Shown: positions 1 to 64,000, counted from the stretch's first letter. The stretch: 64,000 bases of DNA from an uncultured Bacillota bacterium (GCA_963804645.1 CAWDRG010000017.1:512001-576000), one strand, 5' to 3'. Notes: generated by a model from the sequence alone, not told the origin. Translations and numbers: made by a program.

Positions 1-879
1 GTCACGTCCACGGTGTCCGGCTGCGTGCCGGGCCCCGGATCGGCCTTCACGTCGGAGAAGTACTTGAGCGCGTACAGCTTCTTGAAGCTGGCGTTGATCT
101 CGTTCGCGTTGAACACGTCCCCGACCTTGAACGTCAGGTTGCGGAGGACGACGTACTCCTTCGTCTTGTGCAGCCCCACGAACTTGATCGCCTCGATCTT
201 GCCCTCGATGATCGTGACCGACAGCACGCCCTGGTCATCGACCGAGATATCCGAGACGCGCGCGAGCACGTAGCCGCGGTCCTGGTAGATCTTGTTCACC
301 GCCTGCGCGCCCTGACCGCATCGTCACGGTGTTCAGCACCTGCCCCGGTCCGATGCCGATCGCTTTCTCGATGTCGGCGGTGCTCACCACGGTGTTGCCG
401 TTGATCTTCACCGCGGTGACGACGGGATTCTCGGCCACGATGAACACCACCGTGACGCCGTCGGCCGTGGGCTCGAGGCGGACGGCGACGTCGGCGAACA
501 GCCCGAGCCCGAGAATCGACTGCACGTCATTGCGCAGGGTCTCTTCGTTCAGCGGGTCGCCGGGCTTGGTCGCCACCGCGGCGAGCACCGTGGCGGTCGG
601 CACGTGGTCGTTACCGCGCACCTGCACGTCGCTGATCTTCTGCGGCGGCAGCGTCTGCTGCGGCACCCCGGGGACCGGCGTGAACGGAGACGGCCCGGTG
701 GGGGTAGGCGGCGGCGTCTGCGGCTGCCCGGGCTGGGGTGCCTGGCCGGGCTGCGGCGTCGTGATGTTGAACGGCTGCGCCGCGAGCGGACCCGCCCCGT
801 ACCAGGCGAACAGCAGCACCCCGAGCAGGATGCCCGCCGCCGCGCGTACCGGTCCGATCCGTCTGAAGAATGCGCCCAC
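1..879 (-). CDS. bamA: BamA/Omp85-family outer membrane assembly factor, 5' part with POTRA domains (runs off the window; apparent +1 frameshift near 315)
   Basis: GTG at 879 follows a GGAGGT SD. Signal peptide, Pro/Gln-rich linker, then POTRA repeats (ISDVQVRGN...DVQSILGLGLFADV; VTAVKINGNTVVS). The shifted frame continues NKIYQDRGYVLARV...IIEGKIEAIKFVGLHKTKEYVVLR. Confidence 0.85.
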
Positions 880-1059
880 GCTGACCTCCGCGATAGTGCA
901 TGATATGCTGCCGCGCCGCCACCGAGGATCCCTCCCGCGCGCCCCCGTCAAAATGTGCCGGCCGGACGCCCGGCGTCGGGGGGCGAGAGCAGCGTGGCCG
1001 CTTCGCCGGACGCCGGCGCAAGCCACCTGGAGCGCAGCACCACGTCGTCGACGACTCGG

Positions 1060-1489
1060 TCACCGAACGTCCGCGCCGCAGCCGCCCACCGACACCTCGC
1101 GGGGCGGGAACGGCGGGAGCGTCAGCGCGCCGCCCGGGTCCAGCCGGATCACGTCCTCCGGCGCCGGTGCGGCGGATGCGGCCCGCGCCGCCGGCGTTGC
1201 CGCCGGTGCCGTCGCGCCGACGCCCAGGAACGCGGCGTATCCGACGGCGACGATCACGGCCGCAGCCCCGAGCGCCAGCGCGGCAGTCGGAACACGCCGC
1301 GCCCGCGGTGCGGGCGGCTCGGCCGCCAGCTGCATGCCGGCCTCGCGCGCACGGCGGACCTCCGCTTCGGCCAGCATCAGCCGGAGCACGGCCGCGCGGT
1401 GATCGCCGCGGCGGTGGTCACGCCGGGCACAGCGCCAGCCACTCCTCCGCGTGGCGCAGATGATCGAGCAGCGCGTCGGGCCGCCGCAT
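1060..1489 (-). CDS. Small single-pass membrane protein, candidate anti-sigma factor (apparent +1 frameshift near 1433)
   Basis: ATG at 1489 lies 4 nt after the sigma stop. Repairing one base gives MRRPDALLDHLRHAEEWLRCARRDHRRGDHRAAVLRLMLAEAEVRRARE, then a TM helix (AALALGAAAVIVAVGYAAFLGV) and a short Pro/Ala tail. Confidence 0.55.
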
Positions 1490-1493
1490 CGCG

Positions 1494-2151
1494 CTACTCG
1501 GGCACCCGCTGCGCCGAGAGCCCGGGTCCCGCCGGGGCGATCGCCTCTCGGAGCCGCTGGAGCGCGTGCTTCTGGAGCCGGTAGAAGTGGGACAGGCTGA
1601 TGCTGAGGTCCCGCGCGATCCGGCGCGGCTCCTCGGCCCGCAGAAACTGCCCGCGCAGGATGCGCCGTTCGCGCTCGTCCGGCAGGCGGTCGATCGCGGC
1701 CGCGATCTGATGCACGAGCACGCCGTCCTCGACGGACGCCAGCAGGTCGGCCGCCGCGGGATCCGGGAACTGCTCCAGCACGGCGTCTCCGGCGGCGTCA
1801 GCGGCGCCCGCCAGCCGCTCCGATCTCAGCGCGTTCAGGATCCGTCCCCGGATCCGATAGGTCGCGAACGTACTGAATCGCACCCCCCGCGCCGGATCGA
1901 ACCGCTCCACGGCCTGAATCAGCCCCACGGTCCCCTCCTGGATCATATCCATGAGGATCGCCTCGCGCAACCGCAGATGGGTCGCGATCTTGAACACGAG
2001 CGGCTGGTACGCCTCGATCAGGCGCGCCCGGCTGCGGCCGTCGCCCCGGCCTCGATACGCCGCCCAGAGCCGGGCCTCCTCGGCCGGCTTGAGCAGCGAC
2101 ACCGTTATGCAGTTCTCGCAGGTACTCCGCAAACAACGCTCCACGCTCCAT
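1494..2151 (-). CDS. Sigma-70 family RNA polymerase sigma factor (short form; apparent +1 frameshift near 2103)
   Basis: Region 1.2-like FAEYLRELH-VSLLKPAEEARLW is split across two frames. Region 2: DMIQEGTVGLIQAVERFDPARGVRFSTFATYRIRG. Region 4 HTH: LPDERERRIL...IARDLSISLSHFYRLQKHALQRLR. Confidence 0.85.
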
Positions 2152-2220
2152 TTCTACAGTATCCACGCGCGCGGGCCGCGACTCTCCTCGAGCCGCCCCC
2201 GGCGCCGGGACCGGGCGTGC

Positions 2221-5200
2221 CTAAAACGGGATGCGGGCCAGCAGATAGAACACGTTGTCTCCCAAACTGTCCACATTATACGACGCGGACAGCGTGGGAC
2301 TGAGATTATACTGAATCCCGAGCACGGTATACGGCTGCCCGGTCGGGTTGAGGGGGGCGACGGTCCCGAAGCCCGGCCGCGTGTAGGCCGACGACCTCCC
2401 CAGGACCTCCCCGAGCGAGAGATACACGTTCGTCAGGATATACTTCCCGATCTGCACATTCAGCGGGCTCTGCGCATCGTACGAGATCGTCAGCGCGTCC
2501 AGGCCGAACGCCTGCTGCATCGACGACGAGATCGACCCGAACACCACCTGGCTCAGGAGGCCGCCCGGCGAGCTCTGCCCGCCGCTGGTGCCCGCGACCA
2601 GCGCGAGCACTTGGTCTTGGCTCATCGGCGGATCGGAGGTCCAGCTCAGCGTCGGCGTCGGCAGCACGCCGTCGACGTTCAAGAACACGCGCGTCGGGCC
2701 GTAGAGTCCCTGCGCGGTCACGGAGATGTGCGGAAAGAGCCCGGACCCCTCGGAAAACGTCAGGGCGCCCTGCGAGACCGTGTACGGCGTCCCCAGAATG
2801 TTGATCGTGCCGTTGACCGCCTGGATCTGCCCGGTGAGAACCGGCCTGCCGATCGTGCCGCCGATGTGCAGCCCGCCGGTGAGCCGGGCGCGCGCGGGGC
2901 CCTGCACGTAGTTCACGGCGTCGCCGAGCACGACCGAGGTGTCGAGCCGGATCGGCACGTCGCTGAGGGTGCCGGGGCCGGCCGCCTCGGTCACCGCGAC
3001 GGTGCCGTGCGAGAGGTTGATGGTCCCGGCCAGCGTCGGCCGCAGCGCGGGACCCGAGAGGCTGAGCGAGCCGTCGACCCCGCCGGAGTAGAGCCCGGGC
3101 ATCACGACGGTGATGTTCGTGCCGCTCAGGACGAGCGCGACGGTGTCCGGCCGCAGATCCTTCACGGAGACCGTCCCCTGTCCGGTCAGCGTGCCTCCGC
3201 CCATCGTGGCCGAGAGCTGCTGCAGCTCGATCTGCGACTGGGAGAAGTTGATGTTGATGTTGAGGTTCTCCACCGGGGTCGTGAGCGGCCCGATGAGGAA
3301 GCGTCCGCCGTGGGACTGGAGGACGCCCGTCATCTCGGGGTTCGCGGGGGTCCCCCCGATCGTGACGTCGCCGGCGATCGTGCCGCTGGCGTCGCGGATC
3401 GCGGGCGTAAACAGCGTCAAGAACGAGAGGTCGGTGTCGGCCAGCGACAGCCGCAGATCGAGCGGGCCGTTCGGCGTGAGGCCGAATGCGGACGGATCGA
3501 CCGGCAGCGTGCCCTCGAGCGCGAGCTCGTGGGTGCCTTTGTCGATCGTCCCATTTTCTACCGTGACGATGCCGTCCTTGTAGAACGCGAGCACGGCGAT
3601 CTGATCCACCGTGGCGTTGGGGAGCCCGGCGTTGGCCGCCTGGAACGACAGACCCGCGGTGGGGTCGCGGGTCGGCCCGCCGAACTGGACCGTGAAGTTC
3701 AGCGTCCCGGCCAAGACGTCCTTCGGGCCCATGCGAAACAGGGGACGCAGGAGGTTCGCGTCGAGATTCTGACCCGACAGCTCGACACTGCTGGTGCCCT
3801 CGAGCTCGACGCGGCCCTTCGCCGAGATCGAGCCCTGCTGCGGATGCAGCTCGAGGGTCTGGATGTCGACGACGCCGTGCGCGAGGACCAGGTCCGCGGT
3901 GCCGGTCCCGACGGGAATCCCGCTGACCTGGCCGTCCTGCATCGTGATCACCAGATGCGCCGTGGGATCCGCGAGCGCGCCGTCGAGCGCCACCGTGCCG
4001 TCGATCGTCCCGGCGACCGGCACCGGCGGCGCCGCGGACGTTGCGCGGAAGATCGTGGCGAGCTGCCCGTGCTGCACGGTGAAGTTGAGGTCCGCGGTCG
4101 GCTTCGACCCCATCTTGATCACGCCGGTCACGCCATAGCGCTGATCCTGCTGCGTCAGCGAGACCGGCGCCACGGTCAGGGCTTGGGCTCGATAGTCGAT
4201 CGCGCCCGACGCCTGGAAGGCCTGTCCGTTGATCGAGAGCCCGGGCGAGGCGACGGTCGCCTTGAGCTCAGGATCCTTCATCGTGCCCGTCACCTGGCCG
4301 GACAGCGAGACCGTGCCTGCCAGCGCGAGTCCCCACTGCCCGAGGGAGGGAATGTCCGACAGGTGGATCCGGTCGGCCGTGAACGCCAGGTCGACGGCGC
4401 CGCCGAAATCCACCAGGCCGGACGCGTCGAGCCGCGAGTCGTTGACCGCCGCGGAGAACGACTCGATCCGCACCTGCCCGCCGGTTCCGGCGAACTCGAT
4501 GGACGCCGCGTCGATGCGCTGGCCCGAGACCGTCCCCTGCGCGAACGCCACGGTTCCGGACACCGCCGGGTGCGCGAGCGGCCCGGCGACCGCGATGCGC
4601 CCCGCGAGCGTGCCCGAGACGTCGATCCCGGGCACGAGCGCGTGGGCGAGCGGGCCCGCCGGGACTCCCCGGGCCTGCACCGAGACGCCTTCGGCGAACA
4701 GCGGGTGCAGCCCGACCTCCCCGCTCACGTCGTAGGACGCCCCGCCGCGGACCAGGGCCAGCCCCGACGAGCCGATGCGCTGCGGCCCCGCGTCCACGTC
4801 GCCGGTGGCAAGGTCGAACGGCACGAGGCCCAGGCGCCCGTCCCACGCGGTGACCGCGCCGGAGACCACCGGCGCGGTCACCGTGCCCGTGAGCCGGCCT
4901 TCCAGATCGGCCTGCCCGGAGAGTCCGAGCATGGCGTCCTCCGCCTGCGGCGCGCCGAACCATCCCGGGATCTGCTCCAGCGGAACGTCGTAGACCGACA
5001 TCGCAAGATCCATGCCGCCCGCCGGGGTGATCCCGCCGAACCCGTACGCGACGGCGCCGCCGCGGCGCAGAGTGACAAAGTCGAGGGCCAACGCCCCCTG
5101 GTCGTCCCAAAACAGCGCGTGCAGATCATTGAACGACATGCCGCGCGCGGACCCGGCGGGCATCGTCACGGCGCCCAACAGGCGCGCCCGGTCACCGGTG

Positions 5201-6603
5201 CCCACCCCGGCGATGTCGCCCGACACCCGACCGCCGACGTCCGCCGGCACCGCGAGCCCGGTCTCACCCAGGGCCTGCAGATCCACGTCGTCGGCGGTGG
5301 TCGCAAACGCGTACGACCCCGAGGTCCCCGACACCCCGACCAGCCCGCTGCCCGCGACGTGTCCGCCCGCGACTCGCGCGGAGAGGTCGCTCACCGCGAA
5401 CAGACCCCCGCCGTACTGAAACCGGGTCCGCAGGCCCGAGAACGCGGCCGCGTTCACCCGGCCCGCCGCCGCGTCGACGGTCCCGTCCAGGTAGGGCGCG
5501 TCGATCGGTCCCGAGATCCACACGTTGCCGCTGGCCTGTCCCGCGAGCCGGATCCCGCCGCTCGCGAAGAACAGCCGGCGGACCATCCCAAGATCGACGC
5601 GCTGGGACGTGACGACGAGATCAAGCCATGTCTGGGCCCGCGCGGGAAAGTCCACGGTGCCCCGGACCTGGACCGGTTCGCCGTTCACGACCGCCGACAG
5701 GCGCGACGTGCCCGCGCGGTCGTCGCCCAGCACGATGGTGCCGGACAGGCTGCGGACGTTCAGGCGGCCCGGCAGGTACTCGATCGCGCCATCGCGGAGC
5801 CGGATCGTGGCCGAGTAGTCGAGCGTCGTCTCGCCGCCCTCGGGCGTGATGAGCATATGCGCCCGCGCGTCGAACCGCCCGCCGCCCCAGCGGATCTCCT
5901 GCAGGCGGACGAGATAGGCGCCCCAGCGCTTCGCGTCGCCGTCGTTCCAGGTCACGTCGAAATCGAAAATGCCGTCCGCCTCGAGGTACTCGCCCTGCAC
6001 GGCCGCCTGCTCCCCGTCCGTGCTTCGCCCCGAGAGCGCGAACGCGACCTGCCGGCCGGGGCGAAACTCGATCGTGCCGGCGATGCCGGAGAACCGCGTC
6101 GCAAACGGCGCGGACGCCGACTCCCAGCCGTCCGAGAAGCCCACGATCCCGCCCCGGACGACGACGCGGCCGTGCAGCTGCGGTCCAAGCGAGGTCTGGG
6201 TGCGGCTCAGATAGTCCTCGAAGTTCCACGCGCCCGCTGCGTCCCGCGCGACGGCGATCCGCGGGGTCACGAGGTCCACCTCGGCGACACTCTGCGTCAC
6301 GTCGCCGGGGTGGGTCAGCAGCGCACCCAGGTCGAGCCCGATGTGAATCTGATCCGCGGAAAACGCCACGCCCCGGCTGAACCCGCCGGGCTCGGCGATC
6401 ACGAGGTCGCGCAGATCAAAGCCCCGCCAGGGATCCCCGCCGACGCTGCCGAGGGCCACCGGCCGCCCGAGAGCCTGCCCGAGACGCGTGACCAGTTGCT
6501 GCCGGACCACCGCTGAGAGCCATCCGCTTGAGACAAACACCTCCCAGGCGGCGGTCGCGATCAGGACCACCATCGCGGCGGCGGCCAGTAGCCGCCAAGG
6601 CAC
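2221..6603 (-). CDS. tamB: TamB/AsmA-like translocation and assembly module protein (about 1460 aa)
   Basis: N-terminal TM anchor (WRLLAAAAMVVLIATAAWEVF), long Gly-rich beta-taco repeats, DUF490-like C-terminus (SDPPMSQDQVLALV...FGLDAL...QIGKYI). The start codon is approximate. Confidence 0.85.
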   Translation of the reverse strand: MPWRLLAAAAMVVLIATAAWEVFVSSGWLSAVVRQQLVTRLGQALGRPVALGSVGGDPWRGFDLRDLVIAEPGGFSRGVAFSADQIHIGLDLGALLTHPGDVTQSVAEVDLVTPRIAVARDAAGAWNFEDYLSRTQTSLGPQLHGRVVVRGGIVGFSDGWESASAPFATRFSGIAGTIEFRPGRQVAFALSGRSTDGEQAAVQGEYLEADGIFDFDVTWNDGDAKRWGAYLVRLQEIRWGGGRFDARAHMLITPEGGETTLDYSATIRLRDGAIEYLPGRLNVRSLSGTIVLGDDRAGTSRLSAVVNGEPVQVRGTVDFPARAQTWLDLVVTSQRVDLGMVRRLFFASGGIRLAGQASGNVWISGPIDAPYLDGTVDAAAGRVNAAAFSGLRTRFQYGGGLFAVSDLSARVAGGHVAGSGLVGVSGTSGSYAFATTADDVDLQALGETGLAVPADVGGRVSGDIAGVGTGDRARLLGAVTMPAGSARGMSFNDLHALFWDDQGALALDFVTLRRGGAVAYGFGGITPAGGMDLAMSVYDVPLEQIPGWFGAPQAEDAMLGLSGQADLEGRLTGTVTAPVVSGAVTAWDGRLGLVPFDLATGDVDAGPQRIGSSGLALVRGGASYDVSGEVGLHPLFAEGVSVQARGVPAGPLAHALVPGIDVSGTLAGRIAVAGPLAHPAVSGTVAFAQGTVSGQRIDAASIEFAGTGGQVRIESFSAAVNDSRLDASGLVDFGGAVDLAFTADRIHLSDIPSLGQWGLALAGTVSLSGQVTGTMKDPELKATVASPGLSINGQAFQASGAIDYRAQALTVAPVSLTQQDQRYGVTGVIKMGSKPTADLNFTVQHGQLATIFRATSAAPPVPVAGTIDGTVALDGALADPTAHLVITMQDGQVSGIPVGTGTADLVLAHGVVDIQTLELHPQQGSISAKGRVELEGTSSVELSGQNLDANLLRPLFRMGPKDVLAGTLNFTVQFGGPTRDPTAGLSFQAANAGLPNATVDQIAVLAFYKDGIVTVENGTIDKGTHELALEGTLPVDPSAFGLTPNGPLDLRLSLADTDLSFLTLFTPAIRDASGTIAGDVTIGGTPANPEMTGVLQSHGGRFLIGPLTTPVENLNININFSQSQIELQQLSATMGGGTLTGQGTVSVKDLRPDTVALVLSGTNITVVMPGLYSGGVDGSLSLSGPALRPTLAGTINLSHGTVAVTEAAGPGTLSDVPIRLDTSVVLGDAVNYVQGPARARLTGGLHIGGTIGRPVLTGQIQAVNGTINILGTPYTVSQGALTFSEGSGLFPHISVTAQGLYGPTRVFLNVDGVLPTPTLSWTSDPPMSQDQVLALVAGTSGGQSSPGGLLSQVVFGSISSSMQQAFGLDALTISYDAQSPLNVQIGKYILTNVYLSLGEVLGRSSAYTRPGFGTVAPLNPTGQPYTVLGIQYNLSPTLSASYNVDSLGDNVFYLLARIPF

Positions 6604-6647
6604 CGCGCGCGTCCGGGAGGGCCGGGCCGGGCCCGGCGGGGCGCCTG

Positions 6648-8442
6648 TCAGTGCGCGCCGCCCCCGATCCGCAGCAGGATGGGAATACGTCCGTCCAGCA
6701 CCCAGGGCGTCGTCAGCGTCGACGAGATCCGCCCGGCCCCGGGGCCGGTCTGCGCGCCGGGGGGCACGGCGGTCGTCAGGATCTCCGCGACGATGTCGGT
6801 GTGCCGCTCCTGCTGCTCGAACAGGCGGATCGCCTCCGTCAGGCTGCCCGCCACGGGCGGCGTTTGCCCGGCGGCTGGGACGGTGCCGCCGTTCGGCAGC
6901 ACCGTCGTGGTCCCGGCCCGCACCACCAGCAGCGCCGGACCCGGGGGAAGATCGGCCGGGACGGTGACGGTGACGTCGCGGGTCTCGGGCTCGCCGCGGA
7001 ACGGCCGCACGGTGACGCGCACGTGCAGCAGTTCGCCGGGCGCGACGACGCGGGTGTCGACGTCCGCGGCGGTAATCAGCGCGGTCTCCTGGCGGCTGGT
7101 CACATGAATGTCCATCTCCATGTCGGTGGGCAGCACGTCGGTGAAGTCGTTGCTGAAGGCGAGGCGCAGCGCCGCCGGCACTTCCGAGAGCGCCTGCCCG
7201 GCGATGTCGCTCGCGCTGTAGAATCGGTTGTCGCGCGTGATCGCGTCCGGCAGACCGCGGCCCCGCACGGTCATCGTCACCTGCGGCCGTGCCGGCGCCG
7301 GAGCGGTTCAGCGCGCGCTCGATCGCCTCTCGGGCCCCGAGCGTGACGAGCGCCGGCGCCAGCGTCTTGTCGGGCAGCACTTGATACACGAAGCGGCGGG
7401 ACGCGCCCGAGTCGTCGTCGGTCACCCGGACCACGACGCCGAACAGCCGCGGCAGCACCCCGATCGTCCCGCCGACCGCCGCCGGACGGTCCTCCGTAAT
7501 GACGCCGACGACCGCGCCGGCCGCGCCGACTTTGATGTTCTGGGACAGCCCGCGCACCGTCTGTAAAATGGTCGCGTTCGTCAGCGCGTACGTCGCCGGC
7601 CCCAAGTTCATGAAGGGATGGCCGAAGGCCACCAGCCGGTTGCCGTCGCGGTACGTCAGCGTGCCGATCGCATACGCGCCGATGTCCCCGCGCAGCAGCG
7701 CGACCCCGATCGCGCTCCCCGGCTCCAGCGGCATCGACGGCGGCAGCGCGGCCGACGACCCGCCGGCCATCGGCTCGACCCCCATCGGCTCCAGCACTTG
7801 TGCGAGAGACGCCCGCGCGGCGTCGTCGAGCCCCGACAGAAACAGCGGCGTCGCCGCCGGCACCGCGACAAGCGTGCCGGGCGCCGTCCGCGCGACGGCG
7901 CGCCGGGACGCCGCGACCGTAATGTGTCGGATCACCTGGCCGCCGACGCGGAGCGGCGCGATCGCCACCGTCCGGGTGGACGGGACCGCCGCCGTTCGCG
8001 GCAGGTCGCGCAGCATGTACTCAATCGGCGTAAAGAGCCCGATGAACGGATCGGACGCCTGGAACGAGTAGCTGAACGCCCCCGCCAGCCGCCCGCCGAG
8101 ATAAATCGGGCTTCCGCTCATCCCGGCGGCCAGTCCCCCGGCGCTCTGCAGCGCCGGCCCGGACGCACGGAACAGCACGAGATCCCCGGCCGGTCCCGCG
8201 TTGCGCAGGATGCCGAGCACGCGCACCTGAAACTCCGAGAGGCGGGTGCCGACCAGCACCGTCCGACCCGTGCCGGTCATGCCGACGGTGATCGCCGACA
8301 CCGGCAGCACCGCGGGCCCCTGTGCGGAGCGCGCCGGAACGGCCGGGGCAGTCGTGCCGAGCACGACCACCGCCGCGATGGCCGCCCAGCGGGCCCGACC
8401 GACGTGCCGGTGCATCCATCGACCCGCCATCCGACCCGCCAT
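6648..8442 (-). CDS. SpoIVB/peptidase S55 domain protein, copy 1 (apparent +1 frameshift near 7287)
   Basis: Signal peptide, GGLAAGMSGSPIY, TPIEYML, AIGTLTYRDGNRLVAFGHPF. The C-terminal part is in ORF 6648-7280 and is collinear with copy 2. Confidence 0.8.
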
Positions 8443-8447
8443 CGCCG

Positions 8448-10250
8448 CTACCTCACCGTCATCGGGATTTGGAACTTGCCGAGCACCACCCACTGGGTCG
8501 GCACCGTCGTGCCCGCCGGCGTCTCGATGTCGGGGTTCGCGTTGCTCCCGACCGCGGCGAGCACCGCCTCGGGCACCAGCTCGACGAGCACCTCAGTATT
8601 CTTGCCCGCGTCCTCGAATTGTGCGACCGCTTCCTCAAGCGACGCGGTCCCGGTCGGCGTTCCCTCCTGCCCGACGAGGGCCTGGAACACCTCGGCCGGA
8701 GACGCCCCGGTGCCGTTGTTCAACGTGCCCGCGGTGCCCACCAACAGGAACGCGGGGCCGGTCGGAAAGGTGCGGGGCACGGTAAACTGGACGATGCGGC
8801 TGAGGTCCTCAGACTCCCCGTACGGCCGCACCGCGACCGCGACCCGCATCGTGTCCCCGGGCCGCACCTCGCGCGTGCTGGGCCGCGCCGAGACGAGCAG
8901 GGCGGTGTCAGCGCGGCTCGTCACCGTGATGGTGATGGTCATGTCGATCGGGTCGATGCTCTGGAAAAAGTTGCCGAACAAGAGCTGCGTGGCGCCCGGC
9001 ACGTCGAGCGCGGAGGCGGTCGCGATATCGCCGATATCGTACGCGAGATCCTCGCGCACGATCGCGTCGGGGACGTCGCGGGCGCGCAGCGAGATGCTCA
9101 CCTGCGCGGACCCTCCCGCGACCTGATCCATCGCCCGCTGGATCAGGCTCAGCGCCGTGGTCGGCACGAACGCTTCGGCCAGGTCCGGCCGGCGCACGAC
9201 CTGCGCCCCGTACGACTGGGTCTTGCCGGTATCGGCATTCCGCACCTGCACCCGCACGCCGAACGTGCGGGGGAACTGCCCCACGGTCCCGGCGATCCCG
9301 ACCCCGCGGTCCTGCGAGATCATCCCCACGAGGCCGCCGATGCTGCCTTCCTTAAAAGGTTCGTTCAGCGAGCGGACGATCGTATCGATGTACGCGGTGG
9401 TCAGCATCATCGACGCCGAGCCCGCGTTCAGCATCGGGTGCCCGAACGCCAGAATCTGGTCCCCCCGGCGGTAGGTGACGGTGCCGATGCCCCCCATCTC
9501 GGCGTCCCCCCGCACCAGCTCCACGCCGAGCGAACTCCCGGGCTGCAGCGGCGGCGCCGCAAACGACGCCGACCCGGCGTACTGCTGGCGCGGGCTGACG
9601 TTGAACCGGCGGAGCGCCCGCGACAGAACCTGAAACGCCCCGGGCGTGACGCCGGACGCGAACAGCGACATCGCAGCCGGTGCGAACGCGGCGAGACCCG
9701 GCAGCGGGTGGGCGTTGTAGACCGCCGCGTCCGCGGCGGAGTTCATCACGAGCACGCGGGAGATCCGCCGCCCATCCGGCGCCGCGATCGGCCGGTCGGC
9801 CTGATACATCCCGGAGGCCGGCGACGCGCCCACGCCCGCGGGGGCCCCGAGGACTTTCAGCATCGCCTCGATCGGCGTCGCGAGGCTCAGGTCCGCGTCC
9901 GGCCCGGGAAACTCGTACCCGTAGCTGAGCGCGCCCAGCATGCGCCCGCCGATGTAGATCGGGCTCCCGCTCATCCCCGCCGCGTTGCCGCCGGCTTCCC
10001 GAATCGCGGGACCGCCGGCGCGGAACAGGACGAGGTCGGTCGGACCGCCGTGAAGAATGCCGAGGATCTTGACGTCGAACCGCTGGATCGTGGTACCGTG
10101 CAGTACCGTCAGGCCGTAGCCGGTCATGCCCGCCCGCACCGCGCTGATCGGCATCGTCGGCGGACCCGCCGGGCCCGCGGCCAGACCTTCGGACGCGGCG
10201 GCCCCGAGGCAGATCGCCAGGATGACCGCTATCGCTCCCACCCTCCGCAC
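8448..10250 (-). CDS. SpoIVB/peptidase S55 domain protein, copy 2
   Basis: GTG at 10250 after a GAGGGGG SD. Signal peptide, GMTGYGLTV, AGMSGSPIY, TPIEAML, GIGTVTY...LAFGHP. Confidence 0.85.
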   Translation of the reverse strand: MRRVGAIAVILAICLGAAASEGLAAGPAGPPTMPISAVRAGMTGYGLTVLHGTTIQRFDVKILGILHGGPTDLVLFRAGGPAIREAGGNAAGMSGSPIYIGGRMLGALSYGYEFPGPDADLSLATPIEAMLKVLGAPAGVGASPASGMYQADRPIAAPDGRRISRVLVMNSAADAAVYNAHPLPGLAAFAPAAMSLFASGVTPGAFQVLSRALRRFNVSPRQQYAGSASFAAPPLQPGSSLGVELVRGDAEMGGIGTVTYRRGDQILAFGHPMLNAGSASMMLTTAYIDTIVRSLNEPFKEGSIGGLVGMISQDRGVGIAGTVGQFPRTFGVRVQVRNADTGKTQSYGAQVVRRPDLAEAFVPTTALSLIQRAMDQVAGGSAQVSISLRARDVPDAIVREDLAYDIGDIATASALDVPGATQLLFGNFFQSIDPIDMTITITVTSRADTALLVSARPSTREVRPGDTMRVAVAVRPYGESEDLSRIVQFTVPRTFPTGPAFLLVGTAGTLNNGTGASPAEVFQALVGQEGTPTGTASLEEAVAQFEDAGKNTEVLVELVPEAVLAAVGSNANPDIETPAGTTVPTQWVVLGKFQIPMTVR

Positions 10251-10409
10251 GCTCGTCCCCCCTCGTGGCCTCATCGGTGTGACCCCGGCGCCGTCGCGCG
10301 ACGACCGTGTGCTCTCGGCGCCTTGGGCACCGCGGACATCCCCCGAAAACGGCACGAGGGGCACGCGCGCATGCCCCTCCTCACCGGCTGCTCCGGTCCC
10401 CGAGGACCG

Positions 10410-10727
10410 TCAGTGCGGCGTAATCGCGACGACCGGATCTCCGATATTGACGAAATCTCCCACCCCGACCATGACCTGGGACACCTGCCCGCCGACCGGC
10501 GCCACCGCGGCCGGGACCGCGCTGCCGGTGGTCGTCCGCACGAACACGAGCGGATCGCCCTGCTTCACCGTCTGGCCGTTCGTCGCGAGGCGAAGCGGGA
10601 GCACCTGACCGGAGATCGCCGAGCGGACCACCACGGCGGTCTGGGCGCTCCCCGTCAGCGGCAGCGCCGACACGAGCAACACCGCGGCGAGCACGATCGG
10701 GCCCAATGCCTGCCACCGACGCGTCAA
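10410..10727 (-). CDS. Exported biotinyl/lipoyl-fold (barrel-sandwich hybrid) protein
   Basis: Signal peptide followed by VRSAISGQV...GQTVKQGDPLV...APVGGQVSQVMVGVGDFVNIGDPVV. There is no MKM lysine. Confidence 0.7.
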   Translation of the reverse strand: MTRRWQALGPIVLAAVLLVSALPLTGSAQTAVVVRSAISGQVLPLRLATNGQTVKQGDPLVFVRTTTGSAVPAAVAPVGGQVSQVMVGVGDFVNIGDPVVAITPH

Positions 10728-10753
10728 ATCGCACCACCCACCTTATCAAGCAA

Positions 10754-10783
10754 ATTATAGGCACCGCCGCCTCATACTGTCAA
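10754..10783 (-). promoter_or_regulatory. Sigma-70 promoter of the OM-biogenesis operon
   Basis: Minus strand TTGACA-18 bp-TATAAT; both hexamers match the consensus exactly in a roughly 70% GC background. Confidence 0.75.
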
Positions 10784-11943
10784 ACGGCGAACTCCGATGG
10801 AAAGTTCTTGGTAAACCCGAAGTAGCGGCGCAGCGACGCGACGATCCGCTCGGCCGCGCGCCCGTCGCCGTACGGATTCCGCGCCTCGGCCATGCGCCGG
10901 TAGCTGACGTCGTCGGACAGCAGCAGTGAGGCGGCCGCGACGATCGCCGCTCGATCGGTGCCGACGAGTTTGGAGGTGCCGGCGTCCACCCCCTCGGGCC
11001 GCTCGGTCGTCTCGCGCAGCACGAGCACCGGCCGCCCGAGCGACGGCGCCTCCTCCTGGATGCCCCCGGAGTCGGTGAGGATCAGCGCGGCCGCCTTCAT
11101 GCACTGGACGAGCGAGGCGTAGTCCAGCGGCGCGACGAGGTGCGCCCGCGGGTGCCCGCCGAGGATCTCGTGCGCCGGGGCGGTCACCACGGGATTCGGG
11201 TGCACGGGAAAGATGAGCTCGAGGTCGGGCACCCGGTCGAGCAGCTCGCGCACCGCGAGAAAGATGCGGCGCTGAGGCTCGCCCCAGTTCTCACGGCGAT
11301 GCGTCGTCAGCAGAATCCGTCGGCCGGCCCCCGCGAGCAGCGCGGCCACGCGCGGATCCACGAGGCCGGCGTCCCGGCCGGCGATCTCAAGCAGGGCGTC
11401 GATCACCGTGTTGCCCGTCACCACGATGCGGTCGCGCGGCACGCCCTCGCGCTCGAGGTGCGCGCGCGCCGTCGCGGTCGGCGCGAAGTGCAGATCGGCG
11501 AGGACGGTGGTCATCCGCCGGTACATCTCCTCGGGGAACGGCTGATATTTGTCATCCGTCCGCAGCCCGGCTTCGACGTGCGCCACCGGCGTCTTGCGGT
11601 AGAACGCGGCGAGCGCGCCGACGAACGACGGCGCCGCGTCGCCCTGCACCAGGACGATCGCGGGATCGACGCGGGCGAGCGTCTCTTCGAGCCCGCGGAG
11701 GGTGCGGACGGTCACGTCCGCCAGGGTCTGCCGCTCGGTCATGATGTTGAGGTCCCAGTCGGGCTCGATCCCGAACAGCTGCAGCACCTGATCCAGCATC
11801 TCGCGGTGCTGCGCGGTCACGACGACCACGGGGCGGAGTTCCTCGGGATGCGCGCGCAGCGCGCGCACCACCGGCGCCATCTTCACCGCGTCGGGCCGCG
11901 TGCCGAACACCACCATCACGCGGCGCGGCGCGGCGGCGTTCAT
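10780..11943 (-). CDS. wecB: UDP-N-acetylglucosamine 2-epimerase (non-hydrolysing)
   Basis: Motifs VFGTRPDAVKMAP, AHVEAGLRT, PFPEE, TGNTVIDAL, TDSGGIQEEAPS, TERPEG, NPYGDG. Confidence 0.95.
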   Translation of the reverse strand: MNAAAPRRVMVVFGTRPDAVKMAPVVRALRAHPEELRPVVVVTAQHREMLDQVLQLFGIEPDWDLNIMTERQTLADVTVRTLRGLEETLARVDPAIVLVQGDAAPSFVGALAAFYRKTPVAHVEAGLRTDDKYQPFPEEMYRRMTTVLADLHFAPTATARAHLEREGVPRDRIVVTGNTVIDALLEIAGRDAGLVDPRVAALLAGAGRRILLTTHRRENWGEPQRRIFLAVRELLDRVPDLELIFPVHPNPVVTAPAHEILGGHPRAHLVAPLDYASLVQCMKAAALILTDSGGIQEEAPSLGRPVLVLRETTERPEGVDAGTSKLVGTDRAAIVAAASLLLSDDVSYRRMAEARNPYGDGRAAERIVASLRRYFGFTKNFPSEFAV

Positions 11944-13058
11944 CGCGGCACCTCGCCGGCCCCGCCGGACGGCCGCCGGCCAAGCAGCAGCCCCAGCCGG
12001 CGCGCGCCGACCACGAGGAGCGCCAGCAGCACGGCGAGCAGCGCCATCAGATCGAAGCGGTGGATGCCGCTGAGGACGAGCGCCCCCGCGCCGAGGACCG
12101 CCGTCACGAGGTAGAGGACCCCGACCGTCTGCCGCTGGCTCAGCCCGCGGCGCAGCAGCTGGTGGTGGAGGTGGCCGGTGTCGGCCTGAAAGATCGGCTG
12201 TCCGCTCCGCCAGCGCCGCGTGATCGCAAGCGCGGTGTCGGCGACCGGCACGCCGAGCGCCGCGAGCGGGATGAGCAGGGACAGCGCGGTATAGCTCTTG
12301 TACGTCCCGAGGACCGAGAGCCCCCCGAGCAGATAGCCGAGCAGCATCGAGCCCGTGTCCCCGAGAAAGATCCGCGCGGGGTTGAAGTTGTACGGCAGAA
12401 ATCCGAGCGTCGCGCCCACGAGCGCCGCGGTGAGGATCGCGGTGGCGACGTCTCCCCGCAGGAAGGACGCGATCAAGAGCGTGCCGCCCGCGATGGTGGC
12501 GATGCCAGCGGCCAACCCGTCGACGCCGTCGATCAGGTTCATCACGTTGCACAGCGCGACCAGCCAGACCACGGTGACGATCGCGCCGAGCGGGCCCACG
12601 AAGAACATGCCGCCGAGGGGATTGGTGAGCACGTCCATGCCCACCCCGAACGGCAGGAGCACGGCCGCCGCGAGCACCTGCCCCGCCAGCTTCACGAGCG
12701 GCGAGACGCCGTGGGCGTCGTCCACGGCGCCGAGCAGCGTGATCAGCGTGGCGCCGAGCAGCAGACCGAGGATCGGGTGATCAAGCGCCGGTGTGTACGG
12801 AATGGTCACGACCACCTGGTGGGACCGCACGGCGACGTTGATCGGGCGCCCCACCGGCAGGGCCACGACGACCGCCGCGACAAACGCGAGGTACACCGCG
12901 ACGCCGCCGAGCCGCGGCACCGGCCGCGTGTGGATGTGCCGGCCGCCCGGACGCGCCACCACGCCGAACTGGGTCGCGATCCAGGCGACGACCGGGGTGC
13001 ACAGGTACGCGACGAGCAGGCCGATCGCCGCGGCCACGAGGAGTGGCGAGATGGTCAT
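11940..13058 (-). CDS. Undecaprenyl-phosphate GlcNAc-1-phosphate transferase (GT4, WecA/TagO family)
   Basis: Multi-pass membrane protein with PRLGG, GAVDD, NLIDGVDGLAAG, YNFNPARIFLGDTGS, DTGHLHH. Confidence 0.9.
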   Translation of the reverse strand: MTISPLLVAAAIGLLVAYLCTPVVAWIATQFGVVARPGGRHIHTRPVPRLGGVAVYLAFVAAVVVALPVGRPINVAVRSHQVVVTIPYTPALDHPILGLLLGATLITLLGAVDDAHGVSPLVKLAGQVLAAAVLLPFGVGMDVLTNPLGGMFFVGPLGAIVTVVWLVALCNVMNLIDGVDGLAAGIATIAGGTLLIASFLRGDVATAILTAALVGATLGFLPYNFNPARIFLGDTGSMLLGYLLGGLSVLGTYKSYTALSLLIPLAALGVPVADTALAITRRWRSGQPIFQADTGHLHHQLLRRGLSQRQTVGVLYLVTAVLGAGALVLSGIHRFDLMALLAVLLALLVVGARRLGLLLGRRPSGGAGEVPR

Positions 13059-13082
13059 GAGCCGCCCGGCCGCCGGGCCGGC

Positions 13083-14063
13083 CTACTGCCCCTCGTTGAC
13101 CGGCTGCATCACGCGGGGGGCGCTGAACAGCTCGCTCACGGACTGCTCCCCATGGATGCGCTGAATCGCCTCGCCGAGCAGGCTGGCGACCGAGATCACC
13201 GTGAGCTTGGGCGTCCGCTTCTCGGGGGGGACGGGGATGCTGTCCGTCACGACGAGCTGCTCGATCGGCGACCGCAGGACCCGCGCCGTCGCGGGCGGCG
13301 ACAGGATCGCGTGCGTGCAGCAGGCGTAGACGCCGAGCGCCCCCTTCTTCATCAGTGCCTCGGCGGCACTCGTCAGCGTCCCGCCGGTATCGATGATGTC
13401 GTCGACGAGGATCGCGGTCTTCCGGTAGACCTTGCCGATGACGTGGACGATCTCGGCGACCTGATTCGGACGGTCCCGCCGCTTGTCGATAATCGCAAGC
13501 GGCGCGTGGATGTACTCCGCGAATTCGCGCGCCCGCTTGACGCCCCCGATGTCGGGGGACACGACGACGGCGTTCTCCAGCCCGAGCGAGAGGAAGTGGT
13601 CGCCGAGGATCATCCGGCCCGGCAGATGGTCGAGCGGAATGTCGAAGAAACCCCACAGCTGCCCGGTGTGGAGATCGAGCGTGAGGATCCGGTCGGCCCC
13701 GGCGGTCGTCAGCAGATTGGCGACCAGCTTGGCGGTGATCGGCTCCCGCGGCTTGATCTTCCGGTCCTGGCGGGCGTAGCCGAAATACGGAATCACGGCG
13801 GTGACGCGCGCCGCGCTGGCGCGGCGGAGCGCGTCGATGATGATCAGCAACTCCATCAGCGTCTCGTTCGCCGGCGGACACGTGGGCTGCACGGCAAACG
13901 CGTCGAGGCCGCGCACGCTTTCGTCGATCCGCACCCCGATCTCACCGTCGGAGAACCGGAACACGTGCATCGCGCCGAGGGGCAGGTGCAGATACTCGGC
14001 GATGCCCCGCGCGAGGGTGGGGTTGCCGGTCCCGCTGAAGACCCGAACGCCCGCCCCCGCCAT
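13083..14063 (-). CDS. prs: Ribose-phosphate pyrophosphokinase
   Basis: Motifs FSDGE, IPYFGYARQDRK, DLH, VSPDIGGVKRA, VDDIIDTGGT. Confidence 0.97.
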   Translation of the reverse strand: MAGAGVRVFSGTGNPTLARGIAEYLHLPLGAMHVFRFSDGEIGVRIDESVRGLDAFAVQPTCPPANETLMELLIIIDALRRASAARVTAVIPYFGYARQDRKIKPREPITAKLVANLLTTAGADRILTLDLHTGQLWGFFDIPLDHLPGRMILGDHFLSLGLENAVVVSPDIGGVKRAREFAEYIHAPLAIIDKRRDRPNQVAEIVHVIGKVYRKTAILVDDIIDTGGTLTSAAEALMKKGALGVYACCTHAILSPPATARVLRSPIEQLVVTDSIPVPPEKRTPKLTVISVASLLGEAIQRIHGEQSVSELFSAPRVMQPVNEGQ

Positions 14064-14076
14064 CGCTCTCTCCCGC

Positions 14077-15435
14077 CTAGCCTTCGCGGCTCAGCCGCCG
14101 GATCACTCGTGCCGGGACCCCGACCGCGACGCCGCGCGCCGGCACGCTCTTCGTGACCACGGACCCGGCGCCGGTGGCGGCCCCCGGTCCGATCCGGACC
14201 GGGGCGACCAGCATCGTGTCGCTCCCGATGTACGCGCCGCGCCCGATCTCGGTGCGGTGCTTGCGGCGGTCGAGGCCGTAGTTGCACGTGATCGTCCCCG
14301 CCCCGATGTTCACGTCCGACCCGATCACCGCGTCGCCGAGATAACTCTTGTGGTGCACCTTCGTCCGATCGCCGACGCGCACCTGCTTCATCTCCGCATA
14401 GTTTCCGATCTGGACGTCGCGTCCCACGATGGTGCCGGTCCGGAGATGCGCGTAGGGGCCGACGGTCGTCCCCGCGCCGAGGCGGCACTCTTCGAGCGTG
14501 GAGTCGCGCACCCGAACACCGCGGCCCAGCACCGCGCTGTCAATCCTGGCGCCGGGGCCGATCTCACATCCGGCGCCGATCACGGTGCGCCCCGTGAGGA
14601 TCGTCTGGGGATGCAGCACTGTATCGCGGCCGACGCGCACCTCGGCGTCCACGAACGTCGACGCGGGATCGACGACGGTCACGCCGCCCTGCATCAGGCG
14701 CCGGAGGATCCGCCCGCGCAGCGCCGCCTCGGCTTCCGCCAGTTCCTCGCGGGTGTTGATGCCGAGCATCTCCGCCGGGTCGCTCACGGGCACCGTCGTG
14801 ACCTCGCGGCCCGTGACGGCGAGCACGTTCATAGCGTCGGTCAAATAGTACTCACCCTGGCGATTGTTGGGACGAACCCGCGCGAGGGCCCGCCGGATCT
14901 CCGCCACGCGCATGACGTACATGCCGGCGTTGACCTCGCGGATCGCGGCCTCCTCGGGCGTCGCGTCCCGCTCCTCGACGATCCCGACGAAGCGGCCGGC
15001 CGGATCCCGCACGATCCGCCCGAATCGGTGGGTGTCCTCGACCACCCGGGTCGCGAGCGCCGCCCCGCCCGTCCGTCCGAGCGCACGGCGCAGTGCGCGC
15101 AGCGTAGCGGGGGACACAAACGGCATATCGCCGTGGACCACATAGGTCAGCCCGACACGACGGAGGTGGGGCAGTGCCTGCGCGAGCGCGTGGCCGGTCC
15201 CGCGGGCCGGATGCTGCACGACATAGTCGGCGCCGGCGCCGATCGCGTTCCGGATCGCCGCGCGGCCGTCGCGGCCGACGACAATCAGCACGCGGCCGAC
15301 CCCCGCCCGGCGCAGCGCCGCGACGACGTGCGCCAGCATCGGACGGCCGCAGAGGGGATGCAGAACCTTCGGCAGCGCCGAGTTCATCCGGGTGCCGCTG
15401 CCTGCGGCCAGAATCACAGCGGCCGGCTGTTCCAC
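14077..15435 (-). CDS. glmU: Bifunctional GlcNAc-1-P uridyltransferase/acetyltransferase
   Basis: VILAAGSGTRM...PKVLH, GTGHA, EYYLTD, hexapeptide repeats, NIGAGTITCNY. GTG start follows GGAGG. Confidence 0.95.
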   Translation of the reverse strand: MEQPAAVILAAGSGTRMNSALPKVLHPLCGRPMLAHVVAALRRAGVGRVLIVVGRDGRAAIRNAIGAGADYVVQHPARGTGHALAQALPHLRRVGLTYVVHGDMPFVSPATLRALRRALGRTGGAALATRVVEDTHRFGRIVRDPAGRFVGIVEERDATPEEAAIREVNAGMYVMRVAEIRRALARVRPNNRQGEYYLTDAMNVLAVTGREVTTVPVSDPAEMLGINTREELAEAEAALRGRILRRLMQGGVTVVDPASTFVDAEVRVGRDTVLHPQTILTGRTVIGAGCEIGPGARIDSAVLGRGVRVRDSTLEECRLGAGTTVGPYAHLRTGTIVGRDVQIGNYAEMKQVRVGDRTKVHHKSYLGDAVIGSDVNIGAGTITCNYGLDRRKHRTEIGRGAYIGSDTMLVAPVRIGPGAATGAGSVVTKSVPARGVAVGVPARVIRRLSREG

Positions 15436-15535
15436 GGGCTGCCTCCGAAGACATACAGGTGGGATGCCCCAACGGGTTCGCGGCCAGCGGGGGCCGTCCC
15501 TGCGCCGGCGGATCTGCGCCCGGCCGACGTGGCGC

Positions 15536-16195
15536 TCATGCGCCGGCGAGCTCGGCGAACGCCCGCACCGGAAACGACGCGCCGCGCGCGACGCGCGGGG
15601 GCACCGCGTAAAATCGGAACCCGTCGGACGGAAGGGCATGTAGGTTGCACAGATTCTCGACGATCAGCACGCCGGCGGCGAGCAGGCGCGTGTGGGCGGG
15701 GCGGCTCGGATCCCCGACGTCGTCCACGTTCCAGGTGTCGATGCCCACCAGCGCCGGCGCCGCGTGGACGAGCCGCTCCACGGCGCGCTGAGAAAGGTGC
15801 GGGCACGGGCGCCAGTACTCGCCGTGTCCCCAGTGCGCGTCCCACCCGGTGCGGACGAGCACCGCCGCGCCGCGCATGCGCGCATCCGCGTCGACATCCA
15901 GCGCCGGCCCGTCCGCGGCGCTCGGGTCCAGGACCACGCCGCGCACCCCCGCGACCTGCTCGAGCGGGATGTGGCTGAGATCCGCCGCGGTGGGGAACCG
16001 ATGGAACGGGCTGTCCACATACGTGCCGATGTTGCACGGCATCTCGACCATCCCGAGATAGAACTCGGCCCGACCATCGTACTGGACCCGCGACGCGTGA
16101 TGATCCAGCACCGCGCCGATCCTCGGTCGGGGCAGCCCGGGAAACACCTCCATGCCGTCCGCGAGCGCATGGCTGAGGTCTACGAATCGGACCAC
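15536..16195 (-). CDS. Cyclase / kynurenine-formamidase family protein
   Basis: Motifs DLSH, NIGTYVDSPFH, RTGW, VGIDTWNVD, AH-LL-AGVLIVENL, GASFPVRAFA. Confidence 0.85.
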   Translation of the reverse strand: MVRFVDLSHALADGMEVFPGLPRPRIGAVLDHHASRVQYDGRAEFYLGMVEMPCNIGTYVDSPFHRFPTAADLSHIPLEQVAGVRGVVLDPSAADGPALDVDADARMRGAAVLVRTGWDAHWGHGEYWRPCPHLSQRAVERLVHAAPALVGIDTWNVDDVGDPSRPAHTRLLAAGVLIVENLCNLHALPSDGFRFYAVPPRVARGASFPVRAFAELAGA

Positions 16196-16264
16196 GCGAC
16201 TCCCGCCTCGCGCGCGTCGGACACGCACGCGCCCCGGCGCCGCCTACGCAACGCGCCGGGCCGG

Positions 16265-16338
16265 TGGCTGGGGGGCCAGGATTCGAACCTGGACACTCAC
16301 ATCCAAAGTGTGATGGCCTACCGTTAGCCGACCCCCCA
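16265..16338 (-). tRNA. tRNA-Gln(TTG)
   Basis: 74-nt cloverleaf: TGGGGGG acceptor stem, anticodon arm TCACA-CTTTGGA-TGTGA, T-arm CCAGG-TTCGAAT-CCTGG, encoded 3' CCA. Confidence 0.95.
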
Positions 16339-16386
16339 CCGCTCCACCGCGATCGTAGCGCACCCGGCGGAGGGCCGCAAGCGCCC

Positions 16387-16767
16387 TCACGCGAGCGCGA
16401 CCACCTCGATCTCGACCGCGGCCTCCCGCGGCAGCTTCGCGACCTGGACCGTGGAGCGCGCCGGAGGGCTCTCCTGAAAGTACTCGCCGTAGATCTCGTT
16501 CATCGTGCCGAAGTCGTTCAGGTCGCGGAGGAACACGGTGGTCTTCACGACTTTGTCGAACGAGGATCCCGACGCGGCGAGCACCGCCTTGAGATTCTCC
16601 ATGACGCGCTTCGTCTGCGCGCGGATGTCTCCGGACACGATCTGTCCGGTGTTGGGATCCAGCGGCACCTGCCCGGCCGCGAACACAAATCCGTTGGCGA
16701 CCACCGCCTGCGAGTAGGGTCCGATCGCGGCCGGCGCCGCGTCGGTCCGCACGATCCGCTTCTCCAT
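16387..16767 (-). CDS. ridA: RidA/YjgF enamine-imine deaminase
   Basis: Motifs APAAIGPYSQA, GQVPLDP, VVKTTVFL, PPARSTVQVAKLP, VEIE. Confidence 0.95.
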   Translation of the reverse strand: MEKRIVRTDAAPAAIGPYSQAVVANGFVFAAGQVPLDPNTGQIVSGDIRAQTKRVMENLKAVLAASGSSFDKVVKTTVFLRDLNDFGTMNEIYGEYFQESPPARSTVQVAKLPREAAVEIEVVALA

Positions 16768-16879
16768 TCCGCCACCTCCCGATCATCACCGCGACGCGCT
16801 CCGACGGACGTCCCGCTCCGCCTGACGCACTCGGCGCTCTTTGGGTTCGCGCACGACCGCGGCGCCGCCTGCCCTGCCG

Positions 16880-17386
16880 CTATCGGCTCCCGAGCGTCCG
16901 GTAGGCCCGGTGGTAGTACACGAGAGGGCGCCGCTCCGGCACCGCCCACGCGCGCTCGACCGCGCCGACGAAGATCGTGTGATCGCCGCCCGGATGGGAG
17001 GCCGCCACGCGGCACTCCACGTACGCGACGCAGCCGTCGAGGAGCGGCGCGCCCGTCCGTCCGGGCCGGTACGCGATCCCGCGAAACGCATCGGGCCCCT
17101 CGGGCCGCGCCGCGGCCGCAAAGAAGCGCGAGAGCTCCTCCTGCCCGGCCGCGAGCACGTTGACCGCGAACGCGCGGCTGCGGGCGAGGATGGCGTGCGA
17201 CAGATGGCTGCGCTCGATGCACACCAGAATGAGCTGCGGCTCGACGGAGACGGACGCGAACGCGTTGACCGTCACGCCGTGGGGTCCCGCCGGGCCGGCG
17301 GCGGTCACGACCGTGACGCCCGTGACAAAATGCGCGAGCGCCTCGCGAAAGTCCGCGTCGGTCACGCGGCCGTCGGGCCGATCCAC
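16880..17386 (-). CDS. Flavin reductase-like protein
   Basis: Motifs FREALAHFVTGVTVVT, NAFASVSVEP, FAVNVL, GGDHTIFVG, PLVYY. Confidence 0.9.
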   Translation of the reverse strand: MDRPDGRVTDADFREALAHFVTGVTVVTAAGPAGPHGVTVNAFASVSVEPQLILVCIERSHLSHAILARSRAFAVNVLAAGQEELSRFFAAAARPEGPDAFRGIAYRPGRTGAPLLDGCVAYVECRVAASHPGGDHTIFVGAVERAWAVPERRPLVYYHRAYRTLGSR

Positions 17387-17426
17387 GAGCCCCCCAGCCC
17401 ACCCCGCGGGTCGCGCGGATCGCGGG

Positions 17427-18882
17427 CTAGAATCGGACCTGCGTGCCGGTCGCCTGGTCGATCTGGGCCAGCGCCAAGTTGTAGTTGTAGTAGGCCGTGA
17501 TCGTCGAGGTCTCGGCGGTCGCGAGCGTCTGCAGCGCGTTCGTCACGTCCAGCTCGGTCCCGACGCCGGCCTGCAGCCGCACCTGCGCGATCCGTAGCTG
17601 CTCCCGCGCGGACACGAGCCCGAGCTCCGCCGCCCGCAGCTGGTCGGCCGCCTGCTGCAGGTTGAGGTACGACGTGCGCACCTGGCTCTCGACCGCCTGC
17701 TGGGTCTGCTGCAGGCTCACCTGCGCCTGCTCCAGCTGCACGGTGGCCGCCTGCACCTTCGCCGCGGTCACCCCGCCGTCGAACACCGTCAAGGTGAGCG
17801 CGACCATCCCGGACCAGCTCACCGGGTTGTTCGTGAACGGCGAGTTCGTCTGGATCTGCGGACCGCCGGTGACCGTGATGTTCGGGCGCAGACCCGACTT
17901 CGCCAGATCAATCGCCGCCTGGAAGCTTTGGATCGCCGCCTGGCCTTCCTGGATCTCCGCGCGCTCGCTCAGCCCCGTCTGGATCAGCGCGTTCAGGTCC
18001 GGCGGCGGCTGCGGCAGTCCGAACGGCGTCGTCGGTGCCACCACCGTCGACAGCGGGAGGTTCAGCACCGCGTCGAGCGTGTACTCGGCGGAGACGGCCG
18101 CCGCTTTCGACTGCGTCAGTGTCTGCTGCGCCGCCGCGAGCTGGGACTGCGCCTGCAGCAGGTTGAACTGGGGCGCCGTCCCCACGTTGACCTGGGCCTG
18201 CGTCACGCGCACGTTCTCCTGGGACGCGTCCACCACGCCCTGCGAGGACGTGACCTGGGCCTCCAGCGCCTGCACGGCGTAGTACGCCTGCCGGGTCTGC
18301 AGCACGATCGCCGCCGCTTCCGCGGCGAACGCCGCCTGCGCCGAGGCCAAGTTCGCCTCGGCGATCGCGACTTGGTCCTGCAGGGCGTTGCCGCTGTAGA
18401 GCGGATACGTCAGCCCGAGGCTGAAGATCGTGGCGGGCGGGTTCGACGCCGGCAGCGTGATCGGGGTCGGGGTGCCGAGAATCGTCGGCACGATCGTGGT
18501 GGGCGTGCTCGCCGTCGCGGTCGAATAGGAGCCCCTGAACACGATGATCGGAATGAGCTCCGCCTGTGCCTGCGCGACGGAGGCACGATCGAGCGCCACC
18601 GTCAGCGCGGCCTGCTGGATGCTGAAGTTCTTCGTGAGCGCCATCTGGACGGCTTGCGTCAGCGTGAGCCCGACCCCCGGCGCCGACCGACGGCACGGGC
18701 GGCACCGGCGGAATCGCCGGCAGCGGCTGGTTGGTCGGAGGAATATACGGCAGCACCGGCGCGCCGGGGGTCGACGGCTGGGCGGGCATCGCGGGCGGCG
18801 GGGACGTCTGCGGCCACACCGGGCCGACGGCGACCCCGACGCAGAGGAGCGCGATCATACCAAGATGGTACCAGCGGGACAT
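17427..18882 (-). CDS. TolC-family outer membrane efflux protein (apparent frameshift near 18685)
   Basis: Signal peptide and Pro-rich stretch in one frame, then LTLTQAVQMAL and two OEP repeats (YPLYSG...AYY; VFDGG...SYL...GVGTELDV), with C-terminal Phe. Confidence 0.85.
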
Positions 18883-18883
18883 G

Positions 18884-19552
18884 CTACCCCTCCTCAGCCC
18901 TAAGGGCGTCGCGCGGCACTGCGGCCTCGCGGCGCGCCGTGATCCCGTGCAGGATCAGCGAGACCATCATCGTGACACGCTCGGTCTCCGCGTGCCCCGT
19001 TGCCAGCGCATCGACTTCGAGCACGTGCTGCACCATGATGTGGCTCATCAACATGCGAAAACAAATCGCCGCCGTCAGCGCGGTGTCGACGGGACGGAAC
19101 GCGCCCTCAGTGATGCGCCGCTTCAAGTAGTCCTGGAAGCGTGCGACGAACGGCTCGCACAACCTCGGGAATAACTCCTGGCGGAGACTCTCGTGCAGAT
19201 CGGCTTCGTGCACGCTCAGCCGGAGAAACGCAGCGTGGCGCGACAAGCTGGTGATCCGGCTCTCGAGGAGACTCCGCAGGAACGCTTCGTCGTCGTCGGC
19301 CCGAAAGCCCTCCTCCGCGGGAGCCGCCGACGCCTCCTCGGCGATCATGGCGAAGACGCCCCGGAGCACTTCCTGTTTGCTCACAAAATAGAGGTAGATC
19401 GTCCCTTCCGCCAAGCCCGCGGCCGAGGCGATCTCACGAATCGTCGCGCCGTGGAAGCCCTTTTGGCTGAACACGGACAGCGCGGCGCGGAGGATCTGGG
19501 CCCGGCGTTCCTCCACCCGAACGTCCCGTGCCGCTTCGGTGAGTCTAACCAT
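18884..19552 (-). CDS. TetR/AcrR family transcriptional regulator
   Basis: HTH motif RRAQILRAALSVFSQKGFHGATIREIASAAGLAEGTIYLYFVSKQE. Confidence 0.92.
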   Translation of the reverse strand: MVRLTEAARDVRVEERRAQILRAALSVFSQKGFHGATIREIASAAGLAEGTIYLYFVSKQEVLRGVFAMIAEEASAAPAEEGFRADDDEAFLRSLLESRITSLSRHAAFLRLSVHEADLHESLRQELFPRLCEPFVARFQDYLKRRITEGAFRPVDTALTAAICFRMLMSHIMVQHVLEVDALATGHAETERVTMMVSLILHGITARREAAVPRDALRAEEG

Positions 19553-19576
19553 CAATGGGCATCAACCTGCCATCTT

Positions 19577-19625
19577 TGATGAGCGTGCGCTCACCAAGAA
19601 TAGCGCCGCGCCGGTTGGGTGTCAA
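19577..19625 (-). promoter_or_regulatory. Sigma-70 promoter plus palindromic operator of tetR-tolC
   Basis: TTGACA-17 bp-TATTCT is followed immediately by the near-perfect inverted repeat TGGTGAGCGCACGCTCATCA (19577-19596). Confidence 0.7.
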
Positions 19626-19696
19626 CGACAGACTCCGAGGAATGTTGCGACTGTCAGCGAACGGGTGCCGCTCCGCGGCGGCCCACAGAGGCACCG

Positions 19697-20548
19697 CTAC
19701 GGGTGCAGCGCCTCCACCGGCTGTCCGAGCGCCCACCGGCTCGGCTCGATCCGCACGGTGCCGTGGCTCTCATCGACGCCGTCGAACGCCAGTACCGAGA
19801 CGTACTGCTCGACCAGCTTCTCCTGCGGCTGCGTCGCTTCGATCAGCACGCCGACGCCCACGACCTCCGCCCGGCACTCGCGCATCAAGTCGTAGACCCC
19901 GCGCGCCGTCCCACCGCCGCGGAGGAAGTCGTCGATGAACAGCGCGCGCGCGCCGGCCGGGACCGCGCGGAGGGGCAGCGTCATCGACTGCACCGTTCGG
20001 GACGACCCGGACACATAGTTGACCGTGACGGACGATCCCTCGGTCACGCGCTCGCCCCTTCGAATCGTCACGAGCGGCACGTTGAAGGCCCGAGCGGTCA
20101 TGAGGGCGAGGGGAATGCCCTTCACCTCCATCGACAGGACGACGTCGGGGCGCCGGTCCTCGAAAAACGTCGCGAAGGTGTCTCCGAGCCGCTCCACCAG
20201 ACCGGGCAGCGACAGCAGATCGGTCGTGTAGAGAAACCCGCCGGGCAGGATTCGCGCGGGATCCCGCAGCCGCTCGGCGAGGCGCTCGGCGAGCGCGCGG
20301 ATCTGGCCCGGCGTGCAGTGGGGCGTGTACCGGACCCCGCCGCTCACGCCGGCGAGCGTGTCGATCCGCCCGAGCTCGAACATCTCGCACACGCGGCGCA
20401 GCGCGGCGATGTCCTCGCTGATCGTCGACTTGGCCGCATCGAGCCCGTCCGTGAACGTCCCCAGCGAGAAGACGGTATGCGGCTCCCGAAACAGCCGATG
20501 GGCGATCGCGAGCATGCGCTCGCCCCGCCGCAGCCGCCGCGCGCTCAT
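19697..20548 (-). CDS. purR: Pur operon repressor (Bacillus-type wHTH plus PRT domain)
   Basis: Motifs AAKSTISED, GVSGGVRY, RILPGGFLYTTDLL, KGIPLA, TEGSSVTVNYVSGS, FIDDFLRGGGT. Confidence 0.92.
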   Translation of the reverse strand: MSARRLRRGERMLAIAHRLFREPHTVFSLGTFTDGLDAAKSTISEDIAALRRVCEMFELGRIDTLAGVSGGVRYTPHCTPGQIRALAERLAERLRDPARILPGGFLYTTDLLSLPGLVERLGDTFATFFEDRRPDVVLSMEVKGIPLALMTARAFNVPLVTIRRGERVTEGSSVTVNYVSGSSRTVQSMTLPLRAVPAGARALFIDDFLRGGGTARGVYDLMRECRAEVVGVGVLIEATQPQEKLVEQYVSVLAFDGVDESHGTVRIEPSRWALGQPVEALHP

Positions 20549-21351
20549 CCGGGACCTCCGGCCAAGTATCGCGCCATCATGGCGAGATCCTCGGGCCTGT
20601 CCACGTCGATGCCGATCTCGGCGTTCCGGCAGATCACCGCCCGCGCGCGAATCCCAGCGATCCGCTCGACGCGCGCCTCAAGCGCGGCGATCCGAAGACG
20701 CCCCGTGGCAAGGCCGATCAGCGTCGACGTACCGAACAGGCCCGCGAGCCGCCACGGCGACTTGCGCGCGGCGATCGCCCGCTCGATCCCCGGCCGCGCT
20801 CGCGCGAACGCCAGCGGCGTGATCAAGAACGCGCTGCCTCCCGTAAACACGCCGTCCCGGAGCCGGACGAACGTCTTCCGCACGTCCGGATACGCCCGCT
20901 CCACGTCGGCCCGGGGCACGACCGCATACGTCAACTCCGCGTCCATGAAGAACGCCGCGTCCACGAACGCACCGATCGCCGCGGGCGTCAGCAGCGGCAG
21001 ATCGGCGGCGACGGCGAGGACGGGGGCGGTTGGGTCGAGCCCGACGAAGCCGGCGGCCAAGTTCTCGAGGAGGCTTCCCCGCTCGACGACCGGCGCGTCC
21101 ACGACTGCGGCGACGCTCGCCGGAAGGGCGCGGGGGCCGACCAAGATGATCCGGCCGACCTGGGGTGATCCGCGGAGCGCCGCGAGGACAAATTCGACCA
21201 TCAGCCGGCCCGCGAGCGGCGCAAAGGCTTTCGGGAGGGAGCCGCCCGTCATGCCGGGCTCTGGCCGGCCGCCGGCAAGCACCACCGCGGGCACACGCGC
21301 CGCCGAAGGAACCCGGAGATCGCCCGGCGTCGTGTGGACGTCAGGCATCAA
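20545..21351 (-). CDS. MobA-like nucleotidyltransferase family protein
   Basis: Motifs VVLAGG, KAFAPLAGRLMVEFV, AADLPLL, IGIDVDRPEDL. Confidence 0.75.
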   Translation of the reverse strand: MMPDVHTTPGDLRVPSAARVPAVVLAGGRPEPGMTGGSLPKAFAPLAGRLMVEFVLAALRGSPQVGRIILVGPRALPASVAAVVDAPVVERGSLLENLAAGFVGLDPTAPVLAVAADLPLLTPAAIGAFVDAAFFMDAELTYAVVPRADVERAYPDVRKTFVRLRDGVFTGGSAFLITPLAFARARPGIERAIAARKSPWRLAGLFGTSTLIGLATGRLRIAALEARVERIAGIRARAVICRNAEIGIDVDRPEDLAMMARYLAGGPG

Positions 21352-21357
21352 GCCCGG

Positions 21358-22224
21358 CTACCGTTCCTCCGCGAACGTACGGGTCACGATGACGTCGATA
21401 TCGGCGACGGCGGAGAGGCCCTTGGCGATCTCGCGCGCGGCGGCCTCGTTGGCGGCGAGGGCAAACAGGACGGGACCGGTCCCCGACAGGGACACCCCCA
21501 GCGGGTGGTACGCCAGCATACGGTCTCGAATCGCCGCCACCGACGGGTAGTGGGCCGTCACCACGTCCTCGAACACGTTGCACAGCGACCGACCGACGCC
21601 GGCCGCGTTTTCGGCCTCGATCGCCCGCACGACGCCGCCGGTATCGGGCCGGCGCCGAATCGACTCGTGATTCAAGATCCGATACGCCCATTCGGTCGAG
21701 ACCTGCACCGGCGGCCGCGCCAGCACGACCCACGTCGTCGGAAGCGGGCGCAGCGGCCGAATCCGCTCGCCGCGGCCCATCGCCAGCGCCGCCCCGCCCG
21801 CGAGGAAGAACGGCACGTCGGATCCGATCTTGCTCGCGAGATCGGCCAGCTGCCACTCCGAGAGCCGCAATTTCCACATTTGGGCGAGCCCGAGCAGCGT
21901 GACCGCCGCGTCGCTCGACCCGCCGCCGAGCCCCGAGGCGATCGGAATGCACTTGGTCAGCTCGACTTCCACGCCTCGTGGGATCCTGAACGTCTCCTTG
22001 AGAAACTGCGCGGTGCGGTACACGATATTCTGCGTGTCCGGCGGCACGTCGGGGCTGGCGCAGCGGATCGTGATGCCGCTTTCGTTCTCGCGGAGGACGA
22101 TCGAGTCGTGCAGCTCGATCGTGTGCATCACGGTTTCGATGTCGTGGTATCCGTCGTCGCGATCGGCGAGCACGTCGAGCGTCAGATTGATCTTTGCGTA
22201 GGCGTTCAGGTGCAGCTCTTTCAA
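21358..22224 (-). CDS. ispE: 4-diphosphocytidyl-2-C-methyl-D-erythritol kinase
   Basis: AYAKINLTLDV, KCIPIASGLGGGSSDAA, GSDVPFF, GRGE, LSGTGP. TTG start follows AAGGAGG. Confidence 0.95.
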   Translation of the reverse strand: MKELHLNAYAKINLTLDVLADRDDGYHDIETVMHTIELHDSIVLRENESGITIRCASPDVPPDTQNIVYRTAQFLKETFRIPRGVEVELTKCIPIASGLGGGSSDAAVTLLGLAQMWKLRLSEWQLADLASKIGSDVPFFLAGGAALAMGRGERIRPLRPLPTTWVVLARPPVQVSTEWAYRILNHESIRRRPDTGGVVRAIEAENAAGVGRSLCNVFEDVVTAHYPSVAAIRDRMLAYHPLGVSLSGTGPVLFALAANEAAAREIAKGLSAVADIDVIVTRTFAEER

Positions 22225-22424
22225 CGCCGCAACCTCCTTCTCAAAAACACAACCCGCGGCGCCACCCTCAGGCGGCCTCCGCGGGACGACTCGCGGGCGG
22301 CACAACGATCGTCGGCATCGGTGCTACACACGACCGGCGCATCAGTCCTCCTGCCGGCACGACTTGCTGCGGGGTCCACTTCTCGCACGCCGCACCGTTT
22401 CCTTCCTCGCACTTCCGCGGCGCC

Positions 22425-22452
22425 TTGACACGGATTCGAATCCGCCTATGAT
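22425..22452 (+). promoter_or_regulatory. Sigma-70 promoter of the LCP gene with a palindrome in the spacer
   Basis: TTGACA-16 bp-TATGAT. The spacer contains the perfect palindrome CGGATTCGAATCCG (22431-22444). Confidence 0.65.
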
Positions 22453-22459
22453 GTGGGGT

Positions 22460-23710
22460 GTGGGCCCGACCCCCGAACTGACGTCCGCTCCTCTCCCCCG
22501 CCCCCCGCTGTGGCCGCGCGTCGCTCGCTGGATGCTGCTCGGCGTGGCCGCCCTCCTCGCCGTCGCGCTCCTCGCGGTCACCGCGTCGCTCGGCGTGCGC
22601 GCGACGCCGCCGGGTCCGACGTTTGGATGGCCGTACCGGGTGACCGGCCGCACGAACATCTTGATCATGGGACTCGATCGCACGGTCAGCGACCAGAACC
22701 CCAACGTGGTGTACGCGATCAGCCGCACCGACACCCTGATCGCCGCGAGCATCGACCCGGCGGCGCACCGCGTCTATCTGCTGAGCATCCCGCGGGACAC
22801 CCGCGCGCCGATCCCGGGCCACGGGATCGACAAGATCAACGCCGCGCACGCCTACGGCGGCGCGCCCCTGACGCTCCGCACCGTGCAGAATTTCCTCGGC
22901 GTGCCGTTCCCCTACTACATCGAGCTCCACGTCCGCGGGTTGGTCGATCTTGTCGACGCGGTCGGCGGGATCACCATCCGGATCCCGAAGGATCTCAACT
23001 ACGACGACAACTGGGACGGGCTGCACATCCACCTGAAGAAAGGCAACCGCCGGTTGGGCGGGCAGGCGGCGATGGAGTTCACGCGGTTTCGCCACGATCC
23101 CCTCGGCGACATCGGGCGGATCGCGCGGCAGCAGCAGGTGATGAACGCGCTGCTCCTCGAGCTGCGGCAGCCGCGGGTCATCCTGCGGGCCGACCGGGTG
23201 CTCGCGGCGCTGCGCAAGGATACGACGACGAACCTCGACGACACCCAGCTGATCGCGCTGGCGCTCTTCGGCGCCAGGCTGCCGCACGGAGGGCTCGCGC
23301 TGACGACGCTGCCCGGCCGCTTCGAACAGGGCGGCGCCGGGTACTGGCTGCCGGATGCGGCGGCGGATCGAGCCGCCGTCGTGCGGCTCTTCTACGGCAT
23401 TGATCCGGCGACGCTCGAAGGAACGACGGTGGAGATCGCCAACGGCAGCGGCGCCCGAGCGGCCGCCGCCGATCCGCTCGCTCGGCTCACCGCGCTCGGC
23501 GTCCACATCGGAGCGGTCACCGCGGCGGCCGACGCCGCCGAAACCGTCGTGATCGTCCACCGGGGGGACCCCGAGGCGGCCCGCGTCATCGCCGCCGCGA
23601 TCGGCGCGCACCGCATCATCCGCGCCGCCGCCGGATCCGGGCCGGACGTGTCGGTGGTGCTGGGAAGCGACTCGATCGCCCCGGCGCTCACGGACTCGGC
23701 GGGACACTAG
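22460..23710 (+). CDS. LCP (LytR-CpsA-Psr) family phosphotransferase with LytR C-terminal domain
   Basis: TM helix, NILIMGLD, RTDTL, LSIPRDT, KINAAH, VDAVGG, RFRHDPLGDIGRIARQQ, C-terminal VEIANGSG...DVSVVLGSD. Start chosen from the promoter position; ATG 22448 is the alternative. Confidence 0.9.
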   Translation: MGPTPELTSAPLPRPPLWPRVARWMLLGVAALLAVALLAVTASLGVRATPPGPTFGWPYRVTGRTNILIMGLDRTVSDQNPNVVYAISRTDTLIAASIDPAAHRVYLLSIPRDTRAPIPGHGIDKINAAHAYGGAPLTLRTVQNFLGVPFPYYIELHVRGLVDLVDAVGGITIRIPKDLNYDDNWDGLHIHLKKGNRRLGGQAAMEFTRFRHDPLGDIGRIARQQQVMNALLLELRQPRVILRADRVLAALRKDTTTNLDDTQLIALALFGARLPHGGLALTTLPGRFEQGGAGYWLPDAAADRAAVVRLFYGIDPATLEGTTVEIANGSGARAAAADPLARLTALGVHIGAVTAAADAAETVVIVHRGDPEAARVIAAAIGAHRIIRAAAGSGPDVSVVLGSDSIAPALTDSAGH

Positions 23711-23769
23711 CCCCGCCTCATCCGTCCTCGGTCGGCCACCCCCGCGCCCGGGCAAACGGCGCCCCGCCG

Positions 23770-24651
23770 TCAGGCGGGAGGAAGCGGATGCAGCGCGCGC
23801 GCGAGCGCTCCGAACGCCTCGAGCCCGAGCGTCTCGGCGCGTGCGCGAGGGTCGACGGCGCAGACCGCACACGCCGCCGCGACCGCCGGAACCGGCAGCC
23901 CCAGTCCATGCGCGAGCGCGTTGAGGAGGGTCTTGCGGCGCTGGCCGAACCCCGCGGCCACGATCCGGACGAACTCACCCTCGTCGGGCACACAGACCGC
24001 CGGCTCGTCCCGCGGCACGATCTCCAGAACGGCGGACTCCACTTCGGGCGGCGGAAGAAACGCGCCCGGCGGAATCCGAAGCACAATGCGCGCACGCGCC
24101 CGAAACTGAACGGCCACGGACAGCCGGCCGTAGGCCGCCGTTCCGGGGAGCGCCACGATCCGCTCCGCCACCTCCCGCTGGACCGTGACCACGATCCGCG
24201 AGACGCGCAGCGCGGGATCGAGGAACCGCAGCAGCACCGGGGCGGCGATATTGTACGGAAGATTCGCGACGAGCTTCCGCGTGGCATCCGGGGGTCCGTC
24301 GAACAGGGCGTCCGGAACGGCCTCCAGCACATCGCCGGCGACGATCCGAACGTTGGGACTGGCGGCGACGCCGGCGGCCAGCGCGGGGAGCAGCCGCCGA
24401 TCCAGCTCCACCGCGGTGACGCGTCCGGCCAGGCGGGCGAGGGCCTGCGTCAGCGTGCCCAGCCCGGCGCCGACCTCCAGCACGCTGTCGGCCGCCGACA
24501 GGCTCGCGGCCGAGACGATCGCGTCGAGGGCCCGGCTGCTGACGAGAAAGTGCTGCCCAAACCGGCGAAGCGGACGGACGCCAAACCGGTGCAAGACCGC
24601 CCTCGCGCCGGCCGGCGTTGCCAGGTCATCCAGGGGGACAGGACCGTTCAT
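23770..24651 (-). CDS. rsmA: 16S rRNA adenine dimethyltransferase
   Basis: Motifs FGQHFL, VLEVGAGLGTLT, VELD, VANLPYNI, QREVAERI, FGQRRKTL. Confidence 0.95.
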   Translation of the reverse strand: MNGPVPLDDLATPAGARAVLHRFGVRPLRRFGQHFLVSSRALDAIVSAASLSAADSVLEVGAGLGTLTQALARLAGRVTAVELDRRLLPALAAGVAASPNVRIVAGDVLEAVPDALFDGPPDATRKLVANLPYNIAAPVLLRFLDPALRVSRIVVTVQREVAERIVALPGTAAYGRLSVAVQFRARARIVLRIPPGAFLPPPEVESAVLEIVPRDEPAVCVPDEGEFVRIVAAGFGQRRKTLLNALAHGLGLPVPAVAAACAVCAVDPRARAETLGLEAFGALARALHPLPPA

Positions 24652-24743
24652 CTCGGGAGTTCCTTCGGACGGGCGCCGCGCCCGGCCGCCGGGCGCACGA
24701 TCGGAGTCGGCCCGTGAGCAGGCCGACCCCCCGGAAACCACAC

Positions 24744-25814
24744 TCAGTGGGAATCGAGGATGAAGACCCGCACCGGCTGACGGCCGAAGCGTATCGCCTC
24801 GTCGTAGGTATTGTAGCAGAGGTCGACGCGCCGGCCCCGGATGTTTCCCCCGGTATCCCCGGCGACCGCGTACCCGTAGCCCTCGACGTAGAGGTGCGTC
24901 CCGAGGGGGATGACGGAGGGGTCGACGGCCACGACGCCCCGGCCCGCGATCATGCCGATCGCGGTGCGGGGTCCGACGCCACCGCCGAAGTTGTTCGGTC
25001 CCGGGTAGTACGCGGTCGCCTCGAACACCATGTATTCACGCCCCGCGAACGCCCCGCGCGACGCGATCATGGCCCGCGTGCCGACCGCCACAACTTTCGG
25101 GGCGGGCGGGACCGTCACCGCCCACGGGCCGGGCACCATCATGGCCGGCCTGTCGTCGGCGTAGAGGACCTTCACGGTACGCTGCTGCAGCCCGGGGCGC
25201 CCGGCGCTGCGGACCGTCTCGTTCCCCTTGAAGAGCGCGGCGTCGTTGACCACCTGCGACGTAAATGGAACCGGGCGCGACTCGACCCACGCATGCCATT
25301 GGCGCCGCTCCACGGTCACCCGCATCGCCGGGGTGAGGGCGGCGCCCAGGCTCGGGTAGACACGATCCGCGGATTCGAGGCTCACGTGGAGCGCCCTGAG
25401 CGCCTCGCCGACGGTCTTGGCGGCCAGGTGGACCTGGCGGCGCTGGCCGCCGATCCGGACCTCAATCGGCACCGCTCGGACGACCTCGATCTCCATCCCG
25501 GACCAGACCGGGGTGTCGGGACCCGGGGTCAGCCGGTCGCCGGTGTGAAGGAGCACCTTTGAAGCGGCCAGGACGTCCCCGACGTTCTGCCCGAACAGCC
25601 GCTGGTTCCGGGTCGTCCCGTCCGCGCTGATGTGCACGTTGTGGGGGACCGGGATCCCCAACCCGGTGGCAAGGACCCCGACGGGCAGGAGCAGGGCGAA
25701 GCTCGCATAGATCCAGCCGGCCAGGCGCTGCTTGCGGCCCCGGAAAGAAGTAGAGGATCCGAGCGGGTTGTTCGGCGTGCCCGACAGGAAGATCCCCCCT
25801 TTTCGGCTGCCCAT
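24744..25814 (-). CDS. YabE-like DUF348/G5/3D-domain cell-wall protein
   Basis: TM helix, two ubiquitin-like DUF348 repeats (TVGEAL...DRVYPSL), G5 domain, 3D domain (ATAY...VAVDPSVIPLGTHLYVEGYGYAVAGDTGGNIRGRRVDL). Start uncertain. Confidence 0.88.
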   Translation of the reverse strand: MGSRKGGIFLSGTPNNPLGSSTSFRGRKQRLAGWIYASFALLLPVGVLATGLGIPVPHNVHISADGTTRNQRLFGQNVGDVLAASKVLLHTGDRLTPGPDTPVWSGMEIEVVRAVPIEVRIGGQRRQVHLAAKTVGEALRALHVSLESADRVYPSLGAALTPAMRVTVERRQWHAWVESRPVPFTSQVVNDAALFKGNETVRSAGRPGLQQRTVKVLYADDRPAMMVPGPWAVTVPPAPKVVAVGTRAMIASRGAFAGREYMVFEATAYYPGPNNFGGGVGPRTAIGMIAGRGVVAVDPSVIPLGTHLYVEGYGYAVAGDTGGNIRGRRVDLCYNTYDEAIRFGRQPVRVFILDSH

Positions 25815-25950
25815 GATCCGCCCAGACGGCCGACGGCAGCCGCGCTCGCTCTGGAAAAACTCCTAGGATCTGCGGCGGTCGATGGGGTGTGGGAGCTGGT
25901 GTGATCGCTGGTGAGGTGTCTTGAGTTATAGACTACGTTCTACTGTGGGA

Positions 25951-25979
25951 ATTATACCTATAGACGAATTTCAATGCAA
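25951..25979 (-). promoter_or_regulatory. Sigma-70 promoter of yabE-rsmA
   Basis: TTGCAT-17 bp-TATAAT within an AT-rich patch. Confidence 0.75.
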
Positions 25980-26006
25980 GTGTCCAGACCCCGAGGTTAG
26001 TCCGTC

Positions 26007-26036
26007 AAAAGGTCCCGCTCACTTCGGCGTGACGGG
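26007..26036 (-). terminator. Probable intrinsic terminator after meaB
   Basis: Hairpin CCCGTCAC-GCCGAA-GTGAGCGGG followed by ACCTTTT. Confidence 0.5.
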
Positions 26037-26060
26037 GCGATGCCTAGGCGTGTGCGATGA

Positions 26061-27014
26061 TCAGGACCCGACGGTCGGGCCGAGCCCCGCGAGTCTCACG
26101 AGGGAGTCGGCCGCCGAGTAGGGGTCCAACTCTCCAGCTGCGACCCGCGCGGCCAGCGTGTCCAGCGCTAGCGGGCCGACCACGTCGAGCAGCCGGCGCC
26201 GCACCTGCGACTCCGCGATCATGAGGATCTCCTGACGCCTCCGCTCCTTGCGCCGCTGGTCGAGTAGGGCGTGGGCCTCCTGGTACGCGCGGTGCCGGGC
26301 GATCTCTTCCAGGACCGCCGGGACCCCGGTTCCCTCCACGGCGGACGCCAGAAGCACGGGCGGCCGCCAACCGTGGCGGTCGGGCGCCAGGCCGAGCATC
26401 ATCTTGATCTCGGTCGCGGTACGGTCGGCGTCGCCTTGGTCGGCTTTGTTCACGACGAACAGGTCTCCGATCTCCATGACCCCGGCCTTGAGCGCCTGCA
26501 CCCCGTCCCCGAGGTGGGGGACCGTCACGACGGCGACCGTGTCCGCGAGCCTGACGATGTCCACTTCCGCCTGCCCGGTGCCGACGGTTTCGACCAGGAT
26601 CAGGTCGCAGCCATAGGCGTCGAGGACTTCAACCGCACCCGATGCGGCCAGGGCCAAGCCGCCGAGGTACCCCCTAGTGGCCATACTGCGGACGAACACC
26701 CCGGGATCGGTGGCATGGTCCTGCATCCGGACCCGGTCGCCCAGAATGGCGCCCCCGGTGAAGGGGCTGGTCGGATCGACCGCCACCACCCCCACCCGGC
26801 GCCCGTCGCGGCGGGCCAGGCGCACCAGCGCGTCGATCAGGGTGCTCTTTCCGGCCCCGGGCGGACCCGTGATGCCGGCGATGTGGCCGCGCCCCGTATG
26901 AGCATGAAGCTCGCGGAGCAGCGGCACCGCGTCGGCGGGGCGGTTCTCGACGACGGAGATGAGGCGGGCCACCGCGAGCGGCGACCCCCGAAGTACCTCC
27001 GCCGCCAGCGTCAC
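26061..27014 (-). CDS. meaB: Methylmalonyl-CoA mutase-associated GTPase
   Basis: Motifs GITGPPGAGKSTL, AVDPTSPFTGGAILGDRVRM, ETVGTGQ, KAGVMEI, VNKAD. Confidence 0.95.
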   Translation of the reverse strand: MTLAAEVLRGSPLAVARLISVVENRPADAVPLLRELHAHTGRGHIAGITGPPGAGKSTLIDALVRLARRDGRRVGVVAVDPTSPFTGGAILGDRVRMQDHATDPGVFVRSMATRGYLGGLALAASGAVEVLDAYGCDLILVETVGTGQAEVDIVRLADTVAVVTVPHLGDGVQALKAGVMEIGDLFVVNKADQGDADRTATEIKMMLGLAPDRHGWRPPVLLASAVEGTGVPAVLEEIARHRAYQEAHALLDQRRKERRRQEILMIAESQVRRRLLDVVGPLALDTLAARVAAGELDPYSAADSLVRLAGLGPTVGS

Positions 27015-27018
27015 CGGG

Positions 27019-28698
<1,680 letters not shown>

Positions 28699-28723
28699 CG
28701 CTGTCGCCTCGCTTCCTCGATCC

Positions 28724-29263
28724 CTACCCGATCGTGACCAGCACCTGCCCGCCGGACACCTCGGCGCCGGACGTGACGTGCACCTTCCGCACCACCCCCG
28801 CGGCGGGCGCGCACAGCTCCATCTGCATCTTCATGGCTTCCACGGTCACGAGGGATTGACCCGCGGCGACGGGCGCCCCTTCGGCGGCGAGCACGGCCAC
28901 GACCAGCCCCGGCATGGGAGCCCGCACCTCAAGGCCCCGGGCCGCGCGCCCCGCCCCGCCCGGTCCCGCGCGCCGCCGCCCGCCCCGCGCGACGGCCACG
29001 TCATACGTATACCCGTCGAGCACCATCGTCCAGCGCCGCTGCCCGCCGGCCTCCTCCGTGCTCGCGCCCGGCGCCGCGACGCGGGGCAGCGTGCCGAGGT
29101 CGTGCGGCGCCTGATCGACGACGAGCGAGTACCATCCGGGCAGCACGGCGGCCGCGTCGACATCCCGGGTGCGCCCGTCGACCGAGACGCGCAGCGCGTC
29201 TCCAACGGGCTCGACCGCGACCTCGATCTCGTCGGCGCCGACGCGCACCAGGTACTTGGTCAC
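28724..29263 (-). CDS. Biotin carboxyl carrier protein
   Basis: Motif [10 protein letters not shown]...VEAMKMQ. Confidence 0.92.
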
Positions 29264-30740
29264 GACAGCGCCTCGCGCCGGGCAGCCGCTTTCCAGGCGC
29301 CGGAGGCCTGGGGGGGAGCAGCGGGACGCGGTGGTCATCGCGGTACGCGAGCACCGCCGCGGCGACCGCGGCGAGGGGAAGGTCGCGGGGCGCGCGGCGC
29401 GGCCACTCGAGGTCCACGAACCGTGTGCTGTAGGCCCCGTCCACAAACCAGGGATGCCTGAGCGCCCACCGATGGAACGGGATCGTCGTGGGCACCCCGG
29501 TCACGATCATCTCGGACAGCGCCGCCGACATCCTGGCGATCGCTTCCGGGCGCGTCGGCGCCCAGGCGATCACCTTCGCCATCAGCGGGTCGTAGAACCG
29601 GGTGACCTCGAGGCCCGGGTCCAGCGCCCCGTCGAATCGGATCCCGGGGCCCCCAGGCAGGACCACGGCCTCGACGCGACCCGCCCACGGCACGAACCCG
29701 GCGCTTGGGTCCTCGGCGGAGATCCGGCACTCGATCGCGTGGCCCCGGAGCGCGATCTGGTGTTGACCGAGCGGCAGGGGCGCGCCCGAGGCGATCGCGA
29801 TCTGCCACGCCACCAGGTCGACGCCCGTCACCAGCTCAGTCACCGGGTGCTCCACCTGCAGCCTGGCGTTGATCTCGAGGAAGTAAAACGCGTCCCCGTC
29901 GACGAGAAACTCCACGGTCCCCACGTTGCGATAGCCCACCGCACGGGCGGCCGCGATCGCCGCGCGACCCATCGCATCCCGCAGTGGCGCGGTGAGGGCC
30001 GGAGACGGCGCCTCCTCGATGATCTTCTGGTGACGGCGCTGGACCGAGCACTCGCGCTCGCCGAGATGCACGATCTCGCCCCGCCCGTCGGCGGCGATCT
30101 GGACTTCGACGTGCCGGGGATCGTCGACCCAGCGTTCCAAGTACACGCGGTCGTCGCCAAACGACGCGCGGGCCTCTCCGCGGGCCAGCCGCAGCGCGGC
30201 GAGAAGATCCTCCGGCCTCGGCACGCGGTGGATCCCCTTCCCGCCCCCGCCGGCCGCGGCTTTGATCAACACGGGGTACCCGAGCCGCAGCGCCTCGGCC
30301 GCCGCACCCACGTCGTCCAGCGACTCCGTGCCGGGCAGCACCGGCACGCCGGCCCCGCGGGCGGCGCGCCGGGTCTCGGCCTTGTCGCCGCATCGCGCGA
30401 GCACCTCCGCCGGAGGGCCGATGAAGCGGATCCCCTCCTCCGCGCAGGCCGCCGCAAACTCCGGATTCTCCGCGAGGAACCCATAGCCGGGGTGCACGGC
30501 GTCCGCGCCGGACCGGCGGGCCGCGTCGACGACCGCGGGAATGCGGAGATACGACTCGACGGCCGGGCCGGGGCCGATCCGATACGCTTCGTCCGCGGCG
30601 CGCACGTGGGGGGCGGCGCGATCCGCGTCGCTGTAGATGGCCACCGCGCCGAGCCCCAGCGCGCGGCACGCGCGGATCACGCGCAGTGCGATCTCGCCGC
30701 GATTGGCGACGAGCACCTTGCGGATCTCGGCCTCAGGCAT
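29260..30740 (-). CDS. Acyl-CoA carboxylase biotin carboxylase subunit (apparent frameshift in the C7 run near 29313)
   Basis: VLVANRGEIA, HPGYGFLAEN, KAAAGGGGKG, RECSVQRRHQK, EINARLQVEHPVTE. The likely true end is [11 protein letters not shown], overlapping the BCCP start. Confidence 0.9.
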
Positions 30741-30743
30741 GCG

Positions 30744-32294
<1,551 letters not shown>

Positions 32295-32301
32295 CGGGCG
32301 G

Positions 32302-33639
32302 CTAGGCCTGCCCCGAGCCGTCCATCATTGGGCGGATCGACAGGATGGCGTGCTTGTAGACCAGCTCCGTGGCGCCCTGCACGTCGAGCAGCAGGCTGTA
32401 CGTCCCGACATCTCGCAGCACCGCGCGCGCCACCTCGTAGCCGTCCACGCAGCGCACGTGGACCGGCGTGCGGTTCGCGATGAGTGATTGATAAAACACG
32501 TCCTCCATGGAGTGCCGGTTCGGAGTCGTGGACGTGCTTCCGGCGCGCGGAGCTTCCTGTCGCACTGTCGCTGTCACCCCTTCCTGTCCGGGCCGAATGT
32601 CGCGTAAGTGTCGAATGATATCGGGGTCATCGGGGATGGGCGTCGTCCGTCCCGAGTTCGCCCGCGGCAGGGTCTCGGACACGCTGCCCACGCGCATGTC
32701 CACCGCGGTCGCGGTAGAGGCCCGTGTCCGCGAGCGTGACGCGGCCTCCGGCTCATGCCATTCCTCCAGCACCTCGCCCCCATCCACCTCGCTCCCCTCC
32801 TCGGACGCCGTCGGCGCGGGGGCGCGCGCGGTGCGTGGGTGCCGTTCGACCCATTCACCCTCGGACGGCGCTGCGTGCGACGGCGCGGGCGGGGTCCCGG
32901 CGTGCGGCGGCTCGACGCGCTCCGCGGATCGCGCGTACTGGCGCATCGCCTCGAGCCGCGCACGGCGATCGCCCACGGGCAGCGGCGTCGCCGTCAACCC
33001 CGCGCGCATCGCCCACTTGACGACGGCGTCGAGGGCCGCCTCCACCATCGCGTCGGACGTGGATTCGGCCTGCGCGATGCCGAGCGACGTCTCCGGACCG
33101 CGCGGCATCGCGATCGAGATGCCGCACAGCGCGGTCGGCCGGTTGACGAACATCACGAGCGACGCCTGCTGGACCGTGATTTTCCGGTGGGCGGGCTCGA
33201 GCGCATCGCGGGCCGCGTCGACCGTTGCGGCCGCCAGCGCGCGGAATCGGTGCTGCGAGCCGGCCCCGCCGCGCGCGCGTCCCGTCGACGTGCGGTCCTC
33301 GCCGCCGCGGGCCCACGCGAGTTGGACGGTCGCGGTCATCTCCGTGGCCGCGACCGTCTCCTCGACGCGGAGGATCTGAAACCGCGGCAGCTCGCCCGGC
33401 CCGATGCCGGCGCGCGGCTGCGTGACTTCGATCCGCCACGGTTCGATCGGAATTCCGTACGTGCTCACGAGCGCCGCCGCGATCCCGCGCCGCACGGCCC
33501 GGACGTCCGCGCCGTGTTCGGCCGTCACATACACCTTCGCGACCTCGCCGGCCGGCGTAGTGAACACCCGCGCCGCGGCGACGCCGTCGAGGGTCCCGAG
33601 AAAACGCTCGATCTCTTCGGCGAAGACTTCCTTGGGCAT
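32302..33639 (-). CDS. Uncharacterised multidomain protein with a C-terminal Hfq/Sm-like domain
   Basis: Two N-terminal alpha/beta domains, a disordered linker, then [26 protein letters not shown]...YSLLL...[13 protein letters not shown], which carries the Hfq YKHAI motif. An internal start at GTG 32565 is possible. Confidence 0.7.
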
Positions 33640-33695
33640 GGTCGCGCTATTTTCTCCCAGACACGGGCGGCTCCCTGCCTGACTTCGTCCGGGGC

Positions 33696-33730
33696 GCCGC
33701 ATCGCACACCGCACGCGTGTGCGGTGCGGC
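33696..33730. terminator. Strong intergenic hairpin (possible terminator without a U-tract)
   Basis: GCCGCATCGCACAC-7 nt-GTGTGCGGTGCGGC, a 14-bp stem with one non-Watson-Crick pair, just after the GerMN stop. Confidence 0.4.
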
Positions 33731-33750
33731 CGGGCTCGGGAATAGCCGGC

Positions 33751-34349
33751 TCAGAACGCCGGCATCGTTGCGGGGCGCTCGATCGGGGCGTCCACCATGA
33801 CGCCCTCACCGCCCAGGGCCCGCACGCGGCGGCCGTCGATCATGATCTGCACGGCCCGCACGTCTGGCGTCTGCGTGGCCGTGTACACGAGCTGCCACAC
33901 CCGGGCCAGCATGCTCGTGCTGCCGCCGCCCTGGGCAAAGGACCCCGTCAGATCTACCGTGGCCGTCCCGCCGGCCACCTCGAGGCGCCGCAGCGACGTC
34001 CCGCGGGGCACCTCGCTGACCAGCCCCTCGCGCCGCTCCGCCGCCGACGGACCGGCCAGCAGCGCGCGCACCGCCGACGTGATCCGCGCCGCCGGCCCGC
34101 CCGAGGGGACGGTGCGGTGGACCGCGACGAGCGATCCGGTCTCCGCGCTCCCCGTGTAGCGGACGAAAAACACCTCGACCGTGGCCTCGGCGGGCGGGCG
34201 GTGCGGCAGGGATCCCGGCCCCCGCAGCAGCCGCGCGGCGATCAGCCCCCCGACGATCACCACCGCCAGGACCAGCAGCCACCACGGGCGGCTCGCCGTG
34301 CGCTTCCGGGCACGCCGGCGCTCCCCGCCGCCGCGGCGCCGTGCGGGCA

Positions 34350-34350
<1 letters not shown>
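33751..34350 (-). CDS. GerMN-domain membrane protein
   Basis: TM helix, then VFF...ALLAGPSAAE...SEVPRGTSL...ATVDLT-SF-QGGGS...QLVYTAT...VQIMIDG. Confidence 0.85.
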
Positions 34351-36883
<2,533 letters not shown>

Positions 36884-36908
36884 CTCATCTCCTCCGGCGG
36901 CTCGCGGG

Positions 36909-38137
36909 CTACGCCCGCGCGAGCACGCGCTCCTCAAACGATGCCAGCGTCGGTTTGATCGTAATGGACGCTTCCACCACGTGCTCGACCGCCTCGATCG
37001 CCTTCAGCCCGATCCCCGAGATGATGGCCACGGTCACTTCGTCGGGGTCGATCACGCCGGCCTGCGCCAGCTTGCGCAGGACCCCCACCGTGACGCCGCC
37101 CGCCGGCTCGGTGAACAACCCTTCCGTCTCGGCGAGCAGCCGGATCGCGTCGATGATCTCGGCGTCGGTCACCGCCTCCGCCGCGCCGCCGCTGCGGCGG
37201 ACCAGATCCAGGACATACCCGCCGTCCGCGGGGCTGCCGATCGCGAGCGAGTGCGCGACCGTGTTGGGCCGGACCGGGATCACCGCCTCCGCGCGGTTGC
37301 GGTACGCGGTCACGACCGGACCGCACCCCTCGGGCTGCGCGGCCGTCATCCGGACCGTGTGCTCCGGGATCACCCCGAGGTCGCTGAAACTCCTGAAACC
37401 CCTTGTGGATCTTCATGAACATGTTGCCCGAGCCGATCGGCACGATCACGCGGTCGGGCGCCCGCCACCCGAGCTGCTCCGCGACCTCGAACCCGAGCGT
37501 CTTCGCGCCCTCGGAGTAGTACGGGCGGAGGTTAACGTTGGCGATCGCCCCAGTGGTGCTCCTCGCCGACCTCGAGGCACAGCCGGTTGACGTCGTCGTA
37601 CGTCCCCTCGACCTCGACGACGATGGGGTGATAGATCGCGGACCCAATCACCTTCGCGCGTTCGATCCCCTTCGGGATGAACACGACCGCGCGCAACCCG
37701 GCTTTGGCCGCGTGCGCGGCGACGGCGTTCGCGAGATTGCCGGTCGACGCGCACGACAGGACGTCGAAGTGGAACCGCTTCGACGTGGCGACCGCCATCG
37801 CGACGACCCGGTCCTTGAACGACCACGTCGGGTTTCGGGTGTCGTTTTTCAGGTACAGCTGCTTCAGGCCGAGCACCTTGCCGAGGCGATCCGCCTTGAC
37901 GAGCGGCGTGAACCCGGGGGCGAGATCCCACTCGGGCACGCGCTCCGCGGGCAGCAACGCCTCGTACCGCCACAACGAAGCCGGACCACGCGCGATCTGC
38001 TCACGAAGTGCGGGGCCGGTCAGCTTTCCAAGATCGTACTGCGCTTCCAGCGGGCCGAAACACTCCTCGCATACGAAGATCGGCTCAACCGGATAGCGCT
38101 TCCCGCACTCCCGGCACGCGAGCCCGACAACGGCCAT
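36909..38137 (-). CDS. Threonine-synthase-like PLP enzyme (apparent +1 frameshifts near 37550 and 37388)
   Basis: N-terminal CxxC...CxxC, NPTWSFKDR (PLP lysine), CASTGNLANAVAA, GTYDDVNRLC, NVNLRPYYSEGAKT, SLAIGSPADG, FTEPAGG, spread over three frames. Confidence 0.88.
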
Positions 38138-38228
38138 CTCTCCCCTCCCCTTTCACTCCTGCCGACCGCAGTCTGGCTGCTCCCTGTCGGGAACAGGCGG
38201 TCGCCCGGAGGCGCAGATTCTACCGCAC

Positions 38229-38258
38229 AACAAAAAGCCCCCTCCAACTCCGAGGGGG
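38229..38258 (-). terminator. Riboswitch expression-platform terminator
   Basis: CCCCCTC-GGAGTTG-GAGGGGG followed by CTTTTTGTT. Confidence 0.8.
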
Positions 38259-38267
38259 ATCTCTCCC

Positions 38268-38376
38268 TCTTATCTACCGGAATTGGATCTTCCGCGGGAG
38301 TTAGCACCACACCAGGTGGGAGCCTGGTAGGCTGCCGGGTGTCATCGGGCCCGTCCCTCAACCACTCTTGATAAGG
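38268..38376 (-). ncRNA. SAM-I (S-box) riboswitch
   Basis: CTTATCAAGAGTGGTTGAGGGACGGGCCCGATGACACCCGGCAGCC...GGTGCTAACTCC...AGATAAG matches the SAM-I P1, kink-turn and P3 pattern. Confidence 0.93.
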
Positions 38377-38395
38377 AAGCTATGAAATTGATGTT

Positions 38396-38424
38396 AGACT
38401 AGCAACTCCCTGTTTTGCTGTCAA
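38396..38424 (-). promoter_or_regulatory. Sigma-70 promoter upstream of the SAM-I riboswitch
   Basis: TTGACA-17 bp-TAGTCT. Confidence 0.7.
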
Positions 38425-38562
38425 GAGCAGGTCATGCGCCGGTGATCGGCCGGTGTCTGTCACCCGCGCACGCGCCCTGCGCGGCGACGCGGCCGCCCCG
38501 ACGCCTTGCGTGCGTGTTCGGTCCGGCGCGCCCCGCGCGCGACCGAAGCGGCCGTGTGCGGG

Positions 38563-38571
38563 TGGTATACT
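38563..38571 (+). promoter_or_regulatory. Extended -10 promoter of lgt (probably leaderless)
   Basis: TGgTATACT ends 7 nt before ATG 38579; no SD is present. Confidence 0.6.
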
Positions 38572-38578
38572 GGCCCCG

Positions 38579-39352
38579 ATGCATCCGGTCCTCTTCCATC
38601 TCGGTCCCCTCACACTTCGGTGGTACGGCGTCATGATGGGGCTCGCGCTGTTCCTCTCGGTCCCGATGACGGCGTACTTCGGCGAACGGTTCGGCATCCC
38701 GCGGGTCCTCCTCACGGAGCATCTCGCGCTCCCGCTGCTGGCGGTGCTGCTGATCGGCGCGCGGCTCGGCTACGTGGTGTCGCACCTCTCCGAGTTCGCC
38801 GGCGATCCGCTCGCGATCATCCTGCCGCCCTACGCCGGCCTCGCCTCCCACGGATCGATCGCCGCGGGCTTCGTGTTTCTCGCCTGGTGGTGCCGGCGCT
38901 ACCGGCAGCCGCTGTGGCGGGTCCTGGACGCGATGACCCCCGCGCTCCTGGTCGCCATCATGCTCGTCCGCTGGGGGAACTTCATGAACGGCGAGCTGCT
39001 CGGCGATCCGACGTCGCTGCCGTGGGGTGTGGCGATTCCGGGGCTGCCCGGCGGCCGCCTGCATCCGCTCCCGGTCTACGAGATCATCGGGACGGGGGCG
39101 ATCCTCGCGTGGATCCTGCCGCGCGCCGCGCATCGACCGTTCGACGGCGCGCTGTTCTGGTCGGCGATCATCGCCTCGTCCGTGCTGCGATTCGTGCTGG
39201 ACCTGCTGCGCAGCGAGGACCGCACCGCGGTGTTCCTGACGCTCGGCCAGATGGCCGCCCTCGTGCTGATCATCTGGGGCGCCTGGTTCCTCGCCCGCGG
39301 CTATCGACGTGCCGCGGCGCGGCCCTCACCGGAGCGGGCGCCCGGTCCCTAG
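38579..39352 (+). CDS. lgt: Prolipoprotein diacylglyceryl transferase
   Basis: MHPVLFHLGPLTLRWYG, IGARLGYV, LASHG, RWGNFMNGE, LPWG, HPLPVYE. Confidence 0.92.
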   Translation: MHPVLFHLGPLTLRWYGVMMGLALFLSVPMTAYFGERFGIPRVLLTEHLALPLLAVLLIGARLGYVVSHLSEFAGDPLAIILPPYAGLASHGSIAAGFVFLAWWCRRYRQPLWRVLDAMTPALLVAIMLVRWGNFMNGELLGDPTSLPWGVAIPGLPGGRLHPLPVYEIIGTGAILAWILPRAAHRPFDGALFWSAIIASSVLRFVLDLLRSEDRTAVFLTLGQMAALVLIIWGAWFLARGYRRAAARPSPERAPGP

Positions 39353-39388
39353 CGGGGCGTCGCGGCCGGGGACGGCGGTCCGGGACGG

Positions 39389-40639
39389 CTACGGCGACGG
39401 GTGGCGCGCGTCATAGCGATCGAACTCCGGCACCGCGGCCGCGAGCACCCCCACGCCGATCATGCACGCCAGTCCTCCGGACACAATCGAGAACGGCACG
39501 CTGACGAGCGAGGCCACGACGCCCGCCTCCAAATTTCCGAGCTCGGGGCCGGTGGTCACGACGGCCTGCTCCATGCCGCTCAGCCGGCCCCGCATCCCGT
39601 CGTGGACCACCGTCAGCGCGATGGCGTCTCGAAACACGGCGCTCACAAAGTCGGCGCCGCCGGCGAGCACGAGGAACGCCAGCATCCACCCCAGCGATCC
39701 CGCGAGGCCGAACGCCACGATGGCGGCCCCCCACACCAGCACCGCCGCCATCACGACGCGCCCCTGGCGCCGCACTTGCGCGATGCCTCCGCTCAGGAGC
39801 GACGCGAGCAGCGCGCCCGCGTAGGGCGCGGCGTAGAGATAGCCGAGGACCTGCGCGCCTCCGCCCACGCGCTCCGCGATCGCCGGAAACAGCGACGTCG
39901 GCATGCCGAACACCATCGCGTTGAGGTCGACGGCGAACGTGGACTGGAGCACCCGCCGGCCGCGGAGGAAGCGCAGCCCTTCTCGGATCGACGCGAGGCC
40001 CGGGCGCGGCGTGCCGCGGGCGGGCGGCACCGGCGCCATCGCCGCGAGCGTCGCGAGCGCGACCAGAAACGCCGCGGCGTCCACGAGGTAGGCCCCCCCG
40101 ACCCCGATCCGCGCGATCAATACCCCGCCGACCACGGGCCCGATCAGCGACGCGGCGCTGCTGTTGACGCTCGTGAGCGCGAGCGCCGCGGGGAGCTTGG
40201 TGAGCGGCACCAGCCGCGGCACGATCGAGCCACTCCCCGGGGAGAGCAGCGCCGAGATTCCCACCGCCGCGGCGGCCAGGACGTAGATGATCCACAGACG
40301 CGGGACGGTGACGGCGTTGGCCGCGAGTGCCAGGGAGCACGCGGCGGCGCCTCCCTGCGCGCACAGGAGCAGCTTGCGCCGATCCACCGCATCCGCGATC
40401 GCCCCGCCCGGCAGCGAACACGCAAGCAGCGGCACGATCCGCACGAGCGCCAGCAGGCCGACCGCGAGCGACGACCCCGTGAGCCGGTACACCTGGAACG
40501 CGAGCGCGACCTGGGTCAGGTGGTCGGCGATGCCCGAGACGGACTGCCCGAGCCAGAACAGCCTGAATTCCCGCGACTCGCGCAGCAGCGCCGAGTCGAC
40601 GACGTGGGCCCGGAGCCGTTTGACGGGTCCGGCGCTCAT
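39389..40639 (-). CDS. MFS transporter (EntS/DHA3-like)
   Basis: 12-TM profile, FRLFWLGQ, GAIADAVDRRKLL, DLNAMVFGMP, MRGRLSG. Confidence 0.88.
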   Translation of the reverse strand: MSAGPVKRLRAHVVDSALLRESREFRLFWLGQSVSGIADHLTQVALAFQVYRLTGSSLAVGLLALVRIVPLLACSLPGGAIADAVDRRKLLLCAQGGAAACSLALAANAVTVPRLWIIYVLAAAAVGISALLSPGSGSIVPRLVPLTKLPAALALTSVNSSAASLIGPVVGGVLIARIGVGGAYLVDAAAFLVALATLAAMAPVPPARGTPRPGLASIREGLRFLRGRRVLQSTFAVDLNAMVFGMPTSLFPAIAERVGGGAQVLGYLYAAPYAGALLASLLSGGIAQVRRQGRVVMAAVLVWGAAIVAFGLAGSLGWMLAFLVLAGGADFVSAVFRDAIALTVVHDGMRGRLSGMEQAVVTTGPELGNLEAGVVASLVSVPFSIVSGGLACMIGVGVLAAAVPEFDRYDARHPSP

Positions 40640-40657
40640 CGGCGGCCTGCGACCGCG

Positions 40658-42103
40658 TTACGACGTCGCGGAGTTCGCAGACACCCGCTCCGCCGCGGCA
40701 CCGCCTCGGGGATCCGCGTCGCCGAAGTTCATCATCCGGAGGCTGCTCACCACGCTCGCCACCGCGGCAAAGCACGCCGCGACCACGACCGCGAGGGTCG
40801 CGGCGTGCCCCGCCCGGCCGCCGTGCGCGACCACCCCGAAGATCAGCGCCACCAGCGCCGCCCCGATGGTCTGCCCGAGCAGGCGGGCCATGCTGACCAC
40901 CCCGCCGGCGTTGCCGGACCGAGACCGCGGGACGCTGGTGATGATCGCGCGGTTGTTCGGAGATTGGAAAAATCCGAATCCGAGCCCGCAGATCGTCATG
41001 CGCCAGACGATGTCCGCGGTCGTCGGATGCGCGGGGAGCAGCGCGACGAGCACGAGCCCGACCGCGAGGACGGCCAGCCCAACCCCGCCCAACACGCCGG
41101 CCGGATGACGGTCGGCAAGGCGGCCGGCGAACGGGGCCGCCACGCCCACCGCGATCGGCCAGGGCGTCAAGAGGAGCCCGGTCTCGACCTGCGACCGCCC
41201 GAGGACGTCCTGGAAGTAGAACGGCATCGCCACGAACGCGATCCCCTGCGCGGTAAAGGAGCACGTCGACGTCAGCGCCGAGAGCGCAAAGATCGGCCGG
41301 CGGAAGAGGTCGACCGGCAGGATCGGCACCGTCAGTGATTCCTGCCGGCGCACCAGGATCACGCCCACCGTCACCGCGCCGGCGAGTTCCGCCAGGACGA
41401 TCGGAAGGCCGAGGGCGTGCCCGAAGCTGTCGATGCCGGTGATCAGCAGGCCGAAGGTCAGGGCGCTCAGCACCGCGCTCGGCAGATCGAAATGGTCCCC
41501 CGACGGTTCGGTGTACGGCAGCGAGCGCAGGGCGAGCGTCAGCGCCACGATGCCGATCGGCACGTTGATCAGGAACAGCCACTGCCAGTGCGCGACCGCG
41601 AGCACGCCAGAGGCGATCGTGGGGCCGGCGGCCGAGGACGTCGCGATCACCAGCGTGTTGATGCCGATGCCCTGCCCCAGGAGCTTCTGCGGATACGTGT
41701 AGCGCACGAGCGCGGCGTTGACCGACATGATCCCCGCCGCCCCAAACCCCTGGAGCGCCCGCGCGAGCGCGAGCATCGGCAGCGTGGACGACAGCGCGCA
41801 CAGCAGCGAGGCGAGGGTAAACACGGCGAGGCCCATCCAGTAGATCCGCCGGTAGCCCATGATGTCGCCGAGGGACGCCAGCGGCGCCAGGCTCACCATC
41901 GCCGTCAGCTGGTAGGCGTTGACGACCCAGATCGACGACGCGGCGCTCGCGTGAAGATCCCGCGCGATCGTGGGCAGCGCCACGTTCGCGATCGCCCCGT
42001 CGAGACCGGCCATCGTGAGCGCCGTCGCGACGGTGGCCGCGGCCCAGTAGCGCTGGGGAATCGGGAGGCCGTCCGGCGCGTCCGACACGTCTCGTTCAGC
42101 CAT
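40658..42103 (-). CDS. MFS transporter (DHA2, 14-TM drug/H+ antiporter-like)
   Basis: LDGAIANVALPTIA, WVVNAYQL, ARALQGFG, WLFLINVPIG, FQSPNN. Confidence 0.9.
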   Translation of the reverse strand: MAERDVSDAPDGLPIPQRYWAAATVATALTMAGLDGAIANVALPTIARDLHASAASSIWVVNAYQLTAMVSLAPLASLGDIMGYRRIYWMGLAVFTLASLLCALSSTLPMLALARALQGFGAAGIMSVNAALVRYTYPQKLLGQGIGINTLVIATSSAAGPTIASGVLAVAHWQWLFLINVPIGIVALTLALRSLPYTEPSGDHFDLPSAVLSALTFGLLITGIDSFGHALGLPIVLAELAGAVTVGVILVRRQESLTVPILPVDLFRRPIFALSALTSTCSFTAQGIAFVAMPFYFQDVLGRSQVETGLLLTPWPIAVGVAAPFAGRLADRHPAGVLGGVGLAVLAVGLVLVALLPAHPTTADIVWRMTICGLGFGFFQSPNNRAIITSVPRSRSGNAGGVVSMARLLGQTIGAALVALIFGVVAHGGRAGHAATLAVVVAACFAAVASVVSSLRMMNFGDADPRGGAAAERVSANSATS

Positions 42104-42263
42104 CGGGCCTCCGGGAACTTGGCAGGATGTGACGCGAACGACCCCGTCCGTCGCCGGGACGTCCGGGATCGCGTGTCACCATTTCGCGATCGGAGGATCG
42201 ATTCCCCACGGGTCGGCCCCGCGGCCGTGCCCGACGAACGGGATACACGCGCGCGCCGCGCCC

Positions 42264-43892
42264 CTACGGTCTGGCGTACCAGTTTGCGGCGTCGCGGAAC
42301 ACGCCGAGGAAGCGCGGCACCGCGCCGCCGAGCTGCTTGACGTCCACCGCCCCGATGGAGTCGCGATAGTACAGGAGCACGACGGGCACGTCGGTGTTCA
42401 CGATCTCCTGGATCCGGTTCAAGAGCGGCTGCTGCTTGCGAGGATCCACGGTCTGGCGCGCCTCGTCCAGCAACCGATCCATCTCGGGATTGGAATACTG
42501 GCCGCTGTTCACCCCCGTGGTGATCGCCCCCGTGCTGAACCGCCGGCTGAGATCCGGATCGTTGTAGCCCCGGTTCCCGACGATCGCGAGGTCGAAGTCA
42601 TGGGTCACGACCAGGCGGTGCACCGCGGTGGCAAAGTCCGTCTGCTCGATCGTCACGTTGAACCCGGCGGTCCGGAGCATCTGCGTCACGACGGTGCCCA
42701 CGGCCGTCACCGTCGAGTCCCCGGTCGGGACGAGGAACCGGAGGGGGGCGCTCGCGTCGTAGTGCGCCTCCTGCAGCAGCTGCTTGGCGTGGGCCGGGTC
42801 GTACGTGTACGGATTCAGCGACTTGTCGTACCACGGCGTAAACGACGCGAACGGCGAGTAGGCGACCCGGCCCATCCCCAGGAGCACGTTCGCCACGATG
42901 GACTCGCGGTCGATCGCGTACATCATGGCCTGCCGGATGCGGACGTCGTCCAGCGGCTTCCGCTTCAGATTGGGGTAGATGACTGTGCCGGTCGTATTCG
43001 GGTACGAGGTGACCGCGATGTCGGGATTCCGCTTCAAGAGCGGCACATCTAGCGGCGGCAGCTCGCCGGTGCCCTCGCCAGGAATCACCTGCAGCTCCCC
43101 GCGCTCCAGCTCGGCGACGGCCGTCTCCGGGGTCAAGATCTTGATGTAGAGGTGATCGAGGGACGGCCGACGGCCGTAATAGTACGGGTTCCGCGCCAGC
43201 GTCACCAGCGTGTCGGTCTGATAGCTCGTGACCGCAAACGGACCGGAGGCCACCGACGGCACGCGCGCGAGGTCGCTCTTTTGGAGCAGCGAGAACGGCA
43301 CGGCCTGCAGGCTGTGGCGCGGCAGCGGCATCAGCTCGGTGCCGAACAGATCGAGGAAATCGGCCGAAGGCGCCACGGTGGTCACCTGGAAGACACGGTC
43401 GCTGACGATCTTGAATCCCGCGACCGCGGCGCTCTTGCCGCTCTTCCGCTCCGCGGCGCCCACGATCTCGGCGACCTCGTTCACCTTGTCGCTCGTCGTG
43501 TCCGGAGAAGACACGGCGAGCACCGTGTACTCAAAGTCCTGCGCCGTGATCGGGACGCCGTCGCTCCACCGGAGTCCCGGCCGCAGCGTGAACGTGTACG
43601 TCCGCCCGTCCGGGGAGATCGACCAGCGCTCGGCCAGGTCGGGAATCATCCGCAGATTGGGACTGTAGCTGATCAGCGACCGGTTCCCCACCTGGGAGAC
43701 CGTGATCGCAAACCCCGTCGCCGTGAAGTCGGGCAGGATCACGCTGCCGGGGGCCCCGAAGATCGCCATCGAGGCGTCCCCGCCGGCGCGCGGCTCGCCG
43801 AGCCCGCGGCCCGGCATCCCGAGCCCAATCGCCCCACACAGCCCCGCGCTCACGATCACGGCCAGCGCTGCCCGCAACGGGCCTCGCGTCAT
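42264..43892 (-). CDS. Peptide/nickel ABC transporter substrate-binding protein (family 5)
   Basis: Signal peptide, PDLAERWSISPDGRTYTFTLRPGLRWSDG, SGPF, DVRIRQAM-YAIDR, YDPAHAKQLL. Confidence 0.92.
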   Translation of the reverse strand: MTRGPLRAALAVIVSAGLCGAIGLGMPGRGLGEPRAGGDASMAIFGAPGSVILPDFTATGFAITVSQVGNRSLISYSPNLRMIPDLAERWSISPDGRTYTFTLRPGLRWSDGVPITAQDFEYTVLAVSSPDTTSDKVNEVAEIVGAAERKSGKSAAVAGFKIVSDRVFQVTTVAPSADFLDLFGTELMPLPRHSLQAVPFSLLQKSDLARVPSVASGPFAVTSYQTDTLVTLARNPYYYGRRPSLDHLYIKILTPETAVAELERGELQVIPGEGTGELPPLDVPLLKRNPDIAVTSYPNTTGTVIYPNLKRKPLDDVRIRQAMMYAIDRESIVANVLLGMGRVAYSPFASFTPWYDKSLNPYTYDPAHAKQLLQEAHYDASAPLRFLVPTGDSTVTAVGTVVTQMLRTAGFNVTIEQTDFATAVHRLVVTHDFDLAIVGNRGYNDPDLSRRFSTGAITTGVNSGQYSNPEMDRLLDEARQTVDPRKQQPLLNRIQEIVNTDVPVVLLYYRDSIGAVDVKQLGGAVPRFLGVFRDAANWYARP

Positions 43893-43975
43893 CTCGATCG
43901 CCTCCTCATCGCACCCACGGGCTCTCGCGAGGTTGAGGGAGCCCCGCGGCACGGGTTGTCGGCCGCCACGGTACC

Positions 43976-44890
43976 TCATGGGGGCGGCAGGGTCAAGGAC
44001 AGCACGTCCTTCGACATCTCCATGCGCACCGTCATCCACGGGTCCACCACCTGGCTGATGCGCAGATCGCCGGCCAGGCTCGTCAGCATATACGCGGCTT
44101 CGCGGGTGATCCCCCGCGCGCGGACGAGCAGCCCCACCATGTCCGCCGTCGCGAGGTGGCAGGCGCCTTCGAGTGTCGGCGCGCTGGCGATCGTCATCCA
44201 GGAGCGCGGGGTCTCGAGCAGCGGGCGGGCCGTGCGCCACCCTTTCACCAGGACGAACCGCATCACCACCGTGATCGGGACCCCGAGCCCCGTCCCCGCC
44301 ACCTCCCCGTCGCCCATGACGCCCTTGGGATCGCCCAGGCCGAACAGCGCCCCGGGCGCGCTGACCGGAAAGTACACCGTCGCGCCCCGCCGGATGTCGG
44401 TCGTGTCGAGGTTGCCCCCGTGATCGCCCGGCATGATGGTGCTGATCCCGGGCCCCGCCGGCGCCACGCCGATTGTGCCGATGCACGGGTCAAGCGGCAG
44501 CCGCACCCCCTCGTCGAACTGGACCGCCCCATCCGCGACCCGGCAGATCCGCGTGTGCGCCTCGGGGTAGCGGTCGCGCAGCAGCCCGAACCCGGGGATG
44601 ATCAGCACGTAGCCCCGCGGCGCGTCTACGCGGATCTCGCGGAGCTCGACGCCCAGGGTGTCGGTCACCTCGGCGCCTTCGACGTAGATCGGCCCGACGA
44701 CCGGATTCACGTGATCCGGGTCGACGGCGCGGTAAAGGTCGTCCGGCCGCTGGATCGTGCCGGCCATACCGTCCGGGACGTCCACCTCGATCCATTCCCC
44801 CGGACGCACCCGCCACGCCGGCGGCAGCGCGGCGTCGAACCGGTACGAGAGATGACTGGCGGAGATTCTGCGATCGATCGGCGTGGGCAT
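43976..44890 (-). CDS. Acetamidase/formamidase family protein
   Basis: NPVVGPIYVEGA, PCIGTIGVAP, HGGNLD, MGDGEVAGTG, AYMLTSLAGDLRISQVVDP. Confidence 0.88.
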   Translation of the reverse strand: MPTPIDRRISASHLSYRFDAALPPAWRVRPGEWIEVDVPDGMAGTIQRPDDLYRAVDPDHVNPVVGPIYVEGAEVTDTLGVELREIRVDAPRGYVLIIPGFGLLRDRYPEAHTRICRVADGAVQFDEGVRLPLDPCIGTIGVAPAGPGISTIMPGDHGGNLDTTDIRRGATVYFPVSAPGALFGLGDPKGVMGDGEVAGTGLGVPITVVMRFVLVKGWRTARPLLETPRSWMTIASAPTLEGACHLATADMVGLLVRARGITREAAYMLTSLAGDLRISQVVDPWMTVRMEMSKDVLSLTLPPP

Positions 44891-44937
44891 CCCGTCCCCT
44901 CCCGTCATCGTCGAGGCGATCCGCCGCCTCGGGGATC

Positions 44938-45624
44938 TCAGGACTGGGGTGCGAGCAGCGTCCCGACCGCCGCGTTGGTGGTCACGACGTTGCCGATGGT
45001 CCGTTCGAGCCACCGCAGCGTGCGCTGGTGGGTCTCCTCGGAGTACGTCGCGCACGCGTCGCCGACCAGCACGACGCGGTAGCCGAGGTCTCGCGCGTCG
45101 CGGGCGGTCGACTCCACGCAGCCGTTCGTGATCAGCCCGGTGAGCAGCAGCGTCCGTTTGCCCATGTTCTGCAAGATCATGTGCAGCGGCGTCGAGTTGA
45201 ACGCGCTGCTCGTGATCTTGAACAGCACCACCTCGTCGGGCCGCGGGGTGAGCTCGGACACGATCTGGTTGCCCGGCGAATCCTTCGGCAGCCGGATGCC
45301 GAGCGCCCGGGTCACCTGCGAGCAGTCGCGCGCGTCCTTCGTGTGCGCGTTGATCGCGATGTAGATCACCTCGATCCCGACGCGCCGCGCGGCCGTGAGC
45401 AGCGTCGCGATGTTCCCGATCGCGGCCTGCACGCGTCCGAAGTAGTCCCGGTTGAGATCGGCCCGGCCCACATCCAAGAGGCGCTGCCCCTGCCCGGTGT
45501 CGGGCCGGGCGATGAAGTTCTGCATGTCGATCACCAGCAGTGCCGTGTCGCTCGGCCGGATCTCGAACGCCGGCAACCTCGGGTAGAGCGCGTCCATGTA
45601 CTCCTGCTCGATGTCGTGCGCCAT
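44938..45624 (-). CDS. Isochorismatase-family cysteine hydrolase
   Basis: Asp-Lys-Cys triad: LLVIDMQN, FKITSSAF, GLITNGCVESTARDA. Confidence 0.9.
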   Translation of the reverse strand: MAHDIEQEYMDALYPRLPAFEIRPSDTALLVIDMQNFIARPDTGQGQRLLDVGRADLNRDYFGRVQAAIGNIATLLTAARRVGIEVIYIAINAHTKDARDCSQVTRALGIRLPKDSPGNQIVSELTPRPDEVVLFKITSSAFNSTPLHMILQNMGKRTLLLTGLITNGCVESTARDARDLGYRVVLVGDACATYSEETHQRTLRWLERTIGNVVTTNAAVGTLLAPQS

Positions 45625-45627
45625 CGC

Positions 45628-46543
45628 TCATCCTCCTCGATTCAGCTGACTTCTGGGATCCACCGCATCGCGGAGCCCGTCGCCGAGAAAGTTCACCGCA
45701 AGCGTCGCCACGAGGATCATGATGCCCGGGGGGATCCACAGCCAGGGCATGTACTCCAACGCGGTCAGCGACTGCGCATCCGAGAGCATGTTGCCCCAAC
45801 TGGCCGTCGGCGGCTGCACCCCCATCCCGAGAAAGCTCAGCGCCGCTTCCACGAGGATCGCGTTCGCGACCCCGAACGTGGCGGCCACCATCGCCGCCCC
45901 GGTCGTGTTCGGCAGGACGTGCCGGAAGATGAGCTTCCCGTCGCGCACGCCCGACGCGCGGGCCGCGAGCACGAACTCCTGGGACCGCAGCGTCAGCACG
46001 ATGCTGCGCACCAGCCGGGCGACCTCGGGCCACCCCAGCAGGCCGATCACGGCCATGATGTTCCAGATGCTGGGGCCGGTCAGGCCCACGATCACCATCA
46101 CCAGGATCAAGCGTGGGAAACGCCATGACCATGTCGCCGAAGCGCATGAGCACGCCGTCCACCAGCCCCCCGTAATACCCGGCCACCAGCCCGAGCGCCA
46201 GGCCGATCGTGAGATAGAACGCCACGCTCACGATGCCGACCGACATCGACACCCGGGACGCGTAAATCACCCGGCTGAGCACGTCCCGGCCGACCGTATC
46301 GGTGCCGAGCCAGTGGGCGGCGGACGGACCGGTGCGCGCCGAGGCCAGGTCGATATATGCCGGATCGTAGGGGGCGATGAGGGGCGCGGCGACCGCCACC
46401 ACGATGAGCGCAGCCAGCACCGCGGCGCCGGCGCACGCCAACCGGTGGCGCGCGAATCGGCGCAGCGCGGCGGACCGGGTCGACCGGTACGCCGGGTGGC
46501 GCGCGGCCGGTGCGAGCGAGGCGGCGGACGACGATCCCGTCAT
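45628..46543 (-). CDS. Peptide ABC transporter permease, DppC/OppC-like (apparent +1 frameshift near 46110)
   Basis: HWLGTDTVGRDVLSR; EAA loop EFVLAARASG; RHVLPN; NFLGDGLRDAVDP. Confidence 0.9.
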
Positions 46544-47493
46544 CACGCGTACCGGATTCTCGGATCCACGTAGGCGTACAGGACGTCGGCGGACAGGCTG
46601 CCGAGGACGACCATCGCGGCCACGATCAGGTTGATGCCCATCAGGATCGGGTAGTCGCGCTGGAGGATCGCCTGGATCGCCAGGGCGCCCATGCCCGGCC
46701 ACGCGAACACCTGCTCAATCACGACGGACCCGCCGAGCAGACGCGGCACGACGGCGGCCACCATCGTCACGAGCGGGAGGATCGCGTTGCGCAGGCTGTG
46801 GGTGTAGGTGACGCGGCGCGGCCCCAGGCCTTTGGCGCGCGCGGTGCGGATGTAGTCGGCATTCAACACTTCGAGCATGCCGGACCGCACGTACCGCACG
46901 AAGCTGCCCAGGCTGAACAGGCCGAGGGAGATGGACGGCAGGATCGCGTGGGCGAGAAACCCGTCCACGGTGAAGTGCGCACCCGTGTCCAGCATCCCTC
47001 CCGTCGGCAGCAGGCGGAGCTTCAGGGAGAACACGTAGATCGCGGCGAGCCCCAGGAAGAACCCGGGCACGGAGACGCCGAGCAGGCCGACCCCGGATGC
47101 CGCGTAGTCCCACGCGGAGTACGGCCGGGTGGCCGACAGCACGCCCAGCATCACCGCGAACACCACCGACATGACGACCGACAGCAGCACCAGGCCCGCG
47201 GTCGCCCCGAACCGCTCGCCGATGCGCCGGACGACCGGCTGGTAGTCCGCGTACGAGTACCCGAGGTTCCCCTGCGCGAGCTGTTCCACCCACAGGAGGT
47301 AGCGGACGTAGACGGGTTTGTCGAGGCCCAGTTCGATGCGCTTCGCCTCCCGCGCCGCGGGACCGGCGATCGGGTCCACGAGTGCGTCCACGGGGCTGCC
47401 CGGCGCCAGGTTGAGCAGCCCGTAGTTGATGATCGTCACCCCCAGGATGATCGGGATCGCGATGAGGAGCCGCCTGAGGATGAACTGGGCCAT
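46543..47493 (-). CDS. Peptide ABC transporter permease, DppB/OppB-like
   Basis: FILRRLL, GLDKP, DYIRTARAKGL, IEQVFAWPGMG, RDYP, DPRI. Confidence 0.93.
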   Translation of the reverse strand: MAQFILRRLLIAIPIILGVTIINYGLLNLAPGSPVDALVDPIAGPAAREAKRIELGLDKPVYVRYLLWVEQLAQGNLGYSYADYQPVVRRIGERFGATAGLVLLSVVMSVVFAVMLGVLSATRPYSAWDYAASGVGLLGVSVPGFFLGLAAIYVFSLKLRLLPTGGMLDTGAHFTVDGFLAHAILPSISLGLFSLGSFVRYVRSGMLEVLNADYIRTARAKGLGPRRVTYTHSLRNAILPLVTMVAAVVPRLLGGSVVIEQVFAWPGMGALAIQAILQRDYPILMGINLIVAAMVVLGSLSADVLYAYVDPRIRYA

Positions 47494-47500
47494 CGCGTCG

Positions 47501-49139
47501 CTACGGCTTCCGGTACCAGTTCGCGGCGTCCCGGAACACCCCGCCGAAGCGCGGCACCGCGCCGCCGAACTGCTTGGTGTTGACCGCGCCGATCGAGTCG
47601 CGGTAGTAGAGCAGGATCACGGGCAGGTCGGTCGTGACGATCTCCTGGATCTTGTAGAGGATCGGCAGCTGCTCCTTGAGCGTGACCGCGTGCTGCGCCT
47701 GATCGAGCAGCTGATCGAGCGCGGGGTTCGAGTACTGGCTGCCGTTGACGCCGCCGTTTGAGATCGCCGCAGTGCTGAACCGGCGGCTCAGATCGGAGTC
47801 GTTGAACCCGCGGTTCGACGCGATCGCCAGATCGAAGTCGTGCGTGATGATCAGCCGGTTCACCGCCGTGGCAAAGTCGGTCTGCTCGATCACGACGTTG
47901 AACCCGGCCGTGCGCAGCTCCTGCGCGATGATGGTCCCGACGTCGATCACGGTCGTGTCGCCGGTCGGGATCAAGAACCGGATCGGGGCGCTCGGATCGT
48001 AGTGCGCGTCCTGCATCAGCTGCTTCGCGTGGGCCGGGTCGTACTTGTACGGATTCAGCGACTTGTCGTACCAGGGCGTAAACGACGCGAAGGGCGAGTA
48101 GGCGACGCGACCCATCCCCAGCAGGGCGCTGGCGACGATCGCCTCCCGGTTGATCGCGTACGCCATCGCCTGGCGGACGCGCACGTCGTCGAGCGGCTTG
48201 CGCTTGATGTTGATGTACAGCGTCTCGGTGTTGGTGTTCGGGTACGAGGTCACCTCAAGATCCGGGTCGCGCTTCAACAGCGCGACGTCGATCGGCGGCA
48301 GCTCGCCGCTGATCTCCCCCGGAATGACCTGCAGCTCGCCCCGCTCCAGTTGCGCGACGGCCGTCTCCGGCGTCAGGACCTGAATGTAGAGGTGGTCGAG
48401 GGCCGGCCGGCGGCCGTAGTAGTAGGGGTTGCGGGTCATCGTCACGAGGGTGTCGGTCTGATAGTCCGAGATCGCGAACGGACCGGACGACACCGTCGGC
48501 ACGCGGGCGAAATCGCTCCTCTGGATCTGCGGCAGCGGGATCGACGCGGAGGCTGTGCTCCGGAATCGGCATCAGCTCCGTGCCGAACAGATCCAGGAAC
48601 GACGCCGACGGGGTCTCCGTCGTCACCTGGAACACGCGCGCGTTCACGATCTTGAACCCGGGCAGCGCGTCGGTCTTCCCGGCTTTGCGGGCCGTCGCAC
48701 CCGCGATCCCGGCAACCCACTGGAACCAGTTGCTGTTCGTCTGGGACGAGGACAGCACCATCGCCGTGTACTCGAAGTCCGCGGACGTGATCGGCGCCCC
48801 ATCGCTCCACCGAAGCCCCGGACGCAGCGTAAACGTGTACGTCCGGCCGTCCGGCGAGATCTTCCACGACTGGGCCATGTCCGGCTGCATCTGGAGATTG
48901 GGGCTGTAGCTGATCAGCGACCGGTTCGCCGTTTGGGCGACGGTCAGCGAAAAGTTGGTGGTCGTAAACACCGGAATCAGCCCGCTGCCCGGCGCGCCGA
49001 AGATCGCCATCGACGCGTCGCCGCCGCTCCGCGGCTGGCCGAATCCCGGACCCGCCGCGAGCGACCCGATCAGCGCGACCAACAGAAGACTCAGGCACAC
49101 CGACCGTGCGCTCCGGAGTCTGGTGGCTCGTGCGCTCAT
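47501..49139 (-). CDS. Peptide ABC transporter substrate-binding protein, close paralogue of 42264-43892 (apparent +1 frameshift near 48549)
   Basis: Same family-5 motifs, split between ORFs 48255-49139 and 47501-48502. Confidence 0.9.
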
Positions 49140-49191
49140 CCCGTTCGCCTCCTCATCGTGTGATCGTCCGTCGGCGCCGCGCGCCGTCCCA

Positions 49192-50498
49192 TCACGTCAG
49201 CTGCGCGGTCGTCTTCAAGATCCACCGAATGTGCTCCGGACGCTGCAGCGACGCGATGTCGGTCAGCGGATCCGCGTCCGTGACCAGGAGCTCGCCGACT
49301 TTACCCGCGGTCAGCGTGCCGAGCTGCTGCTCCAGTCCGAGCGCCGCCGCGGCCGTCTGCGTGCCGGCCACGAGCGCCTCCATCGGCGAAAAGCCGCAGG
49401 AGACGAAGTGCGCGAACTCGCGCGCGCTGCTCCCGTGTCCAAACAGGCCGCAGTCGGTCCCGAGCGCGATCTTGACCCCCATGTCGAGCGCGCGCTTGAG
49501 GTAGCGCTTCTGCGCCTCCAGCGTCCGGCGGGCCGTCTCGATCCCGAATGACTTCACGCCCCACGCCGCGCCTTCGGTCACGAGAAAGTAGAAGATGTCG
49601 AGGGTCGGGATCAGAAACGTCCCGCGGTCGACCATCAGCTGCAGCGTGTCGGGATCGTCGCCCAGGTCGTCGCCCCCGTGCTCGATCGTGTCGACGCCGC
49701 CCTCGACCGCGAGGCGCACGCCCGCGGCATGGGTGGCATGCGAGGCCACCTTGGCGCCGCGCGCGTGCGCCTCGCTCGTCATCGCGCGGATCTCCTCGAG
49801 CGTGAAGTTGGTGTGGTAGCGCGTCACGCCGCGATCGCCGACCAGGCTGCCCTCCGACGTGTAGATCTTGATCAAGATCCGCCCCGTCGCCGAAGTTCAG
49901 CCGCACGAGGCGGCGGCACTCCTCGACGCCGTCGGCAAACGCCGACCGCGGCCGAAACCGGACCACGAGGTCGTGGGGCAGGAGATGCGGGTCGCCGTGC
50001 CCCCCGCTCTGGGAGATCGCCCATCCGGCGGTCAGCAGCCGCGGGCCGGGCCAGCGTCCCTCCGCGACCGCTTTCCGCAGCGCGTAGGCGATGTCCGCCC
50101 AGCCGTGTCCCGAGCACCCGCATCGTGGTGAACCCGGCCCGAAGCGCGTCGAGGGCGTCCTGGGCCGCGACGATCGACTTGTAGGCTTCGTTCGCCGGGA
50201 TGTACCGCTCGAGCGCGCTGCGCCCGGTGTCCCCGGTGAAATGGACATGGCTGTCGATCAGACCGGGCAGCACCGTCTTGCCCCGGGCGTCGATCGTGCG
50301 CACGCCGGGCTCGGCCGGCACCGGAACGCGGGCGGCCGGACCGACGGCGGCGATGCGATCGCCGCGGATGACCACCGTCGCGTTCTCGATCGGCGGCGCC
50401 CCCGTCCCGTCGATCACCCGCCCGCCGGTGACCACGGTCGTCGTGTCGCGGGCGAGGTACACCAGTTTCTCGTGCAGATCGTGTGCCGCGTCGATCAT
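49192..50498 (-). CDS. Metal-dependent amidohydrolase, prolidase-like subtype (apparent +1 frameshifts near 50110 and 49875)
   Basis: TVLPGLIDSHVH, GFTTMR, ISQSGGHGD, IKIY, ASHA, DTIEHG, IALGTDCG, spread over three frames. Confidence 0.88.
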
Positions 50499-50791
50499 GA
50501 GCGTCCCTCCGGCGCCGACGGTTTCTTCTTCGAGAGATACGCGAGCTGGTAGTAGTCCGCGAACGCCATCGCGGGAAAGATCTGGATGCTCACGACATCG
50601 GTCCACGGCGCGGTGATGCGCGCCAGCGCCTCCGCGGACTCCGCTTCGGCGATGATCACGATGCGCTGCTGGCCGAGCAGCTGATAGTGCCCGAGCACCT
50701 TCACCCCTTCGGGGCGCGTATAGTGCTCGAAGCGCGCGAAGAGCCGATCGCGGGTCTCCATCGTATAGTCCTCGATCATCACAAACAGCAT
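50495..50791 (-). CDS. DUF3303/GYD-like small alpha+beta barrel protein
   Basis: MLF...PEGVKVLGHY...IAEAESAEAL...PWTD...IFPA; SD GGAGGAGG. Confidence 0.65.
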   Translation of the reverse strand: MLFVMIEDYTMETRDRLFARFEHYTRPEGVKVLGHYQLLGQQRIVIIAEAESAEALARITAPWTDVVSIQIFPAMAFADYYQLAYLSKKKPSAPEGRS

Positions 50792-50817
50792 CGGACCGCC
50801 TCCTCCCCCGTCGTCGT

Positions 50818-51313
50818 TCAGCGCTGCCGTGCGAGGCCCGGGGCCGTCTCGGCCGACAGCGCCGGCAGCCGCGCGTCGAGCTGCGCCCAGGGCGTGTACG
50901 CGTCGATCCAGTTCTGGACGCGGTTGAGCCCCAGCGAGAGGAGCGCCACCGCGTCGCCGAACTCCTCGGGACTTCGAAACGCCTTCGCCGCGAACGCGCC
51001 GGCCAGGTCGTCGGCGAGCCCGCAGGTGTCGTCCATGCGCCAGTGGGCCAGCCACACGCTGAGCTGCCGCAGGTACGCGGCGACCACCGCGCTCAGCGCG
51101 TCCACCGGCACCGTGCCCTCCCGGGCCAGCGCGCGGAACAGCTGCAGGTTCTGCGCAGACCACAGCAGGATCAGATTTGCGAACAGCGTCCCGCCCCACC
51201 GGCCGGCCGGAGGCAGCCGCGTCTCGCGGAGGCGCCGGATGTCCGGCGGCTCCTGCGCCCACACCGCGTCCACGAACCGCGTCAGCCGATCGACCGCCTC
51301 GCCATGTGTCCAT
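50818..51313 (-). CDS. Helical protein resembling the cucumopine synthase C-terminal domain (apparent frameshift near 51300)
   Basis: ATG 51313 follows AGGAGG. VWAQEPPDI...G-W-G-LF...LNRVQNWIDAYTPW resembles the W..EP / NR...W....PW pattern of that domain, recognised from memory. Confidence 0.5.
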
Positions 51314-51325
51314 CGCGCTCGCCTC

Positions 51326-51709
51326 CTAGGTCCGAGTCGCACGCACCGGCACGCTCACCGTCTCGTGCAAGCGCTCGGCGGCGCGGCGCACCCCGCTCAG
51401 GTTCTCGACCACACGGGCAAACACGCTCACCTTTCCGAACGGCACCACGTCGCCGTAGAACAGGCAGAGCGTCTGCATGTCCGGGAAGTACCCGATATCC
51501 CCCGTGGACACCGAGAGCACCTCGTTCTCGGGATCGGCGACGAAGGGCAGCATCACGATCATCTCGCCCCCGGCGAACTTCGCATGGATCGCGAAACTGT
51601 CGAGCGGGAGGCACTCGGCAAACCGTTTGGCGATGCCGGGTGCCTGCACATCCAGCAGCTCGCACACCGCCCGTTCCTCCCCGACCGTCAGGACAAACCG
51701 CTGACCCAT
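51326..51709 (-). CDS. DUF3830 / cyclophilin-like fold protein
   Basis: AP...F-ECLPL...HAKFAGGE...PEN...GDIGYFP...LCLFYG...SVFARVVE. Confidence 0.7.
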   Translation of the reverse strand: MGQRFVLTVGEERAVCELLDVQAPGIAKRFAECLPLDSFAIHAKFAGGEMIVMLPFVADPENEVLSVSTGDIGYFPDMQTLCLFYGDVVPFGKVSVFARVVENLSGVRRAAERLHETVSVPVRATRT

Positions 51710-51819
51710 CTCGCTGACCTCCTCTGCGCCTCCGCCGGTCGGATCCGCCGCGCCGCGATCGTGCCGACCACGCATGCGACCCGGCGGGCGGTCCCCGGCG
51801 TCCCCGCACGCGAAGCCCG

Positions 51820-52926
51820 TCAGGCGAGAAACCGCGCCGGACGGAACGGCGCGAGGCGCACATCCTGGCGGCCTCGGATGATCTCGTCCGCCACAAGCGC
51901 GCCGAGGTGCGGCGCCAGCGTGACGCCGCTGTGCGTGACGACAAGGTAGTATCCGGCGACCCCGGGAAACGGCCCGACGGCCGAGTAGCCGTCCGCCGGG
52001 ATCGGACGGATCCCGAGGCGGACCGCCTCCGGCCGTACCCCGGCGATGCTCGGCAGCAGGCGGGCGGCGCGCGCCACGAGCTCGACGGACGCCGCAGCCG
52101 ACGGCCCCGGCTGAGTCTCCACCGTAAGGGCGTCGTCGACCTCGTGGCTGGCAATCACGAGACGTCCCGCGCCGTCGGGCCGGAGGTGGCACTCCGGCGC
52201 CCGCAGGAGATGCTGGACCCGCGCCGGCACCGGCGGGGTCAGGGCCAGCAGCCCGGCCGTCGGCGCGAGCGGGATGTCCAACCCCGCGGCGGCGGCCACC
52301 TCGCTCGCCCACCGTCCGGCGCAGTTCACCACGACGTCGGCGCCGTGGGCGCGGCCGTCGGCGGTCGTCACGCCGACGACCCGGTCGCCGTCGCGCCGGA
52401 GCGCGCGCACCCGCGACCCCGTGCGCAGCCGCCCGCCCGCGCGCGCCGCCGCCTGGATCAGGGCGTGCGCGTACACGACCGGGTCGATCCAGCCCTCCTC
52501 GGGAAAGTACGCGATCGTGGCGTCGGCCACGACGGCCGGATCGACGTCGGGCTCGAGCTCGCTGAACCGGCGGGCCGAGATCTCCTCGGCGGCGTACTCC
52601 CACGCGCACAGCCGCTCGATCCGCTGCCGCAGCGCCGCGCGGGGCGCCGCATCGGTGGCCCACTCGAGACTGCCGCCCCCGTGCAGCCACGGCGCGTCCC
52701 CAAACTCCTCCCGGAGCGCCGCGTGGGCGCGCATGCCGCCGACGTTGAGATCGTGGTAGGCGCGTGGCGGCTTGTTGTTCGCGTTCGTCCAGGCAAAGGT
52801 TGCCGACGACGTCCCGCCGGCGACGGTCCCGGCCTCCAGAATCGTCACCGCGGCGCCCGCCCGGGCGAGCCGATAGGCGACGGACGCGCCGACGACGCCG
52901 GCGCCGATCACGAGAATCTCGGTCAT
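51820..52926 (-). CDS. FAD-dependent oxidoreductase (DAO/glycine oxidase family)
   Basis: VIGAGVVG, GGTSSATFAWTN, EGWIDP, NCAGRW, GIRPIPADG, THSGVTLAP. Confidence 0.9.
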   Translation of the reverse strand: MTEILVIGAGVVGASVAYRLARAGAAVTILEAGTVAGGTSSATFAWTNANNKPPRAYHDLNVGGMRAHAALREEFGDAPWLHGGGSLEWATDAAPRAALRQRIERLCAWEYAAEEISARRFSELEPDVDPAVVADATIAYFPEEGWIDPVVYAHALIQAAARAGGRLRTGSRVRALRRDGDRVVGVTTADGRAHGADVVVNCAGRWASEVAAAAGLDIPLAPTAGLLALTPPVPARVQHLLRAPECHLRPDGAGRLVIASHEVDDALTVETQPGPSAAASVELVARAARLLPSIAGVRPEAVRLGIRPIPADGYSAVGPFPGVAGYYLVVTHSGVTLAPHLGALVADEIIRGRQDVRLAPFRPARFLA

Positions 52927-52957
52927 CTGTCCACCTCCGCGCGCCCCGTCCGCAACC

Positions 52958-54496
52958 CTACGGCATCCATGACGCCGCCGCGATCCGCAGCATGTAGTCG
53001 TCGCGGGGGTGCCAGACCAGCATCTTGTCCGTCGCGTCCACGTTCGGCGCGGCGACCAGGGGAATCGCCGGCGCCTCCTGCAGGAACAGCATCTCGGCTT
53101 TCCGGTACAGATCCTTCGCCTGCGCCGGGTCCGCGAGGATATCCGCGGCCCCGAGGTACTGCGCGAACTGATCCGGCGAAGTCGCCCACAGCGAGACGGA
53201 TCCGTCCGCGGTGAACGTCCGCTCGGCGATGCCGCCGGCGTACCCGACGAAATCCGTGACGCGCATCCACGTCGCCTCGTACGGCAGCTTGCGCCCCTCG
53301 ACCTGGTCGACGAGGAGGACGCCGTAGTCCTCGGTCACGACCTTGGCCCGGACGCCGACCTTGCTCAACTGATCGGCGACGTTCAGCGTTGTGTCACGAT
53401 CCGCCGGAAACTGCCCCGTCATGGTCGCGATCGTCATGTCGAATCCGTTCGGATAGCCCGCATCTTTCAGCAGCTGCTTGGCGCGCGCCGGATCGTACGG
53501 AAAGCCCAGCACCGTCGTATCGCACCCCAGGCTGATGGCGCTGCAGAACGACGTCGCCGGGGCGACGGCGCCGTGCATGATGCCCTGCGCGATCGCGGTG
53601 CGGTCCACGGCCATGTTCAGCGCCTGCCGCACGCGCACGTCCGCGATCGGCCCCTTCGGGTTCACCAGGTTGAACAGGATGTAGTAAATCCCGGTGCTCG
53701 ACGCCTCCACGAGCTGCAGCCGCGGCGTTCGCTGGATCACCGCGTAATCGTCCGGCGGCACGTCGTTGATCACGTCCACCGACCCGGACAGCAGCGCCGC
53801 CAGCCGCGACGCCTGATCGGGAATCGTGCGGATAAAGGCGTGCGTGATCTTCGGCCGGCCCCCCCAATACGCGGGGTTCGCCTCCAACTCGACGTGGTCG
53901 TCCTTCGCCCAGCTCACGAACCGGTACGGCCCGGTCCCCACCGGATGCTTCGCGAGCGCGTCTTCGCCGTTCTGCGCCACGTACTGCGGCGGCAGCATCA
54001 TGCCGTAGTACGCGAGGTACGACGGCAGGAGCGGCCACGGCTGCGCCGTCGTCATCCGCACCGTCAGGTCGTCGACCACATCCACGGACTTGATCCCGCG
54101 GAGGAGCCCCGCCCCGGGCCACCGCGTCTTCGGATCCAGGGCGCGGCCGATCGTGAACTTGACCGCCGCCGCGTTGAACGGCTCGCCGTCGTGGAACTTC
54201 ACGCCCCGCCGCAGCTTGAACTCCCACACCGTCGGCGCCACCATCGTCCAGGACACCGCAAGCCCCGGCTGCAGCCGCAGGGTCCGGTCCCGGTCGATCA
54301 ACCCGTCGTAGATATTGCCGAGGACGTTGTACGTCAGCGTCGAAACGACTTTCTGCGGATCGCCCGTCAGCATATCCGACCCCTGCGCCACGGTCACGGT
54401 GTCCGGCGCGTGCGCCGCGAGTCCGCTCGGCGCTCCCGCGGCGAGCAGCCCCCCGAGCGCCGCCGTCACCACCGCTCCCACGCACCACCGCTTCAT
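52958..54496 (-). CDS. Peptide ABC transporter substrate-binding protein (family 5)
   Basis: Signal peptide, PGLAVSW, FKLRRGVKFHDGEPFNAAAVKFT, PVGTGPY, VRVRQALNMAVDR. Confidence 0.92.
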   Translation of the reverse strand: MKRWCVGAVVTAALGGLLAAGAPSGLAAHAPDTVTVAQGSDMLTGDPQKVVSTLTYNVLGNIYDGLIDRDRTLRLQPGLAVSWTMVAPTVWEFKLRRGVKFHDGEPFNAAAVKFTIGRALDPKTRWPGAGLLRGIKSVDVVDDLTVRMTTAQPWPLLPSYLAYYGMMLPPQYVAQNGEDALAKHPVGTGPYRFVSWAKDDHVELEANPAYWGGRPKITHAFIRTIPDQASRLAALLSGSVDVINDVPPDDYAVIQRTPRLQLVEASSTGIYYILFNLVNPKGPIADVRVRQALNMAVDRTAIAQGIMHGAVAPATSFCSAISLGCDTTVLGFPYDPARAKQLLKDAGYPNGFDMTIATMTGQFPADRDTTLNVADQLSKVGVRAKVVTEDYGVLLVDQVEGRKLPYEATWMRVTDFVGYAGGIAERTFTADGSVSLWATSPDQFAQYLGAADILADPAQAKDLYRKAEMLFLQEAPAIPLVAAPNVDATDKMLVWHPRDDYMLRIAAASWMP

Positions 54497-54579
54497 CCCA
54501 CGCCCCCTTCCGACCGCGCTCCCCGGCGTTGGGCGCATTCCGGCGCGCGCGTCCGCGCTGCGCGACCCCGGACGCACGA

Positions 54580-56322
54580 TCACCAGCCGACCGCGTACGC
54601 CAGACGGCGCGGATCCGCGCCGCCGGCCAGCGTCCGCTCTGCCGAGTTCCGCACAACGGCGCACAGCGCGCCGGCCTTCGGCGTCCACTCCGGCCACGTC
54701 TCGACCCGGTGGCCGAGATCGGCGAGCTCGGCGCGGACGGTCTCCGGAATGCGCCCCTCAACGCTGAGCTGCCCCGGGCTGTACGGGTGCGGATGCGAGG
54801 TGGACGGGAAGTTGTAGCTGACGACCCGCGGGTGCTCGATCGCCTCCTGGGCTTCCATCCCGTGGTCGATGATGTTCACAAGCAGCTGCACCATGGCCTG
54901 CGGCTGCGCGTCGAGCCCGGGCGAGCCGTACACCATGAACGTCTCGCCGTCCTTCACGACGAGGCCGGGATTGGGAGACAGACGCGGCCGCTTCCCCGGC
55001 GCTACGCTCGACGGGTGGTCGGGATCCAGCCACGACTGATGGCCGCGCGGCGAGATGATGAAGCCGAGTCCGGGGACGATCGGCGTATCGCGGGCCCCGT
55101 CGCTCGGCGTCGCCGAGAACGCGTTCCCCTCCGCGTCCAGCACGCACAGATAACTCGTATCCGGCGGCACCGCGCCCCCCCGCGGCCGGGGCCGCCCGGC
55201 CGCCATCGCGGGCTTCCGGACCCCGGACTGGTACGCCCAGGGATCTCCGGGCGCCGGCATCTCGCCGGCCGCGCGGTCCATCCGGATCCGCCGCCGCCAC
55301 GCGTCCGCATACCCCTTGGACAGCAGGCCCTCGATCGGCACCGGCACAAACCGCGGGTCCCCGAGGTACGCGTGCCGGTCCGCGAACGCCGCATCGAGCG
55401 CCTCGACGATCAGGTGGAGCGCCCGCGCCGAGTTGTGCGGGATCGCGCCCATGTCGTATCCCTCGAGAATCGTCAGCGCCTGCAGGGCGACCGGCCCCTG
55501 GCACCACGGGCCGCACCCGTACACCTCGTATCCGCGATAGGTCGCGCGAATCGGCGGCTCCACTTCGACCGAGAATTCCGCCATATCCTCGGCAGTCAGC
55601 AGCCCGCCCTGCTCCTGGCAGAACCGCGCGGTGCGCTGCGCGATCTCGCCCTTATAGAAGAGGTCCCGCGCCGCCCGGAGGCCGGCGTGACGGCCCACTG
55701 CTCCGCGCTCCGCCGCGGCGAGCATCCGGAAGGTGCGCGCGAGATCCTTCTGCACGTAGCGCTCGCCCGGCTTCGGCGGCCGGCCGCGGCTCAACAGCAC
55801 CTCCCGCGACGAGGGCCATTGGCCCACCTTGTCGGCGATCCGCGCGATGTTCGCCGCGAGGAACTTGTTGACCGGAAACCCCTGCTCGCACAGCTCGATC
55901 GCGGGCGCCGCGACCTCGGCAAACGACATCGTCCCATAGCGGTCCAGCGCGGTGATCCAGGAGTCGATCGCGGACGGCACGACGGAGGCCAAGATGCCCG
56001 ACGAAATGTCGTTGCCGCGCCGCCGCAGTTCCTCGAGGGTGGCGGCCTTCGGCCACCATCCCAGGCCGCTGATCGTCGCCACCTCGCCGGTCCGCGCCAT
56101 GCGCAGCACGATCGGCGCGACCCCGCCGATGTTGGTCAGGTCGAACTGCAGGACGTTGATGCACAGCCCTGTCGCGACGCCGGCGTCAACGGCGTTGCCG
56201 CCGCGCTCCAGGATCTTGGTCCCGGCCATACTCGCGAGATAGTGCCCCGAGGACACCATGTAGTTTGACCCCAAGAACGACGGGCGTCGCGTGCTGAGCG
56301 ATTCCATCTCAAATCCGATCAT
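54580..56322 (-). CDS. Gamma-glutamyltransferase-family Ntn hydrolase, copy 1
   Basis: GGNAVDAGVA, YGTMSFAEV, FYKGEIA, AFADR-AYLGDP, nucleophile DTSYLCVLDAEGN, APGKRP, GGADPRR. Confidence 0.9.
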   Translation of the reverse strand: MIGFEMESLSTRRPSFLGSNYMVSSGHYLASMAGTKILERGGNAVDAGVATGLCINVLQFDLTNIGGVAPIVLRMARTGEVATISGLGWWPKAATLEELRRRGNDISSGILASVVPSAIDSWITALDRYGTMSFAEVAAPAIELCEQGFPVNKFLAANIARIADKVGQWPSSREVLLSRGRPPKPGERYVQKDLARTFRMLAAAERGAVGRHAGLRAARDLFYKGEIAQRTARFCQEQGGLLTAEDMAEFSVEVEPPIRATYRGYEVYGCGPWCQGPVALQALTILEGYDMGAIPHNSARALHLIVEALDAAFADRHAYLGDPRFVPVPIEGLLSKGYADAWRRRIRMDRAAGEMPAPGDPWAYQSGVRKPAMAAGRPRPRGGAVPPDTSYLCVLDAEGNAFSATPSDGARDTPIVPGLGFIISPRGHQSWLDPDHPSSVAPGKRPRLSPNPGLVVKDGETFMVYGSPGLDAQPQAMVQLLVNIIDHGMEAQEAIEHPRVVSYNFPSTSHPHPYSPGQLSVEGRIPETVRAELADLGHRVETWPEWTPKAGALCAVVRNSAERTLAGGADPRRLAYAVGW

Positions 56323-56400
56323 CTCTCGCCACCTCCGCCCTGCCTCCCTCTCCGTGGGACCCATCCGAGCTCGACGCCGCGGTGCCCCCCGATCGCCCCG

Positions 56401-57945
56401 TCACTTCCACGACGCGTCGTGCATGATCAGCAGCAGGTCCGCCCGCGGCGTCCACTCCAGGTCGCGATTCATCCCGTTGGCATTGGGCGCCGTAAAGAGC
56501 GGAATCGCCGGCGCGTCGGCCTTGAACAGCATCTGCGCCTGGTGCAGCAGCGCCTTGATCTTGGCCGGGTCCGCCGCCTGGTCCGCCTCGTCCAGCAGAC
56601 GCTCGTACTCCGGATCGGCGGGCGACCAGGACGCGACCCCGCCCTGCGTGGTGAAGTTGGCCTCGCCAATCTCGCCCGCGTCGCCCCAAAAGCTCGTGTG
56701 CCGGAACAGGGCGGCGTCGGTCGTCAGCTTCTTGGTCACGAGCTGCTGCACAAGCACGCCGTAGTCCACGATCATCGGCCGGGCGCGCACGGCGACCCGG
56801 CTGAGCTGGTCCGCGAGCGCCACGGTCAGGTCGCGGTCTCCGGGATAGGCGCCCGACGACGTCGCCATCGTCATGTCGAACCCGTTCGGGTACCCCGCCT
56901 CGGCGAGCAGCGCCTTGGCGCGTTCGGGATCGTACGACCACTGCGCGATCGGCGAATCGCAGGCGAACTGCAGCGTCGTACAAAAGGTCGCGATCGGGGT
57001 CCCCGCGTCGTGCATGATGCCGGTCAGGAGCGCCTTCCGCGCGACCGCGTAGTTCAGCGCGACGCGCACCCGCTTGTCCGCGAGCGGCCGGTCCGCGGGG
57101 ATGTTGACGAGATTGAAGTGCAGAAAGAACATCGACAGGCTGGTGCCCTGCACCAGCTTGAGGCGCGGCGAATGCTGGATGGGCTCGAAGAGATCGGGAG
57201 GGATCAGATTGATCACGTCGACCGACCCGGCGAGCAGCTCGGCGAGCCGGGCCGAATCGTTCGGGATGACGCGGACGATGACGTGGGTGATCTTCGGCCG
57301 GCCCCCCCAGTAGTCGGCGTTCGCGGTGAGCTCGACGTGATCGTCCCGCACCCACTGCACCAGCTTGTAGGGCCCGGTCCCGATCGGATGCTGCACGAGC
57401 GCGTCGTCCCCGTTCTTCGCGAGATACGCCGGTGGCACGATCCATGAGGTCACCGCGAGACGCTGCAGAAAGGTGGCCGGGTCGATCGGCCGCGGCGTCA
57501 CGATGCGCACCGTGCCGGGGTCGACCGCAATCACCGAGCTGATCGGAGGATACCAGAGCGCCCGCGACCAGTGCTCCACCGGACTGAGCCCGCGCTCGAT
57601 CGAAAACTTCACGGCCTGCGCGGTGAGGGGCTCCCCGTCCTGGAATCGCACGCCCGGCCGCAGGGTGAACTCCCAGGTCGTGGGGTTGACCTGCGTCCAC
57701 GACACCGCGAGCCCGGGCACGAGGTGCAGGTTCGCGTCGCGGTTGAGCAGCGTTTCATAGATGTTGGCGAGCACGTTGGCGCCGTAGGTCGACGTGGTAC
57801 GGTGCGGATCGCCGTTCGTGATATCCGTGCCCTGTGCGATCACCACGGTGTCCCGGGCCGCGGCGGCCATCCCCGTCGTCGCACCGAGACCCGCGACCAG
57901 CGCCCCAATCACCACCCCGATGCCGATCGATCGCCAGCCGATCAC
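56401..57945 (-). CDS. Peptide ABC transporter substrate-binding protein (family 5)
   Basis: PGLAVSW, FTLRPGVRFQDGEPL, PIGTGPY, DKRVRVALNYAV; paralogue of 52958-54496. Confidence 0.92.
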   Translation of the reverse strand: MIGWRSIGIGVVIGALVAGLGATTGMAAAARDTVVIAQGTDITNGDPHRTTSTYGANVLANIYETLLNRDANLHLVPGLAVSWTQVNPTTWEFTLRPGVRFQDGEPLTAQAVKFSIERGLSPVEHWSRALWYPPISSVIAVDPGTVRIVTPRPIDPATFLQRLAVTSWIVPPAYLAKNGDDALVQHPIGTGPYKLVQWVRDDHVELTANADYWGGRPKITHVIVRVIPNDSARLAELLAGSVDVINLIPPDLFEPIQHSPRLKLVQGTSLSMFFLHFNLVNIPADRPLADKRVRVALNYAVARKALLTGIMHDAGTPIATFCTTLQFACDSPIAQWSYDPERAKALLAEAGYPNGFDMTMATSSGAYPGDRDLTVALADQLSRVAVRARPMIVDYGVLVQQLVTKKLTTDAALFRHTSFWGDAGEIGEANFTTQGGVASWSPADPEYERLLDEADQAADPAKIKALLHQAQMLFKADAPAIPLFTAPNANGMNRDLEWTPRADLLLIMHDASWK

Positions 57946-57991
57946 GGCATCGTCACCTCACCCGCGCGCCGGGTGCCCATCGCCGGCGCGC

Positions 57992-59771
57992 TCACAGCGT
58001 CGTCACGTACGCTTCGCGGCGCGGATCCGCGCCGCCCATGAACACGCCTCGCTCGGAATCCTTCATCACCATGCACACCCCGCCGGCCGACCAGGACCAC
58101 TTCGGCCATTGGTCGATGTCGTGCCCGCGCCTCCGCAGCTCCGCCACGGTCTCCTCGGGCACGCCGATCTCGACCCGCAGCTTGCCCGGCTCGTACTTGT
58201 GCGGGAACGTCGAGGACGGGAACGAGTACGACGCTACGCGCGCCTGCTCCACCGCCTCCTGCGGGTTCATGCCCCAGCGCAGCACGTTGCTGAGCGCCTG
58301 CGTCATCGCCTGCGGCTGCCGGTCGTTCCCCGGCGACCCGAACGCGATGTACGGGATGCCTCCGCGGCAGACGAGCGCCGGGTTCGGTGTGAGCCGGGGC
58401 CGCTTGCCGGGCGCGACCACGTTGGGATTCGCCGGGTCGAGGCTCGACTGCGACCCGCGCTCCGAGATATGCAGGCCGAGCCCTGGGATCACGGCCCCGT
58501 TGGCGTATCCGTCGCTCGGCGTCACCGAAAACGCGTTGCCGTAGCGATCCATCACGGACAGATAGGAGGTGCCCGAGATCTCATCCCCGGCGGTCGCCGC
58601 CCCGCTCGGCTCGGGCGCCGCTGCGGCGGGACGCGGGTATCCCGGGATGTCCCCCGCCGCCGGCATCTCCGGGCACGCCCGTGCCGGATCGAGGCGCGCG
58701 CGGCGCTCCGCGAGATACGCGGGCGACGTCAGGCGCTCCATCGGCACGTCGATGAACCGGGGATCCCCGCAGTACCGCTCCCGGTCGGCAAATCCCAACT
58801 TGAGCGCCTCGACGATGTGGTGCACCGCATCCGGGCCGTTGTGCGGGAACTGCTCCAGCGGCACCCCGTCGAGGATCCCGTTGGCGATCAGCAGCGCCGG
58901 CCCCTGACTCCACGGCCCGCAGCCGTACAGCTCGCAGCCCCGGTACTCGACGCGCCCGGCCGGCTCCTCGGGCGCCTGGAACGACGCGAAATCCTCCTCG
59001 GACAGAAACCCGCCGTTGTGGCGGGAGTACTCCACCATCGCCTTCGCGATCGGCCCGCGGTAGAAGTAGTCCCGGACCGCGTCGAGCCCCTCTTCCCGCG
59101 TGCGCGCGCGGGCGCGCTCCTCGACCTCGCACAGCGCCCGCAGCGTGTTCGCCAAATCCCGCTGCACCACGATGTCGCCGACCTCCGGGGGCTCCCCGTT
59201 TCGAAGGAAGATCTCGCGGTTCGCCGGATGCCGCCGGTAGCTCTCGACCATCGTCATGATGCTGTGGGCCATGAAGTGATGTACCGGGAACCCCTCCGCT
59301 GCGAGCCGGATCGCGTCCGTCGCCACCTCGGAGAAGCGCATCGTCCCGTAGTTGCGCAGCGCCAGCAGCCACGCGTCCGCCGCCGCCGGCACGACGCACT
59401 TGAGACATGTCCGCCGGGATCTTCCCGCCGCGCTCCCGCACGAAGTAGTCCAGCGTAATCGCCCGCGGGAACGGCCCCACCCCGGCGATCGTCGTCACGC
59501 GGCCCGTCGCCGCGTGGTAGAGAATCATCGGCGCAACGCCCGAGAAGCTGCACATGTCGTTGTGGACCACGTTCAGCACCAGGCCCGCGGCCACGCCGGC
59601 GTCGATCGCGTTGCCCCCCGCCGCCAGCACGCGCAGCCCGGCGAACGCCGCGGCGTAGTGCCCCGCCGCGACCATGCCCCCCGTCCCCATCACCAACGGA
59701 CGCGACATCCGCTGCCGCACCGACCACGTCTTCGCCCCGTACGCGGTTTCCTCGTTCACGCTCAGCGACAT
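57992..59771 (-). CDS. Gamma-glutamyltransferase-family Ntn hydrolase, copy 2 (apparent +1 frameshift near 59406)
   Basis: GGNAIDAGVA, YGTMRFSEV, GFADRE-YCGDP, GTSYLSVMDRYGN, APGKRP, GGADPRR. Confidence 0.88.
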
Positions 59772-59817
59772 GACACCCCTCCTCGTGATGCGGTACGACC
59801 GAACGATGGGCCGCGCA

Positions 59818-61005
59818 TCAGCCGAGCGTGCCCAGAGGACGGCTGACCGGATCCATCTTGAAGGCGCGCACCGTCTCCGGGTCGAGACGCATGAAGCGCG
59901 ACGGCTGCAGTTCGGCGAGCGCGTCGTCGCCCTTGCCGCTCAGGGCGTCCGCGACGGCGCGCCCAACCGCCGGCGCCAGCTGAAACCCGTGTCCGGAAAA
60001 TCCCGTGGCCACGTACAGTCCGTCGAGGCCGACCGCCGGGCCGATGAGCGGGACCCCGTCGATCGTCTCGCCCTCGAGGCCGCACCACGACCGCGCGACG
60101 CGACGCGGCGCGAGCGGCGGGAACACCGCGGACGCGACCTCCCAACTTCCGTCCACGTTCTCGGGAAGCACGCGGCAGGTCATCGCGGGCGTCCCGGCCC
60201 CGTCGATCGCGGACGGCCAGCCGCCGCCGATGAAGTACTCGCCGGTCGGGAGCTGCTTCAGCGACAGCCGGCGCCCGATGCCGCTGACCGTCGGCGCCAG
60301 CACCGGCGGCCCGGGGTCGGTGAGCAGCATCTGCGGCGCGCGCGGGGCGACCGGGAGATCGAGGCCGACGTCGTCGGCCACCCGGGGGCTCCACGCGCCC
60401 GCGGCCAGCACTACCCACGCCGCGGTCAGACGCTCCCCATCGAGGGCGACCGTCCGCACCGCGTCACCGGAGCGCTCCAGCCGGACCTCGCGCGCCCCGG
60501 TGCGGTAGCGGACCCCGCGCGCCGCGGCCGCGGCGGCGAACGCGCGTGTCGCCTTCGGCGGATTGGCCTGCCCGTCGCTCGCGCTGTAGGCGCCGAGCTT
60601 GGCCCCCGGGGTGATGCCGGGGGCAAGGCGCTGCACCTCCGCCGCGCCCACGAGGCGCACGTCGAGGCCGGCCGCGCGCTCGCGTGCGACGCGCGCGTCG
60701 AGCACGGGGACATCCTCGTCGCGCTCGACGATGTGCAGATGGCCGCCCTGGCGAAAGTCGAACGCCGTCCCGAGTTCGCGCTCGAGCCCCGGCCAGCGGC
60801 GCGAGGCTTCACGCGTGAGCGGCCACTCGCGCGGATCTCGATTCTGCTGCCGCACGCCGCCGGCGCTCGCCCAGGAGGCGCTCGGCGGCACGGCGGGCTC
60901 GGCGATATCGACGACGACCACCGACACCTTGCGCAGCGCGAGGTGGTAGGCGATCGACGATCCGATGATGCCGCCGCCGACGATCACGATCTCAGAGTGG
61001 GCCAT
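59818..61005 (-). CDS. FAD-dependent oxidoreductase (sarcosine/opine oxidase beta-like, DAO family)
   Basis: IVGGGIIG, ASWASAGGVRQQ, DGQANP, LAAGAWS, TIDGVPLIG, ATGFSGHGFQLAP. Confidence 0.9.
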   Translation of the reverse strand: MAHSEIVIVGGGIIGSSIAYHLALRKVSVVVVDIAEPAVPPSASWASAGGVRQQNRDPREWPLTREASRRWPGLERELGTAFDFRQGGHLHIVERDEDVPVLDARVARERAAGLDVRLVGAAEVQRLAPGITPGAKLGAYSASDGQANPPKATRAFAAAAAARGVRYRTGAREVRLERSGDAVRTVALDGERLTAAWVVLAAGAWSPRVADDVGLDLPVAPRAPQMLLTDPGPPVLAPTVSGIGRRLSLKQLPTGEYFIGGGWPSAIDGAGTPAMTCRVLPENVDGSWEVASAVFPPLAPRRVARSWCGLEGETIDGVPLIGPAVGLDGLYVATGFSGHGFQLAPAVGRAVADALSGKGDDALAELQPSRFMRLDPETVRAFKMDPVSRPLGTLG

Positions 61006-61107
61006 CGCGTGCCTCCCGCAGGCCCGGGGCGAGGGCGTTCACGTCCTCGCGGTCGGGCGTCCTGTCTTCTCGGCGCGACCCGCGCGCTCCTGGCACCGGG
61101 CGCCGGA

Positions 61108-62614
61108 TCACCGGCCGCGCAGCAGCGCGCGGACGGCGTCGCGCAGCGCCGCCGCCGCCTTGTCGACCCGAGCGGCGCGTACCGCGTGTGCCCGCTCCTC
61201 CGCCCGCAGACGGCGCTCCGCCTCTCGGATCATGCGGCGCACTTCCCGCGGCGCCGGACCCCCGGGATGCGCCCGGCCCTCGACCGAGCGCCGCGGATCG
61301 AGCGCGCGGCGCAGCGCGCCCGCGTCGAGCCGGGCGGGGCGACCGACGACACGCCGGGCCACACGGTCCACCAGGTCACCCCCGATCTGGTCGGCGCGGA
61401 GCCCGGCCGCGATGGCCTCGCGCACGACGCCGCCGACCACGTGGTGGGCCTCGCGGAATGACATCCGGCCGCTGCGGACCAGCAGATCGGCGAGATCGGT
61501 CGCCGTGGAGAAGTCCGCCCGGGCGCGCGCCTCGAGGAGCGCCGCGTTCGGCCGCGCCGTCGCGAGCACGAGGTTGAGGAGCACGGCGCACGCCCGCGCC
61601 TCGTCGCGGGCGTGCCACAGCCAGTGCGTGGACTCCCGGTTCCCGTCCACCGTGTTGGTAAAGTTCGTCATCTTGACCGCGGCGGCCATCGAGACGAACG
61701 CCGCCAGCAGGTGCGCCGGCTTCCCCTTGAGGTGCTCGAGCACGACGGGGTTCTTCTTCTGGGGCATGATGCTCGACGTCCCCGCCACGCGGTCCGGGAA
61801 GTCCACGGACCCGAACTCGTGGGTGAACCAGATGTAGCAGTCCTGCGCGAGCCGGCTGCAGGTCGAGCCCGAAGATCGCCCATCCGGCGAGCAGCTCCAG
61901 CGCGAAGTCGCGCGACGCCACGGCGTCGAGCGTGTGCTCGACGATCCCGTCGAACCCCAGCAGGCGCGCCGGCAGCGCCCGGTCGATCGGGAACGTCGTC
62001 CCCGCGAGCGCGCACGCGCCCAGCGCCGAGCGGTTGGCGCTCTCGTAGGCGCCCGCGATGCGCCGCGTGTCGCGCTCGAGCGCGGCGGCAATGCCGACGA
62101 GGTAATGGCCGAACGTCAAGGGCTGGGCGGGCTGCAGGTGCGTGTAGCCCGGCATCACGATCGACGCGTACCGTCGGGCCTGCGCCAGCGCCGTCCGCCG
62201 GGCCTGGAACAGGAGCGGGACATACTCGAGCAGCGTGTCGCGGATCATCAGGCGCGTGATCGTGGCGCCCAGGTCGTTCCGGCTGCGCGCGGTATGCATC
62301 TGCCCGCCGATATCCGTACCGGTGAGCTTGATGACCGCGGCCTCGTAGTTAAAGTACGTGTCCTCCAGCTGCGGGTCCAGGCGGAAGCCCCGCACCCCGC
62401 GGCGCTCGAGCGCCGCCAGCGCGCGCAGGATCTTACGCGCGGCCGGCACGGAGATGATCCGCTGCTTGGCGAGCATCAAGACGTGCGCCCGGTTCACGGC
62501 CGTCATGTGGGCGAAGCTGCTGCCGAACTCCTCGCGGAGGCGCGGGAGATAGAGGTACTCGACCACCTCCGGCGCCGCCGCTTCCGCGAGCCGTTCGGTC
62601 ACCTTGGATTTCAC
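61108..62614 (-). CDS. Argininosuccinate-lyase-superfamily C-N lyase (apparent +1 frameshift near 61860)
   Basis: MHTARSRND, MPGYTHLQPAQP, LGACALAGT, GTSSIMPQKKNP, ATDLAD, FREAHHVVG. Confidence 0.88.
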
Positions 62615-63666
62615 GACGCCACCTCCTCGGCCGGCAGCACCTGCGCGAGCACCCGCCGCATGTTGCCGCCCAGCACCAACCCGACGTCCGCCTCGCTGTA
62701 CCCGCGCGCGAGCAGCGCCTCGATGAGCCGACCGAGCTGCTCGCGGTCGTCGAGATCCTTCGGCCGCTCGGCCAGCACCTGCGCGATCCGCTCGTACGGC
62801 CAGCCCGCTCCCTCAAACATCCGGATCTCATCCCGGTCGGTGCCGAGATCGGTCACGGCCACGTGCTGAATGCCCGCGACCTCAGCGACGTGCTCGAGAT
62901 GCGCGACCAGCCCGTCGATCGGCGTGTACTGGCGGCCGATGAACCGGGGGATGTAGATGAGGCCCAGCACGCCGCCCTTGCCCGCGAGCAGCTTGAGCTG
63001 CGCGTCCGTGAAGTTGCGCGGATGATCAAACACCGCGCGGCTGTTGGCGTGCGAGGCGACCACCGGCTGGTCGCTCGCTTCGACCACGTGCACGAACCCC
63101 GGGTCCGAGATGTGCGAGACGTCGAGGAGGATGCCGAGGCGGTTCGCCTCCTTCACTACCGCCCGCCCGAACCGGGAGAGCCCGCCGCCGGTACGACCCT
63201 CCCGGCGGCCGTCGACCAGCTCGTTGCGCAGGTCGTGGCTCATCCCAAGCACCCGCATCCCCAGGCGGTAGAAATTGCGGAGATGGGCGAGGTTCTGTTC
63301 GAGCGGCCGGCCGCCCTCGAGCGCCAGCACGATGCGCAGCCGCCCGGGCTGCGGCGCTTCGGGCAGGTCCCCTTTCGTCCGCACGATTGAGACCGCGGGG
63401 GCGACCGCGGCGAGTTCCCGCAGGAAGAAGTCCCAGAGCTCCAGCGCCCCGTGCAGGGGGCGCTGGGCGCCGTTCAGGTGCGCCTCCGTGTCCCCGCTGA
63501 CCGCGACCACGAGCACATCGATGCCGGCGCCGGTCAGCTTCTCCAGCCAGTACCGCTGCACCACGCCGCGCTCGCCCCGATTCATGCGGTCCACGAGGGC
63601 GTAGATGTCGGTATGCCCCTTGACGATCACCGTGCTCCCGCGCAGCCGCTCCACGTCACCAGCCAT
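62611..63666 (-). CDS. Membrane dipeptidase (peptidase M19)
   Basis: GHTD, LALEGG, GLSRFG, NRLGILLDVSH, ASHANSR, HPRNFTD. Confidence 0.88.
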   Translation of the reverse strand: MAGDVERLRGSTVIVKGHTDIYALVDRMNRGERGVVQRYWLEKLTGAGIDVLVVAVSGDTEAHLNGAQRPLHGALELWDFFLRELAAVAPAVSIVRTKGDLPEAPQPGRLRIVLALEGGRPLEQNLAHLRNFYRLGMRVLGMSHDLRNELVDGRREGRTGGGLSRFGRAVVKEANRLGILLDVSHISDPGFVHVVEASDQPVVASHANSRAVFDHPRNFTDAQLKLLAGKGGVLGLIYIPRFIGRQYTPIDGLVAHLEHVAEVAGIQHVAVTDLGTDRDEIRMFEGAGWPYERIAQVLAERPKDLDDREQLGRLIEALLARGYSEADVGLVLGGNMRRVLAQVLPAEEVAS

Positions 63667-63687
63667 CGATCAACCTCCTCCTCATCC

Positions 63688-64000
63688 TCACCGCACGTCG
63701 CCGAATCTCGGATCGAGCGCATCGCGCAGTCCGTCCCCCAGCATGTTGAAGCCCAACACCGCCAGCGTGATCGCGAGGCCGGGGAAGATCGAGATCCACG
63801 GCGCCGAGAGGATCGACACGAGCCCGTCGCTCACCATCAGTCCCCACGCCGGCGTCGGGGGCGGCAGGCCGAGGCCGAGGAAGCTGAGGCTCGCCTCAAC
63901 CAAGATCGCCGACCCGATGAGCAGCGAACCCGTCACGATCACCGGCGCCAAAATGTTCGGCAGCACGTGCACGAACATCAGCCGGAGGTCTCCGGCGCCG
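63688..64000 (-). CDS. Peptide ABC transporter permease, DppC-like, 3' part (5' end outside the window)
   Basis: HVLPN, EASLSFLGLG-PPPTPAWG, FPGLAI, FNMLGDGLRDALDP. Confidence 0.9.
   Translation of the reverse strand, partial: GAGDLRLMFVHVLPNILAPVIVTGSLLIGSAILVEASLSFLGLGLPPPTPAWGLMVSDGLVSILSAPWISIFPGLAITLAVLGFNMLGDGLRDALDPRFGDVR

Follow-up and report, generated by a model that had tools for sequence, protein, structure and literature searches.

A sigma factor and a SonB-like candidate anti-sigma factor within the outer-membrane biogenesis cluster of an uncultured Sysuimicrobiota bacterium

Organisation of the locus

The stretch of DNA analysed here (64,000 nucleotides, GCA_963804645.1 CAWDRG010000017.1:512001-576000; hereafter referred to as the window) belongs to an uncultured soil bacterium, the genome of which is assigned to the Sysuimicrobiota (CSP1-3). 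Positions 1 to 10,783 represent the 5' end of an outer membrane (OM) biogenesis cluster common to the diderm Terrabacteria, as judged by the Pfam domains encoded in the window and in the 18 kb past its start. All the genes of this block are co-directional and follow a promoter in the order lipoyl-like protein, S55-like proteases a and b, TamB, sigma factor, a small single-pass protein and BamA (Table 1), with the Skp, Lpx and Lpt genes coming after BamA in the continuation. The diderm Terrabacteria, among them the Negativicutes, Halanaerobiales and Sysuimicrobiota, play a central part in hypotheses about the origin and loss of the outer membrane; to our knowledge, the regulation of OM assembly in these organisms is not known.

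Table 1. Features identified at the 5' end of the OM biogenesis cluster (positions in the window)
Feature	Position	Strand	Evidence
Sigma-70/SigA-type promoter	10754..10783	-	TTGACA-18 nt-TATAAT, 12/12 matches
Lipoyl-like exported protein, 105 aa	10410..10727	-	Biotin_lipoyl E 2.1e-5, HlyD_3 E 1.6e-6
S55-like serine protease a (putative), 638-aa open frame	8448..10364	-	PF05580 33.8 bits
S55-like serine protease b (putative), paralogue of a	6648..~8442-8493	-	PF05580 29.9 bits
TamB	~2221..6640, start approximate	-	PF04357 E 1.1e-43
Sigma-70-family sigma factor, ~220 aa	1494..2166	-	Pfam Sigma70_r2 (PF04542) E 1.9e-20, r4 (PF04545) E 2e-4
Candidate anti-sigma factor (SonB family), ~180 aa	~948..1489	-	Alignment A3, synteny, frame reading
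BamA, 5' part (POTRA domains)	1..~890, continues beyond window start	-	POTRA E 5.4e-16

An earlier note, made by a model from the sequence alone, had described the region as one co-directional block behind a perfect TTGACA/TATAAT promoter, and this description holds. The -35 hexamer overlaps the stop codon of wecB, and the identical hexamer pair is found in all of the 16 distinct wecB-lipoyl intergenic regions of the same family of relatives (f1); in the 33 such loci outside the family the best site carries 1-6 mismatches. Promoter-like sites number two in 12.6 kb (0.5 expected), while a terminator scan of the block returned four sites against 3.6 expected, that is, not above chance. The conserved, strong, housekeeping-type promoter would drive the genes of the block.

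The lipoyl-like protein has a hydrophobic N-terminus and a barrel-sandwich-like character; it is 39% identical (E 1e-12) to a 106-aa protein encoded directly upstream of the S55-like gene of Sporomusa, and its gene is a conserved neighbour on the upstream side of the S55-like gene: of 79 loci examined in other lineages, 15 have a lipoyl-like gene in that position. TamB is AsmA-like with an N-terminal membrane anchor, has additional Pfam matches to DUF748 and AsmA, and is encoded, in all the relatives, after the S55-like gene and before that of the sigma factor. The Omp85 barrel of BamA was identified in the continuation (L016:17001-18323, E 8.1e-31).

Single-base insertions and assembly quality

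Five single-base insertions interrupt genes of the block, namely those for S55-like b (~7283), the sigma factor (2102-2105), the small protein (1430-1433 and 1079) and BamA (315), and a sixth extra base is present at 10749/50, downstream of the -10 hexamer of the promoter. They are most likely assembly errors, since the short-read contigs and all the relatives lack them. The base at 7283/7284 is absent in all four short-read runs and that at 315 is absent from the short-read contigs, with read support being mixed at two sites: at 1430/33 the deleted form accounts for 4.5 of 27.9 depth in X1, 2 of 2 in X2 and 3.95 of 3.95 in X5 (X4 gives no coverage there), and at 2102/05 it is found in X1 only. 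A frame scan identified 287 candidate frameshifts genome-wide (5.4 per 100 kb) as against none in 173 kb of the relatives' loci. That the frameshifts are genuine and the organism is in the process of losing its OM genes is highly improbable: several genes of one block are indeed broken in the assembly, and some contig depth at 1430/33 and 2102/05 retains the window's form, but the candidate frameshifts are spread over the whole genome, all six differences are extra bases with none missing, every relative is intact (BamA, for instance, is in one unbroken frame) and the remainder of each gene retains its coding signature.

The insertions also affected the initial reading of two genes. The small protein was first read as 109 aa because of them, its true length being ~180 aa. 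Likewise, owing to the insertion, S55-like b appears joined to TamB in an open frame of 2090 aa, which exists only because the frameshifted stretch happens to lack stop codons in GC-rich DNA; a genuine fusion was considered and rejected, as the relatives carry separate genes. S55-like b is unsplit and in a single frame in every relative fetched (the unpublished genome G034 is part of this tally), and the identity of its two pieces in the window to S55-like a is 44% and 41%.

The sigma factor

The sigma factor consists of a conserved region-1.2-like N-terminus followed by regions 2 and 4. Among the NCBIfam models it passes only that of the superfamily, TIGR02937 (89.7 bits, cut-off 42.9); RpoS, SigB/F/G, RpoH, WhiG and FliA come next, none of them reaching its cut-off. 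In the PDB it is closest to sigma factors of groups 1-3, headed by 6pfj/6pfv ('RNA polymerase sigma factor'), which we take to belong alongside group-3 sigma/partner systems such as WhiG/RsiG. On these matches, the best of which are to groups 2/3, the protein reads like a group-3 sigma factor and is unlikely to be of the ECF/RpoE type. It is present in single copy in 86 of 94 Sysuimicrobiota and 81 of 91 Negativicutes genomes.

When the spacers between sigma gene and sonB were aligned for 16 loci of the Negativicutes type, no distinct alternative-sigma promoter motif and no regulon were seen. A housekeeping-like site (TTCACA-17/18-TATAAT-like) and the palindrome CCAGAATCTGG were observed in these spacers, kept mainly in Sporomusa and Pelosinus.

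The small single-pass protein

The conserved N-terminus of the small protein comprises two helices; Arg/Lys-rich segments come before its membrane helix, which lies around residue 70, and a Pro/Ala-rich tail follows, an arrangement from which a cytoplasmic N-terminus and a periplasmic tail are inferred. Residues A14, W17, L18, A21, L35, L39, A42 and E43 are invariant in the alignment of the family (A3). Neither an N-terminal signal peptide nor a lipobox was seen in 35 sequences, and none of the 35 matched a Pfam family, known anti-sigma domains (zf-HC2, RseA_N, RsgI_N) included (best E 0.011). The A3 profile joins the window's protein with proteins of the Negativicutes (E down to 1e-56), and in Sporomusa the gene for a 208-aa protein is followed by those for BamA, a 421-aa protein and OmpH, an order corresponding to sonB-bamA-sonA-skp. 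By its sequence the small protein is thus a member of the SonB family, an assignment made through the Sporomusa synteny and the A3 profile, with SonB of Acetonema longum compared by description. No SonA-like gene was found after bamA in this genome's continuation of the window locus. Clusters of SonB-like proteins are seen in Bacillota in the ESM Atlas, which serve as leads only.

Co-occurrence and predicted association of the pair

The sigma and SonB-like genes lie between tamB and bamA in the Sysuimicrobiota, in the Negativicutes and in one Halobacteroidaceae metagenome-assembled genome (MAG), so that the linkage proposed in the earlier note is conserved; the similar gene order that it ascribed to the OM cluster of the Negativicutes is indeed seen in Sporomusa and Pelosinus, isolates of which carry the genes intact, and in others. 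Among 80 loci compared for synteny, which include Sporomusa, Pelosinus, Selenomonadaceae and Veillonellaceae, TamB is encoded 5' of the sigma factor in 78, the other two loci having their first base at the sigma gene or 115 nt ahead of it, and BamA 3' of it in 69, the other 11 ending less than 1.5 kb after the sigma gene.

The two genes are present or absent together in both phyla, as would be expected of the partners they had been proposed to be. The 94 Sysuimicrobiota genomes (unpublished genomes G034 and G067 included) comprise 83 with both genes, three with the sigma factor alone, none with the SonB-like gene alone and eight with neither; the three sigma-alone cases are truncated sigma matches, one of which (G076) starts at contig base 1. 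In the Negativicutes (91 genomes) both genes occur in 81, neither in 10 and one alone in none. The SonB-like gene is directly downstream of the sigma gene in 82 of the 83 Sysuimicrobiota and 79 of the 81 Negativicutes genomes that carry both. These counts overstate the number of separate events, since genomes of one clade are not independent. In genus g13 (3/3 genomes, 94-99% complete) both genes are absent and TamB abuts BamA.

Prediction of the complex, including the N-terminal helices of the small protein as the earlier note had suggested, gave a score of 0.66 (three runs, 0.66-0.67) versus 0.01 for the best of three controls. Of 157 solved complexes 116 attain this mark, as do 2 of 215 mismatched pairs, counts that hold only roughly because the prediction used the analysis's own alignments. 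No less than 76% of contacts are common to the runs, and the partner pLDDT is at least 73. The predicted interface involves residues 13-49 of the SonB-like protein, covering all the invariant N-terminal residues of A3, and residues 4-14, 36-47 and 68-77 of the sigma factor (regions 1.2-2.2). Taken with the adjacency and co-occurrence of the genes, the model makes it likely that the two are a sigma/anti-sigma pair. In such an arrangement the N-terminal hairpin of the SonB-like protein would cover regions 1.2, 2.1 and 2.2, through which core RNA polymerase is bound; the sigma factor would be held at the membrane, and the periplasmic tail would be positioned to take an envelope signal.

The S55-like proteases

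All the parts of the block named in the earlier note are present, as judged by Pfam and other evidence, but the two proteases that it called SpoIVB-type are, by sequence, not SpoIVB orthologues, scoring 18.9 and 30.1 bits with TIGR02860 (SpoIVB equivalog) against a cut-off of 305.25. Both pass the gathering cut-off of PF05580 (25) while covering only profile positions 126-210 of 210 (126-192 in S55-like a). S55-like a, which is exported, likely starts at an ATG near 10274. In the family alignment A4, D287 and H309 do not vary and the GMSGSP motif (S132) hardly does, and in 10 divergent family members GMSGSP, Asp and His are all invariant. This family-wide conservation of Ser, Asp and His makes it probable that the proteins are active proteases of the envelope.

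The order of the halves is the reverse of that in SpoIVB, the Ser (~132) preceding the Asp/His (287/309). The A4 profile matches SpoIVB (PDB 9lnf) over its C-terminal barrel (E 1.5e-10). In the AF2 model of S55-like a (pLDDT 83.3, pTM 0.80), the segment 67-180 is similar to the barrel that bears the Ser in Deg/HtrA/DegS/SpoIVB (Z 5.3-6.8), an alpha/beta insert (185-260) separates the halves, no Pfam PDZ match being found, and some 330 extra C-terminal residues include a beta-sandwich. A whole-model Foldseek search against the PDB returned no match at E<=0.001, only 9lnf standing out (106 columns).

The S55-like family comprises 3138 representative clusters at E<=1e-30, spread over many phyla (as titled in the sequence records); a search with A4 found 1855 proteins at E<=1e-5, the best 120 of which are all close relatives. 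The family is very large and uncharacterised, one of exported putative proteases with a reversed half-domain order, on which no paper was found in the literature. In the ESM Atlas, taken as leads only, S55-like clusters are commonest in Acidobacteriota, Atribacterota and Verrucomicrobiota.

It is tamB, mla and bamA, and not the sigma pair, that form the conserved neighbourhood of the S55-like genes, and the tie between the proteases and the pair proposed in the earlier note was not borne out. The S55-like gene is kept in 9 of the 10 pair-less Negativicutes genomes and in the pair-less Sysuimicrobiota genera g13 and g30, and four loci, among them that of Halanaerobium saccharolyticum, carry S55-like, TamB and BamA genes without the pair. 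A role of the S55-like proteins as trigger proteases is unsupported, since their genes persist where the pair is lost. In 41 of the 79 S55-like loci of other lineages no tamB, bamA or mla was detected alongside, some of which may be misses as the OM-gene profiles were trained on two phyla. A general role in OM assembly or quality control appears most likely for the S55-like proteins, which may conceivably also act on the candidate anti-sigma factor.

Interpretation of the sigma/SonB-like pair

Taken as a whole, the observations are, on balance, probably best explained by an OM cluster housing a sigma/SonB-like anti-sigma pair, with a general OM role for the S55-like proteins and frameshifts that are assembly errors. 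The idea of the earlier note is supported in part, namely in the gene linkage, the pairing of the two proteins and the predicted complex. In a full cascade, one or both S55-like proteins would act as the site-1 protease cutting the SonB-like tail on failure of OM assembly, an M50 protease would finish the cleavage and the freed sigma factor would raise bamA and other OM genes. This is unlikely, as is the related proposal that permuted S55-like proteins are both sensors and site-1 proteases, such that a stall of TamB/BamA frees the sigma factor and retunes OM biogenesis in an independently evolved counterpart of DegS-RseA-sigmaE. The S55-like, sigma, SonB-like and bamA genes do form one co-directional block in the Sysuimicrobiota and in 7 of the 79 other-lineage loci, in 53 of 81 Negativicutes genomes an S55-like gene is encoded on the strand of the pair and no more than 20 kb upstream of it, and the conserved catalytic residues and the DegS/HtrA-like fold of the Ser-bearing barrel would suit such a function. 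The persistence of S55-like genes in the pair-less lineages, a family vastly wider than the pair and the 41 loci devoid of adjacent OM genes (distant ones possibly missed) argue against it, and there is no correspondence between duplication of the S55-like gene and absence of the C-terminal motif lost by some SonB-like proteins. The four M50-protease loci in the genome say little, since M50 proteases occur in 14/14 control genomes.

Two other explanations concern the pair itself. It could be a true sigma/anti-sigma module directed at non-envelope targets such as germination, motility or surface structures, with its position between tamB and bamA merely inherited. The failure to see a regulon in the spacer alignment is compatible with this, as are the best matches of the sigma factor to WhiG/FliA, RpoS and sporulation-type sigma factors, the flagellar genes flanking the Sporomusa cluster and the up-regulation of sonB during germination in A. 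longum (PMC13018214); nevertheless, a position kept across the Sysuimicrobiota, Negativicutes and a Halobacteroidaceae MAG, and the presence of SonA/SonB independent of sporulation ability (PMC13018214, in the part available), make it quite unlikely. The published account of A. longum (PMC13018214, Nat Commun 2026) predicts a transmembrane helix in SonB and names it a putative OM lipoprotein; it reports that sonB-bamA-sonA-skp1 are syntenic, co-expressed and up-regulated in germination, and that SonB is missing from V. parvula. SonB would on this account be an OM lipoprotein or an accessory factor of BAM, functionally unlinked to the upstream sigma factor. The gene of the window is likewise directly upstream of bamA, but its product reads as an inner-membrane anti-sigma factor: the hydrophobic helix lies behind a conserved soluble N-terminus, no signal peptide or lipobox was seen, the gene strictly co-occurs with that of the sigma factor and directly follows it, and the predicted complex passes its controls. 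The word 'sigma' has no occurrence in the accessible part of PMC13018214. A lipoprotein without any functional link to the sigma factor is accordingly judged improbable.

If the sigma/anti-sigma interpretation is true, these bacteria would possess a built-in control circuit, in the form of a sigma factor that has a dedicated membrane partner and keeps its place between tamB and bamA in two phyla or more. The regulation of OM assembly would become directly testable, and the published reading of SonB as an OM lipoprotein would change. No paper was found in the literature linking a sigma factor to SonB or to the tamB-bamA locus, and a paper on the Sysuimicrobiota (PMC11604079) makes no mention of the outer membrane, LPS, sporulation or sigma.

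Comparison with known systems

RpoE/RseA/DegS/RseP of E. coli is an envelope-stress pathway in which a single-pass inner-membrane anti-sigma factor holds the sigma factor. Judged from sequence features and the predicted model, the present pair resembles it in having a sigma factor and a single-pass inner-membrane candidate anti-sigma factor with a periplasmic tail, a link to OM assembly and a periplasmic serine protease gene in the neighbourhood. Unlike RpoE, however, the sigma factor is ECF-unlike by model scores; unlike RseA, the candidate anti-sigma factor carries no RseA or other Pfam domain; unlike DegS, an S1C enzyme that has a PDZ domain, the protease is S55-like and shows no tie to the pair; and the genes are located inside a tamB-bamA operon. 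SigI/RsgI represents a non-ECF sigma factor with a membrane anti-sigma factor, and FliA/FlgM and WhiG/RsiG group-3 sigma factors with soluble partners. The present pair would be similar to these in combining a non-ECF-like sigma factor with a dedicated (predicted) binding partner, but the SonB-like protein shows no sequence likeness to their partners and the genomic setting is different.

SpoIVB is the sigma-K checkpoint protease of Bacillus subtilis (MEROPS S55, PF05580). The S55-like proteins share with it a homologous Ser-bearing barrel with GMSG(S/A)P, while the Asp...His stretch is alike at motif level only (E = 19, not significant alone). A related case is Vpar_0521 of Veillonella parvula, a functionally uncharacterised SpoIVB-domain protein of the OM proteome, belonging to what is conserved of the OM cluster among diderm Firmicutes; by its description in PMC5491611 it has a C-terminal DUF1090, which was not seen in the window's proteins. 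Sporomusa carries a true SpoIVB besides its S55-like protein, and in that SpoIVB the Asp...His stretch comes before GMSGSP, unlike the reversed halves of the S55-like proteins.

Gene content of the outer-membrane block

The first 16 kb of the window has a G+C content of 68-75% (1-kb windows) and open frames are consequently abundant on both strands; third-position G+C places all the real genes of 1..10783 on the minus strand. The co-directional outer-membrane block described in the earlier note was found there with all its named parts, behind the perfect TTGACA/TATAAT promoter that the note had reported. The 18 kb past the window start encode lpxD, lpxC, fabZ, lpxA, lpxB, lptC, lptA, lptB and lptF/G, together with a GT2 glycosyltransferase, a DUF3084 protein and an SLH-domain protein; the latter two lie further from bamA than three Skp/OmpH paralogues located 3' of it, one of which is a 327-aa open frame (locus L016, G000:C17:494001-513000). 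The block and these 18 kb constitute the outer-membrane gene cluster already known from diderm Firmicutes, and PMC5007114 describes a conserved locus of this sort in Negativicutes and Halanaerobiales.

Features of the outer-membrane block, its assembly breaks and other elements of the window
Feature	Position	Strand	Remarks
SAM riboswitch RF00162	38267-38377	-	77.8 bits
tRNA-Gln(ttg)	16265-16338	-	5' of the block
GlmU, ribose-phosphate pyrophosphokinase, GT4 glycosyltransferase, WecB	15639..10783	-	just upstream of the block
wecB	stop at 10783	-	directly 5' of promoter
Promoter TTGACA-18-TATAAT	10783..10754	-	perfect match
Lipoyl / barrel-sandwich-like protein		-	105 aa, hydrophobic N-terminus; 5' of S55-like genes
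S55-like proteins (two, a and b)		-	between lipoyl-like gene and TamB
Frameshift in S55-like b	near 7283
TamB		-	between S55-like genes and sigma
Sigma-70-family protein		-	between TamB and SonB-like gene
Frameshift in sigma	near 2102-2105
Small membrane (SonB-like) protein		-	between sigma and BamA; without Pfam family
Frameshifts in SonB-like gene (two)	near 1430-1433 and at 1079
BamA		-	3' end of block, extends past window start
Frameshift in BamA	at 315

The perfect hexamer pair with its 18-nt spacer is kept in all 16 distinct wecB-lipoyl intergenic regions of the window's family (f1), and the best sites at 33 loci of other families depart from it by 1-6 mismatches, frequently with a good TATAAT. 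The promoter is conserved and of housekeeping type; control of the block by its own sigma is therefore not obvious.

Frameshifts in the assembly

Five genes of the block are out of frame in the assembly, each break being consistent with one extra base, and the broken genes are single intact frames in every relative fetched (including the unpublished genome G034). A coding-frame scan detected 287 candidate single-base frameshifts across the 5.3-Mb genome (5.4 per 100 kb), whereas 173 kb of the relatives' loci gave no candidate; in the window outside the block, candidates lie at about 37341, 46110, 48546, 49893, 50106, 59403 and 61851 (-). Window 1-11000 was also compared with the contigs of four peat-metagenome short-read runs from two studies (X1, X2, X4 and X5), which are not fully independent and of which the best may be the source sample. 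These contigs lack one base at 315, 1079, 1430/1433, 2102/2105, 7283/7284 and 10749/10750, and never carry an extra one. All four runs fully support the deleted form at 7283/4, as do X1 and X5 at 315; support is partial in X2 and X4 at 315, in X1 at 1430/33 (4.5 of 27.9 depth) and, from X1 only, at 2102/05. The breaks in the five genes are very probably assembly errors, and gene calls throughout this assembly will be widely broken by such frameshifts. A 2090-aa fusion of S55-like b and TamB was rejected as a by-product of them.

Sigma factor and SonB-like protein

The sigma gene is single-copy in 86 of the 94 genomes of the phylum and the SonB-like gene is present in 83, all of which have both genes, adjacent in 82 (tallies that include the unpublished G034 and G067; in these, as in the co-occurrence counts below, related genomes are not independent). 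The SonB-like gene never occurs alone, eight genomes have neither, and the three with sigma only each show a shortened sigma match, that of G076 starting at contig base 1. Among 91 sampled Negativicutes, the same 81 have both genes (adjacent in 79) and the same 10 neither, and a profile search of 79 further loci never recovered one without the other. At least two Sysuimicrobiota families contain joint absences. Both genes are missing from the three genomes of genus g13 (94-99% complete; loci L034, L035 and L130), where TamB abuts BamA.

Regions 2 and 4 are both present in the sigma, whose N-terminus is region-1.2-like and conserved. The broad TIGR02937 is the sole NCBIfam model above cut-off, followed below cut-off by RpoS, SigB/F/G, RpoH, WhiG and FliA, and among solved structures the sigma is best matched by group 1-3 factors; judged from its sequence, it is probably not an RpoE-type ECF factor. 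Across 185,579 species genomes, an alignment-based scan yielded 347 stretches encoding a relative, and in the best 80 of these, which take in Sporomusa, Pelosinus, Selenomonadaceae and Veillonellaceae, TamB lies 5' of sigma in 78 (the other two loci start at or just before sigma) and BamA 3' in 69 (the other 11 end too early). The similar gene order that the earlier note mentioned for Negativicutes is real, tamB-sigma-SonB-like-bamA being seen in Sporomusa and other members.

In the loci examined, one open frame with a common plan always lies between sigma and bamA. Its N-terminus of about 50 conserved residues (invariant A14, W17, L18, A21, L35, L39, A42 and E43; motif LAEAE) is followed by a basic segment, a membrane helix near residue 70 and a Pro/Ala-rich tail. 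A conserved C-terminal periplasmic helix motif (columns 330-367 of the SonB-like alignment A3) is carried in Negativicutes and in most Sysuimicrobiota; the proteins of family f1 lack it and end in a short Pro-rich motif.

Binding of the sigma by the small protein's N-terminal helices, as the earlier note envisaged, was predicted by complex modelling with a score of 0.66 over three runs, the best of three controls reaching 0.01; of 157 solved complexes, 116 attain this score, a model confidence obtained with analysis-built alignments, as do 2 of 215 mismatched pairs. At least 76% of contacts recur across the runs (SonB-like pLDDT at least 73), and the predicted interface joins SonB-like residues 13-49, the invariant hairpin, to sigma residues 4-14, 36-47 and 68-77. 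Regions 2.1 and 2.2 of sigma factors form the main core RNA polymerase surface, and anti-sigma factors act by covering it. The two proteins are likely to be a sigma/anti-sigma pair, a reading well supported computationally.

The Sporomusa order tamB, sigma, SonB-like (208 aa), bamA, 421-aa protein, skp is the sonB-bamA-sonA-skp1 unit of PMC13018214, which names SonB a putative outer-membrane lipoprotein, reports its absence from two Negativicutes species and never mentions a sigma. The literature search found no paper linking a sigma to SonB or the locus, or describing the permuted S55 family discussed below; the supplements of PMC13018214 and PMC5007114 may list these genes. In the aligned Sporomusa/Pelosinus loci (A5), a conserved TTCACA-17/18-TATAAT-like promoter lies upstream of sonB (about 8690-8745 in locus L108), preceded by the palindrome CCAGAATCTGG, which may be an operator; translation of sonB there probably begins a few codons downstream of the start initially assumed.

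S55-like proteins and their association with the pair

The similarity of the S55-like proteins to PF05580/SpoIVB is limited to the Ser-bearing half; in 14 control genomes PF05580 matched in B. subtilis only. In a fold search (model pLDDT 83.3), residues 67-180 fit the C-terminal barrel of Deg/HtrA/DegS/SpoIVB with modest Z scores of 5.3-6.8. About 150 residues after this half comes a stretch with invariant Asp and His, resembling the Asp...His stretch that precedes Ser in the true Sporomusa SpoIVB; taken alone, this likeness is not significant (E = 19). Since ten divergent members all keep GMSGSP, Asp and His without variation, the proteins are probably active proteases whose halves are reversed in order.

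The Sporomusa locus runs lipoyl-like, S55-like, mlaE, mlaF, mlaD, tolC, tamB, sigma, sonB, bamA, and the lipoyl-like proteins of Sysuimicrobiota and Negativicutes are 39% identical, which together make the lipoyl-like/S55-like couple a long-standing part of the cluster. Of the 91 Negativicutes, 89 have the S55-like gene, including 9 of the 10 without the pair, and it is also found in genera g13 and g30. Among 79 wider S55-like loci, with neighbours detected by analysis-built profiles, TamB, sigma and SonB-like accompany it in 7, TamB and BamA with no pair between them in 4 (including Halanaerobium saccharolyticum) and BamA directly in 3; mla genes are found in 21 (the flank ending before the bamA region), TamB in 3 (the flank again running out) and no profile match in 41. 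Because of this retention and these neighbours, its steady partners are tamB, mla and bamA rather than the sigma pair. The linkage expected in the earlier note holds across phyla for sigma, SonB-like, tamB and bamA, but the S55-like gene is also kept without the pair. That an S55-like protease cuts the anti-sigma and so triggers sigma release is a speculative and improbable extension, to which nothing found points. The candidate sigma/anti-sigma circuit would work like RpoE/RseA, but lies outside that system, from which it differs in sigma class, anti-sigma domain and protease family.

The very large S55-like family comprises 3138 representative clusters at E<=1e-30, and species genomes contain at least 597 stretches that match it; lineages among the matches listed include Negativicutes, Halanaerobium, Halobacteroidaceae, Atribacterota, Riflebacteria, Planctomycetota, Armatimonadota, Trueperaceae, Dormibacterota, Acidobacteriota, Spirochaetota, Poribacteria and others. 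Beta-propeller and Ig-like domains occur in long forms of 1200-1500 aa, and another form ends in three SLH domains (P0174, P0188, P0198, P0222, P0221). Genus g13 has a second, unlinked copy, a 947-aa open frame (G033:C1:165878-167545), and three tandem genes occur at 8881-14206 of locus L197 from an uncultured Brachyspira sp.
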